From the NCBI GenBank assembly GCA_963666115.2, contig CAXXET010000004.1, forward strand, positions 472,712-536,711: a stretch of 64,000 nucleotides of DNA, written 5' to 3'. Shown in pieces: positions 1 to 64,000 of the stretch (position 1 is the first letter of the stretch; every line of letters starts with the position of its first letter). Made by a program: the position numbers and the translations under genes. The notes below the pieces were generated by a model. The model was not told the origin of the DNA, made no database searches, and saw only the letters and a program-made list of their open reading frames with translations. Source of the DNA: Dehalococcoidia bacterium (lineage in GTDB: Bacteria; Chloroflexota; Dehalococcoidia; UBA6926).

Positions 1-278
1 AGGTTGGCATCGTAGTTGAGCGCCGGGCCGAGGCCGTCGGGGTTTTGGTTTGTGTTGCTGACCGTGCCATCATCGCCCGAACCGGACGACGACGCGCCGG
101 AATCACCCGAATCCGATGAGGACGAGGATGAACCCGCGCCGGAATCGCCAGAATCGGTCGAGGACGAGCTCGCGGCGGAATCTGAGTCGGAGTCCTCGCT
201 GCTTTCTCCGTTGGTACACGCGGCCAGGGCGGAAATCGACAGGATAAGCGCAAGAAGCAGAATCGCCGCGAGTTTCAT
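1..278 (-). CDS. N-terminal part of a lipoprotein with Ser/Asp/Gly-rich linker (runs off the window)
   Basis: Manual translation from ATG 278: MKLAAILLLALILSISALAAC-TNGESSEDSDSDSAASSSS...; lipobox LAAC; AAGGA RBS upstream; not in the ORF track because it has no stop in the window. Confidence 0.75.
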   Translation of the reverse strand, partial: MKLAAILLLALILSISALAACTNGESSEDSDSDSAASSSSTDSGDSGAGSSSSSSDSGDSGASSSGSGDDGTVSNTNQNPDGLGPALNYDAN

Positions 279-395
279 GGCCGTTTCCTTTCCCTACCGG
301 GCGCATCTCTATCTGCCCATGATAACGCTCGCCAGTGGCAAAACGTTACGGCATCCGGCAGAATTCCGTCGCGTCCGGGCGCGGGGGGGCAGAAT

Positions 396-1589
396 CTAGA
401 TTGCGTTCTGCTCCCGCATGACGGTGGCGAGGAGGCCGACGCCTTCCTGGATTTCGTCCGGGGTGGGGAAGCTGTAGTTGAGGCGGGCGCGGTTGGGGCC
501 TTCGCCGACGGGGGAGAACTGGTGGCCGCCGAGGTAGCGGACGCCGCGCTCCTGCGTGATCGGTTCAAGCGCCTGCATATCGGTATTCTCCGGGAACTCC
601 GCCCAGACGAACATGCCGGCCTTGGGGACGGTCATCGAAACGAGCGGGCCGAAGTTCTCTCCGAGCGCGGCGATCATGGTGTCACGCTTGTGGCGCATCC
701 GCATGTTGAGGTGGCTGATGCGGGCATCCATGTGGTCTTCCATGAACTTGGCGACGATGAGGCCGGAGAGATAGTCGTTGCCGACGTCCTGCTTGTACGC
801 CGCCATCCGCTCAACAAGACGCTCATCCGCGGCCACCCACGCGACACGGACGCCGGGCGAGAGAATCTTGGAGAACGTGGCGATGTAGATGACGCGCTCC
901 TGCGCTCCGTCCAGCGACGCGATGGCGGGCGGCATCTCATCGACGTCCAGCGTCTGATCCACGTAGCAGTCGTCCTCGATGATCAGCGTGTCGTATTCCT
1001 GCGCGAGGGCGAGCATTTTCTCGCGGCGGTCGGACGGCATGATGGAGCCGTCCGGGTTCTGCGGGCTGGGGATGGTGTAAATGAACTTGGGCGTGACGCG
1101 CTCAGCCTTGAGTTCGGCGAGCTTCTGTTCAAGAAGGTCCATCCGCATCCCGTCGTCGTCCCTGTCGATGGTGACGATGCGGAGTCCGCTGGCGATGAAG
1201 GCGCGCACTGCGCCCTGGTAGAAGAATCGGTCGGTGATGATGGTGTCGCCCCGGGTGGTGAGCGTTTCCAGGCAGAGGGTGATGCCCTGCGCGGAGCCGT
1301 TGGTGGTGAGCACTTCATTGATGGCGGGCCACGTCATGCCGCGGTGGGCGGCCATCTTGTGGAGGATGATCTCGCGCGTGCGAACGGGGCCGTAGGTGGG
1401 CGGGTAGCGGGCGATGATCTCCTTCTCTTCATGGATGACCGCCCGCGCGGCTTCCGCCAGTTCTTCGATGGGCATGACGTCCGGGCCGGGATTGGCGCCG
1501 CCAAAATCGTACCGGAAGACTTCTTCCTGCCACGTGGGAACGGGCTTCTCAGGAACCGTCCAAAAACGGGAATAGTCGATGCTGCCCAT
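396..1589 (-). CDS. PLP-dependent aminotransferase class I/II (2-aminoadipate transaminase/MocR-type)
   Basis: YTIPSPQNPDG, IIEDDCY, TFSKILSPGVRVAW, RLNYS motifs. Confidence 0.9.
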   Translation of the reverse strand: MGSIDYSRFWTVPEKPVPTWQEEVFRYDFGGANPGPDVMPIEELAEAARAVIHEEKEIIARYPPTYGPVRTREIILHKMAAHRGMTWPAINEVLTTNGSAQGITLCLETLTTRGDTIITDRFFYQGAVRAFIASGLRIVTIDRDDDGMRMDLLEQKLAELKAERVTPKFIYTIPSPQNPDGSIMPSDRREKMLALAQEYDTLIIEDDCYVDQTLDVDEMPPAIASLDGAQERVIYIATFSKILSPGVRVAWVAADERLVERMAAYKQDVGNDYLSGLIVAKFMEDHMDARISHLNMRMRHKRDTMIAALGENFGPLVSMTVPKAGMFVWAEFPENTDMQALEPITQERGVRYLGGHQFSPVGEGPNRARLNYSFPTPDEIQEGVGLLATVMREQNAI

Positions 1590-1655
1590 TACGCCCTCCG
1601 CCTCTCATTCCCCATGACGCGGCTCGCTGCCGCGCTGCGCGGAGAGTAGCACAAA

Positions 1656-1700
1656 GCGTCTCCCGCTGCCGACTCGTAAGCAGTCAGCAGCGGGAGACGC
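1656..1700 (-). terminator. Intrinsic terminator downstream of proX
   Basis: GCGTCTCCCGCTGC...GCAGCGGGAGACGC inverted repeat followed by TTTGT on the minus strand. Confidence 0.7.
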
Positions 1701-1713
1701 CAAGGATTCGGGT

Positions 1714-2760
1714 TTACTCGGTTGGCCAGCCGGCGGGGACGACGCCCTCGTCAAGGGACTCCTGGATGGCGTCCGCAGCATCACTCGTGACCCACTGGGT
1801 CCAGAGGTCTACGTTGTTGTTGAGCCACCACATAGCGGAGTCGGCGATGTCCGCGCCCTCGTTGTCCTGCTGCCACGCGACAACCGTGCCGAATTCAGGG
1901 ATGTCAAAGCCCCACTTCTCGAACATGTCGATGACTTCAGGAGCTCGCTCCGCGAGGTCGGTGCGGACGGCAATCTTGATCTCGGCGTCGCGGTAGGCGC
2001 AGCCCACCGTCGGCTCGGGTCCGCCGTCAATGAAGGCCTGCATGCCGGACCAGCAGTCGTCCGTGTACGCGGGTTCATCCAGCCTGACAAGGTCAAGGAG
2101 GAGCGCCGGGTCGTTGGTGCCCCACTGGAAGCCAAGCCACGGCTCCTGGCGGTCGTAGGCGCCGTAGAGGTCCGCGTTTGCGGCTGCGCCGTCACCGGGC
2201 TTGATGACGTGGACGTGGTCAGTCAGGCCATAGGCTATGATCTGCGCGTCATTCACGCCCTCGCAGGCCCATCCGATAACGCAGGACACCAGGCGCGCCT
2301 TGCCGTCCGAGTCCGGCGTGGCGAACAGTTCCTTGTACTGCGGGTCCTTCAGATCCTCGATGTTGTCCAGGTCCGGGTGTTGGTCCTGGAGATACTTCGG
2401 GATCACGAAGGCCGACTGCCAGTCCGCCCCGAGGCTAAAGCCGACTTCCTGCACCGTTCCCTCGGCAAGCGCGTCAACCCAGGCGGCGTCCTGGTTGGGC
2501 AGCCAGATTTCCATGGTCACGTGCGTATCACCGGCGCGCAGGCCCTGCAGCAGCGGGAGCGTTGCGCCGAATACGACGTCCGTGGGATAGCCATAGCCCT
2601 CTTCCACGATGTACTGGGCGATGCGGTTCTGAATCTGGGCGCTGGGCCAGTTCAGATCGCTAAAGACGATCGGATCCTTTTCTTCTTCCTGCGTGCATCC
2701 CGCCACGGCTGCAACGGCAAGCGCGGCGATCGCAATCGCAAGAACGGCAAACTTCCTCAT
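1714..2760 (-). CDS. proX: Glycine betaine/proline ABC transporter substrate-binding lipoprotein
   Basis: Lipobox VAGC, DLNWPSA, MEIW, CVIGWAC; start moved to MRKF after GGAGG. Confidence 0.9.
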   Translation of the reverse strand: MRKFAVLAIAIAALAVAAVAGCTQEEEKDPIVFSDLNWPSAQIQNRIAQYIVEEGYGYPTDVVFGATLPLLQGLRAGDTHVTMEIWLPNQDAAWVDALAEGTVQEVGFSLGADWQSAFVIPKYLQDQHPDLDNIEDLKDPQYKELFATPDSDGKARLVSCVIGWACEGVNDAQIIAYGLTDHVHVIKPGDGAAANADLYGAYDRQEPWLGFQWGTNDPALLLDLVRLDEPAYTDDCWSGMQAFIDGGPEPTVGCAYRDAEIKIAVRTDLAERAPEVIDMFEKWGFDIPEFGTVVAWQQDNEGADIADSAMWWLNNNVDLWTQWVTSDAADAIQESLDEGVVPAGWPTE

Positions 2761-2837
2761 GTGTTCCTCCCCTCCCTTTCCGGAGTTTATTTTAGCGAAT
2801 CCTTGCAAGCATTTCAGAGTGAGCAGGTTTAGGCCCT

Positions 2838-3911
2838 CTAACCGGCGGTCATGGCCTCTGCCCTGCGGGCGGCAACGGCCTGTGTAAGACGGTCGATGAT
2901 GATGGCAAGAAAGACGATGGCGAGCCCGGCAAGGAGTCCGTTGCCGGGCTCATTCCTCTGCAATGCCCTGTTGACGTTGTCGCCGAGTCCGCCGGCGGCC
3001 ACGAGGCTTGCGATGGTGACCATGGCGAGCGCCATCATCGTGGTCTGGTTGATACCGGCCATGATAGTGGGCAGGGCCATGGGAATCTGCACCTTGAGCA
3101 GTATCTGGCGCGGCGATGAGCCGAATGCGCGCGCCGCGTCCACAACTTCCGGCGAGACCTGGCGGATGCCAAGAATGGTGAGGCGGATAACGGGCGGCGC
3201 GGCATAGAGGATGGTGGCGAACACGCCGGCGGGCTTGCCCAGCCCGAAGAACAGGATTCCCGGCAGGAGATAGACAAAGCTCGGCATCGTCTGCATCCCA
3301 TCAAGGATTGGACGCAGGAACCCCTCGATGACGCGGCTGCGCGCGCCGATGATGCCGACGGGCAGGCCGATTGAGACTGAGATCGCCACGGCCACAACCA
3401 TGAGGGCGAGGGTGTCCATGGTGTTGTTCCACAGGTCCATGAACCCCACGAACAGGAGCGCGAGCACGCTGAACGCGAGGAGCGGCTTGCGCCCTACCGC
3501 ATAGGCCAGGAGGCCAATGCCCGCAACGACGGCGGGCCACGGGAACCACTTCAGGACGCGCTCGATGTAGACGAGCGAATACGTGACGCCGGTGGCCATG
3601 GTGTCAAAGGCGAACGAGGCCGTCGTCGTCAGCCAGCCCACGCCGCTGTCGATACCGTCTGCCACGACCTCGCGCACGGTGGTCTCCAGCATGAATGAGC
3701 CGTCGGTAGACAGTTCGCTGCTCACGGTGGTCGGGAAATCCATGCCCGGGCCCCATACAGCGAGGGAAATAATCAGAACGAGGAGGACGAATGCCGCGCC
3801 GAACCACTGCCAACTGGGCAAATCCCGGCCGGCGGGCGCCTGTGGCCGCGCGTCAGTCTCTTCGGTCGTTGACGCGGCCTTGTCAACGGCGACGTCGTCT
3901 GTGCTAGCCAC
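2838..3911 (-). CDS. proW: Glycine betaine/proline ABC transporter permease
   Basis: PILDGMQTMPSFVYLLP, IMAGINQTTMMAL. Confidence 0.92.
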   Translation of the reverse strand: MASTDDVAVDKAASTTEETDARPQAPAGRDLPSWQWFGAAFVLLVLIISLAVWGPGMDFPTTVSSELSTDGSFMLETTVREVVADGIDSGVGWLTTTASFAFDTMATGVTYSLVYIERVLKWFPWPAVVAGIGLLAYAVGRKPLLAFSVLALLFVGFMDLWNNTMDTLALMVVAVAISVSIGLPVGIIGARSRVIEGFLRPILDGMQTMPSFVYLLPGILFFGLGKPAGVFATILYAAPPVIRLTILGIRQVSPEVVDAARAFGSSPRQILLKVQIPMALPTIMAGINQTTMMALAMVTIASLVAAGGLGDNVNRALQRNEPGNGLLAGLAIVFLAIIIDRLTQAVAARRAEAMTAG

Positions 3912-5106
3912 TGTCGTCTCCGTTTTCTACCCCGCCGGACAGAAGCTCGTCGCGCCGGATTGCGCCGACGAGGACGCCGTCTTCAACGACGGCCAGAGGA
4001 TACGGCGCATCCTCGACAATCGGGAGGAGTTCATCGAGCGATGTATCCGGGTCAACGATGACGGGGTCCTGCAGCGCGGCGTCTTCCAGGGTCTCCTTAT
4101 GGCGGTCGGCGAGCGATTCCACTTCCTGCTTGGTGAGCATCCCCTTCAGCCTGGAGCCTGCGTCCACCACGAAAAGGGCGTCGGTGTTCATGTTCTCCAT
4201 GATGACGAGCGCCGCGCCGGGGCCCTGCCGCGTGTGGATCGCGTCCGTCGCCTCGCTCATCACGGTGCGGGCCTGGATGAGGCGCGTCGAGGAGACATCG
4301 CGGACGAATTCGGTCACGTAGTCGTCGCTCGGCATGGAGACGATCTCATCCGGCGTTCCCTCCTGGATGATCTCGCCGTCGCGCATGATGGCAATGCGGT
4401 TTCCGAGCTTGATGGCCTCATTGAGATCATGGGTGATGAAGATGATGGTCTTGTGCAGGTCTTCCTGGAGCGTGAGCAGTTCATCCTGCATCTGGCGGCG
4501 GATGAGGGGGTCGAGTCCGCTGAACGGCTCATCCATGATGAGGACGGAGGGATCGACGGCAAGGGCGCGGGCAAGGCCGACGCGCTGCTGCATTCCGCCG
4601 CTCATCTCACGCGGGAAATAGCGTTCCCAGCCGCTGAGGCCGACCTTCTCAACCGTTTCATGGGCGACGCGGAGCCGCTCATCCTTGTCAACGCCCCTGA
4701 CCTCAAGGCCGTAGGCGACGTTCTCCAGGACGCGGCGATGCGGCAGAAGGGCGTAGTTCTGGAAGACCATCGCGACGGTCGACCGCCTGAACTCCATGAG
4801 TCGATCCTGCGAGAGCTGGAGGATGTCCTCGCCCTCATAGAGGAGCTCACCGGCGGTGGGGTCGCTCAACCTGATGAGCGCCCTGGCAAGAGTGGACTTG
4901 CCGCTCCCGGAGAGTCCCATCAGGACGTAGACCTGGCCGCGGTCAACGCTGAAGGACACGTCGCGCAGCGCGGTGACGAGTCCCAACTCCTCCTGTATCT
5001 CCGCCCGTGACTTTTCGGTGTGCTCAGGATCGAGAGCCCGTTCGGGATTGTCCCCAAACACTTTCCATAGATTCTTCGCGTCTATCTGACGTTCAGTTTC
5101 GATCAT
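3904..5106 (-). CDS. proV: Glycine betaine/proline ABC transporter ATP-binding protein with CBS pair
   Basis: GLSGSGKST, MSGGMQQRVGLARAL, DEPFSGLDPLIR; likely start MIETERQ. Confidence 0.92.
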   Translation of the reverse strand: MIETERQIDAKNLWKVFGDNPERALDPEHTEKSRAEIQEELGLVTALRDVSFSVDRGQVYVLMGLSGSGKSTLARALIRLSDPTAGELLYEGEDILQLSQDRLMEFRRSTVAMVFQNYALLPHRRVLENVAYGLEVRGVDKDERLRVAHETVEKVGLSGWERYFPREMSGGMQQRVGLARALAVDPSVLIMDEPFSGLDPLIRRQMQDELLTLQEDLHKTIIFITHDLNEAIKLGNRIAIMRDGEIIQEGTPDEIVSMPSDDYVTEFVRDVSSTRLIQARTVMSEATDAIHTRQGPGAALVIMENMNTDALFVVDAGSRLKGMLTKQEVESLADRHKETLEDAALQDPVIVDPDTSLDELLPIVEDAPYPLAVVEDGVLVGAIRRDELLSGGVENGDDSG

Positions 5107-5269
5107 AACGTTGGCGCGCCAACTATCCTCCCCCCCTGATTGCGACAACATACTGTAACGGATTAGCCCGCAACCGTCCAATCGCGCGCCGGAGAGCAAC
5201 TATTGGCGTCTTCATCCGATTCATGGCAAACTATACGGTGAGTCTTATAGGAATAACCAGGAGGGACAC

Positions 5270-6346
5270 ATGACGAGCAGACTTATGCTACTTGCGCTAG
5301 CCGTCGTGGCAGGCCTGATGATCTTTGCGGCCTGCACAACCGAGGAAGACACACCTGTGCCGGCCGACGAGCCAACAGCGGCGCCGGTGGAAGAGGAGAT
5401 GAGCAGGCTCGCCACCGTCATACAGCGTGGCAAGGTCATCTGCGCGATCAACACGGTGCTTCCCGGATTCGGCGCGCTGGACGCGAACGGAAACAACGTG
5501 GGCTTTGACATCGATCAGTGCCGCGCCGTTGCAGCCGCCGTTCTTGGCGACGCCAACGCGGTTGAGTATCGACAGACCACCGCCGCGCAGCGCGGGCCGG
5601 TCATGCAGTCCGGCGAAGTCGATCTGATGGTTCGGAATACAACGTGGACGACTTCCCGCGACGCGACGTGGGGCAACTTTGCCCAGACGACGTTCTACGA
5701 CGGGCAGGGATTCATGGTCCCGGCAGACCTGGGCGTGAGCGATCCGGTTGAGCTGGACGGCTCCAGCATCTGCGTGCTCCAGGGCACGACGACGGAGCAG
5801 AACCTCCAGGACTTCATCAACCAGAACGGCCTGGACATCGAGGTTCTCACGTTCAGCGAGCAGCCGCCGCTGACGGAGGCATACCTGGCGGGACAGTGCC
5901 AGGGTGAGACGACCGACAAGTCCGGCCTCGTCTCGCTCCGCACGACGTATGACAACCCCAATGACCACGTCATCCTGGGCGCCACGATTTCCGAGGAGCC
6001 TCTTGGCCCCGTCGTGCCGCACGGCGACGACCAGTGGTACGACATCGTGAAGTCCGTCATCGCCATCCTGATCTACGCGGAGGCATTCGGGATCGATTCG
6101 ATGAGCGTGCCGACGGCAGCGACGGGCGACACAGCAGTTGACCGGCTGCTTGGCCTGGGCGACACGAGCTGGGGCCAGGAAGCGCTGGGCCTGGAGCAGG
6201 ACGTGGGACAGAAGGTCATCCGGCAGGTTGGCAACTACGGCGAGATCTACGACCGGCACCTGACGCCGCTGGGCGTCACCCGTGAGGGCAGCCGCAACGC
6301 GCTGTGGCTGAACGGCGGAGAGATCTACGCCGCTCCGCTCCGATAG
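5270..6346 (+). CDS. aapJ: General L-amino acid ABC transporter substrate-binding lipoprotein (AapJ/BztA)
   Basis: GFDIDQCRAVAAAV, RNTTWT, FYDGQGFMV, VGNYGEIY; lipobox FAAC. Confidence 0.92.
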   Translation: MTSRLMLLALAVVAGLMIFAACTTEEDTPVPADEPTAAPVEEEMSRLATVIQRGKVICAINTVLPGFGALDANGNNVGFDIDQCRAVAAAVLGDANAVEYRQTTAAQRGPVMQSGEVDLMVRNTTWTTSRDATWGNFAQTTFYDGQGFMVPADLGVSDPVELDGSSICVLQGTTTEQNLQDFINQNGLDIEVLTFSEQPPLTEAYLAGQCQGETTDKSGLVSLRTTYDNPNDHVILGATISEEPLGPVVPHGDDQWYDIVKSVIAILIYAEAFGIDSMSVPTAATGDTAVDRLLGLGDTSWGQEALGLEQDVGQKVIRQVGNYGEIYDRHLTPLGVTREGSRNALWLNGGEIYAAPLR

Positions 6347-6453
6347 ACAGCGGGACAAGCGCGTTCTGACGGCGTCCTGACGGACGCGACAGGAGCGAAT
6401 AAAGCGGGGGGCCGAATGCACGGCATTCGGTTCCCCGCTATTCTATTGGCGAG

Positions 6454-7665
6454 ATGGCGGAACCAACACGAAGCTTCCTGACCTACCAGGGCATCCCTGT
6501 CTGGCGCCACGCGGTCATCATCAAGTGGGCGCTGCAGATGGTATCGGCTGTCGCCGTCGTCACGCTGGTCTTCTGGTTCTTCTCCAACATCGCGTTCGCG
6601 ATCAATGACCGCGAGATTCCCTTCGGGTTCTCGTTCCTGAGCCGCGCGTACGGCACGCCGGTTCCGGAGCACGTGCTGCCGTATGAATCGACGGACAGCT
6701 ACGGCTACGCCCTTATCGTCGCCGCCGTCAACACAATCGTGTTGGCAATTGCGGGCGTGATCCTGGCAATTCTTCTCGGCACGCTCATCGGCATTGCGCG
6801 CATCTCCTCCAACTGGCTGGTCTCGCGCCTCGCCCTCGCCTACGTGGAGTTCTTCCGCAACGTGCCGCTGCTGGTGCAGCTTCTTTTCTTCTTCTACTTC
6901 ATCCTGCTCCTGCCGCCGCTTGCGGAGAGCTACAACCCGTTCGGCGTCATGTACATCAACAACGCGGGCTTTGCCGTGCCGTCGCCCATGCCCGCGGGCG
7001 AAACGGCATTCGCGATTGCGTGGGGCGTCGTGGCACTGGTCGGCATCGCGGCGGGGTTCGCTGCGCACAGGTCCCTCTCACGGCGGGAGACGCTGACGGG
7101 GCGGGTGTCCTATCCGTTGACGGCGGGCATCGCTGTGGCCGCCGGCATCGCGTTTGCAGCGTGGCTCGCGATTTGGGCGCTCGCCGGGGAGGCGCCGCTT
7201 GCAATCAGCACGCCCGAGCCCGAGGGGCGATTCGGCAGGATCGAGGGCGGTCTGCGCGTCCGGTCCGGGGCGATCGTGATGCTGATCGGGCTGGTCATGT
7301 ACACGGCGTCGTTCATTGCGGAGATCGTGCGGGCGGGCATCCAGTCCGTGGGGCGGGGCCAAACGGAGGCGGCGTCCGCGCTGGGCCTCAGGCCGGTCGG
7401 CGTGCTCCGCAACATCACGTTCCCGCAGGCGCTGCGGGTCATCGTTCCCCCGCTCATCAGCCAGTGCCTGAACCTGACGAAGAACAGCAGCCTGGCGGCG
7501 GCAATCGGCTTTGCCGACCTGACGAACGTGGCGATTACGATGACGCAGACCGCGCCCGCGATCTCCATCTTCCTGATCATCATGCTGGCGTACCTGCTGA
7601 TGAGCCTGGCGTGGTCGGCGGTGGGCAACCTGTACAACTGGCGCACGCGGATAGTGGGGACGTAG
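6454..7665 (+). CDS. aapQ: General L-amino acid ABC transporter permease (AapQ/BztB)
   Basis: YVEFFRNVPLLVQ, IAEIVRAGIQSVGRGQTEA, LNLTKNSSL. Confidence 0.9.
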   Translation: MAEPTRSFLTYQGIPVWRHAVIIKWALQMVSAVAVVTLVFWFFSNIAFAINDREIPFGFSFLSRAYGTPVPEHVLPYESTDSYGYALIVAAVNTIVLAIAGVILAILLGTLIGIARISSNWLVSRLALAYVEFFRNVPLLVQLLFFFYFILLLPPLAESYNPFGVMYINNAGFAVPSPMPAGETAFAIAWGVVALVGIAAGFAAHRSLSRRETLTGRVSYPLTAGIAVAAGIAFAAWLAIWALAGEAPLAISTPEPEGRFGRIEGGLRVRSGAIVMLIGLVMYTASFIAEIVRAGIQSVGRGQTEAASALGLRPVGVLRNITFPQALRVIVPPLISQCLNLTKNSSLAAAIGFADLTNVAITMTQTAPAISIFLIIMLAYLLMSLAWSAVGNLYNWRTRIVGT

Positions 7666-7668
7666 ACG

Positions 7669-8928
7669 ATGGCGACCGCACGAATGACACCTGGCGCGGA
7701 CCTGCCTCCGCCGCGCATGACGACGGGGCCGGCCGGCTGGGCCAGGGCTAACCTGTTCAGCTCGCCAGGCAACAGCGCCACGACCATCCTCGTGGGAGCG
7801 GTGAGCCTGTACCTGATCTGGCAGTTCCTGGGGTGGGCGCTTGGCCCGGCGGACTGGTCTGTCATCCCGACGCTGGGCGGCACGCTCATCATCGGCCAGT
7901 ACAACTCGGAGACGGTGTGCCCCTCGCAGGACTGCTTCTGGCGCCCGCAGGTGTCACTGCTCATCGGGGTGACGTTCTTCGGCATCCTGTGGGCAGTGGC
8001 GGCGACGGCGCTGGTGCGGGGCGTGGCGCTGACGGTGGCGTTCGTCTCGGCGGGAATGGCGTTGATGCCCCTGCCCTTCAGCGAGATGGGCATGGACGTG
8101 CGGCTGCTGCTACTGCTGAACATCCCCGCCGTCTTCCTGGGCTACTGGCTGGGCAAGCACACGCCGGTCAGTTCCACCAGGAACCTGATCATCATCGCGT
8201 TTGCCGGTTTCCTGTTGGTATACATCCTGTTGGGCGGCACAGTTTTCGGTTTCTTCGACGTTCCCGGTCTCCAGGTTGTGCCGTCGCGGTACTGGGGCGG
8301 GTTGACGCTGAACCTGCTGCTGGCGGCGGGCGGCATCACGGCAAGCCTGCCGCTCGGCATCCTCCTGGCGCTTGGGCGGCGCAGCAACCTGCCGTTCGTC
8401 AAGTTCACGTGCGTGGGCGTCATCGAGTTCTTCCGGGGCGTGCCGCTCATCACCCTGCTCTTCATGTCGCAGACGCTCCTGCCGCTGGCATTCCCGCGCG
8501 ATTTCCCGCTGGACGAGGTGATGCGGGCGGGAATCGTCATCACCGTGTTCAGCTCCGCGTACATGGCGGAGAACATCCGGGGCGGGCTGCAAAGCCTGCA
8601 CCGGGGGCAGACGGAGGCGGCGCGCGCGCTGGGCATGCCGCCGTGGAACACGACGATCTTCATCACGCTGCCGCAGGCGCTCCGCAACGTGGTGCCGGCC
8701 ATCGTCGGGCAGTTCATCAGCCTGTTCAAGGACACGACGCTGGTCTTCATCATCGGTATGTTCGACATCCTGCAGATCGGAAACTCGTTCATCGGCAGCA
8801 ACCGGGAGTTCCTGGACAACAGCCGCGAGCTCTTCCTGTTCATCGCGCTGGTCTTCTGGACGATCAATTACGGCATGTCATACGTGAGCCGGCGGGTTGA
8901 AGAGACCCTCGGCGTGGGACGCAGGTAG
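7669..8928 (+). CDS. aapM: General L-amino acid ABC transporter permease (AapM/BztC)
   Basis: [41 protein letters not shown]. Confidence 0.9.
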
Positions 8929-8962
8929 GCGCGGCGACGCCGGCGAGAGGGAGGCGAGACAG

Positions 8963-9733
8963 ATGACCACCAACGGGGACGCGCAGGCGAACGGCGAGGT
9001 TGAGGACATCATCATCGCGCGCGACGTGCATAAGTGGTTCGGCTCGTTCCATGCCCTGCGCGGGGTGTCCACGACGGTGAAACGCGCGGAAATCGTCGTC
9101 ATCCTCGGCCCGTCCGGCTCGGGAAAGTCGACGTTCATCCGCACGATCAACCGGCTGGAGGAGCACCAGCGCGGCGAGATCATCGTGGACGGCATCACGC
9201 TCTCGAACGACATCCGCAACATCGACGCCATTCGCAGCGAGGTGGGGATGGTGTTCCAGTCGTTCAACCTGTTCCCACACCTGACGGTGCTGAACAACAT
9301 CACGCTCGCGCCGATGAAGGTGCGGCACACGCCGCGCGCGGAGGCGGAGGAGACGGCGATGGGCCTGCTGGAGCGCGTGGGCATCCCAGAGCAGGCGCTG
9401 AAGTACCCGGCGGAGTTGTCCGGCGGCCAGCAGCAGCGCGTGGCGATTGCGCGGGCGCTGGCGATGCAGCCGCGGATCATGCTGTTCGATGAGCCGACGT
9501 CCGCGCTCGATCCGGAGATGATCAAGGACGTGCTGGACGTGATGCGGGAACTGGCGCACTCCGGCATGACGATGCTGGTGGTGACGCACGAGGTGGGGTT
9601 CGCGCGGGAGGTGGCGGACCGGGTGATCATGTTCGATGAGGGCATGATCGCGGAAGAAGGCCCGCCCAACGAGTTCTTCACCAACCCGAAGAGTGAGCGG
9701 GCGAAGCTGTTTTTGTCACAGATTTTGCACTGA
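8963..9733 (+). CDS. aapP: Amino acid ABC transporter ATP-binding protein (AapP/BztD)
   Basis: [35 protein letters not shown]; ATG after GGGAGG. Confidence 0.92.
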
Positions 9734-9790
9734 GGGGGGGACGCAACTCCCTATACCTTTCCAGGGTTTGCCCAAGACAACGGGTTCCCG

Positions 9791-9844
9791 CGACCTATTG
9801 ACACGTTCAGGTCGAGAGGGTAAGATATTCTTACCATTGGTAAG
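9791..9844 (+). promoter_or_regulatory. Sigma70-like promoter with overlapping operator-like palindromes
   Basis: TTGACA (9798-9803), 17 nt, TAAGAT (9821-9826); CGACCT/AGGTCG flanking -35; GGTAAGA-TAT-TCTTACC (9819-9835) and CTTACCA-T-TGGTAAG (9830-9844). Confidence 0.75.
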
Positions 9845-9853
9845 GACGTGCTC

Positions 9854-10147
9854 ATGGACAAGCAAGAAATCGTCAGCAAAGTAATCGAGACTGTGGCCGA
9901 TGTGCAGACAGTCGGTGGACGGCCCAGCGCAGGCATAGATGCATCTACGTGCCCGATCGGAGGAGTAGAGGGCTTCGACAGCCTCAATGGAGTGGAGGCA
10001 ACCGTCATGCTCTCGGGGGCCTTCGGGGTTGATCTGCCTGATGACTATAACCCTTTCGTCTCCAACGACGGGAGGCGAGCGCTGACGATTAGTGAGATTG
10101 CTGACAGTCTGAGTGCCTACCTGAAGCCGGAGGTTGTATCCAGATGA
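9854..10147 (+). CDS. Acyl-carrier-protein-like small acidic protein
   Basis: 97 aa; GFDSL phosphopantetheine-site-like motif followed by helix II-like VEATVMLSGAFGVDLP and C-terminal TISEIAD. Confidence 0.7.
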   Translation: MDKQEIVSKVIETVADVQTVGGRPSAGIDASTCPIGGVEGFDSLNGVEATVMLSGAFGVDLPDDYNPFVSNDGRRALTISEIADSLSAYLKPEVVSR

Positions 10148-10497
10148 CAGAACACGAGGAGCAGCGGAAGGCGGTCGCGTCTCGCCTGCGTCTGTCCAGG
10201 GAGTTGGCTGGCTTGACCCAGAGTCAGGTAGCCAAGAGCTTGGGTTGGCACCGTCCGACGATCTCCGAAATTGAGGCCGGACGTAGAAGAGTGTCCGCGG
10301 AAGAACTCTCCGCATTGGCCGCAATGTATGGGGTGAATATCCCTTGGATTGTGGGCGAACAGGGCGAAGGTTCGAATCCCGCCGTCGACCGAGTGAAGCT
10401 GGCAGCGAGGGAGTTGAGCAAATTGCGAGAGGAAGATCTAGATCGGGTCATCCAGGTTGTCCAAGCACTACGCACATCGAGGAGTGACACCGAGTGA
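10144..10497 (+). CDS. XRE-family HTH transcriptional regulator
   Basis: RLRLSRELAGLTQSQVAKSLGWHRPTISEIEAGRR; ATGA overlap with the upstream gene. Confidence 0.9.
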   Translation: MTEHEEQRKAVASRLRLSRELAGLTQSQVAKSLGWHRPTISEIEAGRRRVSAEELSALAAMYGVNIPWIVGEQGEGSNPAVDRVKLAARELSKLREEDLDRVIQVVQALRTSRSDTE

Positions 10498-11354
10498 ACA
10501 GTCAGCGGGCAATAGCCCGGCAAGCGATGGCAGCCGCTCTTCGTACCCGGCTTTCTGCCGGCTACGGCCTCGACCATGCCGTCTGCATTTACGATGTCGC
10601 CGAGAAGCTCGGCGTTGGCGTTCGTTTTCTTGACCTCCCCAGCATGGAGGGCATGTATTTGTCTAACCCAGTTCCGACTATCTTCGTCTCGTCATTGCGC
10701 CCAGCAGGCCGCCAAACATTTACTTGCGCCCACGAACTGGGGCACCACAGCCGGAGCGATGGAGCAGAGATTGATGAGCTAATCGATCAACAGGACAGAA
10801 CCAGTCGAAACCCCAGGGAATTCGCTGCGGACTGCTATGCAGGCGCGCTTCTAATGCCAAAGATGGCCGTTTCCAAGGCGTTTGCGGTCCGAGGATGGGC
10901 CATGGAGGAGTGCACTCCTGAACAAGCCTACATGGTCGCAAGCTACTTCGGCGTAGGATACGCAACGCTGGTACACCACATGAGAAGCGCACTCCATCTT
11001 CTACCAGATACAAGGGCGCAGGCGCTGCTGAAGATGAATCCTCGCAAGGCACAGGCCCTTTTCTTGGGATGGCAGACTCCGGACACGGTTATAGCGGTGG
11101 ACGCGCACTGGATTGGAAGACCCATCGATGCGGAAGTGGGCGACCTCATATTTGTCGAAGGCGGAGCGGAGGTGGATGGCACCTGCATTGAACTGTCTTC
11201 AGACGTGGCCCACGGGCGCGTCTTCCGCGCAACCAAGCCTGGAATTGGGCGCCTGGAATGTGGTGCCGCTTGGTCCGCATTCGTGCGAGTCTCCCGACGC
11301 GCCTATGTTGGGCGGGCTCTGTACCGGCACTGGGAAGAGGTAGAGGATGAATAG
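10494..11354 (+). CDS. ImmA/IrrE-family Zn metallopeptidase
   Basis: FTCAHELGH (HExxH) and EFAADCYAGALLMP. Confidence 0.9.
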   Translation: MNSQRAIARQAMAAALRTRLSAGYGLDHAVCIYDVAEKLGVGVRFLDLPSMEGMYLSNPVPTIFVSSLRPAGRQTFTCAHELGHHSRSDGAEIDELIDQQDRTSRNPREFAADCYAGALLMPKMAVSKAFAVRGWAMEECTPEQAYMVASYFGVGYATLVHHMRSALHLLPDTRAQALLKMNPRKAQALFLGWQTPDTVIAVDAHWIGRPIDAEVGDLIFVEGGAEVDGTCIELSSDVAHGRVFRATKPGIGRLECGAAWSAFVRVSRRAYVGRALYRHWEEVEDE

Positions 11355-12120
11355 GCCCCTTATGATAGAAGAAGACAATCTGTCAGTTGCTTGGGCGAAG
11401 GCACTTCTCGGGGTAGTGAAGGAGAACGAACTTTCGCCCCTTACGGTAGTCATCCGGGGATTCGACGGTGGAAGGCCCCCGGAAGTGGAAGCGATACGCC
11501 AGCTCCTTGATGGTGCGCTTGCTGCGGATGCAAAGGGACTATCTTGTAATGAGGTCGCCAACACTTTGTTCCCTGACTCGCTCTGGAACCCACGCGCCGA
11601 CCGTCAGCAACTCTACGAGAGGTACCGACGGATCATGCCGCGTGTGCTGAAGAACCGTCGCAACAGGTATGGGGTCTATTTCCAGCGCCTTATGTCCTAT
11701 GGCCAAGACTCCGCCTACGAGGGCGGCATAAACCAATTGGAGCAGATCATCCAAACGTGGCATGCCGGCAATCACCGCAGATCCGCATTGCAGGCAGCGA
11801 TTTTTGACCCCAGGAAGGACAACATCAATCAGCCTAGGAGAGGCTTTCCCTGCCTGCAACAGGTCGCATTTGCACAGGAAGGTTCCGACGGACTGATGGT
11901 CACAGGATTCTATGCCACGCAGTTCATCTTTGAACGGGCGTACGGAAACTATCTGGGGTTGTACCGCCTCGGCCGTTTCATGGCCCAAGAAATGGGCAGG
12001 AAACTTAGCGGGGTGGTTTGCGTGGCCAGTCCAGCAAAACGCGACAGGACTAAAGGTTATCTTGGGGAAGTGGCACGTGGTGTCGAGGGAATCTTGAAGG
12101 ACTTGCGGGAGGACAGGTGA
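11347..12120 (+). CDS. Divergent thymidylate synthase-like protein
   Basis: YFQRL...INQLEQII, FPCLQQV (catalytic PC), AYGNYLGL; canonical RSxD not visible. Confidence 0.65.
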   Translation: MNRPLMIEEDNLSVAWAKALLGVVKENELSPLTVVIRGFDGGRPPEVEAIRQLLDGALAADAKGLSCNEVANTLFPDSLWNPRADRQQLYERYRRIMPRVLKNRRNRYGVYFQRLMSYGQDSAYEGGINQLEQIIQTWHAGNHRRSALQAAIFDPRKDNINQPRRGFPCLQQVAFAQEGSDGLMVTGFYATQFIFERAYGNYLGLYRLGRFMAQEMGRKLSGVVCVASPAKRDRTKGYLGEVARGVEGILKDLREDR

Positions 12121-13814
12121 CAGAGCAAGAAGCTCTGGGTAGGCTCATCGTCTTTGAGGGGCCGGATGGCGTGGGCAAGAGCACCCTAGCGCAACAACTC
12201 ACGAACCGCCTGGGTGAGGCGGGCGTTCCTTGTAGATACTGGGCGTTTCCTGGGAGGCAGTACGGCTCTCTGGGCCGTCTGGTGTATGACCTGCACCACG
12301 ACCCTCCGAGCCTTGGCCTCAGCAAAGTCAATGAAACTAGTCTTCAAGTCCTGCACATTGCAGCCCATGTGGACGCGGTAGAAAGAGAGATACTGCCCGC
12401 CCTTCATGCAGGGACATGGGTAGTCCTGGATCGGTTCTGGTGGTCCACTTGGGTCTATGGTGCAGCGTACGGAGTCCCGGAGCAATCTTTGCAGGCGATG
12501 ATCCACCTAGAGGAACTCCATTGGGGATCATTCAAGCCGGACGTGGTGTTTTTGGTTGAGCGCGAGCATGGAATCCCGGATGATGGCGGGAAACAACACA
12601 GTCAGATATTGGACGGCTATCGTCAACTTGCGAGTCGTGAACGACTTCGCTCGCGCGTGGAAACGCTCCGCAATGATTCTTCAGTCGAGGACGCATTAGA
12701 CGCCGCGTGGAAAACGATAGCGACTGTCGATCAAGGCTTCAGACAGAAAACGGCCGTCGCTGCCGACGCGGAGGAGGCCCTTCAAGCCGAACTGCCTGAC
12801 GACAAACGCCGATGGTCGCGAGGTGTGTCGCACCTGTCGCCAGCCAAGCCCACTGCCGTATATGACACGTATTGGCGCTTCGCTGCCGAGCGGCAAGAGG
12901 TCTTCTTCCGCAGACTTGATGGTTCTCCACCTCCCTGGACTAATGACTCCATATTGGCTCGCTTCAAATTCACGAACGCCTACCGCGCCTCCGACAGGGT
13001 TAGCCAGTACCTCATCCGCGACGTCATCTACGCAGGGGCACAGGGCGTTGAGGAGGTTTTCTTCCGAACGTTACTGTTCAAGATGTTCAACAGGATTGAG
13101 ACATGGGAGCTTCTCACGGCTGCCCTTGGCGAGGTCGAATATTCATCGTATTCGTTCGGCGCGTACGATAAGGTTCTCTCCAATGCGCTCACTAATGGTC
13201 GAACCATCTACTCCGCAGCCTACATCATGCCTTCAGTGGGCCGCGTCTTCGGTTATTCCCGAAAGCACCGTAATCATCTCAAGCTTTTGGAGAGGATGAT
13301 GGAGGATGGGCTCCCGCACAGGATCGCAAAGGCACTCACCATGCGGGACGCCTTCGAAATGCTGCGGTCCTATCCCTCCATCGGAGATTTCCTCGCCTAT
13401 CAGTTCGTAACCGACCTGAACTACAGTGAGATTACCGACTTCTCAGAGATGGAGTTCGTTGTGCCAGGCCCAGGTGCCCTTGACGGCATCCGCAAATGCT
13501 TCGCTGACCTCGGCGGTTTGACCGAGGCAGACATTATCAGGGTCGTCACTGAACGCCAGGAGGAAGAGTTCGAGCGACTTGGCTTGCGGTTCCGTGACCT
13601 TTGGGGAAGGAGACTTCAGCTCATTGACTGCCAGAACCTCTTTTGTGAGGTCTCGAAGTATGCCCGTGTCAAGCACCCTGCCTCCAGGGGGGTTGGCAAT
13701 CGTTCGCGCATAAAGCAAATTTATCGTCCTACAGCGGAGCCGGTCGAATATTGGTACCCACCTAAGTGGGGCATCAACAGCTTAATGCCTTCTCAAGGAG
13801 CCACTGATGTTTAG
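12117..13814 (+). CDS. dTMP-kinase-like domain fused to an aGPT-Pplase1/5-hmdU DNA kinase helical-like (base hypermodification) domain
   Basis: N-term FEGPDGVGKST and LDRFWWS; C-term YWRFAAERQ...PPWTNDSIL..FKFTNAYRASDRVS, IGDFLAYQFVTDL, GPGALDGI, CQNLFCEVSKY. Confidence 0.8.
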   Translation: MTEQEALGRLIVFEGPDGVGKSTLAQQLTNRLGEAGVPCRYWAFPGRQYGSLGRLVYDLHHDPPSLGLSKVNETSLQVLHIAAHVDAVEREILPALHAGTWVVLDRFWWSTWVYGAAYGVPEQSLQAMIHLEELHWGSFKPDVVFLVEREHGIPDDGGKQHSQILDGYRQLASRERLRSRVETLRNDSSVEDALDAAWKTIATVDQGFRQKTAVAADAEEALQAELPDDKRRWSRGVSHLSPAKPTAVYDTYWRFAAERQEVFFRRLDGSPPPWTNDSILARFKFTNAYRASDRVSQYLIRDVIYAGAQGVEEVFFRTLLFKMFNRIETWELLTAALGEVEYSSYSFGAYDKVLSNALTNGRTIYSAAYIMPSVGRVFGYSRKHRNHLKLLERMMEDGLPHRIAKALTMRDAFEMLRSYPSIGDFLAYQFVTDLNYSEITDFSEMEFVVPGPGALDGIRKCFADLGGLTEADIIRVVTERQEEEFERLGLRFRDLWGRRLQLIDCQNLFCEVSKYARVKHPASRGVGNRSRIKQIYRPTAEPVEYWYPPKWGINSLMPSQGATDV

Positions 13815-14814
13815 CTTGTTTGAGGGACAAACGGCAGATCATGTCTGGCAGCAAGTTGTGGAGGCATTCCGGGCGGATGAAGGTGTATTCGCGCAGCCGA
13901 GCAAGGGCGGAGCAACCAGAGAGATGCTACACGCGACCATCACGATAAGTGACCCGCGGCAGCGATGGGTTATATCTCGACAGCCTCCACTGAACATCGC
14001 CTTCGCCCTCGCCGAGGTCGTCTGGATCATGACTGGTCGTAACGACCTAGCTTTCTTGGAGCCATGGAACAGCAGACTTCCCGACTATGTGGGAACGGGG
14101 CCTGCACTACATGGGGCGTATGGGTACCGGCTCCGCCACCATTTCGGCGTCGATCAACTTGAGAGAGCATATCAGGCACTGAGAGGTAACCCAGATTCGC
14201 GGCAGGTGGCACTGCAAATCTGGGATTCGTCGATTGACTTGCCGCATTCTGACGGAGCGCCTACTGACAAGGACATTCCCTGCAACGTACTTTCGCTTTT
14301 GAAGGTACGGGAAGAAAGGCTCGAGTGGCTTCAGGTAATCAGAAGCAACGATCTATTCCGCGGAGCTCCGTACAACTTTGTCCAGTTCACTTCTCTCCAA
14401 GAGATCATGGCCGGATGGCTCGGAATCGACTGTGGTGCCTACCACCAAGTGAGCGACAGTCTCCACATTTACGACCATGACGAGGAGAGCGTGCTCACTT
14501 CGGCGCCGGTACCGGATCTGCCCTCAAGTACGGATTCGCTTGCTTTGCCAAGGGAGGTGTCGGAGGCCGCATTTGGGAACCTGGCCAACCGGATCGAACT
14601 CATGATTGCGCCTAATCTCACACACGCTGCCCTGGAGCGAATCATGCTCTGGGATGAAGGAGCGGAATCGTACAGGAATATGTTGGCTGTTCTTGTCAGC
14701 GAAGCGGCTCGCAGGCACAAATGGTGGGACATTTGCGATAAGGCAATGACGACCTGCACTAACCCCCTGTACTACGAGTTGTGGCGTCGATGGCTGGACA
14801 GGTTCAGCGTATAA
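13807..14814 (+). CDS. Thymidylate synthase family protein (putative dUMP hydroxymethylase/methylase)
   Basis: GAYGYRL, DIPCN, RSNDLFRGAPYN (Asn at the dUMP-specificity position), SLHIY. Confidence 0.85.
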   Translation: MFSLFEGQTADHVWQQVVEAFRADEGVFAQPSKGGATREMLHATITISDPRQRWVISRQPPLNIAFALAEVVWIMTGRNDLAFLEPWNSRLPDYVGTGPALHGAYGYRLRHHFGVDQLERAYQALRGNPDSRQVALQIWDSSIDLPHSDGAPTDKDIPCNVLSLLKVREERLEWLQVIRSNDLFRGAPYNFVQFTSLQEIMAGWLGIDCGAYHQVSDSLHIYDHDEESVLTSAPVPDLPSSTDSLALPREVSEAAFGNLANRIELMIAPNLTHAALERIMLWDEGAESYRNMLAVLVSEAARRHKWWDICDKAMTTCTNPLYYELWRRWLDRFSV

Positions 14815-14936
14815 TTGCGGCCGGCTGAGCCAGATGAGGATGCTCTCAGATGGGGAGCACCAACTTGAACCCGCCCCGAACGAGCGAGTTTGTCGTACAG
14901 ACGGTACCTTGGCGGAACCGGACGATTCGAACCCAT

Positions 14937-15140
14937 TCACGCCCGCCTGTTCCGTTCCGCTGCCGCCTCAATTGCCTCACGGTATGGGCCTTCGCGCCTG
15001 AAGTGGCCGTCTCTACCATAGACGTTGGAGCCATTTACTACTTGGACAGGAGCGGTGCGTGTCCGCCCGTCTGCCTCCACAATCGTTAGCTCCCATTCTC
15101 CACGACGATTGATCGTGAATTCTCTCCTTGTTCCTGGCAT
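14937..15140 (-). CDS. Small hypothetical protein (67 aa)
   Basis: MPGTRREFTINRRGEWELTIVE...; GAGGGGG RBS upstream of ATG 15140. Confidence 0.5.
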   Translation of the reverse strand: MPGTRREFTINRRGEWELTIVEADGRTRTAPVQVVNGSNVYGRDGHFRREGPYREAIEAAAERNRRA

Positions 15141-15200
15141 CTTTGCGCCCCCCTCATCCATGTGTGCTTGCATTGTACGCGCCTTGTGACGAGCGGGTGC

Positions 15201-15230
15201 GCTGGATTCCTGCTTTCGCAGGAATGACGG
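15201..15230. repeat. Short palindromic repeat (ATTCC-N10-GGAATGAC family), copy 1
   Basis: GCTGGATTCCTGCTTTCGCAGGAATGACGG, identical to 17548-17577. Confidence 0.85.
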
Positions 15231-15348
15231 CGGGTTGGTCATTTCCGGGCGCGGGAGCGTCGGGGCTGTTTGGCGGTTTCGTGGCGGGCGGCGCCTGTAG
15301 AGTACAATGTCGCATACGGTTGTCCGGCGCTTGAGGGGAGGACGTTCG

Positions 15349-16425
15349 ATGAAAGCTCGTTTTCTGCTGCTTGGCGCGTTTGCCCTTGCGCTGTTGGTGT
15401 TGGCGGGCTGCGGCGGGGACGGCGATTCTGCGGATACTGCCCCGGCTGATTCGCCGGAGCCTGCGGGGACCGTGGACTCCGGCACCGTTGTGGCGGAAGC
15501 CGCGACCGCCGTGGTGGAGGCCATCGCAACCCGCGACGCGGGATCATGGGAGGATGAGCGGGCAGAGGCGCAGGTGGCCTTCGTGTCCGTCAGCGCAGGA
15601 TTGGATCACGCCTGCGCCCTGTTGATTGACGGCCTAATCATGTGTTGGGGTTCCGGAACAGGCCGGGTTGCGCCGCCGGAGGGGATATTCGCGTCCGTAA
15701 TCTCCGGGCGCCTACACTCCTGCGGGCTGAGGCCGGACGGCTCGGCGGAGTGCTGGGGCAGAGACATCGAAGGCCAGGCCGCGCCGCCGGAGGGGGAGTT
15801 CACCGCCCTCAGCGGCGGCAATTTTCACACCTGCGGACTGAGGCCGGACGGCTCAGTCGAATGCTGGGGCAAGGACGATTTCGGCCAGGCGTCGCCGCCA
15901 GAGGGGGAGTTCACCGCCGTCAGCGCCGGAGAGGATCACACCTGCGGACTGAGGCCGGACGGCCTGGTAGAGTGCTGGGGCAAGAACGAGTCCGGCCAGG
16001 CGTCGCCGCCGGAGGGGGAATTCGTCTCCGTCAGCGGAGGCCAGTTTCACACCTGCGGGCAGAGGCCGGACGGCTCAGCAGAGTGCTGGGGTGGGAACGA
16101 CTGGGACCTGGCCGCGCCGCCGGATGGGGAGTTCACCGCCGTCAGCGCAACATGCGGGCTGAGGTCGGACGGCTCGTTGGAGTGCTGGGGCTATAAAGAC
16201 TTCACCCGTGTGTGGACGGGGGAATTCGCCGCCATGGCCTCCGGATTGTACCAAGCGTGCAGCGTGAACACGGACGGCTCCGTGATCTGCTGGCCGACCG
16301 GGTTCTCGATAAATCCTCCCCGGGAGTTCACTTCCGACATCACCGGGGTTCATTACACCTGCTGGGGGGTCCTTGAGGGTGAGGGCTACACAAACACCTG
16401 TCAGGGCAAGGAGGACGTTCGATGA
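15349..16425 (+). CDS. RCC1/BLIP-II-like repeat beta-propeller lipoprotein
   Basis: Lipobox LAGC; repeated HTCGLRPDGSVECWG...GQASPPEGEFTAVSAG. Confidence 0.88.
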   Translation: MKARFLLLGAFALALLVLAGCGGDGDSADTAPADSPEPAGTVDSGTVVAEAATAVVEAIATRDAGSWEDERAEAQVAFVSVSAGLDHACALLIDGLIMCWGSGTGRVAPPEGIFASVISGRLHSCGLRPDGSAECWGRDIEGQAAPPEGEFTALSGGNFHTCGLRPDGSVECWGKDDFGQASPPEGEFTAVSAGEDHTCGLRPDGLVECWGKNESGQASPPEGEFVSVSGGQFHTCGQRPDGSAECWGGNDWDLAAPPDGEFTAVSATCGLRSDGSLECWGYKDFTRVWTGEFAAMASGLYQACSVNTDGSVICWPTGFSINPPREFTSDITGVHYTCWGVLEGEGYTNTCQGKEDVR

Positions 16426-17528
16426 AGACTCTCTTTCTCTCGATTGGCGCGTTTGCCCTTGCGCTGTTGCTGGCGGCGGGGTGCGGCGGCGGGGGCGATT
16501 CTGCGGATTCCGCGCCGGCGGATCAGCCGCAGCCTGCGGGGACCGTGGACTCCGGCACCGTTGTGGCGGAAGCCGCGACGGCCGTGGTGGAGGCCATCGC
16601 AACCCGCGACGCGGGATCATGGGAGGATGAGCGGGCAGAGGCGCAGGTGGCCTTCATGTCCGTCAGCGCCGGGTACCGAAATACGTGCGGCCTGTTGAGC
16701 GGCGGCATCGTTGTCTGCTGGGGCTTCACCGATGAGGTCGTGGATGATCGACCGGACGTGGAGTTCACGTCCGTGAGCGCCGGAGGTACTCACGCCTGCG
16801 GGCTGACGCCGGACGGCTCGGCACAGTGCTGGGGCAAAGACCACGCAGGTCAGGCGACACCGCCCGACGGGGAGTTCACGACCATCAGCGCCGGGTCCCA
16901 CCACACGTGTGGAGTGAGGCCCGACGGCTCGGTTGAGTGCTGGGGCGCGAACGAACTCGGCCAGGCCACGCCGCCGGAGGGAACATTCACGTCCGTCAGC
17001 GGCGGGTGGGAACACACCTGTGGGCTGAGAACGGACGGCTCAGTCGACTGCTGGGGGTCGAACGAGTGGGAAGGTCAGGCTACGCCGCCGGACGGAACGT
17101 TTGACGTGGTCAGCGCCGGGATGTTCCATTCCTGCGGGGTGAAGACGGATGGCGCAGTGGCCTGCTGGGGCCTTGACGAATACGCCCAAGCGTCACCGCC
17201 GGAGGGGGATTTCTCATACGTCGGCGCGGGGCGGGAACACACCTGCGGGGTGAGGACGGACGGCTCTATTGCCTGCTGGGGCGAACACCGCCGGGGCGAG
17301 ACATGGGGGCCGGAGGAGGAGTTGACGGCCATCGAGACGGGGGAGAAGCACTCCTGCGGCCTGACAGATGATGGCGCCGTGACCTGCTGGGGGAACACCA
17401 CAGGCGTGGGCGCGATGCAACAAACCCAGGAGTTCACATCCGCCGTCACCGGGATAGGCTACACGTGCGGGCTGAAGGAGTATGGCGCGTATACGACCGC
17501 TTGTTATGAGTCGGACGACGGGGGCTAG
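16422..17528 (+). CDS. RCC1/BLIP-II-like repeat beta-propeller lipoprotein (tandem paralog)
   Basis: Lipobox AAGC; same repeats; N-terminus nearly identical to the upstream paralog. Confidence 0.88.
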   Translation: MKTLFLSIGAFALALLLAAGCGGGGDSADSAPADQPQPAGTVDSGTVVAEAATAVVEAIATRDAGSWEDERAEAQVAFMSVSAGYRNTCGLLSGGIVVCWGFTDEVVDDRPDVEFTSVSAGGTHACGLTPDGSAQCWGKDHAGQATPPDGEFTTISAGSHHTCGVRPDGSVECWGANELGQATPPEGTFTSVSGGWEHTCGLRTDGSVDCWGSNEWEGQATPPDGTFDVVSAGMFHSCGVKTDGAVACWGLDEYAQASPPEGDFSYVGAGREHTCGVRTDGSIACWGEHRRGETWGPEEELTAIETGEKHSCGLTDDGAVTCWGNTTGVGAMQQTQEFTSAVTGIGYTCGLKEYGAYTTACYESDDGG

Positions 17529-17547
17529 GGTAAGCGGGTTCCCGCCT

Positions 17548-17577
17548 GCTGGATTCCTGCTTTCGCAGGAATGACGG
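17548..17577. repeat. Short palindromic repeat, copy 2
   Basis: Identical 30-mer to 15201-15230, same orientation. Confidence 0.85.
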
Positions 17578-17586
17578 AGGCGGTTT

Positions 17587-17662
17587 TGGTGGAGCCGAGG
17601 GGATTCGAACCCCTGACCTCCTGCTTGCAAAGCAGGCGCTCTCCCGACTGAGCTACGACCCC
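17587..17662 (-). tRNA. tRNA-Ala(UGC)
   Basis: GGGGTCGTAGCTCAG...CCTGC-TTTGCAA-GCAGG...GGTTCGAATCCCCTCGGCTCCACCA, 76 nt. Confidence 0.97.
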
Positions 17663-17686
17663 ACGATTGAGCGGCGGGCGTCTCTT

Positions 17687-17821
17687 CTATCCCGCCGATG
17701 CGCCGGCGATGGCGAGGGTGATGATCGCCCCGGATACGCAGACGGCCGCCGCCAGGATGCTCAGTTCAAGCAGGCCGAACCCACGCCGGCGCTTTCTTTC
17801 GCCCCCACGATCCTCGTCCAT
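17687..17821 (-). CDS. 44-aa membrane peptide with a prepilin-like G|FxxxE motif
   Basis: MDEDRGGERKRRRG-FGLLELSILAAAVCVSGAIITLAIAGASAG; GAGGTG RBS. Confidence 0.55.
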   Translation of the reverse strand: MDEDRGGERKRRRGFGLLELSILAAAVCVSGAIITLAIAGASAG

Positions 17822-17890
17822 GCTCTCACCTCGCTTTGTTCCCGCGCCGCCCCTCTATTATGCCTTGTGAGCGAATGCGCGGATGCGGAC

Positions 17891-18385
17891 CTAACCGGCG
17901 GAGTCGGGGTCTGACGAGCCGACGTCTTCGCGGCCCGATGCGCCGCCGAGGGCTTTTTGAAGGGTGTCCCACGCGAGGACGGCGCACTTGACGCGGGCCG
18001 GATAGCGGGACGTGCCCTGCAGGGACATCAGGTCGCCCATCGCAGCCTCATCAACCTCTTCGCCAAGGATCATGGCGCGGAAGCCGCTGGCAAGCGCGTT
18101 CGCGTCCTCAATGGAACGCCCCCGCATGGCCTCCGTCATCATCGACGCGGACGACTGGGAGATGGAGCAGCCCTGCCCCACAAAGCCGATGTCCTCGATC
18201 GCGCCATCCTTGATGCGGGCGGTCAGGCGAACCTCATCCCCGCACACCGGGTTGAACTGCGTCAGGTCAGCGTCCGGGGATTCCAGCACGCGGTTGTTTC
18301 GAGGCAGCCGGTAGTGGTCCAGGATCAGCTCCCGGTACAGATCGTCGAAATACGGCTCGGGCTCACTGCCTGCCAAAGAGTTCAC
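17891..18385 (-). CDS. sufU: SUF system NifU-like protein
   Basis: LYRELILDHY, NPVCGD, GCSISQSSAS, RVKCA; start approximate. Confidence 0.92.
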   Translation of the reverse strand: MNSLAGSEPEPYFDDLYRELILDHYRLPRNNRVLESPDADLTQFNPVCGDEVRLTARIKDGAIEDIGFVGQGCSISQSSASMMTEAMRGRSIEDANALASGFRAMILGEEVDEAAMGDLMSLQGTSRYPARVKCAVLAWDTLQKALGGASGREDVGSSDPDSAG

Positions 18386-19613
18386 CAGCCTTCTTGAGGG
18401 CATCGATGAGTCGGTCAACGTCGTCGTTCGTATTGTAAACGTAGAAGCTGGCGCGGGCGGTGGCGGGGACGTTGAGGCGGCGCATGAGCGGCTGTGCGCA
18501 GTGATGCCCGGCGCGAATCTGCACGCCCTCCCAGTCCAGCGTCTGGGCGATGTCATGCGGGTGGATGGACTCAATGGCGAACGACACGACGCCGCCGCGC
18601 TGCTCCGCGTCCGGCGGGCCGTGCAGCGAGACACCCTCGCCGAGCGAGCGCATTTGCCGGAGCGCGTAATCCGTGATTTCGATCTCGTGTTGGCGGACGG
18701 CATCCATGCCGAGCGCGGTCAGATAATCAATTGCCGCGCCGAACGCGACGACGTCGGCAAAGTTCGGCGTGCCGGCCTCGAACTTCCAGGGCGGGTCTTT
18801 CCACGTGAAGCCGTCCTCGCGCACCTCCATGATCATCTCGCCGCCGCCCAGGAACGGGGGCATCTCATCAAGGAGCGCCGCCTTGCCGTAGAGCACGCCG
18901 ACGCCCGTCGGCCCCAGCATCTTGTGGGACGAAAAGACGTAGAAATCAGCGTCCATTTCGCGGACGTCCACGGCCATGTGAGGCGCTCCCTGCGCGCCGT
19001 CCACGATAGCGATTGCGCCCACGGCATGGGCCTTGTCCACCAGTTCGCGGACGGGATTCACGGTGCCGAGCACGTTTGAGACGTGCGTGAAGGAGACGGC
19101 CTTCGTGCGCTCCGTGATGAGGGTATCCAGGTCGGACAGGTCAAGGTAGCCGTCGTCCGTGACGGGGATGAAGCGGAGAACCGCGCCGCGCTCTTCGCAA
19201 ATCATGTGCCACGGCACGATGTTCGAGTGGTGCTCCATGAGGGTGACGAGGACTTCGTCGCCCTCGTCCAGGTTGGCGCGTCCCCACGCATAGGCGAGGA
19301 GGTTCAGGGATTCCGTCGTGTTGCGGGTAAAAACGATCTCGCTTGAGGATTCGGCGTTGATGAACGCGGCGGTCTTCTCGCGCGCGCCCTCGTAGGCTGC
19401 GGTCGATTCCTCCGAGAGGGTGTAGATGCCGCGGTGGACGTTCGCGTTGGAGGTGCGGTAGAAATCGGCCAGCGCGTCGATGACCTGCTTCGGCTTCTGC
19501 GACGTGGCCGTGCTGTCCAGGTAGACGACAGGGTTGCCGTTGATGACGCGGGACAGTATCGGAAAGTCGCCGCGAACGGCTTCGACGTCCAGTTGAGATG
19601 GGTGATCAGGCAC
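18363..19613 (-). CDS. sufS: Cysteine desulfurase
   Basis: YLDSTATSQKP, SSHKMLGPTG, RAGHHCAQP. Confidence 0.95.
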   Translation of the reverse strand: MPDHPSQLDVEAVRGDFPILSRVINGNPVVYLDSTATSQKPKQVIDALADFYRTSNANVHRGIYTLSEESTAAYEGAREKTAAFINAESSSEIVFTRNTTESLNLLAYAWGRANLDEGDEVLVTLMEHHSNIVPWHMICEERGAVLRFIPVTDDGYLDLSDLDTLITERTKAVSFTHVSNVLGTVNPVRELVDKAHAVGAIAIVDGAQGAPHMAVDVREMDADFYVFSSHKMLGPTGVGVLYGKAALLDEMPPFLGGGEMIMEVREDGFTWKDPPWKFEAGTPNFADVVAFGAAIDYLTALGMDAVRQHEIEITDYALRQMRSLGEGVSLHGPPDAEQRGGVVSFAIESIHPHDIAQTLDWEGVQIRAGHHCAQPLMRRLNVPATARASFYVYNTNDDVDRLIDALKKAGELFGRQ

Positions 19614-19642
19614 GGGGGCCGGCCTTGCGCAGCGCCGCCGCG

Positions 19643-20440
19643 CTATTGCGACGCCGGCGCGACCGCGCTGCCTGCGCCGGACCGGATGAGGTCATAGCCG
19701 TGTTCCTCAAGGTCATGGGCGAGTTCCGGGCCTCCCGACCTGACGATTGCGCCGTCCAGCATGACGTGAACGGTGTCCGGCTCGATGTAGTTGAAGATGC
19801 GCGTGTAGTGGGTGATGAGCAGGATGCCCATTTCCTCATGCCGCAGTTGGTTGACGCCGTGCGAGACCGTTCGCAGCGCGTCGATGTCCAGGCCGGAGTC
19901 CGTCTCATCGAGGATGGCGAGGGTGGGATCGAGGACGGCGAGTTGAAGAATCTCGCTGCGCTTCTTCTCACCGCCGGAGAAGCCGGAGTTGACGTAGCGC
20001 ACGGCAAACGAACGATCCATGCCGAGCGTGTCCATCTTCTCATTCACCATCTGCCGGAACTCGACCAGCGGCATCTCGTCGTCGCGGTGGGCGTTCACCA
20101 TCTGCCGCAGGAAGTTGATCAACGTGACACCGGCGATCTCCACGGGGTACTGCGATGCCAAAAAGATGCCGTCAAGCGAACGCTGGTCGGGCAGGTCTAG
20201 CGTGATGTCCTTGCCCTTGTAGAGGATGCGGCCGCCGGTGACGACGTAGCGAGGGTTGCCCATGAGGGTATTGGCGAGGGTGCTCTTGCCGGAGCCGTTG
20301 GGCCCCATGACGGTGTTGACCTTGCCGGTGGGAATCTCCAGGTTGACGCCCTTGAGAATCTCCTTGCCGTCCACCTCGACGCGGAGATCCTCCACGACCA
20401 TGACGGCATTTCCGTTGCTGCTCGTGGTAGTGGTGGACAC
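19643..20440 (-). CDS. sufC: Fe-S cluster assembly ATPase
   Basis: GPNGSGKST, FSGGEKKRSEILQ, LDETDSGLDIDAL. Confidence 0.95.
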   Translation of the reverse strand: MSTTTTSSNGNAVMVVEDLRVEVDGKEILKGVNLEIPTGKVNTVMGPNGSGKSTLANTLMGNPRYVVTGGRILYKGKDITLDLPDQRSLDGIFLASQYPVEIAGVTLINFLRQMVNAHRDDEMPLVEFRQMVNEKMDTLGMDRSFAVRYVNSGFSGGEKKRSEILQLAVLDPTLAILDETDSGLDIDALRTVSHGVNQLRHEEMGILLITHYTRIFNYIEPDTVHVMLDGAIVRSGGPELAHDLEEHGYDLIRSGAGSAVAPASQ

Positions 20441-20556
20441 TGGCTAAGGCTCCCTGCGCGCGGCTGTTGGCGAAAGATGCGGACAATTCACGCTGTGCAG
20501 TCATTCTACGGAACGGCGGCAAGGCGTGGCAAGGCGGGGAATGGATACACTGGATC

Positions 20557-21594
20557 ATGGCCTCCGAAATCTACCGACCATCTGACAAGGACATAGACGC
20601 CGCCGGACGGGCGCTGGTGGAGCGTTTGGATACGCCTGCCGACGACCAGCAGTGGATCGATGCGGCTGTGCTGGTTGACGCATGGCGACGCTCTCACAGC
20701 ATCCCATTGCAGACCTTCAGAGCGAACCTGCGGAACAGGGCAGGAAGCAGGGCAATCGTTGCCCAGCGGCTCAAGCGCCTCCCGTCCATCATTGGGAAAC
20801 TCCAACGGCTTTCGAGGATTCGACTCTCCCGGATGCAGGACATTGGCGGATGCCGCGTCATCATGCCCACTGCGGATGAAGCGCTCCATCTAGCCGGAGA
20901 CTTCGCGGGAAGCCGCATCCGCCACGAACTGGTGAGGAGCCAGGACTACATCAACGAACCCAGGAAGACCGGGTATCGCGGCATTCACCTGATTTATTCC
21001 TATCGCAGCGAGCGGCGGGATGATCTCAATGGCCTGGGCGTTGAGATTCAACTCCGTTCCCAACTCCAGCATCAATGGGCTACCGCTGTCGAAACTGTGG
21101 GAACGTACATTGGGGAGGATCTCAAGTCCGGGAGGGGCGACCCTGACTGGCTCCGCTTCTTTGAGTTGATGAGCGCAGTGATCGCGCATCGGGAGGGCAA
21201 GCCCGGAGTTCCCAATACGCCGTCAGATCATCGAGAACTGGTAGGCGCCGTCCAGGAAATCGCCGGGCGCATGAACGTCCTGGAACGCGTCAACGCGTTT
21301 CAGGAGGTGACCCGTCAACTGCCTCGTTTCCGAAAGGACACGGGCTACTGGCACGTCTTGGAGTTGGATATGGAGGCCCTGCAAATCAGGGGGTTTTCGT
21401 TCGGGCAGTCAGGGCTTGATGTAGCCTCGTCGCTCTACCGGGACAAGGAGGTCGAGAACAGGGGGAATCGGAAAGTCGATGTCGTCCTCGTCTCTGCGGA
21501 TTCGGTGCGAGATTTGCAGAAGGCGTACCCGAACTACTTCACCGATATTCAAGCGTTCCTAGAGTTGCTTCACGATACGCTTGAGGCAGCCTGA
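20557..21594 (+). CDS. RelA/SpoT small alarmone synthetase-domain protein, CapRel-like fused toxin-antitoxin
   Basis: QRLKRLPSIIGKL, MQDIGGCR, GYRGIHL, EIQLRSQLQHQWATAVE; C-terminal VVLVS...AYPNYF (YxxY). Confidence 0.8.
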   Translation: MASEIYRPSDKDIDAAGRALVERLDTPADDQQWIDAAVLVDAWRRSHSIPLQTFRANLRNRAGSRAIVAQRLKRLPSIIGKLQRLSRIRLSRMQDIGGCRVIMPTADEALHLAGDFAGSRIRHELVRSQDYINEPRKTGYRGIHLIYSYRSERRDDLNGLGVEIQLRSQLQHQWATAVETVGTYIGEDLKSGRGDPDWLRFFELMSAVIAHREGKPGVPNTPSDHRELVGAVQEIAGRMNVLERVNAFQEVTRQLPRFRKDTGYWHVLELDMEALQIRGFSFGQSGLDVASSLYRDKEVENRGNRKVDVVLVSADSVRDLQKAYPNYFTDIQAFLELLHDTLEAA

Positions 21595-21734
21595 CCCGCA
21601 GCTTCCCTGGTCTTGCGCTCCTTCGCGCGCTGTTGCCGGGCCATGACCTGCTTGACGATCCTGTCGAGCCTCTCCGACGGGGTCTCATCCTTGTTCTTCG
21701 GCGCTCGCCTGACCTTGGCCACCACGGCATTCAC
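21570..21734 (-). CDS. Small basic hypothetical protein (~50 aa)
   Basis: VNAVVAKVRRAPKNKDETPSERLDRIVKQVMARQQRAKE...; GAGG and a TACAAT upstream; start uncertain. Confidence 0.4.
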   Translation of the reverse strand: MNAVVAKVRRAPKNKDETPSERLDRIVKQVMARQQRAKERKTREAAGQAASSVS

Positions 21735-21846
21735 CTCTGCACAAATCTCCAATTCATTAGTACTAAACAATTGTAGCACGCTATCCACTGTACAGACGGT
21801 GCGCGATGGCCGCAAATGGCGCAGGCGCTCGCCTCCTACCCGTCTC

Positions 21847-23247
21847 CTACCCGCCTCCACCGCCGGAGAAGCCGGGTTCGGTCATCTTGGCGGCGTCCAG
21901 GATGTCTTCGAGGGCGGCTTCGCCGAGTTCGGTTGTGCGCAGCGCCACCTGCCGCACGGTCTCGCCCGTTTCCGACGCCTCATGCGCGATTGCGGCAGCG
22001 GCATCGTAGCCGATCACCGGCGCGAGCGCCGTGCAGATGGCCAGCCCCTGTTCCACGGTCTCCGGGCCGCGCTCCGTCGCGACCAGTCCCTCGATGCACT
22101 GCTCACGGAAATTGTCCGCCTCAGCGGCGAGCAGGTCGATGGACTGGAGGAGGTTGTGCGCGGCGACGGGCATCATGACGTTCAGTTCAAAGTTGCTGCC
22201 CTGCGCGTCCGCTATCGTGACTGTCACGTGGTTGCCCATGACCTGCGCGACGGCCTGCGCGACGGACTCCGCGATAACGGGGTTGATCTTGCCGGGCATG
22301 ATGGACGAGCCGGGCTGAACCTCCGGCAAGGCGATCTCCGCGAATCCAGCGCGCGGGCCCGAGCCGAGCCAGCGCACGTCATTGGCGATCTTCAACATGC
22401 TGACGGCGACGGTGTTCAGGACGCCGCTCGCCTCCGTGACGGCGTTCAGCGTGCTCTGCGCCTGGAAGTGGTTCTCCGTCTCGCGGATGTCGAGGCCGGT
22501 GGCGGACGCGAGGCGCGCGCAGACCATCCCGGAGAACTCCACGTCTCGACCGATGCCCGTCCCAACCGCCGTGCCGCCGAGCGGAACCTCGCACAACTCA
22601 TCGACGGCGTGGCGCAAACGACGGACGGCCCGCTCCATCTGGCCCGCATGGCCCAAAAACTCCTGGCCGAGGCGGATGGGCGTGGCGTCCTGCAGGTGCG
22701 TCCTGCCGGTCTTGATAACGTCCCAAAACGCCGCCGATTTGTCCGCCAACGCCTGCTGCAGGCGCTCCAACGCAGGCACGAGTTCAATGGCGATGCCGTG
22801 CGCGGCGGCGACCTGTATCGCCGTCGGGATGACATCGTTGGAGGATTGGCCGCGGTTGACGTGGTCGTTTGGGTGAACCATGCGGGAACCGGCGTCGCCG
22901 CCGAGGATCTGCGCCGCGCGGTTGGCGATGACCTCGTTTGCGTTCATATTCGTGGAGGTGCCAGAGCCTGTTTGAAAAATATCCAGGACGAAGTGGGCGT
23001 CGTGCTCCCCGTCCATGACCTCCTGCGCCGCCGATTTGACGGCGGCGGCCATCTCCGGCGCGATGCCGCCCATCTGTTCGTTGACCTCCGCGGCGGAGCG
23101 CTTGATCAGCGCGAGGGCGCGGATGAAGCTGCGGGAGAAGCGCAGGTCGCTGATGGGAAAGTTGCGGACGGCGCGCTGCGTCTGCGCGCCCCACAGGGCA
23201 TCGTCCGGCACCTCCATCTCGCCCATTGAGTCACGTTCGATGCGCAT
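21847..23247 (-). CDS. fumC: Class II fumarate hydratase
   Basis: MRIERDSMG, QTGSGTSTNMNANE, GRTHLQDATP, GSSIMPGKINP. Confidence 0.92.
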   Translation of the reverse strand: MRIERDSMGEMEVPDDALWGAQTQRAVRNFPISDLRFSRSFIRALALIKRSAAEVNEQMGGIAPEMAAAVKSAAQEVMDGEHDAHFVLDIFQTGSGTSTNMNANEVIANRAAQILGGDAGSRMVHPNDHVNRGQSSNDVIPTAIQVAAAHGIAIELVPALERLQQALADKSAAFWDVIKTGRTHLQDATPIRLGQEFLGHAGQMERAVRRLRHAVDELCEVPLGGTAVGTGIGRDVEFSGMVCARLASATGLDIRETENHFQAQSTLNAVTEASGVLNTVAVSMLKIANDVRWLGSGPRAGFAEIALPEVQPGSSIMPGKINPVIAESVAQAVAQVMGNHVTVTIADAQGSNFELNVMMPVAAHNLLQSIDLLAAEADNFREQCIEGLVATERGPETVEQGLAICTALAPVIGYDAAAAIAHEASETGETVRQVALRTTELGEAALEDILDAAKMTEPGFSGGGGG

Positions 23248-23254
23248 CGGGTGA

Positions 23255-24649
23255 TTATCCTCCTGTTGTCATGTGGTCCGGCGAAAGAGATTCCCGCGCC
23301 CCGGTCAGTGAAGAGGCCGTCACGCTCAAGAATCCCTGGTAGCGGCGGGCGGACAGGCGCGGCGCGGGATTTCCGGAGCTGTCCGCGATGAAATGCCGCG
23401 CGCGGCGGGCGGCCTCAGATTCTCCCGGGTTCGGCAAGACGGCGTAGACCTGCCGCGTCCTCCGTTCCAGGTCAGTGTCCGATTCATAATCCGCCACGGC
23501 AAGCAGGAACGGCAGGACGGCCGTTGCCAGCATGTCCAATGCCCGCCCCCGGCCGATGAGCGCGGACGGCTTGTTGGGGATGACGAGCGCACCGGTCAAC
23601 CGCGCTGCCGCGTCTCGCGGGCTTTCGGCCTCGACAACCGCGCCCCTCAGATCGCTGAGCAGCCCCGGCCCATCCAGCCAGCGCCGCATGAGTTCGACCG
23701 CAGCGGCCATCCGCCTAGCCGGGTGGTTGTCCGGCCTGACGCGAAACGTCTGCCACGACCGGCGCGGCAGCGATTCCAGCCCCGGGTGTTGCGCCCATTC
23801 CGTCTCCGCCGCCGCCGTGAACCGGTCATGGGCGCGCGACGGCAGCAGCCCCGCCGTCCCGAACAGGAGGCCTGCCAGGCGCGCCAGGCGCGCATCCTCG
23901 TCACCCGCGCCGACTGTCAAGCCGCGCAGCGTGTCAATCGGCATGAGCCGCGCGACTTCCTGGAACGCGGTCATATTGCGGATGTACCCCAGCCCCCTGA
24001 AAATGGCCTCGTAGAGAACCTGCTCTTGCCCGACGACAGCGATATCGCCCTCCATGGACGCCGCCCGCTCCTCGAGCCGCGCGTCGCCCAGCGCATCGAG
24101 CATCGCGGCTGCATCGCGCGGCTTTCCCATGCCGGTAAGCAACAGACCGGGCGATGAGGCTGTGGCTGCCGTGGCCGCGCGCTTCCGCCGGCGCGCGCCT
24201 TGACGCATTTCAAGCACGGGCGCTCCGGCTATCTCCGTCATGCCCTGCGCGTCCTCAACGACGTGCAGGACGACGCTGGCAAAGGCCGGGTTCGGCTCGT
24301 GTCCATGCGCGAACCAGTCTGAGGCGCGCAGGTGCATCTCAACGTCGCCGCGGATGATGCGGCGCGGCCGGCCGGGGGCATCCATCGCGATGACCGCGCC
24401 GAGGAAGTCCGGGCCGTCTCCTGAATTGCGGGCGCCGGCGTGAATGACATCGACTTTCGAACCCGTGACCGTTCTCAGGCGGCGTCCCCGCCCGTTCCCC
24501 GCGCCGGCCTGCCATGCGTCGCAGAGGTGTTTCTCGCTTGGCCAGCCACCCGGCGTCCCGGACGCGCTGGCGGCATAATGAGCCGCCCCGTCGCGAACAA
24601 CGAACCTGACGGACTGCCTGATACCTGTTGCTGCATCAATCCCGCGCAT
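23255..24649 (-). CDS. DUF2851-like protein
   Basis: GPDF, GDVEMH, DWFAHGH, VVLHVV, VRPDNHPARR; start uncertain. Confidence 0.7.
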   Translation of the reverse strand: MRGIDAATGIRQSVRFVVRDGAAHYAASASGTPGGWPSEKHLCDAWQAGAGNGRGRRLRTVTGSKVDVIHAGARNSGDGPDFLGAVIAMDAPGRPRRIIRGDVEMHLRASDWFAHGHEPNPAFASVVLHVVEDAQGMTEIAGAPVLEMRQGARRRKRAATAATASSPGLLLTGMGKPRDAAAMLDALGDARLEERAASMEGDIAVVGQEQVLYEAIFRGLGYIRNMTAFQEVARLMPIDTLRGLTVGAGDEDARLARLAGLLFGTAGLLPSRAHDRFTAAAETEWAQHPGLESLPRRSWQTFRVRPDNHPARRMAAAVELMRRWLDGPGLLSDLRGAVVEAESPRDAAARLTGALVIPNKPSALIGRGRALDMLATAVLPFLLAVADYESDTDLERRTRQVYAVLPNPGESEAARRARHFIADSSGNPAPRLSARRYQGFLSVTASSLTGARESLSPDHMTTGG

Positions 24650-24671
24650 AACAGGAGTGTAGCGCACGTGT

Positions 24672-25985
24672 TCAACTCCTGGTCTGGCCGTCTCCGACAA
24701 TGGTCCACTTGTAGGACGTCAACTCCCGCAGCCCCATCGGCCCGCGCGCGTGCAGCTTGTTGGTGCTGATGGCAACCTCCGCGCCCAGCCCCAGCTGCCC
24801 GCCGTCCGTGAACCTGCTTGACGCGTTGACGATCACCGCCGCCGCGTCCACCTCGTCCAGAAACCGCGCTGCGTTCTCGTCGCTCGTCGTCAGGATCGCC
24901 TCCGTGTGGCCGGAGCCGTATTCTGCGATGTGCTCAAGCGCCTCGTCGATGGAATCGACCACCTTGACAGCGGCGGTGAGGGAGAGGAACTCGCGGCCCC
25001 AATCGTCCTCGACGGCGGTGATGACCCGCGTGGGAGGCTCGGGCCCGATCAGCGAGAGAGCGCGCCTGTCCGCGTGAACCTCCACGTTATCCCGCGCCCA
25101 TGCGCTCACGATCGCAGGCAAGACCTGCGGGGCGGCCTGCGCATGGACGAGCAGCGTGTCCAGCGCATTGCACACCGTGGGACGCTGCACCTTGGCGTTG
25201 TAGGCGATGGCAACGGCCTGCTCAACATCGGCGCCGGCGTCAACGTACGTGTGGCATACGCCGATGCCGCCGGTCACGACGGGTATCCGCGCGTTGTCAC
25301 GCACGAAGCGGATGAGCGTGTCGCTGCCGCGCGGGATCAAAAGGTCTATCCCGCCCTCGTACACCAGCATCTGGCCGACAATGGCCCGGTCCGTGGACTC
25401 GATGATCTGCGCGGCGTCGCGCGGCAGCCCGGCATCCTCCAATGCCTCGCGCACGATACCCGCGAGCGTCGTCGTGGAGTTGATGGCCTCTTTGCCGCCC
25501 CGCAGGATGACGGCGTTGCCGGACTTGATGCAGAGGGCGGCGATGTCGATGGTGACGTTCGGGCGGCTCTCATAGACGGCGGCGATGACGCCGAGCGGCA
25601 CGCGCCGGCGGCAGACGCGGAGGCCGTTCGCCAGAGTCGATGCATCGAACTCCTCGCCGATGGGGTCGGGCAAGTTGATCGTAGCGCGCACGTCGGCGGC
25701 CATTCCCCGCACGCGCTCCTCGTTCAGAAGGAGACGATCCAGCAGGACGTCCGACATGCCGTCTGCCTGTGCCGCCTCATAGTCCCGCGAGTTGGCCGCG
25801 ACGATCTCGCCGGAACGCTCCTCCAGCAGGGCCGCAATACGCTCAAGCGCGGCGTCCTTCTGCCCGGTGGACGCCCGCGAAAGAGGGCGGCTCGCCGTGC
25901 GCGCCGCCTGCGCCTTGCTGACAAGCTCCTCGGAAAGCTCGCCTGTTTCCGTTGTTCGTACCGCAGTTGCCGTCATCGGGTTCAC
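24672..25985 (-). CDS. proA: Gamma-glutamyl phosphate reductase
   Basis: YESRPNVT, LRGGKEA, VCNALDTLL, KLHARGPMGL. Confidence 0.95.
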   Translation of the reverse strand: MNPMTATAVRTTETGELSEELVSKAQAARTASRPLSRASTGQKDAALERIAALLEERSGEIVAANSRDYEAAQADGMSDVLLDRLLLNEERVRGMAADVRATINLPDPIGEEFDASTLANGLRVCRRRVPLGVIAAVYESRPNVTIDIAALCIKSGNAVILRGGKEAINSTTTLAGIVREALEDAGLPRDAAQIIESTDRAIVGQMLVYEGGIDLLIPRGSDTLIRFVRDNARIPVVTGGIGVCHTYVDAGADVEQAVAIAYNAKVQRPTVCNALDTLLVHAQAAPQVLPAIVSAWARDNVEVHADRRALSLIGPEPPTRVITAVEDDWGREFLSLTAAVKVVDSIDEALEHIAEYGSGHTEAILTTSDENAARFLDEVDAAAVIVNASSRFTDGGQLGLGAEVAISTNKLHARGPMGLRELTSYKWTIVGDGQTRS

Positions 25986-26066
25986 TCACTCATCCGTTAT
26001 GTTGCCGCTCATTCAATTGTAGTGGCGCAAAGCGGAGGCGTTCAAACGTGGGAACCGGCGACTGCC

Positions 26067-26660
26067 TTATGCTTCGCGCAGGTTATCGAGCAGCCGCTTG
26101 GCGTGGGGCGACGCGGCGGCCACCTTGTCCGGGTCGATTACTCCGATCAACTCAAAGCCATCCCTACCCTTGCGATATTCGCCCCTTGCCGTGCGTCGGG
26201 TGGCATTGGCCAAACCGCTGAGCACGTCATCCTTTGGGATTTCCTCTATGGCAGCCGGATTGCCAGGCAAGCTGTTCGGCCGGAACTCGTTGCCGAAGAA
26301 AGTGCTAAGGGCGTCACGATCGGCGAGAAACCACGATTCCATCACTTGAACCATGAGGTGGCAGTCGTCGCCCGCCGACCCCTGTGGCCGCTGCCATCCG
26401 TCCTGTTCGCGAAGGTGCTGCCATGGGTCAGCGGCTGTTACCGGCCCCTCTGCATCGACAAGCAGCATTGCGTCGCTATTGTCCCTGTCAACGGCGTTCG
26501 AAAAATCGTCGTAAGCGCTTTCCCGGCTGCCACACAGATTGACTCGTGGCATCCTGCCCTGCAGGTTAGCCTTCTCAAAGAACTTTTGAAACGCCTGCCG
26601 CTCAGCTGAATTGACTCGCCTGCGACTGCTGCCGCCCTCTACGAAGATCGTCGCACTCAC
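26067..26660 (-). CDS. DUF4276-like (TOPRIM-like) protein
   Basis: IFVEGG, LLVDAEG, MVQVMESWFLAD, YRKG; overlaps the ATPase stop. Confidence 0.75.
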   Translation of the reverse strand: MSATIFVEGGSSRRRVNSAERQAFQKFFEKANLQGRMPRVNLCGSRESAYDDFSNAVDRDNSDAMLLVDAEGPVTAADPWQHLREQDGWQRPQGSAGDDCHLMVQVMESWFLADRDALSTFFGNEFRPNSLPGNPAAIEEIPKDDVLSGLANATRRTARGEYRKGRDGFELIGVIDPDKVAAASPHAKRLLDNLREA

Positions 26661-27859
26661 CAGCGGTTGCCCCCGATGTGACCGCGGCTCCACAACTCGC
26701 CCAGGCTGTATTTCTCAAGCCAGTCCTTGAGATCATCCTTATCAAGCCGTCGTAGCTCAGTACCGTTGTCACCCCTTTCCGTGACAATGACGGACTCAGG
26801 GGTGTCAGACAGGGCATCGACGAGGATGTCTGAGTGTGTCGTGACGACTAGTTGAGTACGCTCTGAGGTTTCGCGCAGGAGCTTGGCGATTTCAGGGATG
26901 ATGTCGGGGTGCAGGCCCTTCTCCGGCTCTTCAAGGCAGATGAGGGGCGGCAGTTCCGGTTGACAGAGGATCGCTAAGAGGCACAGGTACTGGAGGCTCC
27001 CGTCTGACATCCGCATAGCGGGGATTGGAGCATCCAGGCCATCCTCGTGAAATGCCGTGTGGATGAATGATCCCGTCACAACGGTGCGAATGTCCTTTAT
27101 CCGCGGATAGAACTCACGCAACCGCCCAACGATCTCATCTTTCGCTTTCGGGCTGCTCTCCATGCTGTTGAGTACCGTGCTTAGATTGGCACCGCTCTCC
27201 ATCAGCGAACCAGGCATGCCCGGGGTTTGGGGGCGCCGGATTTCAGAGAACCGCCCAGTGTCAAATGACCCGTAAGATCGAATACCCATAAATTCGTCGG
27301 ACAGCAAAAATATCTCCGGATAAGCGATTGACTCACGAAGTTGGACAAGTATCGACTTGTCCGAATCGAAGTGAGGCGCCGTCAATTCGGTTGTCTCTCG
27401 TGATTGGGAGTCCCAGTCCGTTCGAACCGCCGTTGCGGCACGCTTGTCCCTTCTATACTCGTAGAGAGTCTCCCAATATGCCGTAGAGCGGCTGCCCTTC
27501 CGCTTGATCCATATGCGCTCACTGGCTATATCCACTCCGAGAGAAAGCAACGCCTTCACCAAGGACAACTCGTACCGTATGCCGCCAATATACGGAGGAT
27601 TGACTCCTATTGTCGCCACTCCTGTACGACCCTGCCCCTTCCAGAGCCACTCATCAATTCCCCCACCATCATGTATCGCCTTGTCCAAATCAGTAGCCGC
27701 CGCCTTTAGCAGGCCAACGGCGTGGATGAAGTTGGACTTGCCTGTCGCGTTCGGTCCGATGAGGACGTTGAGCGGCTCCAGGTCGATGGCCGTTTCTTCC
27801 GGCCCGAACGAGAGGATGCCGCTCAGCCGCAGCGCGCTAATCAGCCTGTTGTCAGCCAA
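26657..27859 (-). CDS. ABC/AAA_21-type ATPase (COG4637-like)
   Basis: LIGPNATGKSN, MSDGS, CLEEPEKGLHP, VTTHS, LGELW. Confidence 0.85.
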   Translation of the reverse strand: MADNRLISALRLSGILSFGPEETAIDLEPLNVLIGPNATGKSNFIHAVGLLKAAATDLDKAIHDGGGIDEWLWKGQGRTGVATIGVNPPYIGGIRYELSLVKALLSLGVDIASERIWIKRKGSRSTAYWETLYEYRRDKRAATAVRTDWDSQSRETTELTAPHFDSDKSILVQLRESIAYPEIFLLSDEFMGIRSYGSFDTGRFSEIRRPQTPGMPGSLMESGANLSTVLNSMESSPKAKDEIVGRLREFYPRIKDIRTVVTGSFIHTAFHEDGLDAPIPAMRMSDGSLQYLCLLAILCQPELPPLICLEEPEKGLHPDIIPEIAKLLRETSERTQLVVTTHSDILVDALSDTPESVIVTERGDNGTELRRLDKDDLKDWLEKYSLGELWSRGHIGGNRW

Positions 27860-27950
27860 CGACCTTGCCTCCTCTCATCGCGTCTCATCGGTTGCAGGCG
27901 CCATGACCGCACCGCCCAACTATTCTAACCTGTCTAACCCGCCACTAATC

Positions 27951-29129
27951 TCACAACAGCGTCAGGTGGTCGCGGTGGATCATTTCTTCGCCGTGGTAGG
28001 CGGCGGTGTTGGCGTTGTCTTCAGACTGGAAGAATTGGCGGACCTCTGCGTTGTGGAGGCCGGCGAGGCGGCGCATGAGGTCTGCGGGATAGGAGACCGC
28101 GCCACGCGCGACGCTCGTGTCATCGGGGGCGACGATTTCGACGATGTCTCCTGTGGTGAAATCGCCGCGCACCTCCCGCACGCCGACAGCGAGGAGGCTC
28201 GACGTGCCCCGCCGCAGCGCCTTTGCGGCGCCCTCATCCACGACGACCTGTCCGCGCACGAAGAGGGGGCCGAGGGAACGCCTGCGGGCAGACGGACGCC
28301 GCCGTCCCCATGCCGCAAACCGCGTCCCGATCTCCTCGCCGCGCACGATTCGCAGCAGCGCATCCGGGGCATGGCCGTTCGCAATCACCACCGACGTGCC
28401 CCAGGACGTGGCCTCCGCCGCCGCCCGTACCTTTGACGCCATGCCGCCGCGCCCCTGTTCACCCGGCATCTCGGCGGCCATGGCCAGCGTCTCGTCCGTC
28501 ACGCGGTCGACGTGATGAATGAGCGCCGCGTTGGGGTTGCTGCGGGGATCACTGTCGTAGAGGCCGTCGCGATCCGTGAGGAGAACGAGCATATCCGCCG
28601 CCATGAGATTCGTGAGGGCGGCTGAAAGGGTGTCGTTGTCGCCGAGCGTTTCGCTCAGTTCCTCCGAGGCGACGACGTCGTTCTCATTGATGATGGGAAT
28701 CACGCCGAATCCCAGCAGCTCACGCAGGGTGCGGCGAATATTGACGGCGGAACGGCCGGCGGTGAAGTCTGCGCGGGTAATAAGAGCCTGGCCGACGATG
28801 AGCCCCTGATCCGCGAATGCAGCCTCCCACGAACGCATGAGGCGGTGCTGGCCAATCGCCGCGAGGGCCTGCAGCGTCGCGACGCCCCGTCCCCTGCCCT
28901 CCAGGCCGATGATGCTGCGTCCAAGGGCGACTGCCGCAGACGTGACAACGATCACCTGCGATTGGGCGGCCACGATGTCCGCGACCTGTTTCGCGATGGA
29001 CGCGATCAGGCCTTCATCAAGTTGATCGCCGCCCCCGGTCAGCACGCCGGTGCCGAGCTTGGCGATGATCAACCGGTTGCGCGGCAGCGCCGCGTTCTGA
29101 TGCGTGTCTGATTCGGTGTGATTGGCCAC
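27951..29129 (-). CDS. proB: Glutamate 5-kinase
   Basis: AKLGTGVL, PIINEND, GDNDTLSA, GGMASK, PUA domain. Confidence 0.95.
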   Translation of the reverse strand: MANHTESDTHQNAALPRNRLIIAKLGTGVLTGGGDQLDEGLIASIAKQVADIVAAQSQVIVVTSAAVALGRSIIGLEGRGRGVATLQALAAIGQHRLMRSWEAAFADQGLIVGQALITRADFTAGRSAVNIRRTLRELLGFGVIPIINENDVVASEELSETLGDNDTLSAALTNLMAADMLVLLTDRDGLYDSDPRSNPNAALIHHVDRVTDETLAMAAEMPGEQGRGGMASKVRAAAEATSWGTSVVIANGHAPDALLRIVRGEEIGTRFAAWGRRRPSARRRSLGPLFVRGQVVVDEGAAKALRRGTSSLLAVGVREVRGDFTTGDIVEIVAPDDTSVARGAVSYPADLMRRLAGLHNAEVRQFFQSEDNANTAAYHGEEMIHRDHLTLL

Positions 29130-29179
29130 GGTGTTACAAGTATATCGCCGCGATACGCGCGGTCACTGCTACAATCGGC

Positions 29180-30445
29180 TTGCCGCCGGATGACGGCGGC
29201 GATTTGAGCGCCGGGCAGGTGAGCGCCATTCGCGTCACGAGACTCTCATTGACCCATTTCCGGAATTACGCCGCGCAGGACTTTGCGCCGGCGGACGGCG
29301 TGACGCTGTTGACGGGCAGCAACGGGCAGGGCAAGACGAACCTTCTCGAATCGCTGTTCATTCTCGCAACCGGCCATTCCCACCGCGCCGACACGGACCG
29401 GGAGGTCATCGGCTGGAGCGCGGCGCGGGAGCCGATACCGTACTCCCGCATCGCAGCGGACGTGACGGCGGGCGACGGCTCGGAGCGAAAGCTGGAACTC
29501 GTCATGCAGTTGGCGCCGCGGGGGCAAGGAGGCGAGCCCACCGCCCCTGCCGAGAGAACGATTGGCCCATCAGGGCTGAGGGGGGGCACGCTGCAGAAGG
29601 GCTACAAGGTCAACGGCGTTCGGCAGCGTTCGGCGAGCAGCGTCGGCGACCTGGCGGTCGTTCTTGCAGGGCCGGAGGAGGTCGATCTTTTCGCAGGCCC
29701 TCCGGCTGAACGACGCCGCGCGCTTGATTCAACGGCGGTTCAGACGGACGCGGAGTACGCGCAGACGCTCAGGAGATACGATCGCCTCGTCACCCAGCGC
29801 AATGCGGCGCTTCGGGAGGCCCGTGAGCGCGGCGCGGCGCAGAGGACCGAGGAAATGCGGCTCTGGGAGCAGGAGCTGATCCGCGCGGGCGCGTTCCTCC
29901 TCGGCCATCGGACGGCGATGATCGACGTCTTGCAGCGCGAGATGCTAACCGCGCACGCCGAGTTCACGGGCCGCGCCGGCCACCTTGCGCTTGAGTACCG
30001 TTCAACGGTCGCTGTTGGCGAGAGCGCCGGAGCATCACATGACCTGCAGCAGGGATTCGCCGATGCTTTGGAGGGCGCGTGGGCCCGCGATTCAGCCACG
30101 GCTACGACATCTGTTGGGCCGCACCGCGACGATCTGCGAGTTGTATCCGGCGATATTGACCTTGGCGTGTACGGCTCTCGCGGGCAGCAGCGGACGGCCG
30201 CCCTTGCGCTGGTCATCGCGCAATCGGCGTATGTCGGCCAACGGCTTGGCGATGAACCGGTCATCCTGCTGGACGATCCGCTATCGGAGCTCGATGCCGA
30301 CCGCCGCGAGCGCGTCCTGCGCCACTGCCTGGCGCCGGGCCGCCAGGTTCTGATCACGACCGCTGATCCGGAACTTATCCCCGCAGACATCCGCGCTCAG
30401 GCCGCCACGTTTGCCGTGCGCGGCGGAACTGTGACGCCCAGCTAA
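29180..30445 (+). CDS. recF: DNA replication/repair protein RecF
   Basis: FRNY, GSNGQGKTNLLES, GPHRDDL, SRGQQR, LLDDPLSELD; start uncertain. Confidence 0.93.
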   Translation: MPPDDGGDLSAGQVSAIRVTRLSLTHFRNYAAQDFAPADGVTLLTGSNGQGKTNLLESLFILATGHSHRADTDREVIGWSAAREPIPYSRIAADVTAGDGSERKLELVMQLAPRGQGGEPTAPAERTIGPSGLRGGTLQKGYKVNGVRQRSASSVGDLAVVLAGPEEVDLFAGPPAERRRALDSTAVQTDAEYAQTLRRYDRLVTQRNAALREARERGAAQRTEEMRLWEQELIRAGAFLLGHRTAMIDVLQREMLTAHAEFTGRAGHLALEYRSTVAVGESAGASHDLQQGFADALEGAWARDSATATTSVGPHRDDLRVVSGDIDLGVYGSRGQQRTAALALVIAQSAYVGQRLGDEPVILLDDPLSELDADRRERVLRHCLAPGRQVLITTADPELIPADIRAQAATFAVRGGTVTPS

Positions 30446-30488
30446 TGGTATTGCGTTAGGATGGAGAGGCGGCATGTGGAGGGGCGCT

Positions 30489-30761
30489 ATGACAACGCAA
30501 GATGAACTGTTGGAGCGAATCGGCTTCAATCCGGACATACTGGGCGGCAAGCCAATCATTCGAGGAATGCGCATCGCCGTTGAGCACGTTCTCGGCCTTC
30601 TTGCGGCCGGCATGTCCCCGGACGACATTCTTCGAGACTATGAAATCCTGGAACCGGAGGACATTCAGGCCTGCCTGGTGTACGCCCACCGCTCACTCAA
30701 GGGTGAGCAGGTTTTCGCGCTCATCAAAGCCGCAGACCCCGCGAAACAGCCAATAGCGTAG
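30489..30761 (+). CDS. DUF433 antitoxin-like protein
   Basis: NPDILGGKPIIRGMRI, EDIQACLVYA. Confidence 0.88.
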   Translation: MTTQDELLERIGFNPDILGGKPIIRGMRIAVEHVLGLLAAGMSPDDILRDYEILEPEDIQACLVYAHRSLKGEQVFALIKAADPAKQPIA

Positions 30762-30765
30762 CAAC

Positions 30766-31122
30766 GTGCGCTTTCTCCTTGACGCCTCAACGTCTGCCCG
30801 ACTATTGCGTCCTCTACTCGAGGGCCTTGGGCACGACGTGAAAGCCGTAGTGGATTTCGACCGTCACGCGCAGGACGAGCATATCCTGGAGATTGCGGTA
30901 GCCGAAGACCGCATCCTCATCACCCTGGACAAAGATTTCGGCGATCTGGTCTTTGCCCGTGGGTTCGATCATCGGGGCATCGTTCGGCTTTTCGACGGGG
31001 ACGCGGAGCAACAGGCAAGCGCGATGGCGCGGCTGCTGGAAGAATCCGCAGATGTACTCCATAGACGGGCCATGGTTGTCATTGACCCTGACAGAGTGCG
31101 GATAGGACGAACCGGCGCCTAG
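30766..31122 (+). CDS. DUF5615/VapC45-like PIN toxin
   Basis: MRFLLD, GHDV, DEHIL, RILITLDKDFGDL. Confidence 0.85.
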   Translation: MRFLLDASTSARLLRPLLEGLGHDVKAVVDFDRHAQDEHILEIAVAEDRILITLDKDFGDLVFARGFDHRGIVRLFDGDAEQQASAMARLLEESADVLHRRAMVVIDPDRVRIGRTGA

Positions 31123-31234
31123 CGTGATGGCCGGACTTGCGCACAAACTTGACCTTTTGCCCCGTTCGGCGTAGCGTCCACTCTATACGTGGGCGGCGCT
31201 GCTGAAACGCTGCGCGGCCGATTGGAGGAACGTC

Positions 31235-32083
31235 ATGACGAGGATCGTCAGTATTGAAGAGGCGGGAAATCGATTCAGGGACGGGATGCTCATCGCCACC
31301 ACGGGCGGCAATGACCGCTCCTCGATGGCGCTGACGCGGGAAATCGTGCGGCGGGGCATCAAGGATCTCACCCTCGTTTTCACACCTGCGGGCGGTCTCC
31401 AGGGCGACATGCTCATCGGCGCGGGCGCCGTCACGGCCATCGACACCGGCTCCCTCACCTTCGGCGAGCGCGGCTTTGCGCCGAACTACCGCCGTGTTGC
31501 CAAAGAGGGAGGCATCGCCGCGCTGGACAGCACCTGACCCGTCACGCTCACAGGGCTCCAGGCTGGAGCCAACGGCGTGCCGTTCATCCCGTCCCGCGGC
31601 GTGATCGGCACCGATCTGGTCAACCTCCATCCCAACTGGAAGATCATCGAAGACCCCTACAACGAGGGCCATGACATCCTGCTGGTTCCGGCTATCCGCC
31701 CGGACATCGCCATGATCCACGCCTTCAAGGCGGACCGGAACGGCAACGTCCTTGCGCCGAGCCACGAGGATCGCATGGTTGCGCAGGCAAGTGACAAGGT
31801 GCTCGTGACCGTCGAGGAGATCGTCGACTATGACCTCTCCGAAGACCCGCGCGGCGGCTTCCTGGTTCCGTGGCCGTTCGTCAGCCTCGTCGTCCACGCG
31901 CCACAGGGGTCCCACCCCGGCGGCATGCAGCCGTACTACGAGGCGGACAACGAGCACTTCGACCGGTACATGGAGGCGTCCAGAACTGCAGACGGGTTCA
32001 ACGCGTACCTCGACGAGTTCGTGCGCCGGCACACCGAGGACGAATACCGCGAGATGGCGGCGCGCGTCGCCGTGCCTGCCTAA
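31235..32083 (+). CDS. Family I (glutaconate-type) CoA-transferase subunit A with in-frame UGA at 31535-31537, putative selenocysteine
   Basis: ORFs 31235-31537 and 31577-32083 are one frame: ...APNYRR...ALDST*PVTLTGLQAGANGVPFIPSRG...DPY...VPAIRPD...ADRNGN; hairpin right after the UGA. Confidence 0.8.
31538..31575 (+). promoter_or_regulatory. Putative bacterial SECIS element
   Basis: GGCTCCA(31554-60)-GGC-TGGAGCC(31564-70); G-starting loop 23 nt after the UGA; lower pairing CCGT/ACGG. Confidence 0.6.
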
Positions 32084-32110
32084 GCAGACGGACAGAGCCG
32101 CACAAACTCG

Positions 32111-32854
32111 ATGCCGTTTCAGTCGGACGACTACACCATCGGCGAGTTGATGGCCACCCGCATCGCGCGGGAGGTTCGAGACGACACATACGTTAGCTCC
32201 GGCGCGGCATCGCCCGTGCCGATGGCGGGTGTTCTCCTGGCGCAGGAGACGCACGCCCCGGACATGATTTACGTCCCCATTGGCGCGTCTAACCCTGAAC
32301 TCAACCTCATCAGCGGAAAGGAAGTCTTTGACCTCGCCCAGCGTGGCAGGCTGGACATCTTCTTTCTCGGCGGAGCGCAGATTGACGGCCACGGCAACAT
32401 CAACCTGACCACCATCGGCGACCATGACAGGCCGGACGTGCGCCTCCCGGGCGCGGCGGGCTCCGGGATGCTCTACTTCATGACGAATCGCATCATCCTG
32501 TTCCGCCTGGAGCACACGCCGCGCGTCTTCGTGGAGAACGTGGACTTCATCACGTCCGCCGGCTCCAGCGGGGAACGAATTGAGCGCCCCGGCGGCCCTC
32601 ATATGCTCATCACCAACATCTGCGTGATGATGTACCAGAGTGATGACAAGAAGTTCCGGCTTGAGTCCGTCCACCCCGGCGTCACCGTCGATGAGGTGAA
32701 GGACAACACCGGGTTCGAGTTTCTCATTCCCGACGACGTGCCGGTGACAACTGTTCCGACGCCGGAGCAGCTTGGGCTGCTCCGCGGCTCCATCAAGGAC
32801 CGCGTCGGCGGCGAGTATCCGGGCTTCGTCGCGTCAGGGGGATTTGGCGGATAA
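32111..32854 (+). CDS. Family I CoA-transferase subunit B
   Basis: DIFFLGGAQIDGHGNINL, RLPGAAGS, VDFITS, SVHPGVT...NTGF. Confidence 0.88.
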   Translation: MPFQSDDYTIGELMATRIAREVRDDTYVSSGAASPVPMAGVLLAQETHAPDMIYVPIGASNPELNLISGKEVFDLAQRGRLDIFFLGGAQIDGHGNINLTTIGDHDRPDVRLPGAAGSGMLYFMTNRIILFRLEHTPRVFVENVDFITSAGSSGERIERPGGPHMLITNICVMMYQSDDKKFRLESVHPGVTVDEVKDNTGFEFLIPDDVPVTTVPTPEQLGLLRGSIKDRVGGEYPGFVASGGFGG

Positions 32855-32936
32855 AGTCCCTCAAAAATGCTTGACGCTCAGCGCGGGCAGGACAACAATG
32901 GTTCATGGACGCTGAGCGATCCACAGGGGTTTACGT

Positions 32937-32970
32937 CAAGGGCACGTTTGCGCGTGCCCTTGTGCTTTTT
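32937..32970 (+). terminator. Intrinsic terminator or attenuator upstream of guaB
   Basis: CAAGGGCACG-TTTGCG-CGTGCCCTTG followed by TGCTTTTT. Confidence 0.65.
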
Positions 32971-33038
32971 GCGGCACACGGGGCAGGGCTGAACGGCGCC
33001 GCGTTGCGGCGCCGCGTCGTTTAAGGGGGTAGGTCGAA

Positions 33039-34229
33039 ATGATCGCAACGGAAATCGCCGAGCGGGGAATGGGCCTGGGCTTTGAAGACGAAGCGCCGGA
33101 ATTCAAGCCGTTGCGGCGCGCATACGGGTTTGAAGAGGTAGCCATCGTCCCGGGGCAGGTCACCGTCAACCCGGAGCAAACGGATATCAGGCTCTCGATG
33201 GGAGACCGCATTTTCGAGCTGCCGATACTCGCAGCAGCGATGGACGGCGTGGTTGACCCCGCCTTTGCTGCCACGTACTCCCGCCTGGGCGGGCTTGCCG
33301 TGCTGAACCTGGAGGGCGTTCACGGGCGCTACCCCAACCCCGAGGAGGTTCTGCAAGAGGTAGTCGAAGCCCCCGCCGACTCCGTTACGGCCACCCTCCA
33401 GCGCATCTACTCCGCCCCGCTCAGGGAAGAATACGTCGGCATGACCATCGAGAAGATGAAGGCGCTCGGCGCGACCGTTGCCGTTGCCGCCACCCCTGCC
33501 AACACCAAGCAATTCGTCGGCGCCGTCGTTGAGGCTGGGGCGGACTATTACGTCTGCCAATCCACGGTCACGACCGCGCGGCATATCTCGTCCAGCCCGG
33601 TTGGGCTGCATTTCGACGATCTCGTGGGCCGCATTCATATCCCCGTCATCGTCGGCAACGTCGTCGGTTATCACCAGACGATGGAGCTGCTGCACACCGG
33701 CGTCGCCGGCGTCCTGGTCGGCGTCGGCCCGGGCGCGGCCTGCACCAGCCGCGAGGTTCTTGGCATCGGCGTGCCGCAGGTCACGGCGACCATTGAGACC
33801 GCCGCCGCGCGCGACGAATACCACCGCCGCACGGGACGCTACGTTCCGATCATCACCGACGGCGGCATTCGCTCAGGCGGCGATCTATGCAAGGCGCTTG
33901 TGGCGGGCGCGGACGCCGTGATGCTTGGTTCCATCTTCGCCTCGGCGGAAGAGGCGCCGGGCAAGGGCTATCACTGGGGAATGGCGACGCCGCACCCCGC
34001 CCTGCCGCGCGGCACACGGGTGCGCGTGGGCGTCCGGGCAACGCTGAACCGACTCCTCTTTGGCCCGACGGACCGCACGGACGGCACGGAGAACCTCGTC
34101 GGCGCAATCCACACCGCTATGGGCATGTGCGGCGCGGAGACCATCCGCGAACTGCAACAGGCGGAGATGATTGTCGCCCCCGCCATCAAGACGGAGGGCA
34201 AGCAGCTACAGATGGCAGGCCAGGTGTAG
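33039..34229 (+). CDS. guaB: GuaB3-family IMP dehydrogenase
   Basis: AYGFEEVAIVP, AAMDGVV, GVGPGAACTSREVLGIGVPQ, HWGMATP. Confidence 0.9.
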   Translation: MIATEIAERGMGLGFEDEAPEFKPLRRAYGFEEVAIVPGQVTVNPEQTDIRLSMGDRIFELPILAAAMDGVVDPAFAATYSRLGGLAVLNLEGVHGRYPNPEEVLQEVVEAPADSVTATLQRIYSAPLREEYVGMTIEKMKALGATVAVAATPANTKQFVGAVVEAGADYYVCQSTVTTARHISSSPVGLHFDDLVGRIHIPVIVGNVVGYHQTMELLHTGVAGVLVGVGPGAACTSREVLGIGVPQVTATIETAAARDEYHRRTGRYVPIITDGGIRSGGDLCKALVAGADAVMLGSIFASAEEAPGKGYHWGMATPHPALPRGTRVRVGVRATLNRLLFGPTDRTDGTENLVGAIHTAMGMCGAETIRELQQAEMIVAPAIKTEGKQLQMAGQV

Positions 34230-34234
34230 GTGGA

Positions 34235-34260
34235 GATTCCCGCTTTCGCGGGAATGACGG
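34235..34260. repeat. Short palindromic repeat, copy 3, between 21-bp direct repeats
   Basis: GATTCCCGCTTTCGCGGGAATGACGG; flanks 34213-34233 and 34267-34287. Confidence 0.8.
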
Positions 34261-34291
34261 GTTGGCTGGCGGGCCAGGTGTAGGCGGGCTT

Positions 34292-34783
34292 TTACTCGAC
34301 TGCGTTGACGGTGAAGCCCAGCTTGCCGGCGGGGATGTCGATCTCGAAGGTATCGCCCTTCTTCTTGCCGATCAGCGCGCCGCCGACGGGCGACTCATTG
34401 GAGATGCGGCCGCGCGCGGCGTCCGCCTCCGCCCGGCCAACGATGGTCCAGCGCTCCTCCTGGCCGTCGGAATCGACAACCACCACGGTTGAGCCGACGC
34501 GAACCTGGCCGTCATCCTGATCACCCTGATCCTCGATGATGACGGCCCGCCGCACGTTGTCTTCAAGCTGGCGGATGCGCCCCTCGAGAAAGGCCTGCTC
34601 ATTCTTTGCGGCGTCGTACTGCGCGCTGTCTGTGATGTCGCCAAGCTCCTTGGCGCGCTGGATCATCTCCGCAACCTCGGGCCGGCGAATGGTGCGGAGC
34701 TCTTCAAGCTCCTCCTTCATCCGCTCCAGTCCCTCGGCGCTGATATACACGCTGTTGTCTGTCGATGCGCTGTCAGTAGTCAT
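34292..34783 (-). CDS. greA: Transcription elongation factor GreA
   Basis: AKELGDITDSAQYDAAKNEQAFLEGRI, ISNESPVG. Confidence 0.93.
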   Translation of the reverse strand: MTTDSASTDNSVYISAEGLERMKEELEELRTIRRPEVAEMIQRAKELGDITDSAQYDAAKNEQAFLEGRIRQLEDNVRRAVIIEDQGDQDDGQVRVGSTVVVVDSDGQEERWTIVGRAEADAARGRISNESPVGGALIGKKKGDTFEIDIPAGKLGFTVNAVE

Positions 34784-34819
34784 ATCAAACTCCATTCTGA
34801 GAGTTGGCTATACAGTGTA

Positions 34820-36142
34820 CTAGTCTTCAAGCTGTCCTGCCAGAGAGTTGAGCACGATTCCAGTGGCAACCTTCGGGAAGAAGTAGGTTGACTTGGGCGG
34901 CAGGCGCTCGCCGGCCTCCGCCGCCTCTGTCATATCCGCCATGCTCACCGCCTGCAGGAGAAAGCCGGCGTCACAGCCGCCCGCGCGAACGACGCGTATG
35001 CCCTCCGCAGCGTCACGCGGGTAGGACAGCCAACCGCGATCCTCCGCCTCATGCTGGTCTGCGCCCACCCCGTGCGTGAGCAGCACGTCCAGGAAAACAC
35101 AGGGGCCAAGCCGTCCCCACGCCTCCGATTCTCCCGACAGCAGCCCCTCGAAGATGCCGGGCTCCAGGGGGCGGAGCAGTTTGAGGACATCGCCGGGCGG
35201 CTCAAGCAGCGCCATGATCGGCGCATCGTCCGCCTCGATTGCCGACGCGAATCTCTCAGCCGCTGCGGCATCGGACAGGCCGGCGATGGTGATTTTTTCC
35301 GCGCTGAAATACGTTTCCACCTGCCGCATCAGCCGCGACCGGGCATCGTCCGGCAGCCCCTGGACCAGACGATGGTAGGGAAGGCTGACCAGGCCCGGGT
35401 CATCGAGGGACGTCAGCGCGGCCAGGATGTACGCGGCGGCGTCCTCGCCGTCCTCCGCCCCGCCGGGCTGCCGGCCACGGTACGTTAGCGCCGTCTCATA
35501 GCGGTGATGGCCGTCCGCGACGAACAGGGGGCCGGACACTCCAAGCCTGATTCCCCCAACCTCTCCCGGGTCAGACACGTGCCAGATGTCATACTCGTCC
35601 CCGGCAAGGTCTGTGAACGACGTGTCCGGCGGGCGCGACGATATGGCCCGGAGCAGCATTCGAACCGCGCCGCCATCGTCCTCATACAACGCCATGATTG
35701 GGCTGATGTTTGCGTGAAGCGCATCCATCAGCATGAGGCGGTCGCGCTTGGCGGCCTCATGCGTGTGCTCATGCGGCAGCGCGGAGCCGTGCTCCCATTG
35801 CGCCAACCGGACCGCGCCCAGGATTTCGAAGCGACGGGTCTTTGCGCCGCCGAGCGTGAACGTGTGGCGAACCAGATAGAAATGCGCAGTCTCATCGCGC
35901 TGTAGGAATCCGCTTGCCGTCCACTCATTCCACGTCCTGCTCGCCGAACCGTACGGATCGGCCGGGTCCACGGCGGACGGCAGTTCGAGCCGGATGACGT
36001 TGTGCGGGCTGGCGTCAAGCAGGCGTTCGACGTCAGACGGGGCGATGACGTCATAGGGCGGCGCGGCAAGAGCGTCCAGCCCCCCCGCGCGGGTTGTATC
36101 GTAGCGCCAGCCGCGAAAAGGACGAAAGAGAGCTCCTGCCAC
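34820..36142 (-). CDS. DUF1015 family protein
   Basis: PFRGWRY, APPYDVI, PHEHT, ADGHHRYET, PPKSTYFFPK. Confidence 0.88.
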   Translation of the reverse strand: MAGALFRPFRGWRYDTTRAGGLDALAAPPYDVIAPSDVERLLDASPHNVIRLELPSAVDPADPYGSASRTWNEWTASGFLQRDETAHFYLVRHTFTLGGAKTRRFEILGAVRLAQWEHGSALPHEHTHEAAKRDRLMLMDALHANISPIMALYEDDGGAVRMLLRAISSRPPDTSFTDLAGDEYDIWHVSDPGEVGGIRLGVSGPLFVADGHHRYETALTYRGRQPGGAEDGEDAAAYILAALTSLDDPGLVSLPYHRLVQGLPDDARSRLMRQVETYFSAEKITIAGLSDAAAAERFASAIEADDAPIMALLEPPGDVLKLLRPLEPGIFEGLLSGESEAWGRLGPCVFLDVLLTHGVGADQHEAEDRGWLSYPRDAAEGIRVVRAGGCDAGFLLQAVSMADMTEAAEAGERLPPKSTYFFPKVATGIVLNSLAGQLED

Positions 36143-36143
36143 C

Positions 36144-36971
36144 CTATGTCGCCTCCAGGATGCCGCCGGAGACCTCATCCTGCCCCTTTGCCCGCAGCAC
36201 CGCCGACACAAGTTCCGGCAGGGCCTCTCCGGTCGGAGCGCGGACGACGATGTCGCACGCCTCCGTGAGAGCCGTCTCTTCCGGGTTGATCTCAATGAGC
36301 GTCGCGCCGTTCAGCCGCCGCGCCACTTCCGGGAGGGCGGCGGCGGGGTACACGACCGCCGACGTGCCCAGGATCAGGACGCAGTCGCTCAGCGCGGCCT
36401 CCTCCTGGCAGCGCCGGAGAACGTCCGGCGGGATCGGCTCACCGAACATGACCGTGTCCGTCTTGAGGAAACCTTCACAATCCGAGTCCGGGCACCGGGG
36501 CGGCAGCCTATCCAGCGGAATCTCCTCACGTGTATAGCGTTTCACGCACTCAATGCAGCGGATCAACGTGTGGTTGCCGTGGATCTCGGAGATGTTCTCG
36601 CTGCCGGCGGCGCGGTGGAGGTTGTCGACGTTCTGCGTCACAAGGTGGCGCAGCGCGCCCATGCGCTCCAGGTCGACCAGCGCGTAATGGCCGGGATTCG
36701 GCTGGGCAGACTCCAGCGCCTCGCGCATTTCCGGCATCTGGTTGTCGTTCAGCCGCTCCTCCCACCACTGCTGCGGGTCCCGGAGGAACCGTTGATAGCC
36801 GAGGTTGTCCGGCTCGCCGTACTTCTTCCAGAGGCCGCCGGGGCCGCGAAACGTCGGGATGCCGCTCTCGGCGGACATGCCCGCGCCGGCAAGCGCGGTA
36901 ACGTACGTGGCCTCCACAATGGTCTGCGCGGCGTCCTCCAGGGCGGCTCGCACCGAGTCAGAAAGCGTCAT
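36144..36971 (-). CDS. cobB: NAD-dependent protein deacylase (sirtuin)
   Basis: GAGMSAESGIPTFRG, TQNVDNLH, EIHG, Zn-binding Cys pairs, GTSAVVYPAA. Confidence 0.92.
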   Translation of the reverse strand: MTLSDSVRAALEDAAQTIVEATYVTALAGAGMSAESGIPTFRGPGGLWKKYGEPDNLGYQRFLRDPQQWWEERLNDNQMPEMREALESAQPNPGHYALVDLERMGALRHLVTQNVDNLHRAAGSENISEIHGNHTLIRCIECVKRYTREEIPLDRLPPRCPDSDCEGFLKTDTVMFGEPIPPDVLRRCQEEAALSDCVLILGTSAVVYPAAALPEVARRLNGATLIEINPEETALTEACDIVVRAPTGEALPELVSAVLRAKGQDEVSGGILEAT

Positions 36972-37017
36972 GTGATCACACCGTTCTCTTGGGGGCTGTC
37001 CAGTGATTATAGGCGTG

Positions 37018-40000
37018 CTAGACGCGCGCTGCCGACTGATTGATCCGCTGCTCCAGCCGTTCGGTGTCCTGCTCTGACAGGTTAAAGTACTTCGCCTGCG
37101 GGTGGTGGAAGACGAGCGCGCTGACCGAGCCCTCCGGTTCCATCATCATCTCCTCTGTGAGGTTGACCCCAAGCGTTTCTGCCGGATTGAGGAGCCGCCA
37201 CAGGATTTCCTGGTCCTCCAGCCTGGGACAGGCAGGATACCCGAACGAGTATCGCTTGCCCCGGTAGGCGGCGCGGAACAAGTCCGGCTTCGTGATGTCT
37301 TCCGGATCAGCGAATCCCCACATGGCGCGCATTCGCTGGTGGAGCAACTCTGCGAAACCCTCTGCGCCCTCCAGCGCCAGCACCTGCAGGATGTGTGAAT
37401 CGAGGTACTCGCCCGTGTTCTTCCACTCGTCGGCCAGGGCGCGGACGCCCGGCCCAACCGTCGTGACAAACGCGCCCAGGTAGTCCGGCGCGCCGTCCGG
37501 GCGCACATAGTCCGCGAGGCTCAGGCCCTCCCCGGCGGCCTGTCTGCCGAATTGCAGCCTTTCCAGCGCGTGCCCCCCGTCCGGCGACAGGATCAGGACA
37601 TCATCGCCGTCACGCACGGCGCGGAAGAACCTGAACACCGCAGATGCGCGGATATCGCCGCGTGACGCCATCTCCCTCTGAACACGGATGACACGCTCAT
37701 GCAGCTCAACCGCCCGCTCGTTGCCGCCTTCCAGGTCATCGAGGAAGCGGCCCCGGTATCCCAGGTGCCGGACATAGAGCATGGTCGGGTTGATGTACGA
37801 GAAGATTTCGTCCAGGTCGTGATCCAACACTGCGTGCTCGATCAGGTCCGGCGGGCGGGGGGGCGCATCGACGGGCGCGATGACTGCGGGCGCGCGGCCG
37901 TCAGGCGACGGCGCGGCGGAACGAGCCGCGTCCTGGTCGCGCAGGGTATCCGTCTCCACCCGCAGCGCATCCTCAAGCCGGTTCCTGTCCTCCCGCGAGC
38001 GGATGCGGTTGGCAAGGTCGAGCCCCGTCATGGCGTCCTGTGCATACGCGACAAGCCCCTCATATTCAGGCGCGATGCGCAGCCGTGTAAACCGGTTGCT
38101 CAACGCCGCGCCGCCGACAAGGATAGGCACATCAACACCCGCCTCCGTGAAATCACGCACAGTCTCAACCATCATCTGCGCGGACTTCACCAGGAGGCCG
38201 GACAGGCCGATCATGTCCGGCCTGTGCTCGTGAAACGCCTCGATCAATTCGCCCGGCGGCACCTTGATGCCGCGGTTGATCACGCGGTAGCCGTTGTTGG
38301 ACAGGATGATATCCACGAGGTTCTTGCCGATGTCATGCACGTCGCCCTTGACGGTGGCGAGCAGCACCTTGCCGCGAGAACTCGTCTCCGTCGTTTCCAT
38401 GTGCGGCTCAAGATGCGCGACGGCGGCTTTCATCACCTCCGCCGATTCAAGCACTTCCGCGACAATGAGTTCGTTGGCCGCAAACAGCCGCCCGACCTCG
38501 TCCATGCCGTCCATCAGGGGGCCGTTGATGATTTCCAGCGGCGGGCGTCCCTCAAGGGCCGTGTCGAGATCCGGCGTCATACCTTCGCGCGTGCCCTCAA
38601 CAACGCGCCTCGCAATGCGCTCATCCAGGGACAACCCTTCCATGCGGTCAACGCCCTGCTCGGCGGCGGATGCACGCTGCTCGCGGAAGTGGGCGGCAAA
38701 GGCGGCGATGGGATCATCGCCTCGCCAGAAGATTAGGTCGTCGCACAACTCACGCTCTTCGTCCGAGAGCGCCGCATAACGTACCAGGCCGCCCGTATTC
38801 ACGATTGCGCTGTCAAGTCCCGCCTGCACGCAGTGGTACAGCATGACCGCGTTCAGCGCCTCACGGCCTGCCTGCGGCAGCCCGAACGAGACGTTGGAGA
38901 TGCCGAGCGTCGTCTTGGCAAGCGGTAGCTCTTGCTTGATCAGCCGGATGCCCTCAATGGTCTCAACCGCCGAGCCGATGTAGTTCTCGTCGCCGGTGCC
39001 GACGGGAAACGTCAGCGCGTCAAAGATGATGTCTTCACCGCGCAAGCCGTACTTCTCCGTGAGCAGCCGGTACGAGCGTTGCGCGATTTCCAGCTTGCGC
39101 TCGCGCGTAATTGCCTGCGCCTGCTCCCGGTCATCGTCGATGCAGCCAACGATGACCGCCGCGCCGTAGCGGCGGGCAAGCGGCGCGACGGCGGCAAAGC
39201 GCTCCTCGCCATCCTCCAGGTTGATGGAGTTGATGATTGATTTGCCCTGCGTGCGCTTCAGCGCCTCCTCGATGACGCTGACATCCGTTGAATCAATGAC
39301 CAGAGGCGCGCGCGTCTTGCGAACGAGCCGCTCCAGGAACACGTTCATGTCCGCGATTTCATCGCGATCCGGGTCCTGTAGGCAGACGTCCAGCGCGTGC
39401 GCGCCGTTGCGAATCTGGTCACGCCCAATCTCGGACGCCTCCTCGATGCTGCCGTCACCGATGAGGCGCTTGAAACGGCGGCTGCCAAGCACGTTCGTCC
39501 GCTCGCCGATCAGAACCGGCTTGGTGTCCTCGTCAATCGTCAGCGTCTCAAGACCGGACACGACGGTCGCAGTCGGATCGACAGGTGCTCGTGCGGGACG
39601 ATTCAGCGCCACCGCGCACATTCGCTCAGTGTGTTCGTTCACCGTCCCGCAGCATCCGCCGATGATGTTGACCCAACCGGCATCCATGAAGGAGCCGAGA
39701 GCGGCCGCTATGTCCTCGGGCGTTTCGTGGTAGTTGCCGTCCTCATCCGGCAGGCCGGCGTTCGGAATCACCGCCACAGGAAAGCGTGATATCTGCGAGA
39801 GCGTGCGAACGTAGTCGCGCATGAACTCCGGCCCCGTCGCGCAGTTCATGCCGATCCACAGCAGGTCGCGGTGCGCGAACGACGTGTAGAACGCCTCGAT
39901 GTCCTGCCCCGCAAGCAGCGTGCCCATCGTCTCGATCGTGCATTGCACAGCGGCGGGAACGTTGACGCCGAGGTCGTCATTGGCGCGGTCGATGCCCTCC

Positions 40001-40551
40001 AGCGCGGCCTTGATGTTGAGGGCGTCCTGCGAGGTTTCGACCAGCAGCACGTCGACGCCGCCCGTGATCAGCCCCCGTGCCTGCACACGGAAGTGCTCAA
40101 CCAGTTCATCAAACGTGACATTGGCCGTGACGGAAATGGAGCGCGTTGTGGGGCCCATGGAGCCAGCGACGAAACGGGGATGCTCGTCGGTGGAGGCGTC
40201 GTCCGCCGCCGTCCGCGCAATCTCCGCGCCGACGCGGCTGATCTCCTCCGCCCTGTCCGCAAGCCCGTACTCGCCGAGCACGAGCGGCGTGGAGCCGAAC
40301 GTGTTCGTCTCAATGATGTCCGCGCCGGCGTCCAGGAAGTCGCGGTGAATCCCGGCGATGGCATCGGGGCGCGTGATATTCAGATACTCGTTGCAGCCCT
40401 CAAGCTCGGCGCCGCCGAAGTCCTCGGCAGTGAGGCCAAGCGACTGGATGCGCGTGCCCATCGCGCCGTCCACGACGAGGACGCGCTCGGCCAGCAACTC
40501 CCGCAGGCGCGCCACCCGCGCCTCCCTGTTATCTGTCGTGTTGATCTCCAT
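37018..40551 (-). CDS. metH: Cobalamin-dependent methionine synthase
   Basis: DGAMGT, GGCCGT, IGERTN, VKGDVHDIGKNLV, RYSFGYPACP. Confidence 0.96.
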   Translation of the reverse strand: MEINTTDNREARVARLRELLAERVLVVDGAMGTRIQSLGLTAEDFGGAELEGCNEYLNITRPDAIAGIHRDFLDAGADIIETNTFGSTPLVLGEYGLADRAEEISRVGAEIARTAADDASTDEHPRFVAGSMGPTTRSISVTANVTFDELVEHFRVQARGLITGGVDVLLVETSQDALNIKAALEGIDRANDDLGVNVPAAVQCTIETMGTLLAGQDIEAFYTSFAHRDLLWIGMNCATGPEFMRDYVRTLSQISRFPVAVIPNAGLPDEDGNYHETPEDIAAALGSFMDAGWVNIIGGCCGTVNEHTERMCAVALNRPARAPVDPTATVVSGLETLTIDEDTKPVLIGERTNVLGSRRFKRLIGDGSIEEASEIGRDQIRNGAHALDVCLQDPDRDEIADMNVFLERLVRKTRAPLVIDSTDVSVIEEALKRTQGKSIINSINLEDGEERFAAVAPLARRYGAAVIVGCIDDDREQAQAITRERKLEIAQRSYRLLTEKYGLRGEDIIFDALTFPVGTGDENYIGSAVETIEGIRLIKQELPLAKTTLGISNVSFGLPQAGREALNAVMLYHCVQAGLDSAIVNTGGLVRYAALSDEERELCDDLIFWRGDDPIAAFAAHFREQRASAAEQGVDRMEGLSLDERIARRVVEGTREGMTPDLDTALEGRPPLEIINGPLMDGMDEVGRLFAANELIVAEVLESAEVMKAAVAHLEPHMETTETSSRGKVLLATVKGDVHDIGKNLVDIILSNNGYRVINRGIKVPPGELIEAFHEHRPDMIGLSGLLVKSAQMMVETVRDFTEAGVDVPILVGGAALSNRFTRLRIAPEYEGLVAYAQDAMTGLDLANRIRSREDRNRLEDALRVETDTLRDQDAARSAAPSPDGRAPAVIAPVDAPPRPPDLIEHAVLDHDLDEIFSYINPTMLYVRHLGYRGRFLDDLEGGNERAVELHERVIRVQREMASRGDIRASAVFRFFRAVRDGDDVLILSPDGGHALERLQFGRQAAGEGLSLADYVRPDGAPDYLGAFVTTVGPGVRALADEWKNTGEYLDSHILQVLALEGAEGFAELLHQRMRAMWGFADPEDITKPDLFRAAYRGKRYSFGYPACPRLEDQEILWRLLNPAETLGVNLTEEMMMEPEGSVSALVFHHPQAKYFNLSEQDTERLEQRINQSAARV

Positions 40552-40603
40552 CCATCCATTGTAGTGTGTCGCGCGTATGGGCGGTACAATTGGAGGACGC
40601 GGT

Positions 40604-40679
40604 GGGGCTGTAGCTCAGTTGGGAGAGCGCTTCAATGGCATTGAAGAGGTCAGGGGTTCGACTCCCCTCAGCTCCACCA
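40604..40679 (+). tRNA. tRNA-Ala(GGC)
   Basis: GGGGCTGTAGCTCAG...CTTCA-ATGGCAT-TGAAG...GGTTCGACTCCCCTCAGCTCCACCA, 76 nt. Confidence 0.97.
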
Positions 40680-40702
40680 GCCAGATTGATTTGAGGGTTG
40701 TT

Positions 40703-41581
40703 ATGCCAATACCGGAGTCGCAGCTGAGCAGGTGGTCTGACCATGGCTCTCAGAGGAAGGCGATCAGCACACATGAGAAGATCAGAAATGTGCTCGATAA
40801 CCACAATTGGCCGGATGGCATGACGAGGGAATTCAGCCTGCAAGGCTCTTACAGCAGCGACACCAACCTGCCCAGTGGCAGCGATGTGGATGTTGTATTA
40901 GAGCTTACTTCGACGTTCTACGCGGACGTCTCGGGGCTCAGTGAGTGGACGCAACAGCCGATCCTTTCTGGACTAGTCGACCCACAGTGGACGTGGAACG
41001 ACTTTCGCCGGGAGACTTTGAAGGCGTTGGAGAATGGCTTCGGCAAACAGGCAGTAAGCCAAGGGAATAAGACCATCAAGGTCAAGGAGGCCTCGACGAG
41101 GCTGCGAGCCGACGTGTTGGTATGTAAGGGCTACAGAAAATACGCGAGCACCTACCACTTCGTCGACGGTATCAATTTTTATGCGCGGCGGGACAAGCGA
41201 TGGATCGTCAACTTCCCGAAACTCCACGACGAGAACGGTGCCGCCAAGAATCGTCGGACCAGTGACCGCTTCAAGCGGACGGTTCGGATGTTCAAGAAGG
41301 CGCGAAATTATCTCGTATCAAATGGCCGAATCCGGCGAGAACTAGCCCCGTCATACTTCATCGAGTGCTTGCTGTACAACGCCCCCGACTGGATGTTCAA
41401 GACTGGATTTCAGGCCACGTATAGCGACATCGTCAACTGGATGGTTCAGAACGACATGAGCCGACTCATGTGCCAGAACGGGCAAGTTCCCCTCTTCAGC
41501 GATTCACCCGATCAGTGGTCGCTGCGGGATGCGCAGAGTTTCGGCAACGCCCTCGTAGACCTTTGGAACAACTGGAGATAA
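40703..41581 (+). CDS. CBASS cGAS/DncV-like nucleotidyltransferase (CdnE-like)
   Basis: LQGSYSSDTN..GSDVDVV, GNKTIKV, NFPKLH..NG..KN, FKRTVRMFK, APSYFIECLLYN. Confidence 0.88.
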   Translation: MPIPESQLSRWSDHGSQRKAISTHEKIRNVLDNHNWPDGMTREFSLQGSYSSDTNLPSGSDVDVVLELTSTFYADVSGLSEWTQQPILSGLVDPQWTWNDFRRETLKALENGFGKQAVSQGNKTIKVKEASTRLRADVLVCKGYRKYASTYHFVDGINFYARRDKRWIVNFPKLHDENGAAKNRRTSDRFKRTVRMFKKARNYLVSNGRIRRELAPSYFIECLLYNAPDWMFKTGFQATYSDIVNWMVQNDMSRLMCQNGQVPLFSDSPDQWSLRDAQSFGNALVDLWNNWR

Positions 41582-41590
41582 GCGGCCTTG

Positions 41591-42172
41591 ATGCACTCAT
41601 ACGATGCTGAGGGGCGCGGGCGAATATACGCGGGAATGGCGGTGCTAAGCGTGGGTCTAGTCTGGGCGATCGATAGAGGCCTCAACGTTACCAGCATTGA
41701 TCCGCCATGGTGGCTGAGCGCTCCGTCCGTTGCGGGCGCGTACGCGATACTCTATTGGCTGTTCGACCGGCATGTTTGGCGGTGGAGACTCATACGGCGA
41801 CTCGGCCTGCTGTCGGTACCTGACCTGAACGGACAATGGTCAGGCGAAATAGATTCGTCCTTCGGTGACGAAGGCACGAAGAGAAACGTCAAGGTGAACA
41901 TCCTGCAAAGGTGGTCGTCAATGCTGATCACGCTCCAGGCAGACGAGTCGAGTTCACACAGCACAATGGCGGCACTAAGAGCCCGCGACATAGACAGCCC
42001 TGAACTCACGTATACGTACGCAAACGAACCGCGCGCGAGGGCGACGGACGCCATGCAATCCCACCGGGGGACCTGTACTCTCCGGCTGGCAGCTGGCCGT
42101 CTAGAGGGCAATTATTATACGGGCCGCGGCAGAGGGACGGTGGGCGAACTGAAGCTCGTGAGAACGGAATAG
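41591..42172 (+). CDS. CBASS 2TM-beta effector (Cap15-like)
   Basis: Two N-terminal TM helices, PDLNGQWSG, I.QRW, YTYANEP, HRG, LEGNYYTGRGR. Confidence 0.85.
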   Translation: MHSYDAEGRGRIYAGMAVLSVGLVWAIDRGLNVTSIDPPWWLSAPSVAGAYAILYWLFDRHVWRWRLIRRLGLLSVPDLNGQWSGEIDSSFGDEGTKRNVKVNILQRWSSMLITLQADESSSHSTMAALRARDIDSPELTYTYANEPRARATDAMQSHRGTCTLRLAAGRLEGNYYTGRGRGTVGELKLVRTE

Positions 42173-42223
42173 GCAGGGAATTGTCTAAGACATAGACCCC
42201 GCCCGTTCCACTGGCCTGGGCCG

Positions 42224-44980
42224 CTATCCCCGTTCATCTTGCCGCCCCAGCAGGAAGCCCTTGAACTCCGCGCTGTACCGCTGGTAGGCGAGGCCGGCGC
42301 CCAGGAGCAGCGCGCCGAGGGTCACAAACGCGGCCACGCGGTAAACCTGTTCCAGCAGGAACACGTCGAACACGAACAGCTTGATCACCGGCACGGCAAG
42401 CAGAGCCATTCCGGCCAAGCGAATACGCGATTCATCCCGCAGGAAGCCTGCCGCTATGACGACCACACCGTAGACCGCCCACAAGACGGTCAACGTCAAG
42501 TGCATCGCGCTGTCCTGCTCCGTCCCCAGCAATTCCTCCTGCACGGAGAAATAGTGAATCGCCTCCAGGCTCATTGACCATAGGGCGAGGCCCCCCGCTG
42601 CAACCGGCAGCCAGCGCATAATCTGACCTTCCCGATAGGACAGATTCCGAATGCGTTCCCTGAACGCGAATGCGACGACTGCAATCGCGGCGACCGTGAC
42701 AACGTTGGCGCCGAAATGCCAATTGAGAACGAGGGTATACGTCGCGGCATCCGGGAGCAGGGCAAACGTGTCCAGGAGGACAATCTTGACGATTGCCAGT
42801 CCAAGCAGGCCAAGTCCGCCTTGCCGGGCCAGCGCGAGATTCTTCCATAGCCCCGCGGCCAACAATGCCGTTCCATACAGCGCCCAAATCACCGTCAGCG
42901 CGAGCATTATCGCCACGCCTTGGTCGATATCCAGCCTCTCTTCCCGTACGGAGAAGAAATGCACGATCTCTACGGTGAGCGCCCAGACAGCCAGCACATT
43001 CGTCGCGGCAAACAGCGCCCTGAACGCGGCAGTCTCTTGCTCCACGAGATTGCGGATAACATCCCGATACACATAGCCAATCGCCGCAACGGGCGCGGCG
43101 GCAACGACAAACGACAGGAACTTGGAATTGAGAACGGGAATATGCGAATCGACCTCGGGCAAGATGATGAAGCTATCCACCAGCACAAGCTTCACGAAAA
43201 CGAGGCCGACCAGAGCGAGCCCGCCCCATCGCGCCAATGGCTTGTTCCGCGCCAGTCCCAGTACAAGCAGCCCCGCAGCGTACACTGCCCATATCCACGT
43301 CAGCGTTATCAGCAGCGGGCTCACCTCATTCCGCTCTACTTGCCAGTCGGCGATTGCCTCAGGCACAAGGCCGTAGAAGAACACTGCCTCACGGCTAAGC
43401 GTGACGAGGGTCAAAACGCTCGCGGCGGCCATCAATGTCGCCGCAGCCGGAAGTTCCTTCTCGTGTGAAGAGTCGCGGTTGCGGTGGTAGAGGTAGGCTG
43501 CGGCATAGACCGCCCCAATGACGAACACCGCCACGCCGAAGTGCTCATTCAGGAGAACGCTGAAGTCGTCAATTTCTACGTCCGGAGGGAGATTCAGCAA
43601 GTGCATTGCGGACAGCGCCAACGCGCCCAGCCCGAACACCCGCATCGGCAGCCGTCCCAGCACGAAGCCGCTCCACACCAGCACCACGCCCTGGGCGGCC
43701 CACGCCGTCATCAGCCACACGCCCGTTAACGCCAACGGAATCGAGAGCGTCAGGAAGACCAGCGCGATAGGCAGTGTAATCATCGCGGTCTGTGGTGGCG
43801 CGCCGGGCCGCGTATACGCGACGAAAGAAATCGCCCCGTACAGAATCGCCATTGCGGATGCAATGACCCACAGCCAGTCACTGTACGCATCCGACAACAC
43901 CATGGCCGTCAGCGCCAGGTACGCAGTCGCATTGACAGCCACCAGGGCCATATCGAGCGAGCCGGGCACCCGCCGCCAGATGATGTGGAACAGGGTCGTC
44001 GCCCCCACGAATATCAGGAAGATGACCGTCAGCCCCGCCTGGAACAACAGCGGGTCAGTCTCCGGATACTGGTTATACCCCGCCGCGAACAGGCCGTATG
44101 AGCCTATCCACCCCGCAATCGTGAACCATCGCCAGTTCCGCACGGACGCCACGCCGAGTATCCCAAGATCGACGATGGCGATGTACGGCAGCACGAGCCG
44201 CACGTCCGGCAGCTCCGGTCCCAACAGGATTGGCGCGATGAACGCTCCGACGATGCCCAGGAAGCCAATCACGCGGGAATCCAGGCGGATGGCCAATGCG
44301 CCCGCCAGCGCCACCACACCGCCAAGCGCGAGGAATGCCAGGTCGGGGCGGATCAACTCATACAGCACATAGGCCGCGTAGATGGACATGTAGAGCGTCG
44401 CCGCGCCGCCCGCAGTGACTGCTTGCGCCCATACCGCCGCGCGTTGCCGTGTATATTCCCCCAGCGCCAGAAGACCCGCGCCCGCAGCAAGTCCAAGAGC
44501 GATACGTCCCGTCTCCCCGATCCAGTTGTTATCGAAAGAGAGCTTCAGGAAGAACCCAATGCCGAGCGCCAGCGTCAACGCGCCAATGATTGCCAGCCAA
44601 TTCCGTCCCAGAACTCTATCCCAATCAATGGACGGCAAGGACAGGTCTGGTTGCCCCGGCGTGCTCCTCCGCTGCGGCCGTGGCGGCGCATTTCTCTGCT
44701 GTGGCCTCGGTGGCGCGCTCCTCTGCTGCGGCCCCGGCGGCGGCCTATCGACAGCAGTAGCCGGCGGTTCCTGCGATTCGCGTGCTATTTCCGCCTGTAG
44801 TCGGTCCAGGCGCCTGGCAATTGCCTCGACGTCCCGGCGCATCTGCGACAATTCTGCCGCATATCGACGCTCCCCGGTATCCTCACCGGCGGGAAACCCG
44901 ATTTGAGCGCCGCAATTCTCGCAGTAGACGGTTCCTGCGGGGTTGGCCGTGTTGCAGACCGCGCAACGAATCTCGTTCAC
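42224..44980 (-). CDS. DUF2339-like polytopic membrane protein with N-terminal zinc ribbon
   Basis: CAVC...CENC, NWLAIIG, FFLKLSFDNNWIG, repeated KLxxxD helices. Confidence 0.85.
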   Translation of the reverse strand: MNEIRCAVCNTANPAGTVYCENCGAQIGFPAGEDTGERRYAAELSQMRRDVEAIARRLDRLQAEIARESQEPPATAVDRPPPGPQQRSAPPRPQQRNAPPRPQRRSTPGQPDLSLPSIDWDRVLGRNWLAIIGALTLALGIGFFLKLSFDNNWIGETGRIALGLAAGAGLLALGEYTRQRAAVWAQAVTAGGAATLYMSIYAAYVLYELIRPDLAFLALGGVVALAGALAIRLDSRVIGFLGIVGAFIAPILLGPELPDVRLVLPYIAIVDLGILGVASVRNWRWFTIAGWIGSYGLFAAGYNQYPETDPLLFQAGLTVIFLIFVGATTLFHIIWRRVPGSLDMALVAVNATAYLALTAMVLSDAYSDWLWVIASAMAILYGAISFVAYTRPGAPPQTAMITLPIALVFLTLSIPLALTGVWLMTAWAAQGVVLVWSGFVLGRLPMRVFGLGALALSAMHLLNLPPDVEIDDFSVLLNEHFGVAVFVIGAVYAAAYLYHRNRDSSHEKELPAAATLMAAASVLTLVTLSREAVFFYGLVPEAIADWQVERNEVSPLLITLTWIWAVYAAGLLVLGLARNKPLARWGGLALVGLVFVKLVLVDSFIILPEVDSHIPVLNSKFLSFVVAAAPVAAIGYVYRDVIRNLVEQETAAFRALFAATNVLAVWALTVEIVHFFSVREERLDIDQGVAIMLALTVIWALYGTALLAAGLWKNLALARQGGLGLLGLAIVKIVLLDTFALLPDAATYTLVLNWHFGANVVTVAAIAVVAFAFRERIRNLSYREGQIMRWLPVAAGGLALWSMSLEAIHYFSVQEELLGTEQDSAMHLTLTVLWAVYGVVVIAAGFLRDESRIRLAGMALLAVPVIKLFVFDVFLLEQVYRVAAFVTLGALLLGAGLAYQRYSAEFKGFLLGRQDERG
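44661..44743 (-). repeat. Three imperfect 27-bp coding tandem repeats
   Basis: Encodes PPGPQQRSA-PPRPQQRNA-PPRPQRRS. Confidence 0.7.
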
Positions 44981-45193
44981 GAATGCTCCCCGATCCGGCA
45001 GAATACGCCGGGCTCGCTACCGCACACTATACTCCCTCCGCTTTAGCCGTATATCGCCGCCACTCCCTCCCATCCCCACGCGGAACCCCCGCCCCCAGTG
45101 GTATAATCCCAACGGCATGACGCGCCCCGCTTGTGGGGCCGTCCGGCGTCCCCGGGTGGGGCGGACGCAGATGAGTCCTGAGGGGGTACAGGC

Positions 45194-47539
45194 ATGTCGG
45201 AAGGGGTTGTTGGCGTTCGGCAGATGCCGATGCGCGAACTCACGGACATACAGAAGCGGCAGGCGTCCCTGCTGTGGTTCTCAGAGGTCGATTCCGGCGA
45301 TCTGGCGCTTGCCGGCGGCAAGGGGGCCAACCTCGGCGAGATGACGCGCAGGGGCGCGCCGGTGCCGCCCGGTTTCGTCGTCAGCGTCGTCTCCTACCAG
45401 CAATTCCTCACCGACAACGGCCTGGACGCCAGGCTGGGCGAGATTCTCGGCGGCGTCGACGTCTACCATTCCTCGAACCTCGTTGAGGTCGCCGCGCAGG
45501 CGCAGCAGGCGATCCTCTCCGCGCCCATGCCCGCCGGTCTCGCCACAGAGATTGCGGATGCCTACCGCGAACTCGGCGAGGGGCCCGTCGCCGTCCGCTC
45601 GTCCGCGACGGCGGAAGACTTGCCGGACGCCTCATTCGCGGGACAGCAGCGCACGTATCTGAACGTTGAGGGCATCGACCAGGTGCTGGAGACCGTCAAG
45701 GGCTGCTGGGCGAGCCTGTTCGAGGCGCGGGCTATCTTCTATCGCGCGGAGCAGAATTTTAATCAGCTTGGCGTCGGAATCGCCGTGCCCGTCCAGCGGA
45801 TGGTGCAGTCCGAGATTTCGGGCGTGATGTTCACGGCGGAGCCGAACCGCAGCGACCGCTCGAAGGTGCTTATCGAGGCCGTTTACGGCCTCGGCGAGTC
45901 TGTTGTATCCGGCGCAGTGACGCCGGATTCTTATTTAATCCAGAAGGACGGCATGGAGATCCTGGAGAAGCGGCTGGTGCCGCAGAGCAGGATGCTCACG
46001 CGCAATCCGAACGCCGCCGGCGCAGACGACCTCAACCACGAGGTCGAAGTCCCCATCGAGATGTCGCGGACGTACAAGCTCACGGACAGCCTGATTGCGG
46101 AGATCGCGCAGCACGGACTCAACCTCGAGGAGGCATACAGCCACCCGCAGGACATCGAGTGGGCCATCGAGGGCAACGAATTCTACATCACGCAGACGCG
46201 CCCTATCACCACGCTCGGCAGCGTCGGCGAGTCCGAAGGGCTGGAGGTGGACGAATCAACGTATCCCCTGCTCCTGCAAGGCACGCCCGCCAGCCCCGGC
46301 AGCGCGACCGGCACGGTCGTCGTCCTCCCAAAGATCGACGAGACCTCGCTTGACCAGCTGGAGCGCGTCAAGGACGGCGACGTTCTCGTGACGGAGATGA
46401 CGACGCCCGACTACGTGCCGGCCATGAAGCGCGCCACCGCCATCATCACGGATCACGGTGGCCGTACCGCCCACGCGGCCATCATCTCCCGCGAACTGAG
46501 CATCCCGTGCGCGGTCGGCACCGGCGCGGCGACGACCACGCTGACGGACGGGCAGATCGTGACGGTGGACGGGTCAACCGGCCGCGTCTACGAGGGCGCG
46601 GTTCCCGGCGCGGGCCAGGACGTTAGCGAGGATGACGCGGCGGCGAATCTACGGACGAAGACGAACGTCTACGTCAATCTCGCAGAGCCTGACCTGGCGG
46701 ATGTCATCGCCGCCCGCAACGTGGACGGCGTGGGGCTGCTGCGCGCCGAGTTCATCGTTGCGCGCATCGGTGAGCATCCCCGCCTGATGATCGAAGAGGG
46801 GCGCGGCGAGGAATACACGCAGAAGGTGGTGGACGGCCTGATGAAGTTCGCTGCCGCCTTTGACCCCCGCCCTGTCATCTACCGCACGACCGACTTCAAG
46901 ACGAATGAGTACCGCAACCTGCGCGGGGGCGACCGCTACGAGCCGGAGGAAGAGAACCCGATGATCGGGTACCGGGGCGCGGGGCGCTACGTCAAGGAGC
47001 CGGATATCTTCGCGCTTGAGATCGAAGCCGTGCGCCGGGTGCGGGCCGAGCACCCCAACCTCCACGTGATGATCCCGTTCGTCCGCACCGTGGATGAGCT
47101 TGTCCATACCAAGTCGCTGCTGGAGCAGTACGGGCTGCGGCGCGGCGACAACGGCTTCAAGCTGTGGATGATGGCGGAGGTTCCCTCAAACGTCATCCTG
47201 CTGGAGGAGTTCATCAAGGTCGGCATCGACGGCGTGTCCATCGGCTCCAACGACCTGACCCAGCTTGTGCTGGGCGTGGACCGTGACAGCGCCATCCTGG
47301 CCGACGATTTCGATGAGCGGAACGAGGCGGTCATGCGGGCGTTGGAGACCATCGTCACGACGGCTGCGCGGCTGGGGGTCACGTGCGGCATCTGCGGGCA
47401 GGCGCCGAGCTTCTTCCCGGACCTGACCGCCAAGCTGGTTGAGTGGGGCATCACCTCCGTGAGCGTCTCCCCGGACGTCATCAACCACACCCGCCGCATC
47501 GTGCATGACGTGGAAACGGCGCAGGCCGCTGGCGCCTAA
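45194..47539 (+). CDS. ppsA: Phosphoenolpyruvate synthase
   Basis: GGKGANLGE, AVRSSATAEDLPDASFAGQ, GGRTAHAAI, SIGSNDLTQ; start may be slightly downstream. Confidence 0.94.
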   Translation: MSEGVVGVRQMPMRELTDIQKRQASLLWFSEVDSGDLALAGGKGANLGEMTRRGAPVPPGFVVSVVSYQQFLTDNGLDARLGEILGGVDVYHSSNLVEVAAQAQQAILSAPMPAGLATEIADAYRELGEGPVAVRSSATAEDLPDASFAGQQRTYLNVEGIDQVLETVKGCWASLFEARAIFYRAEQNFNQLGVGIAVPVQRMVQSEISGVMFTAEPNRSDRSKVLIEAVYGLGESVVSGAVTPDSYLIQKDGMEILEKRLVPQSRMLTRNPNAAGADDLNHEVEVPIEMSRTYKLTDSLIAEIAQHGLNLEEAYSHPQDIEWAIEGNEFYITQTRPITTLGSVGESEGLEVDESTYPLLLQGTPASPGSATGTVVVLPKIDETSLDQLERVKDGDVLVTEMTTPDYVPAMKRATAIITDHGGRTAHAAIISRELSIPCAVGTGAATTTLTDGQIVTVDGSTGRVYEGAVPGAGQDVSEDDAAANLRTKTNVYVNLAEPDLADVIAARNVDGVGLLRAEFIVARIGEHPRLMIEEGRGEEYTQKVVDGLMKFAAAFDPRPVIYRTTDFKTNEYRNLRGGDRYEPEEENPMIGYRGAGRYVKEPDIFALEIEAVRRVRAEHPNLHVMIPFVRTVDELVHTKSLLEQYGLRRGDNGFKLWMMAEVPSNVILLEEFIKVGIDGVSIGSNDLTQLVLGVDRDSAILADDFDERNEAVMRALETIVTTAARLGVTCGICGQAPSFFPDLTAKLVEWGITSVSVSPDVINHTRRIVHDVETAQAAGA

Positions 47540-47618
47540 CCCCTATTGGACGCCGTGCGTTACACTAGATACTCGTATACTCACTGGCACTGTCCAACCA
47601 CCATAAGGGCGCGGGGCG

Positions 47619-48563
47619 ATGATCGAGGCGCGTAGCCTAACAAAGTTCTACGGGGATTTTCCGGCAATCGAGGATGTGTCCTTTGCCGCCGAGCCGGGCG
47701 AGGTGATCGGTTTCCTCGGCCCGAACGGGGCGGGGAAGACGACCACCATGCGCATCATCACGGGCTTCACGCCGCCCACCGCCGGCACAGCCGTTGTGGC
47801 AGGCCACGACGTGCAGGAAGAGCCGCTCGCCGCCCGCGCGTCCATCGGCTACCTGCCCGAAACCGTGCCCCTCTACACGGACATGACCGTCCGCGAGTAC
47901 CTGCATTACATGGGCGAGCTTCGCGGCATGAGCAAGTCCCGCATCCGGGGCCGCGTTGACGACGTGTTCGGCCTCTGCCGGCTGGAGGAGTACACGGACT
48001 CCCTCGTCAGCAAGCTCTCCAAGGGCTACCGCCAGCGCGTCGGCATCGCCCAGGCTATCCTCCACGAGCCGCCGGTGCTCGTGCTCGACGAGCCGACGAT
48101 CGGCATCGACCCGCGGCAGGTCGTCGAGACACGGCAGATCATCCGGGGGCTCGGCGGCGAGCATACCGTCATCCTGTCAACGCACATCCTGCCGGAGGTC
48201 AGCATGGTCTGTGACCGCGTGCTGATCATTCATGAAGGACGGATCGTGGTCATGGACACGGCGGAGCGGCTGTCCGCGCGGCTCGGCGGAGTCTCCCGCG
48301 TCGTCATGGACGTGCGCGGCCCGCGCGAGCAGATCAGGCAGGCCCTCTCCCAGGTGGACGGCGTTACGGAGGTAACGCTGTCAGACGCGGGCGGGCGCCA
48401 GCAGTTCGTCGTGGAGTGCGCGCCGAGCCGCGACATCCGAATCGAACTTGCGCGCTCCGTGGCGGATCACGGTTGGGGTCTCGTGGAACTCCGCGCGATG
48501 GGACTTTCGCTTGAGGAAATTTTCCTGCGGCTCACCACCGAGGATGAGGAGGCCGCCGCATGA
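47619..48563 (+). CDS. ABC-2 transporter ATP-binding protein (GldA-like)
   Basis: GPNGAGKTT, LSKGYRQRVG, DEPTIGIDP. Confidence 0.9.
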   Translation: MIEARSLTKFYGDFPAIEDVSFAAEPGEVIGFLGPNGAGKTTTMRIITGFTPPTAGTAVVAGHDVQEEPLAARASIGYLPETVPLYTDMTVREYLHYMGELRGMSKSRIRGRVDDVFGLCRLEEYTDSLVSKLSKGYRQRVGIAQAILHEPPVLVLDEPTIGIDPRQVVETRQIIRGLGGEHTVILSTHILPEVSMVCDRVLIIHEGRIVVMDTAERLSARLGGVSRVVMDVRGPREQIRQALSQVDGVTEVTLSDAGGRQQFVVECAPSRDIRIELARSVADHGWGLVELRAMGLSLEEIFLRLTTEDEEAAA

Positions 48564-49303
48564 ACGCGCGGACAATCCGCACCATCTGGTTGCGTGAACT
48601 GCGTTCCTACGCGAACTCGCCCAACGCCTGGGTCATTGCCGCCATCTTTCTCGGCCTGACCGGCCTCTCGTTTGCCCTGAGCGTCACCGGCCGCTACCCG
48701 GAGGCGACGATTCGCGGGTTCCTCTTCGGCCCCATCGGCCCCATTGGCGCGTTCTTCCTGACAATCCTCATCGCGCCCGCGCTCACCATGCGGCTGCTGG
48801 CGGAGGAGCAGAAGCTGGGCACGATCGAGCTTCTCCTGACCGCCCCCGTGAGGGATATCGAGATCGTCTTCGGGAAGTATCTCGCCGCGTTGACAATCCT
48901 CACGGGCATGTACTCCCTCACCCTCTATTTCCCGCTGCTGCTCTTCTTCTTCGGCAGCCCGGACGTCATTCCCCTCATCACGGGGTACGTCGTCCTCTTG
49001 CTCGTGGGCGCCGTGGCTATCGCGGTGGGGATGCTGGGCTCTGCCCTCACCGCCAATCAGATCGTCGCCGCAATATTCTCGCTTGCAATCCTGCTCATCC
49101 TCTGGCTGTTCAATGCGACGGCAGCGCTGGGCAATCCTGATCACGCATGGACGGACGTGGTGACGTTCCTTGCGATGAGCGAGCACGTCCGGGACATGGC
49201 GTTCGGGGTGTTCGACACGAGGGACATCATCTATTTCCTCTCGTTGATTGTGTTCTTCCTCTTCCTGACGGTGCGGGCCGTTGAGACCCGCCGCTGGCGG
49301 TGA
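48560..49303 (+). CDS. ABC-2 permease (GldF-like)
   Basis: TMRLLAEEQKLGTIELLLTAP, GKY. Confidence 0.88.
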   Translation: MNARTIRTIWLRELRSYANSPNAWVIAAIFLGLTGLSFALSVTGRYPEATIRGFLFGPIGPIGAFFLTILIAPALTMRLLAEEQKLGTIELLLTAPVRDIEIVFGKYLAALTILTGMYSLTLYFPLLLFFFGSPDVIPLITGYVVLLLVGAVAIAVGMLGSALTANQIVAAIFSLAILLILWLFNATAALGNPDHAWTDVVTFLAMSEHVRDMAFGVFDTRDIIYFLSLIVFFLFLTVRAVETRRWR

Positions 49304-49310
49304 CCCGTTA

Positions 49311-50906
49311 ATGCGTGAGCGTTTGTCCCTCCGCGGGGAGCGCGCAGCCGAAGACATCGGCATTGCGCTGCTTGTCGTCGGCGCGGTTGCCCTCATCAGC
49401 GGCGCGCTCCTGTACGCCATCGTCGCTGAGCTAAGAACCTGGGCGCTTGTGCTCACGGGTGTCGGCGCGCTCGCGCTGGTCGTTGGCGCGTTCCTCAGCC
49501 GCGAGCAGGTCGTCCGCATCATGTCGACGCGGCAGGGGCGATACGGCGTCAACACGCTCGTGATGATCATCGCTTTCACCGTCATCCTTGCGCTCGTCAA
49601 CATCGTCGGCGCCGCAGTGAACGCCCGCGTGGACTTGACGGCAAACCGCGGCTTTACGCTCGCAACGCAGACGCAGGAAGTCCTGAGAAGCCTTGACCAG
49701 CCGGTGGAGGCTTACGGCTTCTTCACGCCGGGCGACGAGGCCGCCGCCGCAACGGAACAACTGCTCCGTGAATACGACCTGCTGAGCGACAACTTCACGT
49801 ATGAGATCGTCGATCCGGAGACGGACCCGGCCAAGGCCAGCAGGTTCAACGTCGATCAGAACGGCGTGGTCGTCTTTGCATCGCGCGACCGTGTGACGCA
49901 GACACGCCAGATTTCCGAGCAGGACTTTACGTCGAATCTCCTCCTGGCGACGGGGACGCAGCTCCGGACCGTCTGTTTCCTGACGGGCCACGGCGAGCAC
50001 AGCATCCTGAGCACGACGGACATCGGCATGAGCCGCGCCAAGGAGGCGATGGAACGCGAACTGTACGTGGTGCGTGACTTTGGGTTTGCGTCCGCCGGCC
50101 AGGTGCCGGACGAATGCTCCGTCGTCATCGTCGCGGGCCCGGACCGCGACCTTGTCGCGGAAGAGGGGCGTGTTGATCGAGACCTGCTTGGCAACTACCT
50201 GGCCCGCGGCGGAAACGTCCTGTTCCTTCTCTCCGATAAGACGCCGGATTCCTGGCTGGAACTGCTCTTCCTGGCGGGCATTGCCGCCGGCGGCGGCACG
50301 ATCGTCGACCCGGCCAGCTATGCGCAGCCCGACATCACGACACCGACGATCCGCGCGGATGCGTACCTGCCCGACCACCCGATAACCGCCCCGATGATCG
50401 ACCGGTCTCTTGTGACGTTCTTCCCCCTGGTTACACGTGTAGCGCCGCTGCCTCAGGAGGCGCTGGAAGGCTCCGGCTTGACCGTCTATCCCCTGGCATT
50501 CACAACAGACCGGAGCTGGCTGGAGCGCGACGAGGCAAGCCTGACAGAACCGCGATTCGACGCTGACCAGGACACGCGCGGTCCTCTCTCGATTGCGTCG
50601 GCAGTTGAGTTCCCGGCCGACCCCCGCTTCCCGGAGGATACGGCGGGACGCATCGTCGCTGTCGGCAATTCCGCATTCGCCACAAACCAGTTCATCAACT
50701 CCGTCGGCAACCTGGACTTGATGATGAATTCCGTCAACTGGCTCACGGAACAGGAAGGGCTCATCGGCGTGCGGGCACGGCTGAACGTGCCGCGCATCCT
50801 TACGCTCACGCAGCGGCAGGCGAACTGGATTCTCTACTCATCCGTCGGCGTCTTTCCGGCCTTCATGATCCTGGTCGCGGGGTGGACGTGGTGGCGGCGG
50901 CGCTGA
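49311..50906 (+). CDS. ABC transporter auxiliary component (GldG-like)
   Basis: RVDLT, FLTGHGE, AGP, NSVNWL, C-terminal TM with WWRRR. Confidence 0.85.
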   Translation: MRERLSLRGERAAEDIGIALLVVGAVALISGALLYAIVAELRTWALVLTGVGALALVVGAFLSREQVVRIMSTRQGRYGVNTLVMIIAFTVILALVNIVGAAVNARVDLTANRGFTLATQTQEVLRSLDQPVEAYGFFTPGDEAAAATEQLLREYDLLSDNFTYEIVDPETDPAKASRFNVDQNGVVVFASRDRVTQTRQISEQDFTSNLLLATGTQLRTVCFLTGHGEHSILSTTDIGMSRAKEAMERELYVVRDFGFASAGQVPDECSVVIVAGPDRDLVAEEGRVDRDLLGNYLARGGNVLFLLSDKTPDSWLELLFLAGIAAGGGTIVDPASYAQPDITTPTIRADAYLPDHPITAPMIDRSLVTFFPLVTRVAPLPQEALEGSGLTVYPLAFTTDRSWLERDEASLTEPRFDADQDTRGPLSIASAVEFPADPRFPEDTAGRIVAVGNSAFATNQFINSVGNLDLMMNSVNWLTEQEGLIGVRARLNVPRILTLTQRQANWILYSSVGVFPAFMILVAGWTWWRRR

Positions 50907-50949
50907 GTCACGTCCTCCCAGTCAGCGCCGCAGGGGAACGGCGCGTTCC

Positions 50950-51531
50950 ATGAACTTCAGAATCACACTCCTCCTCGTGGTGGTGGCAATCCTCATGGGC
51001 GGCTACCTGTGGCTCGGGCCGCCCCTGACCGAGCCGGAGGAGGACGACAGCCCAACCTCACAGGATTGGTTCTATCTTGTCGACGACTCCCTGATCAATC
51101 GCCTTGACGTCACGTATTTCGGCACGCCCGCCATATTCATTCGAGACAGCGAGCGCGTCTGGCACTATGGGAGCCTGGACGGCCCGCCGGTCAGCGAGGA
51201 GTTTGCGGGCACACCATTCCTCGCGGGCGGCGCGCGCTCTCCCCGCCTGATCACGGAGAATCCGGATGACGCAGACCTCGCGCTCTATGGACTCGACGAC
51301 CCGCAAATTACCCTGCGCTTCTACATGGAGGACGGGCAGGCCTACACCGTTTACGTGGGTGATCTGACCCCGGACCGCATCACGAACTACGCGCGAATTG
51401 ACGGCATTGACCGTGTCTATCTCCTGGACCGCGCGTGGGGCGAGCATTTCGCGCGCCTCATCACGGAGAACTCCATCTTCGTCAGCACTCCAACACCGAC
51501 GCCGGACCCGAACGCCACGCCAACTCCATGA
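50950..51531 (+). CDS. DUF4340-like membrane-anchored protein
   Basis: N-terminal TM, YGLDDP, VGDLTP, VYLL; position after the Gld-like genes. Confidence 0.7.
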   Translation: MNFRITLLLVVVAILMGGYLWLGPPLTEPEEDDSPTSQDWFYLVDDSLINRLDVTYFGTPAIFIRDSERVWHYGSLDGPPVSEEFAGTPFLAGGARSPRLITENPDDADLALYGLDDPQITLRFYMEDGQAYTVYVGDLTPDRITNYARIDGIDRVYLLDRAWGEHFARLITENSIFVSTPTPTPDPNATPTP

Positions 51532-52514
51532 AATGGATCGAATTCAGCGTCATCGTCAGCGGTGAGACGGCGGAGGCCGTCACCGACCTCTTCTCCCAGT
51601 ACGCCCACTCAGGCGGCGTCGCGATACAAGAACTATCTGAACCTGAAGAGACTCGAACCGGCCCGCAGTCCCTCACCCAAACCCGCCGCGTCCGCGTGGC
51701 CGCCTACGCCCCTATCCCCGATAACGGCGATGACAGCGCGATTGTGGCAGCGCGGCAAGGGCTGCGCGACGGCCTGTCCTACCTGGGCATGATCACGCCC
51801 GTCGGCGAACTCCACGAACGGACGATCGCGGACGAGGACTGGGAATCCGCGTGGCGCGAACACTTTCACCCGCACCGCGTCGGCCATCGATCCGTTGTCG
51901 TTCCGACGTGGCGCGACTATGACCCTGAGCCGGACGACATCGTGGTTCGCCTCGATCCCGGCATGGCATTCGGCACCGGGCTCCACCCGACGACCCAGCT
52001 CTGCGCCCGCGAATTGGAAAAGCGCGTGGAGGCAGGACCAACCGTGTTGGACGTGGGCTGCGGCTCCGGCATCCTCTCCATCATCGCCGCGAGGCTTGGC
52101 GCGTCGCGCGCGCTCGGCATCGACATCGACCCCGTCGCTGTTGCCGCCGCCCGCGACAACGTAGAGCACAACGGCCTCTCGAACGTCATCGAGATACGCG
52201 AAGGCACGCTGCCCCGCGCCGGCCAGGACCCGTTTTCAGCCGCCCGGCAGGATTGGCCGGGGCCTGTCGCGGCAAAAGGCGGTTGGGACATCGTGGCGGC
52301 CAATCTGACGGCGGAGGTTTTGGAGGAGCTGGCCGAGCCGCTTGCCGCCGCAGCACGCCCCGGAGGAATGCTTATCGGCTCCGGCATCATCACCGAGAAG
52401 TTTGACCTCGCCGCCTACGCCCTCATGGACGCCGGGCTGCGTCTCATCGACGCCGTATCGGACGAGAGCGGCGACTGGCGCGCCGTTATTCTCATCCGCC
52501 CCGAATCGCGGTAG
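51528..52514 (+). CDS. prmA: Ribosomal protein L11 methyltransferase
   Basis: DEDW, LDPGMAFGTGLHPTT, LDVGCGSGILS. Confidence 0.93.
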   Translation: MKWIEFSVIVSGETAEAVTDLFSQYAHSGGVAIQELSEPEETRTGPQSLTQTRRVRVAAYAPIPDNGDDSAIVAARQGLRDGLSYLGMITPVGELHERTIADEDWESAWREHFHPHRVGHRSVVVPTWRDYDPEPDDIVVRLDPGMAFGTGLHPTTQLCARELEKRVEAGPTVLDVGCGSGILSIIAARLGASRALGIDIDPVAVAAARDNVEHNGLSNVIEIREGTLPRAGQDPFSAARQDWPGPVAAKGGWDIVAANLTAEVLEELAEPLAAAARPGGMLIGSGIITEKFDLAAYALMDAGLRLIDAVSDESGDWRAVILIRPESR

Positions 52515-52523
52515 ATTTCATAC

Positions 52524-53243
52524 ATGGCATCCATCCGCGCCGTCCTGCTGGACATGGACGATACCCTCTGCGACTCAGAGGGCCTGACGCCTATTCGCCT
52601 ACAGGCCGTGCAGGAGGCGCTCGCAGATTCTGTTGAGCCGGCGCTGCTCGCCCGCGTGATGGAGGAGGCGCTCAGTTGGGATTCGGTGGGTGTCCCCGGG
52701 CGGTTCCTCAACCGCATGTCCCGCATCGCGGAGCAGCTTGAACTGGACGAAGAGGGCACGCAATTCATGCGAAGCGTGTATAACGGAATCCTGATGGACA
52801 ATCTGCGTCTCTATGACGGCGTCGAGGACACCCTGCGCTGGCTGCGCGACCGGTTCTCGCTCGGCCTCGTCACCAACGGCCCCTCCGACCTGCAGCGCGG
52901 CAAAATCGACGTCCTTGAAATAGGCCCGTACTTCAAGAGCATCGCCATTGGCGGCGAGGTTGGCGCCTACAAGCCGGAGCCAAAGATATTCGAGCAGTGC
53001 ATGACGGAACTGGACGTCACGGCGGATGAGTGCATCTACGTCGGCGACCGCACGGAGGCAGATGTTGTCGGCGCGCGTAACATGGGAATAGTCGCTATCC
53101 GCATCAGAAAGTCGTACCCTTTCCCAATGGACGATGAACCGGCGCCGGACTACTTTCTGGACAGCGTGAATGAGCTGCCCGCCCTGATGGTCAGGGAAGG
53201 GTGGGCGGGCAAGGGGAAGCATGATGAGCACACCCCGGGATAA
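52524..53243 (+). CDS. HAD-family hydrolase
   Basis: DMDDT, TNG, KP, YVGD...DVVGA. Confidence 0.88.
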   Translation: MASIRAVLLDMDDTLCDSEGLTPIRLQAVQEALADSVEPALLARVMEEALSWDSVGVPGRFLNRMSRIAEQLELDEEGTQFMRSVYNGILMDNLRLYDGVEDTLRWLRDRFSLGLVTNGPSDLQRGKIDVLEIGPYFKSIAIGGEVGAYKPEPKIFEQCMTELDVTADECIYVGDRTEADVVGARNMGIVAIRIRKSYPFPMDDEPAPDYFLDSVNELPALMVREGWAGKGKHDEHTPG

Positions 53244-53565
53244 CCAGGACAGTGAGGCGGAATCACAGAATGACGGCCTCCGCGATGAGATTGAGGAGAT
53301 CCTGCGAGAGCAGGGCGAAAAGCCCGTCATGCCGCGCCCGCCGAGAGCGCGAGACGGCGGCCCCATCAACAGGATGGCCGGGATGTTCATGAGAACCACA
53401 ATCCTGCTCCTTCTCCTGCGGCTCGCCGTCGCGTTGGCGTTCGCATTCATCGCCGTGCGGATTCTCGGGCCGCGCGCCATCCTGCTGTTCATCGCCATCG
53501 CGATGGCCGTTCTCGCCGTCATCATCATTCGTTACATGATCGAACGCAGGCGGTACAGTCGATAA
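53221..53565 (+). CDS. Hypothetical small membrane protein
   Basis: Acidic N-terminus, two hydrophobic helices, operon position. Confidence 0.6.
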   Translation: MMSTPRDNQDSEAESQNDGLRDEIEEILREQGEKPVMPRPPRARDGGPINRMAGMFMRTTILLLLLRLAVALAFAFIAVRILGPRAILLFIAIAMAVLAVIIIRYMIERRRYSR

Positions 53566-53625
53566 GCAACCCGTTTGATGGCACAATAAAGGCAGCCTGA
53601 CATCGATGGCGCAGCGCGCCGCAGA

Positions 53626-54639
53626 GTGGAGGATGCCAATGCCGCGTGGACAGGAGCCGGGGACACTTCTTTGGCAGTCGGTTGGGACGTCCTTCTGGGC
53701 GATATTCCTGAAGAGGCCGATCCCGTCGGCATCGCCACACGGGCTGCGGATGCGCTGGAGGCGCGCGCGCCCCAGAACTCATACGTTGCCCGCACCGTGT
53801 ACGCCATGGGAGCGGCGTTCGCCCTGCCCTACGCCGCGTGGCTCGGTTCCAAGTGGGCGCTTGGCGCGGCGGGCCTCGTCCACCGCGCCGTCTACCGCGA
53901 GGCCGCCACGGCGCTGCTCAAGGGCGCAATCTCCATCCGGGGCGGCCTGAATGCCCTGAACGAACTTCAACACGATGACAACCAGGAGGCCGCCCAGGAG
54001 GGCGCCACAGACGACGTTGAGCGGCTGATGCGCGAAGCGGGCATGAGCGAGTCCGTGACGGGAACCGCGCAGGAGGTCTCGGCGGATGCCCTCCAGCGGC
54101 AGCGTTCACACGCGCTGCGCAAGCTGGGCAACGATTTCCGCGACGGTGTCGTGGGCCCTCTCATGTACTTTGCGGTTTTCGGCATCCCCGGAGCCGTGGC
54201 CTATCGGGTAGTCAAGACTCTCGCTGCGAGGTGGCAGAGGCACGGCGACGATCCTCTTGCAGTGGCGGCCAGGCGCGTCGACAGCGCGGCTACAATCGTG
54301 CCGTCAGTGGCGTCCGGGCTGATCCTGTCCGCCGGAGCGCAGTTGACGTCACAGCGCGGACAGGCAGCATGGGAGACGAGCCGTGCAGAGGCTCGCGCGC
54401 GCGGCAACGTGCTCGAAGGCGGCTGGACGGAGGCGGCGATGGCAGGCGCGCTGGGCGTCAAGCTGGACGCGGAGCCGGATGTCACCGACTGGCAAAGCCC
54501 TACAAACCCCGAGGGGCGCAGCATCGAGAACGAGGACATAGAGCACGCCCGCCAACTCTTCTGGATAGCCACCGCCTGGGCCGTCGCCGCAACCCTGGCG
54601 GCAGTAATCCTGCGCGGGGCTTTCACCCGGGGGCGGTAA
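53626..54639 (+). CDS. CobD/CbiB-like protein (divergent)
   Basis: DVLLGD..PV, DGVVGPL, AVAYRVVKTL, GWTEAAMAGALGV. Confidence 0.65.
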   Translation: MEDANAAWTGAGDTSLAVGWDVLLGDIPEEADPVGIATRAADALEARAPQNSYVARTVYAMGAAFALPYAAWLGSKWALGAAGLVHRAVYREAATALLKGAISIRGGLNALNELQHDDNQEAAQEGATDDVERLMREAGMSESVTGTAQEVSADALQRQRSHALRKLGNDFRDGVVGPLMYFAVFGIPGAVAYRVVKTLAARWQRHGDDPLAVAARRVDSAATIVPSVASGLILSAGAQLTSQRGQAAWETSRAEARARGNVLEGGWTEAAMAGALGVKLDAEPDVTDWQSPTNPEGRSIENEDIEHARQLFWIATAWAVAATLAAVILRGAFTRGR

Positions 54640-54699
54640 GCAAGTCCCCGGCAATCCCGCAGACATCATCCATGAGGAACGCGCCACCGTTGACCCGTA

Positions 54700-54728
54700 T
54701 TGACAATGTGCAAATATATGCATATTCT
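54700..54728 (+). promoter_or_regulatory. Sigma70-like promoter
   Basis: TTGACA (54700-05), 17 nt, TATTCT (54723-28), AT-rich spacer in a GC-rich genome. Confidence 0.7.
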
Positions 54729-54734
54729 GGTTGC

Positions 54735-54786
54735 GCGAGGGTCGGGTGTTTCCTCCTGCGGAGGTGACGACTGACCCTCTCTTTGT
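54735..54786 (+). ncRNA. Putative ~50-nt hairpin sRNA convergent on the DUF3800-like gene
   Basis: GAGGGTCGG/CTGACCCTC outer stem, CCTCC/GGAGG inner stem, TCTTTG tail; no ORF downstream of the promoter. Confidence 0.55.
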
Positions 54787-54795
54787 GCCTCACTT

Positions 54796-55545
54796 CTAGT
54801 CGACGTCGGCCGATTCTTCAACGAGTCGCATTCGATACAAGCCAGGGCGCGGTTGCCCTTCGTGACTAGTCTGATCTACGGTCTTCTGCTCAATGACACG
54901 ATAGAAGCGACGTATCGCAAGCAGAAACGGATCGCCCGATGGGACACTACTGAAGAGTTGAGCCTCCTCGTACAAACGCACCACTGATGCCACCATGTCG
55001 GCTATCTGTACCCCCGCCGAAGCACGTGAATCCCCGAAGAAGGGCGCTTCCGAAATATTTGAACAGGCGCGGCCCTCTTCGGAACGATACAGAAACGACT
55101 CGAACTTGAAAGACAACCCGCCAACTTGGCTAGGGGAACCATCTATCAACATGGCCGCCATCTCGTCCTTGGCCTCAGCCAAGAGCTGTACGCGCTGCGT
55201 CAGGAAACGATACTGATTTGGCAAGAGGTTGGATGACTTGTCTGGCGCAGTCGCAGGCCTCTCCATAATCACCGCAAAAATCGTTACCGGCAGGTTGAGC
55301 AGAGTGCCGAAGAATTCCTCTACGAATGCTACTTCCATCGGACGTCTACGGAAGGTCGGACGGGTGATAAGCCTTGCGCCCTTCATTTCCATCCGCTCCT
55401 TACCCAGTACATCCCGCTTGAGAGCGTGTATTCGCCCTGCAACCGTCCGCGCGTCGTCATCTTGCACGCAGACGGCCACAACTACGGGGCGCGTAGCAGG
55501 ATCGTTAGGGTGCGGGTGTCCGCTCTCATCTAGGTAAACTAGCAT
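54796..55545 (-). CDS. DUF3800-like protein (RNase H-like fold)
   Basis: MLVYLDESG, EMKG, DS...VQIADMVA. Confidence 0.85.
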   Translation of the reverse strand: MLVYLDESGHPHPNDPATRPVVVAVCVQDDDARTVAGRIHALKRDVLGKERMEMKGARLITRPTFRRRPMEVAFVEEFFGTLLNLPVTIFAVIMERPATAPDKSSNLLPNQYRFLTQRVQLLAEAKDEMAAMLIDGSPSQVGGLSFKFESFLYRSEEGRACSNISEAPFFGDSRASAGVQIADMVASVVRLYEEAQLFSSVPSGDPFLLAIRRFYRVIEQKTVDQTSHEGQPRPGLYRMRLVEESADVD

Positions 55546-55785
55546 CAGCAACTTCTCCTTGTTCCGTTCAGTGATGGAGGCATTCCAGTAGTATAGAATA
55601 TGTGTTCCCGCAATGCAGCCCAAAACCACTTGGAGGGCCCCACCACCTGCTGAGGCCCTCCCTAACGCGCTCCCCCACCCAACTGCGCCATTCGGAGCGG
55701 GCGGAGCGCGGGCGCGCTACCACTCTATGGACGCAGCGCCAGACAGTCAAATGAACTCGCTGCAAATGCAGAGGCACGCGCCTCT

Positions 55786-58209
55786 CTACCGCAAAACCCC
55801 CATCCTCTCCAACTCTCCCCGCCGTTCTACGGACAACCCCAGCACCGTGTCAAACACGTAATCGTTCTGTTGGCCCTTTGTTGGGCATGGCTGGCCCGCG
55901 TTGCCGGGGGTATCCGGGAGATTGACGTCGATGCCCTGGTGCTCCATCAGCCCTGCGTCCGCGTGATTGGCCTCCACGATAGCCGCCGGCCGACCTCGCA
56001 AGTGCGGATCAACGTAGAGCGTCTCGCCGTTGGCAACATATGTGGCCGGAACCCCGGCCTGCTGCAATATCCGCATCGCGACGCGCGGCGTGTACTGCTT
56101 CGTCCACTCGCCGATATTGGCGTCCAACTCTTCCTTGTTGGCGATGCGCGCCTTCATCGTGGCGAATCGATCATCGTTGGCCCATCCCGGGCTCCCCATC
56201 GCCCCGACAAGCGCCTGCCACTGCTCCTCTGTCTGAACCTCGATCGCGCACCATTCATCGAAGCCGATGCACGGATACACGTCGTGCGGCGCGTAGAACT
56301 CGCTGCGATTGCCTGCGGGCGGCGGGTTGTGGCCGTTGATCATATAGTCCATGTACGCGACGGTCAGCAGGTGCGCCCCGCCCTCCACCTGCGCAAGCTC
56401 GATATACTGCCCTTCGCCCGTGCGGTCGCGGTGCTCCAGCGCGGCGGCAACGGACAGCGCGCCAAAGATGCCCGCGATATAGTCCGGGAACGGCATCTTG
56501 ATGCGCGTGTCCATCGGCGCGTCCGGGTGCCCCCACAGGTTCGTGATGCCGGACACGCCCATGATCTGCTGCCCGTAGCAGAAATACGTGCTGAGCGGCC
56601 CCGTATTGCCCATCCCCGGCATCGCCAGCATGATGATGTCCGGCTTGACCTTGATCAGTTCGTCATAGCCCACGTTCTGCCGATCCATGACGGTCGGCCT
56701 GAAATTCTCGATGACCGCATCGCTCTTGGCGGCCAGCTCCCGGATCAACTGCTGGCCCTCCGGGGTCCGCATGTCGATGGTCGCGCTGATCTTGGCACGA
56801 TTCAGGTCCTGGAACGTCGTTTGGCCCGGAGCGCGGTTGTCGTCCAGGTCCTCCGACTCAATCTTGATGACCTCCGCGCCGAAGAAGCCGAGGAACATCG
56901 TCGCCAACGGCCCCGCGAACGCCCGCGTAAAGTCCACAACCCGGATCCCGTCTAGCGGCTTGACACTGACAGCTGCCTCTCCCCTTGGGAGAGAGCCATC
57001 CTGTCCGTCATTCCCGCGAAAGTGGGAATCCATGTCCCCCGCCCCCAACTCCGCCAGCACCTCATCCGTATGCTGCCCCAACAGCGGCGCAGTGCGGCTG
57101 GGCTGCCACGGCGTCTTGCTGAACTTGAGCGGCGGCCCCGCCGTCTTGTACGGCCCTATGACGGGATGCTCCATGTCGATGAAGAATTCGCGCTCTTTGG
57201 CATGGGCGCTGTCCGCAAATTCTCCGGGCGTCAGCACCGGCACGATGGGCATTCCGATGGCCTGCCCGCGCTCCGCGACATCATCCCTATCGACCGTTTC
57301 CATGTACTCCTGGACGAACTGGTCGATGACCTCGCGGTTCTCCTGCCGCACCTCTCGCTCCCACCACATCTCATCGGACAGCACGGGATGGTTGCCCATG
57401 AGTTCCGTCGCCATGCGCTCGAAGTGGTGGCGCATGTAGATGGACAGGTTCACGTAGCCGTCGTCGCGGGTGCGGAACGTGTTGACCGCGCCGAACGCTG
57501 AGTGGTGCCCCTCCCGCCGCGTGATCTGGTTGATATACGAATAGCGCGAGATGTAGCTGTGCTGCGCCCACAGACTGGCCTCCTGCTGTGAGACATCCAC
57601 GTGCTGGCCGTGGCCAATGACACGGCGTGCCCGGATTGCCAGCACCGCCCCGTATGCCGCGTGTATGCACGCCAACTGCGTGACCATCTCAAACGGGGCC
57701 ATGACCGGCGGACGGGTATCGTCGCCGTTCGCGAACATCATGCCCGCGCTCGCCTGCGCGATAAGATCACCGCCCTCATATCCGGCATGAGGCCCGTTCT
57801 GACCAAACGGCGTGATGGACACATAGACCAGATTCGGATTGGCCACTTTCAGATCGTCATAGCCAAGACCGATAGCCGCTAAGACACCCGGTTTAAAGTC
57901 CTCAACGAGGATGTCTGACCGCGCAGCCAGATTGGCGATAGCCTCTCGATCTGACTCCGTATTGATATCGAGCGTCACACCGCGCTTGGAACGGTTGGCA
58001 TGAATGAACCGAAGGCTGCGCTCAGGATGCTCGATATTTCCCGCGAACGGCGGCAGCATCCGAGCCGGATCGCCGTCCGGCGGCTCCACCTTGATAACGT
58101 CCGCGCCCATGTCCCCCAACGCCCGCGCGCAGTGCGCCGCCAGGTACGAGGTCAGGTCCAGAACGCGAAGGCCGGAGAGGGGGCCGGGATGATTGGCGCC
58201 GTTGCTCAT
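55786..58209 (-). CDS. Double-domain family III CoA-transferase (CaiB/BaiF)
   Basis: PLSGLRVLDLT...GADVIKVEPP and PLDGIRVVDFT...GAEVIKIE. Confidence 0.92.
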   Translation of the reverse strand: MSNGANHPGPLSGLRVLDLTSYLAAHCARALGDMGADVIKVEPPDGDPARMLPPFAGNIEHPERSLRFIHANRSKRGVTLDINTESDREAIANLAARSDILVEDFKPGVLAAIGLGYDDLKVANPNLVYVSITPFGQNGPHAGYEGGDLIAQASAGMMFANGDDTRPPVMAPFEMVTQLACIHAAYGAVLAIRARRVIGHGQHVDVSQQEASLWAQHSYISRYSYINQITRREGHHSAFGAVNTFRTRDDGYVNLSIYMRHHFERMATELMGNHPVLSDEMWWEREVRQENREVIDQFVQEYMETVDRDDVAERGQAIGMPIVPVLTPGEFADSAHAKEREFFIDMEHPVIGPYKTAGPPLKFSKTPWQPSRTAPLLGQHTDEVLAELGAGDMDSHFRGNDGQDGSLPRGEAAVSVKPLDGIRVVDFTRAFAGPLATMFLGFFGAEVIKIESEDLDDNRAPGQTTFQDLNRAKISATIDMRTPEGQQLIRELAAKSDAVIENFRPTVMDRQNVGYDELIKVKPDIIMLAMPGMGNTGPLSTYFCYGQQIMGVSGITNLWGHPDAPMDTRIKMPFPDYIAGIFGALSVAAALEHRDRTGEGQYIELAQVEGGAHLLTVAYMDYMINGHNPPPAGNRSEFYAPHDVYPCIGFDEWCAIEVQTEEQWQALVGAMGSPGWANDDRFATMKARIANKEELDANIGEWTKQYTPRVAMRILQQAGVPATYVANGETLYVDPHLRGRPAAIVEANHADAGLMEHQGIDVNLPDTPGNAGQPCPTKGQQNDYVFDTVLGLSVERRGELERMGVLR
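56977..57032. repeat. Two palindromic elements translated in-frame in the inter-domain linker
   Basis: CCGTCATTCCCGCGAAAGTGGGAATCCA (57005-32, encodes MDSHFRGNDG) and CTCTCCC-CTT-GGGAGAG (56977-93). Confidence 0.75.
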
Positions 58210-58220
58210 TCTCTCTCCAA

Positions 58221-58595
58221 TCAGTACATGATGAGTTCACGCGGGATGAGATTCTCCTCTTGCGGATCGACGGCTAGCCCAAACTCCTCAAGCGTGAGCG
58301 CGCCAAGCAGGTATGGGCCGTCATCAGCGCCAAACGCAACATACGTGATCTGGCTCTGGTCTCGTATGGTCAGCACCGCGTAGCCCCAATCCCGCTCGAT
58401 TCTGCTGCCATCGGCAATCAGGAACTGCCTCTTGCCAACCGGTTCAACGCCGACCTGGCGCAGCAGTGATTCAGGCAGCGTTGTCATAAACGCGCCGGTG
58501 TCCACAATGGCGTCAATATCCAGCGCCAGCTCACCACCCAGGCTCGCCAATCGAATTGGCCACGCGAACGTACTCACAAACCTCGTCCCTTCCAA
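58221..58595 (-). CDS. Retropepsin-like (clan AA) aspartic protease
   Basis: AIVDTGA, IADG, LLGALTLEEFGLAVDP. Confidence 0.82.
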   Translation of the reverse strand: MEGTRFVSTFAWPIRLASLGGELALDIDAIVDTGAFMTTLPESLLRQVGVEPVGKRQFLIADGSRIERDWGYAVLTIRDQSQITYVAFGADDGPYLLGALTLEEFGLAVDPQEENLIPRELIMY

Positions 58596-58636
58596 TGGGC
58601 GCGTCTCTCCCTCAACCCATTGTATGCTACCTGCTA

Positions 58637-58659
58637 GGCGGTTCGCGAACCGCCCCTAC
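58637..58659 (-). repeat. GTAG-type REP-like palindrome
   Basis: GTAGG-GGCGGTTCGCGAACCGCC on the minus strand; single copy in the window. Confidence 0.6.
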
Positions 58660-58686
58660 TACCCAGAGAGACTGTAGTCGGAAAAC

Positions 58687-58802
58687 AGCCCGCGCCGGTA
58701 TCCTCCAAGGCCCGAGCACAATGTTGCGTCAGGTACAAGGTCAAGTCCAACACGCGAAGGACGGAGAGGCGGGCCGGCATTGGTTGTCCTTGAGTCAGTC
58801 AT
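58687..58802 (-). pseudogene. Frameshifted remnant of a family III CoA-transferase 5' end
   Basis: MTDSRTTNAGP(+1)LSVLRVLDLTLYLTQHCARALEDTGA vs GPLSGLRVLDLTSYLAAHCARALGDMGA in the intact gene. Confidence 0.75.
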
Positions 58803-59272
58803 CACTTCGGCCAAACCGGATTCACCTTTCCATCTTTACATTCGAGTATTTCAACGCCGTCAGGTATCAAGTGCCTATGATTTTCAACATAGTACTCAGC
58901 CAAGGTCTTACCATCCCGCTTGTTGTTGCAAGCATGCAGTACGAACAGTACCTTGCGGAAGTCTTTGGGAGCCAAGTGGAAATAGTACATCGTCTCATTC
59001 CAGATGGTTATCTTGGCACTGGGGACATGTCCACTCTTTGTCCAAGTGTGCCGCTTGCATTCGACCAAAATCGGTGGCTCTACAGACCCCAGATCAAACT
59101 CCTTATCCTTACTCCCAGACAGCCCTATGGGTACTACAAATCCTCTCTGGAGGATAGTCTTCTTCTTCCTAAAGTATTCCTGCGCCTCTAGCTCGAACTC
59201 ACGTCCGGCGTGAGCATTGGAGGCCGAACCCCTCCTCTGAAAGTTATTGTTGTCATCCCTTGTTGTTGTCAT
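58802..59272 (-). CDS. Small PD-(D/E)xK nuclease-like protein
   Basis: GREFE, EFDLG, VECK; AT-richer than the flanks. Confidence 0.6.
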   Translation of the reverse strand: MTTTRDDNNNFQRRGSASNAHAGREFELEAQEYFRKKKTILQRGFVVPIGLSGSKDKEFDLGSVEPPILVECKRHTWTKSGHVPSAKITIWNETMYYFHLAPKDFRKVLFVLHACNNKRDGKTLAEYYVENHRHLIPDGVEILECKDGKVNPVWPK

Positions 59273-59293
59273 GGCAACACCTCAACAAAAACC

Positions 59294-59321
59294 GGGGCTC
59301 GCCGCCTAGGCGGCGAGCCCC
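59294..59321 (-). terminator. Intrinsic terminator after the enoyl-CoA hydratase gene
   Basis: Perfect 28-bp palindrome GGGGCTCGCCGCCTAGGCGGCGAGCCCC followed by GGTTTTTG on the minus strand. Confidence 0.75.
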
Positions 59322-59343
59322 ATCATATCCTCGTTCGCGTAGA

Positions 59344-60234
59344 CTACGGCGCCCGGCTTGGCCGCGCCATCTGCTCCTGGGCGACCTTGTCCTCCTCGAC
59401 GAAGCGGTCATTCATGTACTGGAACCCCGCGCGCATCCCCTGCTCCGCCGTCACGCGGTTCACGTCCTGCAGGCCGCGCGGCAGGTCCTCCGGGGACGAC
59501 GCGTAGGTGATGGACGTGTACATCGAGGCGAACTCCATCGCCTCGAACAGGCCCTGCCGGTCGTAGTAGTAGTTGATAGCCTTCTTGTTCAGCTTCGTGG
59601 ACGCGGGCGGCAGCTTGGAGATCGTATTCGCCAACTGCCACACGTGCTCATCCAGTTCGTCCGTCGGCACAACGTCGCTGACCAGACCGTGCCGCAGCGC
59701 GTCGTCCGCCGTGATCATGGAGCCTGTGAACGCCATCAGCTTGGCCTTCTTCATGCCGACCAGCTCCGGCCACACCATCGGCATCATCATGCTGGCGTAG
59801 CGCACGGGCGGATAGCCGAACAGTGCATTATCCGCCGCGATGGTGATGTCGCAGTGGCAGGCAAGCTGTCCGCCGCCGGCCAGCGTGAACGAATGCACCT
59901 GCGCGATGACAGGCTTGGGGTTGTTCCAGATGGCGCGGCGGTACATATTCGCCGGGCCGTCCTCCAGGACTGCATCCAGCGCCGGGCGGGGTCCGCCGCG
60001 GCCCGTCGTCTGGACGTTCATGTCGTAGCCTGCGGAGAAGCCGCGCCCCGCGCCCTTGATGACGATGCAGCGGACGTTGTCGTCCTCCGCCCCTTCGTTC
60101 AGGGCCAGCTCAAGCTCGGCGAGCAGTGGGCGGCTCAGCGCGTTCAGGCGTTCCGGCCTGTTCAGCGTGATATACGCGACCTGCCCCTCCGCCGCGTCCT
60201 TTGTCTCATAGATGATGTTCTCGTAATCAGCCAT
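59344..60234 (-). CDS. Enoyl-CoA hydratase/isomerase family protein
   Basis: ITLNRPERLNAL, FSAGYD, KPVIAQVH, AGG, FGYP. Confidence 0.9.
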   Translation of the reverse strand: MADYENIIYETKDAAEGQVAYITLNRPERLNALSRPLLAELELALNEGAEDDNVRCIVIKGAGRGFSAGYDMNVQTTGRGGPRPALDAVLEDGPANMYRRAIWNNPKPVIAQVHSFTLAGGGQLACHCDITIAADNALFGYPPVRYASMMMPMVWPELVGMKKAKLMAFTGSMITADDALRHGLVSDVVPTDELDEHVWQLANTISKLPPASTKLNKKAINYYYDRQGLFEAMEFASMYTSITYASSPEDLPRGLQDVNRVTAEQGMRAGFQYMNDRFVEEDKVAQEQMARPSRAP

Positions 60235-60333
60235 CGTCTTTCCCTCCCCACTGATTGCCACCGGACAACGCGAGTGTGGACGCGGCGCGGCGAACGTGTC
60301 AAGCATCGCGCCCTATACTAAGGGCAGACTGTC

Positions 60334-61056
60334 ATGCTCTTCTTTCTGTTTGACCTCTTTCGGCAGGATGTCGGCGCGGCCTTGCGTGTCGCCCCGTTCC
60401 TGATGACCGCGCTTGGCGTGGGGCTGCTCATCGCGCTCAGCGTCCACGAGTTCGGCCACGCCTGGGTCGCGAGCCGGCTCGGAGACCAGACGGCGCGGGA
60501 GATGGGGCGCGTCACGCTCAACCCCCTCAAGCACCTCGAGCCGGCGGGAACGTTCATGTTCCTCGTCGTCGGGTTCGGCTGGGGCAGGCCCGTGCCCGTC
60601 AACTCCGCGATGCTGCGCGGCGGGCGGCGCGATGTTGCCTACGTCAGCTTCGCCGGCCCCGCCTCCAACTTCCTCACCGCCGCCGCGTTCGGCCTCTTCA
60701 TGCGCCTCTACGGCGTCGACCCCTTCTCGCCTTCACTATTGGGGCAGTTTCTGACACTTGACCTGACGCTTTCGCTGTGGCTAAGGGTCGCCCTTACCCT
60801 GATTGTCTTCTACAATCTGATTCTCGGTTTGTTCAACCTGATCCCGCTTGCCCCGCTGGACGGCTCCCAGGTCGCGTTCGGACTCGCACCGCGCGAAATC
60901 GCGCGTCAACTGCTCAGATTCCAGCCCTACGCCCCCACCGTCCTCTTTGGAATAATTGGCATTGACCTTATCCTTGGAGTGGGGATCCTCAGCAGCATCC
61001 TGATCCCGCCCGTCCAACTGATTGGGCGGCTGCTGCTGGGACAGGACCTGCTGTAG
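60334..61056 (+). CDS. Site-2 protease (M50 family)
   Basis: HEFGH, AGPASN, FNLIPLAPLDG. Confidence 0.92.
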   Translation: MLFFLFDLFRQDVGAALRVAPFLMTALGVGLLIALSVHEFGHAWVASRLGDQTAREMGRVTLNPLKHLEPAGTFMFLVVGFGWGRPVPVNSAMLRGGRRDVAYVSFAGPASNFLTAAAFGLFMRLYGVDPFSPSLLGQFLTLDLTLSLWLRVALTLIVFYNLILGLFNLIPLAPLDGSQVAFGLAPREIARQLLRFQPYAPTVLFGIIGIDLILGVGILSSILIPPVQLIGRLLLGQDLL

Positions 61057-61077
61057 GACAGCACGAGGGAGAAGACT

Positions 61078-62070
61078 ATGGCCGCAGAACGGCATCGCAT
61101 AGCCATCATTGGATTGGGGCAGATCGGCGCGTCCATCGGCATGGACATGCGCGGGTCCTTCAAGGGCGTGGACATCATCGGCCATGACAAGGACCCGGAG
61201 ACCTCCGGCCTTGCCCGCAGGCGCGGCGCGGTGGATGAGGTCGCCTACACTCTCCCAGGCGCTGTTGAGGACGCCGCCATCGTCATCGTCGCCGTGCCCG
61301 TCACCGCCGTCCGCGAGGTGTTCACCGTCATCAGTCCCAATCTCTCCGACGGCGCAATTGTCACGGACACCGCCTCCACCAAGATGAACGTCCTCCAGTG
61401 GGCGGAGGAAATCCTGCCCCAGAGCGTCGAGTTCGTCGGCGGCCACCCCATGGCCGGCGTCGAAACACCCGGCATCGAGGGCGCGCAGTCCGGCATGTTC
61501 CAGGGCGCGACCTGGGCCGTCATCCCCCTGCCCCGCTCACAGCCCAAGTCTATCGACACCATCGTCAACCTCATCAAGACCCTGGGCGGCGAGCCGTACT
61601 TCGCCGACTCCGTGGAACACGACAGCCTCGTCGCCGCCATCAGCCACCTCCCCATTACCCTTTCCATCAACCTCATGCGGACCGCCGTCTCCTCCCCCAG
61701 TTGGCGCGAGATGGCCCGCATGGCCGCAGGCAGCTTCCGCGATGTCTCACGCCTTGCCTCCGGCTCAGTTGACATGCACCACGCCATCTTCGCCACCAAC
61801 AAGGATTTCGTGCTCCACTGGATCGATACCTACGTCGAGCAGCTGCAAGAACTGCGCGGCCTGGTCGATCAGGGCGGCGATGAGTTGAAAGAGGCGCTGC
61901 AGGAGGCGTACAACGCCCGTGACGCCTGGCTCCGCGGGCGCGTCGGCGAGACCGAGCAAGACCGCCTCTACGACGAGGTGCCGACCGCCAGCGAAAGCGC
62001 GCTCGGCGTGTTCGGCGGCGAACGCCTCGCCCGCATTGCGAGTCGGTTCCGCCGCGGCGGACGACGCTAG
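61078..62070 (+). CDS. tyrA: Prephenate dehydrogenase
   Basis: GLGQIG, DTASTK, GGHPMAG, HD...ISHLP, FRDVSRLA. Confidence 0.9.
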   Translation: MAAERHRIAIIGLGQIGASIGMDMRGSFKGVDIIGHDKDPETSGLARRRGAVDEVAYTLPGAVEDAAIVIVAVPVTAVREVFTVISPNLSDGAIVTDTASTKMNVLQWAEEILPQSVEFVGGHPMAGVETPGIEGAQSGMFQGATWAVIPLPRSQPKSIDTIVNLIKTLGGEPYFADSVEHDSLVAAISHLPITLSINLMRTAVSSPSWREMARMAAGSFRDVSRLASGSVDMHHAIFATNKDFVLHWIDTYVEQLQELRGLVDQGGDELKEALQEAYNARDAWLRGRVGETEQDRLYDEVPTASESALGVFGGERLARIASRFRRGGRR

Positions 62071-62079
62071 ATTCGCATT

Positions 62080-63384
62080 ATGGACACCGTTCGCCTCACC
62101 GCTCCGCCGCGCCTTGAACTCGATATCGAGTCGCCCGGCGACAAGTCCATCGGTCACCGTTCCCTCATCCTGAACGCTGCCGCCGCCGGCGAGGCCACTG
62201 TCACGCGATTCCCGCGCGGCGCGGACACGCTCGCCTCCCTGGCCATCGTTCGCGCCCTCGGCGTCCGCGTCCGCGAACTTGAACGCTCTGCGGACGGCCA
62301 CTCGGCTACGCTCCACGTCCGCTCAAACGGCGTGGCAGGCCTTGCGGAGCCTGATCGTGTCCTGAACGCCCGCAACAGCGGCACCACCATGCGCCTCATG
62401 CTCGGCCTCCTCGCCACCGCCCCCCTTACCGCCGTCATGACGGGCGACCGTTCCCTGCGCGGCAGGCCGATGGGGCGCGTCGTTGAGCCGCTCCGCATGA
62501 TGGGCGCGACTATCTGGGGACGACGCGACGGCGCGCTCGCCCCCCTCACCGTGCGCGGCGCCGATCTCACCGGCTTCACTTACGAGATGCCTGTCGCAAG
62601 CGCACAACTCAAGTCGTGCTTGCTCATCGCGGGACTCTCCGCATCCGGCACAACAACCGTCATCGAACCCGCTCCCTCCCGTGACCACACGGAGCGCATG
62701 GTGTCCGCCATGGGCGCGCGCATCCGCAGCGAGGGAAACACGATACAGATCGAACAGTCCGAAATGACCGCCACGGACGTCGTCGTTCCCGGCGACATCA
62801 GTTCCGCCGCCCCCTGGCTCGTCGCCGGTCTCGTCCATCCCAACGCGCGAATCACCATCCGCGCCGTCGGCATCAACCCCACCCGCACCGGCATCCTCGA
62901 CGTGCTGCGCGAGATGGATGCAACTATGACGATTTCCAACGAGCAGGAGGTGGGCGGCGAACCGATTGCGGACATTACCGTCGAATCAAGCGATCTCCGC
63001 CCCGTCGAGGTCGGCGGCGCGATCATTCCCCGCCTGATCGATGAACTCCCCGTCCTGACCGTCGCGGCGCTCCACGCCAACGGCGTCAGCCGGTTCCGCG
63101 ACGCCGCCGAACTGCGCGTCAAGGAATCCGACCGCATCGCCGCCACCGCCGGAGAGCTTGGAAAGATGGGCGGAAGCATTGAGGAAATGCCGGACGGAAT
63201 GGTAATCTATGGCGGCAGCAGACCGGTGGGGGCGGTCGTTCGCAGCCACGGTGACCACCGAGTGGCGATGACGGCAGCTATCGCGGCAATGGCGGCCCGG
63301 GGTGAAACGATTATCGAGGGGGCGGACGCGGTCGATGTCTCATACCCGGCGTTCTGGGAACAACTGGGCGCCGCCGTAACATGA
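62080..63384 (+). CDS. aroA: 3-phosphoshikimate 1-carboxyvinyltransferase
   Basis: PGDKSIGHR, NSGTTMRL, ASAQLKS, ELRVKESDRI, GDHR. Confidence 0.96.
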   Translation: MDTVRLTAPPRLELDIESPGDKSIGHRSLILNAAAAGEATVTRFPRGADTLASLAIVRALGVRVRELERSADGHSATLHVRSNGVAGLAEPDRVLNARNSGTTMRLMLGLLATAPLTAVMTGDRSLRGRPMGRVVEPLRMMGATIWGRRDGALAPLTVRGADLTGFTYEMPVASAQLKSCLLIAGLSASGTTTVIEPAPSRDHTERMVSAMGARIRSEGNTIQIEQSEMTATDVVVPGDISSAAPWLVAGLVHPNARITIRAVGINPTRTGILDVLREMDATMTISNEQEVGGEPIADITVESSDLRPVEVGGAIIPRLIDELPVLTVAALHANGVSRFRDAAELRVKESDRIAATAGELGKMGGSIEEMPDGMVIYGGSRPVGAVVRSHGDHRVAMTAAIAAMAARGETIIEGADAVDVSYPAFWEQLGAAVT

Positions 63385-63418
63385 TCGCGCCCTCCACGCT
63401 AGAGGGAACGGGGGAGAA

Positions 63419-63697
63419 GTGTTAGGCCCGGAAGTGCTCCATATCGGTTTCGGCAATCACGTCATCATGAACCGAATCATCGCGATAGTCTCACCGGGCT
63501 CCGCCCCAACGCGCCGGCTCATCCAGGAATCCCGCAGCCGCAACGCCGTCATTGACATGACCAACGGACGCCGCACCAAGGCCGTCCTCATCACGGACAG
63601 CGGACACGTCGTCCTCGCGCCCATCAACCCGGAAACCGTTGCCGGCCGCGTCTCCTCAAACAAGGGAGTCGCCCAAAATGGCGCCTACGAGGACTAA
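63419..63697 (+). CDS. remA: RemA/DUF370 family protein
   Basis: IGFGN, RIIAIVSP.SAP, IDMTNGRRTKAV. Confidence 0.88.
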   Translation: MLGPEVLHIGFGNHVIMNRIIAIVSPGSAPTRRLIQESRSRNAVIDMTNGRRTKAVLITDSGHVVLAPINPETVAGRVSSNKGVAQNGAYED

Positions 63698-63723
63698 CGT
63701 CCCACTGCCATTCAGACCGCAAC

Positions 63724-63751
63724 TGTCATTCTGAGCGCAGCGAAGAATCCA
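63724..63751. repeat. Variant palindromic element in the 5' region of gmk
   Basis: TGTCATTCTGAGCGCAGCGAAGAATCCA shares the GTCATTC...GAATCC ends with the other repeats. Confidence 0.65.
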
Positions 63752-63758
63752 GAGGCTG

Positions 63759-64000
63759 ATGCTAGTCCTCCGGTCCGGCCCATCCGCGTCCGGCAAGGAC
63801 GCCGTCGCAGATCGCATTCTTGGCGAACACCCTGACGATATTTCCCCCGCCATTACGGCGACGACCCGCCCGCCGCGGCCCGGCGAAATAGACGGCGTTC
63901 ACTATCACTTCATGACGCCCGAGGCGTTCGCGGCGCTGGAAGAGTCAGACCGGCTTCTTGAGTCGGCGACCGTGTACGGCTATCGATACGGCGTGCCGCG
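63759..64000 (+). CDS. gmk: Guanylate kinase, 5' part (runs off the window)
   Basis: MLVLRSGPSASGKD...TATTRPPRPGEIDGVHYHF...LESATVYGYRYG. Confidence 0.9.
   Translation, partial: MLVLRSGPSASGKDAVADRILGEHPDDISPAITATTRPPRPGEIDGVHYHFMTPEAFAALEESDRLLESATVYGYRYGVP

Follow-up and report, generated by a model that had tools for sequence, protein, structure and literature searches.

Sequence comparisons support the view that six genes in the 64,000-nt stretch of Dehalococcoidia DNA analysed here (the window) form a real, conserved and co-transcribed unit, in which relatives of phage thymidine-hypermodification enzymes are placed under an HTH/M78 switch. Most likely, in our judgement with about even confidence, this autorepressed, self-contained and mobile operon would be an inducible defence against phages that works by rewiring thymidine chemistry.

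Gene layout, putative operator and regulatory pair

All six open reading frames (ORFs) of the cassette, numbered g1 to g6, lie on the + strand at 9854-14814 (Table 1), and 5/5 junctions are overlaps of 4 or 8 nt, in agreement with the translational coupling noted in a first-pass annotation of this DNA. That annotation had placed the cassette at 9791-14814; the genes stand, while 9791-9853 is taken up by a promoter and putative operator. The start of g1 is probably ATG 9854, with AAGGA seven nt upstream (97 aa; 99 aa from GTG 9848). The earlier remark on a lower GC bias was also borne out: GC and GC3 of the cassette genes (0.55-0.58 and 0.62-0.64) both fall below those of the flanks (0.63-0.68 and 0.79-0.91). 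The earlier remark that integrase and phage structural genes are lacking holds for the ORFs listed for 7000-18000, where none was seen. The cassette opens a variable insert of 7.85 kb, followed by a gap and two RCC1-like repeat genes; homology to congeners ends at about 9733 and restarts at 17587. In the congener G203 both flanks lie about 360 nt apart, i.e., the site is empty, and G203 and G049 carry related cassettes elsewhere. The cassette's own flanks in the window consist of ABC-transporter and RCC1-like genes, without defence genes. A tRNA 3'-end-like fragment lies directly downstream of g6.

Table 1. Features of the cassette and its insertion site (positions in the window).
Feature	Position	Strand	Description
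Variable insert	9734..17586	.	Between ABC-transporter ATPase gene and tRNA-Ala(TGC)
Promoter-like site	9798..9844	+	With palindromic putative operator; sequence reading, promoter scan
g1	9854..10147 (alternative start 9848)	+	ACP-like carrier protein
g2	10144..10497	+	XRE-family HTH repressor, 117 aa
g3	10494..11354	+	ImmA/IrrE-type M78 zinc metallopeptidase, 286 aa
g4	11347..12120	+	Divergent thymidylate-synthase-fold enzyme, 257 aa
g5	12117..13814	+	TMK-like kinase fused to PF18723, 565 aa
g6	13807..14814	+	ThyA-family enzyme, MilA/hydroxymethylase clade, 335 aa

Upstream of g1, a promoter scan (10/12 matches) found TTGACA at 9798-9803 and, 17 nt later, TAAGAT at 9821-9826. Three putative operator half-sites accompany this promoter, GGTAAG (9819-9824), CTTACC (9830-9835) and GGTAAG (9839-9844), the third running into the AAGGA ribosome-binding site of g1. 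The palindrome pattern GTAA(G/T)-N4-6-(C/A)TTAC, sought at most 120 nt upstream of g1, was present in 43/46 genome loci and 50/51 metagenome loci, against a background rate of 0.006-0.013 per search window. The conserved palindrome overlies the -10 element of g2's own operon promoter as a putative g2 operator, and we infer that the XRE protein g2 represses its own operon.

The XRE and ImmA/IrrE labels given earlier to g2 and g3 correspond to matches to HTH_3 (6e-16) and Peptidase_M78 (3e-18). g2 also matches a PHROG transcriptional repressor (3e-16), and PADLOC 2.0 recognizes capH on g2 (1.5e-11) and capP on g3 (4e-16); it contains no models of g4, g6 and PF18723. With HELGH at residues 80-84 and HExxH conserved in 48 sequences, g3 is predicted to be an intact M78 peptidase similar to CapP and ImmA. 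The pairing of an XRE HTH protein with an M78 metallopeptidase is common to CapH/CapP (CBASS) and ImmR/ImmA (ICEBs1), and the palindromic putative operator over the promoter adds to this likeness. In contrast to those systems, g2 and g3 are themselves part of the effector operon, where a carrier-protein gene precedes them, and g3 has an extra, conserved C-terminal half (about 120 residues, ~165-286) to which no family is assigned.

The ACP-like label of g1 corresponds to a PP-binding match that is weak and below cut-off (E 0.0084; 16.8 bits, cut-off 20.8 bits). The protein is small and acidic, and its best Atlas cluster (score 0.95) carries PF00550 on 23% of members. The putative phosphopantetheine-attachment Ser in its GFDSL motif (Ser43 counted from the ATG, Ser45 from the GTG) is kept in 37/37 and 31/31 aligned homologues, and AcpS genes adjoin the cassette in 6/80 loci and also on a Sinorhizobium plasmid. 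By these features g1 is a carrier-protein-like product with an invariant Ser and a link to AcpS genes.

Conserved core and patchy distribution

Conservation was assessed in two surveys, one of 80 kinase-seeded genome loci and one of gene-4-seeded metagenome loci. The neighbourhood survey for conserved order that the first-pass annotation had proposed recovered all six genes in order in 34/80 kinase-seeded loci, spread over many phyla; in 58/80 the kinase is preceded by g2-g4. In the metagenome survey g1-g3 are upstream in 38/38 loci and a g5 homologue (PF18723) is downstream in 48/51. g6 is present in 38/80 kinase-seeded loci and in 15/25 metagenome loci with room for it; both g6 and MazG_C are absent in 7/25 such loci. 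The TMK domain is absent from 19/48 g4-linked PF18723 genes. The conserved core indicated by these counts comprises g1, g2, g3, g4 and PF18723.

Distribution is patchy, with PF18723 in 2/201 genomes of the class and in 1/10 other sampled congeners, and 4/80 loci have a tRNA gene within the 1 kb that precedes g1. These data support an accessory, horizontally mobile cassette that appears to lie outside any prophage. The first-pass annotation would have abandoned its proposal had homologous clusters lain mostly in intact prophages or failed to co-occur; we found conserved order and no evident prophage genes, which removes both objections.

Two thymidylate-synthase folds and a kinase-PF18723 fusion

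g6 matches Thymidylat_synt (PF00303, 2e-20) and phrog_5131 (1e-61) and contains PCN (158-160) and the RSND (179-182) and PYN (188-190) motifs by which it had been called a thymidylate synthase (TS). Among solved structures its closest relative is MilA (E 3e-28; the best TS reaches 4e-13), a CMP 5-hydroxymethylase (PDB 5b6d, 5jnh; PMC5175136) that shares the nucleophile Cys with both g6 and g4. According to the available text of that report, Lys133', Ala176 and Asp186 confer ribo and cytosine specificity on MilA; g6 instead has Arg132, Ser180 and Asn190, of deoxy and uracil type. Mapped via the same paper, Cys159, Arg132, Ser180, Asn190, His220 and Tyr222 form a set of dUMP-type residues, so that g6, a member of the hydroxymethylase (MilA) clade, carries the signature predicted for dUMP specificity within the ThyA family; no residue separates a hydroxymethylase from a methylating TS. 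g6 is the sole ThyA-family match in its genome, and ThyX and a separate TMK, both also present, are predicted to serve housekeeping apart from the cassette.

Although a Pfam scan gave no match for g4, its description as a divergent TS-like protein is upheld by TIGR03283 (4e-11) and by a structure model (pLDDT 93) with a TS fold, whose best PDB match is MilA (E 1e-9, TMq 0.61 for the predicted model). Aligned to g6 by hhalign (E 0.0022), g4 retains the nucleophile Cys169, invariant in 30 sequences, and Asn201, while Y189-A190-T191-Q192 replaces RSND. Compared with MilA it has Ala190 and Asn201, but a Tyr at the position of g6 Arg179. The g4 family comprises 990, 616 and 238 representative clusters at E 1e-3, 1e-10 and 1e-30.

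g5 combines Thymidylate_kin (4e-15) and PF18723 HMUDK_hel (5e-114). Residues 1-213 are predicted to form a TMK-like P-loop dNMP kinase (G20, K21, D105, R106); a model of pLDDT 88 matches TMK folds at TMt 0.71-0.85. A disordered linker (214-239) leads to PF18723 (246-523), with invariant PGPG 450-453 and Cys510-Glu511. This C-terminal half is assigned by sequence to a domain of phage thymidine-hypermodification clusters, where PF18723 adjoins TS/hydroxymethylase or 5-HMUDK genes. A phage PF18723 ORF is 29% identical to g5 (E 2e-26), yet the best phage matches span residues 233-553 only, at <35% identity, and 0/455 phage records reach 80% coverage. The tblastn match of g5 falls on two phage ORFs that carry an aGPT-Pplase clade 1 annotation, and the one that was scanned matches PF18723; PF18723 thus appears to be what some phage records call aGPT-Pplase1, which accounts for the aGPT-Pplase1-like label given earlier to g5. 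Sequence searches found no solved relative of PF18723 and no significant link to Pplase2/ADDT. The kinase half belongs to the TMK family rather than to PF18748, the P-loop family of phage 5-HMUDK.

These enzymes resemble, in the available accounts, the clusters of phages PhiW-14, SP10, ViI, M6 and PaMx11 (Lee et al. 2018, 2021), in which a dUMP hydroxymethylase of the ThyA family likewise occurs together with a kinase and PF18723. One PaMx11-like phage has its PF18723 gene behind a kinase gene, matching the domain order of g5, although the phage DNA kinase is PF18748. ADDT/Pplase2 (PF18724), PLP and radical SAM enzymes were not detected in the six proteins, and the cassette, unlike phage hypermodification clusters, is chromosomal or plasmid-borne and repressor-controlled.

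The relationship of g6 and g4 to MilA, together with the carrier protein and phosphopantetheinyl transferase typical of secondary metabolism, could also suggest a small gene cluster that makes a natural product of modified pyrimidine nucleoside or nucleotide type, like those of MilA (mildiomycin) or BcmA (bacimethrin), with g1 acting as in secondary metabolism. We consider this very improbable: g6 carries Arg, Ser and Asn where MilA/BcmA have Lys, Ala and Asp, and none of the six proteins matched adenylating enzyme, condensing enzyme, MilB-type N-glycosidase or exporter families. XRE/M78 control and TIR, Nmad2 and MazG neighbours point to conflict systems, and PF18723 occurs in phage hypermodification clusters of which the characterised steps, as far as the available accounts describe them, act on 5-hmdU in DNA.

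A possible anti-phage function and its precedents

In the proposed anti-phage system, g2 would hold the operon nearly silent until an infection or DNA-damage signal leads g3 to cleave it. g6, and perhaps g4, would convert dUMP to 5-hydroxymethyl-dUMP, which the TMK-like domain would phosphorylate; the product would then join the dTTP pool, displace it and be incorporated during DNA replication, which upon infection means mainly phage DNA. PF18723 would then act on 5-hydroxymethyl-uracil, making it available for phosphorylation or attaching a group to it, and the modified DNA would be poorly transcribed, replicated or packaged. Enzymatic phosphorylation of template 5hmU has been described to switch off in vitro transcription (PMC6457204, available text). 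The least certain steps concern g1 and g4, to which this mechanism assigns no necessary role. Since 19/48 g4-linked PF18723 genes lack TMK and 7/25 loci with room lack both g6 and MazG_C, the hmdUTP route cannot be a universal core.

The constant company of g1-g4 and the regulators (38/38 loci) would fit another arrangement, the second alternative of the first-pass annotation: a sensor-effector system against phages that already use 5-hydroxymethyl-pyrimidines, in which g4 and g1 sense a phage-made nucleotide and signal to g3, and g5 phosphorylates or derivatises hmU in phage DNA. g4 keeps the nucleophile Cys and base-reading Asn but has its RSxD residues (sugar-phosphate contacts) replaced, and PF18723 partners a DNA 5-hmdU kinase in PaMx11-like phages. 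However, a system attacking only pre-existing hmU would not need the dUMP-type g6 that most cassettes possess by the count of loci with room; only a small share of phages has hmU DNA, whereas the cassette occurs in many phyla, and we know of no sensor role of a TS fold. We therefore regard this arrangement as improbable.

Genomic context bears on the defence reading and on a further alternative. Genes flanking the cassette, tallied at 37 loci, encode type I R-M, McrBC, HipA, AbiEii-like ATPases, integrases and transposases; in this tally (118 ORFs, 25 of 86 Pfam families listed, no matched control) Phage_integrase occurs in 4/118 ORFs and none of the 25 listed families is a phage structural one. 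ThsB-TIR, Nmad2, MazG-MazG_C and a dCTP-deaminase-like protein are further components of sister architectures. A Gloeothece plasmid copy adjoins CBASS-type phospholipase and TIR genes, and a Sinorhizobium conjugative-plasmid copy adjoins an ABC-three-component system.

HTH/M78 pairs control ICEs and prophages, and the cassette might be a module, carried by a mobile element, that hypermodifies self or element DNA. Upon ImmR/ImmA-like induction it would modify thymidines of the element during transfer or replication, as phages do with these enzymes, and so act as counter-defence against a recipient's restriction. The conjugative-plasmid copy, the flanking integrases and transposases and the tRNA-like fragment past g6 are in line with this, as is the fact that characterised uses of PF18723 with a TS-family hydroxymethylase, in the accounts available, all protect phage DNA. 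We nevertheless find it unlikely, if slightly less so than the sensor arrangement. The conserved unit has only five to six genes, and flanks vary between loci, which argues that no larger element travels with it. The 7.85-kb insert has no evident integrase, and among the six proteins we detected neither a DNA polymerase nor ADDT/Pplase2 nor a PF18748 kinase of phage type. TIR and Nmad2 in sister architectures and the phospholipase beside one plasmid copy are defence-typical, and a related domain set protected E. coli against phages (PMC13092281, available text).

A defence role, as first proposed, is plausible given the defence-gene flanks, the sister architectures and this domain set. The available text of the DefensePredictor study (Science 2026, PMC13092281) lists TS and 5-hydroxymethyluracil kinase among newly validated E. 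coli defence domains; systems cloned with native promoters made E. coli phages plate less well or form smaller plaques, and that text gives no mechanism or mutants for the TS/5-hmdU kinase set. The earlier statement that no characterised defence system has this gene set is accordingly narrowed: the cassette is not wholly unprecedented, its precedent being partial, while the ACP/XRE/M78/second-TS module goes unmentioned there and, with its AcpS link and operator, appears undescribed. blastn of the cassette against 5,426 E. coli genomes gave no match. The likeness is one of domain description: TS and 5-hydroxymethyluracil kinase, with a dNMPk label, correspond to g6 and g5, whereas the window's cassette lacks NMAD and adds the ACP-like, XRE, M78 and second TS-fold proteins. 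The four labels (TS, dNMPk, 5hmdUk, NMAD) come from the legend of Fig. 3C in that report, which does not imply one shared system. This domain list matches the 19/80 kinase-seeded loci that have g5 and g6 without g1-g4, several of which add ThsB-TIR and Nmad2.

Organization and conservation of the cassette

The cassette comprises six forward-strand genes, termed g1 to g6, which the first-pass annotation had described as translationally coupled and less GC-biased than their surroundings. ORF, GC and GC3 analyses bore this description out. Successive genes overlap by 4 or 8 nt at all five junctions (8 nt between g5 and g6), the GC content of the cassette is 0.55–0.58 as opposed to 0.63–0.68 for both flanks, and GC3 lies at 0.62–0.64 across g1–g6, compared with 0.89–0.91 in the upstream ABC-transporter genes and 0.79–0.80 in the downstream RCC1-like genes. 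The likelier g1 start, judged by an AAGGA seven nt ahead of it, is the ATG at 9854. A predicted promoter upstream of g1 combines TTGACA and TAAGAT with a 17-nt spacer, and three putative operator half-sites flank its -10 element and extend into the ribosome-binding site.

Coordinates of the cassette genes, putative regulatory elements and neighboring features
Feature	Position	Strand	Basis
g1 ORF, ACP-like	9848-10147	+	ORF listing
g2 ORF, XRE regulator	10144-10497	+	ORF listing
g3 ORF, M78 peptidase	10494-11354	+	ORF listing
g4 ORF, TS (thymidylate synthase)-fold	11347-12120	+	ORF listing
g5 ORF, kinase-PF18723	12117-13814	+	ORF listing
g6 ORF, ThyA-family	13807-14814	+	ORF listing
Predicted promoter, TTGACA	at 9798
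Predicted promoter, TAAGAT	ending 9826
Putative operator half-site GGTAAG	9819-9824	+	sequence read
Putative operator half-site CTTACC	9830-9835	+	sequence read
Putative operator half-site GGTAAG	9839-9844	+	sequence read
Stop of ABC ATPase gene, end of congener homology	~9733
tRNA-Ala gene, restart of congener homology	17587
tRNA 3'-end-like fragment	14910-14935	-
33-nt direct repeat, first copy	15201-15233
33-nt direct repeat, second copy	17548-17580
RCC1-like gene, first paralogue	15307-16425
RCC1-like gene, second paralogue	16422-17528
Second GC dip	~26000-28000

The second and third genes resemble known regulatory switches. The g2 protein is an XRE helix-turn-helix protein (HTH_3, 6e-16; PADLOC model capH, 1.5e-11), and g3 encodes an M78 peptidase (3e-18; PADLOC model capP, 4e-16) in which the conserved HELGH at residues 80–84 preserves an intact HExxH motif. 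As in the CapH/CapP and ImmR/ImmA switches, an XRE gene adjoins an M78 gene with intact HExxH, and a putative operator, GGTAAG-N5-CTTACC over the -10 element, appears to sit at the promoter. Searching up to 120 nt upstream of g1 with the pattern GTAA(G/T)-N4-6-(C/A)TTAC recovered a match at 43 of 46 loci from genomes and 50 of 51 from metagenomes, at a background of 0.006–0.013 per window, a figure that includes the sites themselves; TTGAC/T lies 15–21 nt ahead of the pattern at 32 genome and 33 metagenome loci. The retention of this palindrome upstream of g1 argues that g2 may repress its own operon.

A homology search with g5 returned at least 8000 matches at E ≤ 1e-3. The best 119 non-self matches are 60–77% identical, all carry both PF02223 and PF18723, and many reside on megabase contigs. 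A g5-seeded set of 80 genome loci, with genes assigned by tblastn, spans Chloroflexota, Acidobacteriota, Planctomycetota, Verrucomicrobiota, Cyanobacteria, Thermodesulfobacteriota, Latescibacterota, Legionellales, Bacteroidota and other groups. The complete series g1–g6 is present in order at 34 of the 80 loci, and a further 11 contain g1–g5 without g6. Eight comprise g2–g5 with or without g6 and have no detectable g1, three continue from g1–g4 into a stand-alone PF18723 gene, 19 retain only g5 and g6, and five show other partial patterns. A second set of 80 loci, on metagenome contigs, was seeded independently on g4. Where the contig reaches 2400 nt or more upstream, g1, g2 and g3 are present at all 38 loci, and where it reaches 1500 nt or more downstream, a same-strand g5 homologue follows within 4 kb at 48 of 51 (the exceptions are L121, L122 and L124). 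Among these 48 homologues, 29 have a thymidylate kinase (TMK) domain and 19 consist of PF18723 alone. For 25 loci the downstream sequence extends over 4500 nt or more; they carry g6 (15), MazG_C (3) or neither (7). The gene order, which the first-pass annotation had proposed to survey, is conserved, and the g4-seeded counts define a core of g1-g2-g3-g4-PF18723 to which a TMK domain, g6 or MazG is added interchangeably.

In sister loci, MazG and MazG_C often take the place of g6, and a dCTP-deaminase-like protein with a hydrophobic, membrane-spanning-looking C-terminal tail, a ThsB-type TIR protein and Nmad2 are also present. At four loci with only g5 and g6 (L013, L014, L015 and L018), a 350-aa XRE-M78 fusion and a PIN-domain protein are encoded upstream on the opposite strand (~6200-7750, - strand), where they apparently replace the separate g2 and g3 as regulators. 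The cultured Sinorhizobium fredii NXT3 has a copy of the cassette on a conjugative plasmid, near ABC-three-component genes. The annotations of this copy read, in order, thymidylate synthase, dCTP deaminase, two hypothetical proteins (g1 corresponds in position to the second), HTH regulator, ImmA/IrrE peptidase, thymidylate synthase, "nucleotide kinase domain-containing protein", NTP pyrophosphohydrolase and holo-ACP synthase.

Predicted activities of the cassette proteins

The g5 protein is a fusion of two domains. Residues 13–148 match Thymidylate_kin (PF02223, 4e-15) and residues 246–523 match HMUDK_hel (PF18723, 5e-114) over profile positions 1–279 of 281. An alignment-based model (pLDDT 88) shows a disordered linker at 214–239, and the structure matches listed for it are all thymidylate kinases that align to the N-terminal domain (TMt 0.71–0.85), in which G20, K21, D105 and R106 are invariant across 45 sequences. 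In the C-terminal domain, Cys510-Glu511 and PGPG at 450–453 are invariant and shared with a phage PF18723 ORF; the PGPG may resemble an HhH hairpin. The first-pass annotation had called this domain aGPT-Pplase1-like. Two phage ORFs carrying that label lie under a tblastn match of g5, and the one that was scanned matches PF18723, so that aGPT-Pplase1 and PF18723 appear to be the same domain and the label was apt. A PaMx11-like phage encodes a 189-aa P-loop kinase followed by a separate PF18723 gene whose product is 29% identical to the C-terminal half of g5 (E 2e-26). The phage kinase matches PF18748 weakly, at an E of 0.0012 that falls under the cut-off, and has no similarity to the N-terminal half of g5; the fusion thus repeats the phage gene pair, but its kinase belongs to a different family. 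Searching PDB sequences with a profile yielded no relative of PF18723, and an hhalign comparison of the g5 profile with one phage ADDT (aGPT-Pplase2, PF18724) was not significant (probability 0.08%). A scan for sequences from which to build an ADDT profile found only 4 close relatives.

The g6 protein belongs to the ThyA family (PF00303, 2e-20; phrog_5131, 1e-61). Its closest solved relative is the CMP 5-hydroxymethylase MilA (E 3e-28), ahead of the top true TS (4e-13). In the alignment with MilA, Cys159 corresponds to Cys155, Arg132 to Lys133', Ser180 to Ala176 and Asn190 to Asp186. Arg and Ser are marks of deoxyribo-specific enzymes of this kind and Asn is a mark of uracil-specific ones (PMC5175136). 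Since Arg132, Ser180 and Asn190 are of the deoxyribo and uracil types, g6 should act on dUMP. The residues examined would fit a methylating as well as a hydroxymethylating dUMP enzyme, as none of them separates hydration from hydride transfer. At other sites the genome encodes ThyX as well as a separate TMK, and it has no ThyA-family match besides g6, which is not the housekeeping enzyme.

The g4 protein has no Pfam match. Its model (pLDDT 93) nevertheless adopts a TS fold with MilA as top structure match (E 1e-9, TMq 0.61), and Cys169 is invariant across 30 sequences. An hhalign comparison of g4 with g6 (E 0.0022) aligns Y189-A190-T191-Q192 with R179-S180-N181-D182 and N201 with N190; past N201, the g4 sequence contains no HIYD-like motif of the kind found in g6. 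With Cys169 and N201 kept and RSND replaced, g4 would retain the nucleophile and the base-reading Asn in combination with a remodelled sugar-phosphate pocket. The number of representative clusters in the g4 family is 990 at E 1e-3, 616 at 1e-10 and 238 at 1e-30.

The first gene, g1, encodes a candidate carrier protein. Its PP-binding match (PF00550) scores 16.8 bits, under the Pfam cut-off of 20.8 bits, and spans GFDSL, the (G)xDS(L)-type motif for phosphopantetheine attachment, of which the Ser is kept by every homologue in two sets (37 of 37 and 31 of 31). As a lead, the best Atlas cluster for g1 scores 0.95, and 23% of the cluster members contain PF00550. Genes for ACPS-family phosphopantetheinyl transferases (PPTases) adjoin the cassette at six of the 80 loci, in several phyla, and immediately precede g1 at three cyanobacterial loci; in the genome studied here, both PPTase genes are located away from the cassette. 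We know of no defence system in which a carrier protein is linked to an AcpS gene. A predicted complex of g1, g4 and the PF18723 domain scored 0.80 versus 0.76 when chain 2 was swapped for an unrelated protein, a result that we count neither for nor against an interaction.

Relation to known systems and a possible mechanism

Among known systems, the DefensePredictor domain set and phage hypermodification clusters come closest to the cassette. The domains involved were reportedly first predicted by Iyer et al. in 2013 and Burroughs et al. in 2015. In the DefensePredictor study (Science 2026, PMC13092281, with the same passages in the bioRxiv version), transcription units were cloned in E. coli with their native promoters, and thymidylate synthase and 5-hydroxymethyluracil kinase are named among domains for which a defence role was newly validated. 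The labels TS, dNMPk, 5hmdUk and NMAD appear in the legend to its Fig. 3C. A related domain set protects E. coli, and the study offers neither a mechanism nor mutants for the TS/5hmdUk system (PMC13092281). With reference to Burroughs et al. 2015, it further lists systems with aGPT-Pplase, MazG, MazG-C, dUTPase and NMAD that are predicted but still await validation. As would be expected of a member of this set, the ThyA-family gene g6 of our cassette adjoins g5, which encodes a dNMP kinase and PF18723. The set also includes NMAD, whereas none of the six cassette proteins has an Nmad match and Nmad2 occurs only in sister loci. Nucleotide searches of E. coli genomes (blastn 'distant') with the window and a Legionellales copy as queries gave no match.

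In the phage pathway, P-loop 5-HMUDKs phosphorylate 5-hmdU in DNA and Pplase2 adds amino acids onto 5-hmdU (Lee et al. 2018, 2021); the portions of these two papers available to us contain no Pplase1 assay. The fold of Pplase2 includes HhH, and its activity depends on a metal ion as well as on a conserved catalytic Cys (2026 NAR paper). According to the same paper, dCMP deaminase and dTTPase/dUTPase act as helpers in the pre-replicative route, activities that the dCTP-deaminase-like and MazG enzymes of the sister loci would match. The resemblance to phage thymidine-hypermodification machinery noted in the first-pass annotation holds for PF18723 (E 5e-114; 29% identity to the phage ORF), and g6, with dUMP-type residues and a sequence nearer to MilA than to any TS, is a candidate counterpart of the phage dUMP hydroxymethylase. 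The resemblance does not extend to the 5-hmdU DNA kinase (PF18748), in place of which the N-terminal domain of g5 is of the TMK family, or to ADDT (PF18724), which has no match among the six proteins. As far as profile matches tell, the cassette lacks some defining features of both systems, having no NMAD on the one hand and neither a PF18748 kinase nor ADDT on the other. A literature search for the six-gene cassette, its carrier protein or its operator found no paper, and we regard the five-gene core, the link between carrier protein and AcpS gene, and the conserved putative operator as new.

For the function of the cassette we infer the following scheme. Derepression of the operon would start the response, 5-hydroxymethyl-dUMP would then be synthesised and phosphorylated into the dTTP pool, and PF18723 would finally act on hmU in DNA. 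This last step gains some plausibility from the reported loss of in vitro transcription once the 5hmU of a template is phosphorylated enzymatically (PMC6457204). As a universal account the scheme is weak, for many cassettes are without the TMK domain or g6, and it assigns no necessary role to g1 and g4, though both are the most faithful companions of PF18723. The joint travel of g1, g4, PF18723 and AcpS genes would be explained if holo-g1 took part chemically: its phosphopantetheine thiol, or a loaded group, might serve as the nucleophile that g4 or PF18723 joins to the uracil C5-methylene, giving a protein-nucleotide or protein-DNA adduct on hmU phage DNA that blocks replication and packaging. 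We rate this role of g1 as improbable; if true, it would represent the first carrier-protein-dependent nucleic-acid modification in immunity.

Taken by its parts, the proposal of an inducible defence system based on thymidine chemistry finds support in part. A conserved, mobile and operator-bearing unit was found, and the PF18748 kinase and ADDT are missing from the chemistry. We are nearly certain that the cassette is a conserved, mobile, autorepressed unit and lean towards an anti-phage function; the hydroxymethyl-dUMP chemistry we put forward tentatively, with the odds somewhat against it. Thymidine hypermodification lets phages escape restriction, and here the same enzyme families seem to have become a repressor-gated cassette of bacteria, spread across many phyla. 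Its chemistry could reveal new ways of poisoning viral DNA synthesis as well as DNA-modifying enzymes for biotechnology. The catalytic residues are now specified as mutation targets, and the S. fredii NXT3 plasmid provides a cultured, tractable source.

Genomic setting and mobility

PF18723 is sparsely distributed in the class, occurring in two of 201 sampled genomes (two of 146 high-quality ones) and in one of 10 other sampled congeners, and is present in a single copy in the genome studied here. Homology to congeners stops at the end of the ABC ATPase gene and restarts at the tRNA-Ala gene, placing the cassette within a 7.85 kb variable insert; the two flanks are ~360 nt apart in congener G203 and ~27 kb apart in G202. 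Related cassettes with g4/g5 or g5/g6 are found elsewhere in congener genomes (G203:C2:27972-29520 and G049:C1:1049813-1051012) at 64–68% nucleotide identity. The site is apparently a hot spot for insertions. At loci L002, L005, L047 and L075, tRNA genes occur within 1 kb upstream of g1.

Flanking genes were surveyed as a raw Pfam tally over 118 ORFs beside 37 loci of the six-gene type. The most frequent families are Phage_integrase (4) and the S (3) and M (2) subunits of type I restriction-modification systems, followed by HipA (2), AAA_15 (2), AAA_21 (2), McrBC (1) and transposases; PADLOC tallies agreed with Pfam on the type I matches. Homologous clusters lying mostly inside intact prophages, or genes that do not co-occur, had been raised at first pass as outcomes that would speak against a defence cassette. 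The genes co-occur, and we rejected the prophage reading, as the 25 of 86 flank families listed for the 37 loci include none for capsid, terminase, portal or tail proteins, and the flanks vary between loci.

A plasmid of Gloeothece citriformis PCC 7424 (L178, 114-4660) shows a further PF18723 architecture. Here PF18723 has a gene to itself, which overlaps the end of an annotated CBASS cGAMP-activated phospholipase gene; a MazG-type enzyme, one or more TIR proteins and a hypothetical protein follow, and no TS-family gene is nearby.

A search for att-type direct repeats around the cassette returned only two elements, neither of which brackets it. The first, ~95 nt past g6, resembles a tRNA 3' end with T-loop, acceptor 3' strand and CCA; ARAGORN called no tRNA there, and no full tRNA with the same 3' end was found genome-wide at up to two mismatches. 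This fragment may be a remnant attachment site. The second is a direct repeat of 33 nt, with 97% identity between its copies, that is also a palindrome able to form a hairpin. It flanks two RCC1-like genes, and its second copy sits just ahead of the tRNA-Ala 3' end. These genes, within the variable insert of the cassette, are tandem, lipoprotein-like paralogues with 37-aa (111-nt) RCC1-like repeats and are 90% identical over their first 263 nt. Further downstream, GC content dips a second time, to 0.56–0.59 against ~0.65–0.69 nearby, which may mark another acquired island.

Follow-up and report, generated by a model that had tools for sequence, protein, structure and literature searches.

Can a UGA codon inside a gene for a CoA-transferase-like subunit be read as selenocysteine (Sec), and what would such a residue do in an enzyme of this fold? 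The question is raised by two adjoining genes, here called A and B (Table 1), in the window, the 64,000-nucleotide stretch of Dehalococcoidia DNA that we analysed. Comparison with relatives indicates that the UGA in gene A almost certainly encodes Sec, and that gene A is very likely a real, intact selenoprotein gene. Taken jointly with the prediction that A and B form a non-transferase acyl-CoA enzyme in which Sec or Cys is catalytic, we give this reading a probability of roughly 0.85.

A gene of CoA-transferase fold with an in-frame UGA

Gene A opens with an ATG at 31235, preceded by a GGAGGA, and ends with a TAA at 32081–32083; in translation its sole interruption is the TGA at 31535–31537. 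Read through this codon it yields 282 residues, with the motif D-S-T-U-P at codons 98–102, which bears out the description in a first-pass annotation of one continuous frame broken only by a TGA in D-S-T-stop-P. Under Table 11 the same DNA forms two open reading frames, 31235–31537 (100 aa) and 31577–32083 (168 aa, with a GTG start at 31577). Genes A and B are separated by 27 nt, and a terminator-like hairpin begins eighty-odd bases past gene B.

Table 1 Features of the A–B locus, in positions of the window
Feature	Position	Strand	Description
Gene A	31235-32083	+	282-codon alpha subunit, Gct/IpdA/AibA-like CoA-transferase fold, one UGA predicted to be read through
UGA codon 101, predicted to be read as selenocysteine	31535-31537	+	Aligned column is TGA or a Cys codon in relatives
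Possible lower helix of the SECIS-type element	31543-31548 with 31574-31579	+	RNAfold MFE structure; window's own clade
SECIS-type hairpin	31554-31570	+	7-bp stem, apical loop GGC, on L-Q-A-G-A codons
Gene B, beta subunit without class I catalytic glutamate	32111-32854	+	247 aa
Terminator-like hairpin and T-run, closing the A–B unit	32937-32972	+	11-bp stem, then TGCTTTTTGC

Selenocysteine machinery in the genome

The genome (2.07 Mb in 9 contigs, 100% complete by the tool's figure) contains selA (539 bits), selB (330 bits) and selD (387 bits), all above curated cut-offs, as well as a tRNA-Sec with anticodon tca (UCA), scoring 68 bits and likewise above its curated cut-off. Each of selA, selB, selC and selD, on which the selenoprotein proposal depended, is thus present. 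Moreover, selD carries its own in-frame TGA, followed by hairpins; as selD itself is TGA-interrupted, the Sec system is in use. By a crude count, TGA ends 26 of the 72 long stop-to-stop frames in the window, so that TGA is an ordinary stop here and the genome is not recoded.

Bacteria are known to read through UGA with Trp or Cys tRNAs, and the codon here could be decoded without Sec, by a near-cognate Trp or Cys tRNA or under a reassigned code. We consider this highly improbable: the Sec system is complete and its own selD is UGA-interrupted, many frames in the window end in TGA, a hairpin lies at SECIS distance from the codon, and relatives carry Cys at this column, never Trp or Gly.

Conservation of the UGA and selection around it

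Searched in six frames, 31 of 41 genomes of the class gave a match, and in 26 of these the match contained exactly one TGA, at the same column every time. The TGA-bearing genomes comprise all 22 of the window's genus, among them the window's own, as well as members of two more genera in its family and of two families beyond it, the latter at 45% and 37% identity. A scan of GTDB with one genome per species returned 80 loci, 9 with TGA, all titled Dehalococcoidia, and 71 with TGC or TGT, mostly from Alpha- and Betaproteobacteria plus four Paenibacillus. The metagenome scan returned TGA in 80 of 80 loci; it was queried with peptide patterns from the TGA-type alignment and is biased to the Sec type, so this figure is uninformative on the natural Sec:Cys ratio.

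Over the 189 readable loci, the codon at column 101 is TGA in 115 (26 Dehalococcoidia genomes, 9 GTDB contigs and 80 metagenome contigs), TGC in 54, TGT in 17 and another codon in 3 distant paralogues; TAA and TAG occur in none. These locus sets overlap in part, and distinct protein rows number 85 of Sec type and 71 of Cys type. The first-pass annotation had given homologues the motif D-x-T-C-P, and Cys indeed occupies the column in 77 of 77 full-length homologues of a protein alignment (A5). Across the loci, the expected alternation of UGA and Cys takes the form of UGA in 115 and Cys in 71.

Several contigs bear on a possible sequencing or assembly error. Two DNA runs from separate studies (metagenomes, marine and sponge) yielded contigs that bridge the TGA at 88–99% likeness, and so did two sponge metatranscriptome libraries of one further study. 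One RNA-library contig extends from before the TGA through the end of gene B; contigs from RNA libraries are no proof of transcription. Among the contig rows listed there is no difference at 31535–31537, which means that the site is bridged and does not imply letter-for-letter identity. Contigs of independent DNA and RNA libraries thus span the site, and it is not an artefact of one assembly.

Purifying selection acts on both sides of the TGA. A comparison of 22 distinct coding sequences, from 22 species of the genus, gives a dN/dS of 0.051 for codons 1–100 and 0.091 for codons 115–282, consistent with the earlier impression that both halves are intact. For the 13 codons from the TGA to the first possible restart, dN/dS is 0 in the same sequences, and synonymous change is lowered there too (pS of 0.14 versus 0.40–0.42).

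Public gene calls present a different picture of the locus. In a collection of 5.8 billion proteins, the nine nearest relatives (58–99% identity) are 162–180 aa long and cover only the region after the TGA, and full-length relatives start at about 47% identity. Such calls would follow if the TGA were a true stop, with gene A a pseudogene or a split gene whose pieces are made separately; C-terminal pieces alone also make up more than 100 clusters of one clade of relatives (the U-G clade below), and TGA is, as counted above, an ordinary stop in the window. We give this explanation almost no credence. The interrupting codon is TGA in all 115 loci that have one, with no case of TAA or TAG; uninterrupted relatives invariably carry Cys at that column; purifying selection is complete and in frame over the 13 codons before the first candidate restart; the restart codons picked by gene callers vary between clades; and the covarying hairpin described next follows the TGA in TGA-type genes only.

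A covarying hairpin downstream of the UGA

The hairpin consists of a 5′ arm (31554–31560), the loop (31561–31563) and a 3′ arm (31564–31570). The first-pass annotation had placed a 7-bp stem with a G-starting loop 23 nt downstream of the TGA, and measurement agrees, with the loop at 23 nt and the start of the stem at 16 nt. A G in the apical loop and a stem-loop shortly 3′ of the UGA are both present, as in bacterial SECIS elements, for which bSECISearch has a distance rule on the spacing from UGA to stem-loop. The prototype of bacterial selenoprotein genes with Cys homologues and a SECIS inside the open reading frame is E. coli fdhF; the window's gene resembles genes of this kind in its in-frame UGA, the hairpin just downstream, its Cys homologues and the presence of selABCD in the genome.

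For the window's sequence alone, the fold (−22.4 kcal/mol, z = −1.79, with 10 of 200 shuffles folding as well) exceeds chance by no more than a modest margin. In a set of 74 distinct TGA-type sequences, pairing holds in 94.2% of stem cells, versus 81.3% in column shuffles, and 0 of 500 shuffles reach the observed value; sliding the 3′ arm as a control leaves 21–47% of stem cells paired in this set. Three of the seven pairs alter on both sides, in 73 cells, giving the variants G-C / A-U / U-A, G-U / C-G / A-U and U-A / C-G. In 71 Cys-type genes, pairing at these columns is at chance level (45.3% versus 45.2% when shuffled). The proposed hairpin therefore covaries in UGA-type genes and does not do so in Cys-type genes.

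Conservation of the hairpin is in part protein-driven, since its apical part overlaps the conserved peptide Q-A-G. Codon choice offers a further control: at +9, where the loop closes, Ala is encoded by GCT in 70 of 74 Sec-type sequences versus 9 of 71 Cys-type sequences, and in Sec-type sequences the codon preceding Gln always ends in C and the Gly codon is always GGA or GGG. Together, the Cys-type and codon controls distinguish constraint on the RNA from constraint on the protein. The case for a hairpin beyond chance is a comparative one. A candidate lower helix of the same element shows G-C, A-U and G-U at one pair among sequences of the window's own genus, some of which have an A-C mismatch. 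Rfam contained no family matching the hairpin and gave one chance match only.

Fold and active site

Both A (52 bits) and B (77 bits) pass the gathering threshold of Pfam PF01144 (CoA_trans; cut-off 23), adjoin each other and match the fold, placing the pair by fold in the Gct-like two-subunit clade. NCBIfam has no specific model for A or B, its acetate and 3-oxoacid CoA-transferase models scoring far below their cut-offs, and ESM Atlas returned nothing but generic 'CoA transferase subunit A' clusters. The AlphaFold (AF2) model of A has a pLDDT of 94.7, and in Foldseek its TMq is 0.91 to IpdA, 0.88 to GctA and 0.83 to AibA. By sequence, the nearest PDB chains are GctA, AibA and IpdA for A and GctB, AibB and IpdB for B, with E-values of 1e-20 to 1e-24.

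The best sequence match of both subunits (2e-24 each) is to glutaconate CoA-transferase GctAB (PDB 1POI). Class I CoA-transferases act through a glutamate of the beta subunit, according to part of the text of PMC5380842, which names Glu54 in GctB as the covalent catalyst. This residue has no counterpart in B, and the GctA residue aligned with residue 101 of A is Gln. At the site of the Gct catalytic Glu, AibB has Cys56 (part of PMC7756340) and B has Y-V-P-I-G; Pro56 of B, or an adjacent one-residue gap, aligns where two AibB variant PDB chains differ. Beta subunits of relatives have Pro, Ala, Ile, Val or Leu at this site, and no acidic residue occurs there in the 160 readable loci of the two collection scans (GTDB and metagenome). 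The remark in the first-pass annotation that the beta subunit lacks an obvious catalytic Glu motif therefore extends beyond the window, and the defining catalytic residue of CoA-transferases is absent from the whole subfamily.

The closest structural relative of the A model is the alpha subunit of IpdAB, a COCHEA-CoA hydrolase of steroid ring catabolism (PDB 6CO6, 6CO9, 6COJ and 6CON) that shares the two-subunit Gct-like fold. IpdAB resembles the A–B pair in having a beta subunit without the catalytic Glu, the position being Gly57 in the excerpted text of PMC5380842, which also describes IpdAB as lacking CoA-transferase activity; in the consulted part of a review, IpdAB opens a CoA-thioester ring hydrolytically. 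Residue 101 of A aligns, with high posterior probability, with the sole position that differs between chains 6co6_A (E) and 6coj_A (A), and entry 6COJ, in which this residue was changed so as to trap the substrate, is titled 'IpdAB E105A COCHEA-CoA complex'. It thus occupies the exact column of Glu105 of the IpdAB alpha subunit, where IpdA has Glu and the present family Sec or Cys. Sequence identity to IpdAB is about 25%, and, unlike IpdAB, the A–B pair of the window's genome has no steroid ring-degradation genes beside it. Glu105 of IpdA is said, in work of Crowe et al. in 2018, to be the catalytic base in a retro-Claisen reaction.

AibAB, the 3-methylglutaconyl-CoA decarboxylase of Myxococcus xanthus (PDB 5MZW–5N03), is also Gct-like, and AibA gives the best Foldseek E-value to the A model (4e-24). 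As part of PMC7756340 has it, AibAB is a decarboxylase and not a transferase, in which a cysteine is the general acid on an enolate. That cysteine belongs to the beta subunit (Cys56B) and occupies the position of the Gct Glu and of Pro56 in B, and the AibA residue aligned with residue 101 of A is Gly.

In the wider family, column 101 of the best 150 representatives at 50% identity holds mainly Glu (53) or Cys (51); Asn and Gly account for 10 each and other residues for 18, and the remaining 8, which are fragments, have a gap. In the model of A, residue 101 is the first residue of the helix 101–112, a position that would favour a reactive thiolate or selenolate.

Predicted chemistry of the A–B enzyme

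The phrase 'CoA-transferase alpha subunit', under which gene A was first described, names the fold of A and not a demonstrated activity. In our reading, the family forms a third branch of non-transferases within this fold, and its catalytic residue is predicted to be Sec or Cys. The grounds are that the beta Glu is absent, that residue 101 sits at the IpdA Glu105 column, and that IpdAB and AibAB provide precedents. The suggestion in the first-pass annotation of a chemistry different from that of classical family I CoA-transferases is strengthened by the alignment of residue 101 with IpdA Glu105. The A–B enzyme is, on this evidence, probably not a CoA-transferase. The proposed function is drawn from one alignment column and from analogy.

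In the mechanism that we propose, A and B would be the two subunits of an enzyme with the class I (glutaconate-type) CoA-transferase fold, and SelB and tRNA-Sec would decode UGA 101 as Sec, guided by the hairpin 16 nt downstream. The enzyme would bind an acyl-CoA, possibly the product of one of the organisms' many family III CoA-transferases, and the selenolate or thiolate may act as base, acid or nucleophile on the acyl group. The predicted outcome would be C–C or C–X cleavage, decarboxylation, or isomerization through an enolate or a Michael adduct.

In its strong form, the earlier proposal would make the pair a true class I CoA-transferase whose covalent catalyst is Sec or Cys of the alpha subunit in place of the beta glutamate. 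The fold and two-subunit layout of GctAB and the reactive residue at an active-site column speak for it, yet we judge it quite improbable. A carboxylate is indispensable to the class I ping-pong mechanism as set out in PMC4876117, where it passes through an acyl anhydride to an enzyme–CoA thioester. A thiol or selenol is unable to form that thioester. Both characterized relatives without the beta Glu are non-transferases according to the portions of text cited above, and a second transferase would be redundant beside the adjacent family III CoA-transferases.

A redox role for Sec or Cys has a stronger claim and is nonetheless unlikely. Reviews describe nearly all known selenoproteins as redox enzymes, and residue 101 might pair with CoA or another thiol in a selenosulfide, or take part in a reductive cleavage as in glycine or proline reductase. 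Its modelled place at a helix N-terminus may resemble that of many redox cysteines, and a Paenibacillus operon contains a DinB_2 thiol-transferase-like gene and a weak thiol-dioxygenase-like match. Against this, no second conserved Cys able to resolve residue 101 was found among the columns conserved in at least 95% of sequences in A or B, and no conserved redox partner gene adjoins the A–B pair. A non-redox acyl-CoA enzyme with Sec or Cys at the catalytic column remains the preferred reading.

Gene neighbourhood and evolution

In the window's genome the A–B pair lies among housekeeping genes, without pathway context: its neighbours are proA/proB-like and recF-like genes, an IMPDH-family gene, greA, DUF1015, Sir2 and metH. 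The IMPDH-family gene downstream was considered as a partner and rejected, being conserved only in the window's clade and lying beyond the terminator-like site.

Of the Cys-type loci, 18 of 71 include a family III CoA-transferase gene, as do 10 of the 89 Sec-type loci, mostly downstream and on the same strand; counting long-flank loci only, the figures are 18 of 53 and 4 of 19. The window's own genome has 28 PF02515 matches in 2.07 Mb, so some family III neighbours are expected by chance, and the link is a weak one that may be partly chance. The context fits an enzyme acting on CoA esters from another transferase. Other genes in the loci of relatives encode an acyl-CoA dehydrogenase, a 2-hydroxyacid dehydrogenase and HpaB/AbfD-like proteins. 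Beyond the family III CoA-transferases, crude clustering with greedy choice of open reading frames in GC-rich DNA found no partner common to most loci.

A FastTree tree was built from 159 rows, after duplicates and rows covering fewer than 220 query residues had been dropped. The 67 proteobacterial Cys-type sequences form one well-supported clade and the four Paenibacillus another. Sec-type sequences fall into four deep groups, namely the window's clade (U-P-V-T-L), two small U-P clades and a U-G clade of 67 rows. Two to three changes of the Sec/Cys label suffice on this tree, whose root and sampling are too unreliable to order the states. Within the U-G clade, some full-length sequences carry Cys and reach as much as 79% identity to a Sec form, and such pairs are the usual sign of recent Sec/Cys exchange.

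A bolder proposal combines these observations: that residue 101 is catalytic in an undescribed acyl-CoA-transforming class evolved from class I CoA-transferases, in which Sec is old and widespread in anaerobic and marine lineages and Cys is a replacement in one proteobacterial clade. We put this forward tentatively, as a possibility that we would not favour over its negation.

Discussion

We looked for prior accounts of this family in the selenoprotein literature. By term, neither PF01144 nor a CoA-transferase selenoprotein appears in the family table within the consulted part of a 2026 review (PMC13188914), nor in the main text of deep-Sep 2025 and BSepDB 2026, whose supplementary tables might list the family; neither was found in the GOS survey or in Haft's 2022 preprint. 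The same part of PMC13188914 includes a 'DsbA-like form 2' that shares a DxxUP motif with gene A, but this is a PF01323 protein of different fold. Searches for literature joining 'selenoprotein' with 'CoA-transferase' found nothing relevant, those joining IpdAB, AibA and 'CoA-transferase-like' found none, and an itaconate paper that we examined contains nothing on the Sec/Cys family of A.

The family of the A–B pair is widespread and mis-annotated, with a CoA-transferase fold. It is abundant in soil, freshwater, marine and sponge metagenomes, and public annotation cuts it into fragments, a single search returning more than 100 clusters of pieces of about 176 aa. Relatives carry the JGI label 'glutaconate CoA-transferase subunit A'. 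Because the family is annotated as fragments, genome annotation and metabolic models of these organisms miss the intact enzyme. The split at column 101, with about one-third Glu versus one-third Cys among the best 150 representatives, marks a functional switch point, and the column is a direct handle for assigning chemistry to hundreds of 'glutaconate CoA-transferase subunit A' genes.

Sec at the catalytic column of an enzyme acting on CoA thioesters would bring a new fold, and perhaps a new type of reaction, into selenium biochemistry. If the proposed chemistry is true, these would be the first selenoenzymes with non-redox carbon chemistry on CoA thioesters, such as protonation or deprotonation of an enolate, retro-Claisen cleavage, or isomerization by Michael addition–elimination.

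Residue 101 in the clade and the wider family

Three full-length Cys forms with the motif D-N-T-C-G (proteins P0273, P0314 and P0362) are nested in the otherwise TGA-type U–G clade, a metagenomic tree group of Sec-type proteins, and one of them shares 79% identity with a Sec form. In the wider Gct-like family, the residue-101 column is occupied mainly by Glu (53 of 150 representatives, P0123–P0272) and Cys (51 of 150), with Asn and Gly as lesser groups; these groups may represent different chemistries under a single annotation.

Near relatives of the locus (window 31100–32900), 88–99% alike, are present in assembled metagenomes of marine and sponge origin, and also in metatranscriptomes assembled from sponges (sequencing runs X1, X2, X17 and X20). 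Length variation among the marine and sponge relatives falls in the spacer between genes A and B (32083–32101) and near the end of gene B.

The selD gene of the window's genome (G000:C6:420976–421899, corresponding to L010:1501–2424) is interrupted by an in-frame TGA in the context C-A-G-U-A-A-K-L, with two hairpins 3′ of it. The second, approximately 25 nt downstream, carries C-A-G-G on the 5′ side of its loop and in this respect resembles the gene A hairpin.

Genomic setting of the A–B pair

Immediately 5′ of gene A, a DUF5615/Mut7-C (PIN-like) gene is preceded by an 84-aa ORF with no match in Pfam, and the two may constitute a toxin–antitoxin pair. Farther upstream, the proA-like gene and proB, usually neighbours, are split by a defence-system-like pair of DUF4276 and AAA_21 ATPase genes. 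A 334-aa ORF adjoining metH shows a weak SMODS nucleotidyltransferase match (E 5.7e-5, under the cut-off).

Features around the A–B pair and in the Paenibacillus allorhizoplanae locus
Feature	Position	Strand
proA-like gene	24672–25985	
DUF4276 and AAA_21 ATPase genes	26067–27859	−
proB	27951–29129	
84-aa ORF	30502–30756	
DUF5615/Mut7-C gene	30766–31122	+
334-aa ORF	40577–41581	+
Two family III CoA-transferases (PF02515 match)	within 55864–58179	−
P. allorhizoplanae, ABC parts of the apparent operon: family 5 solute-binding protein, OppB, OppC, OppDF-like	L065:331–9903	
P. allorhizoplanae, other members of that operon: A, B, 197-aa protein, family III CoA-transferase, DinB_2 protein	L065:331–9903	

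The expansion of CoA-ester-forming enzymes in the window's genome is extreme, with 28 matches to PF02515 (family III CoA-transferase), often in tandem, within 2.07 Mb. In Paenibacillus allorhizoplanae, a Cys-type A–B pair lies in an apparent operon, whose 197-aa protein has a weak thiol-dioxygenase-like match. This pair provides a cultured system that is open to functional testing.
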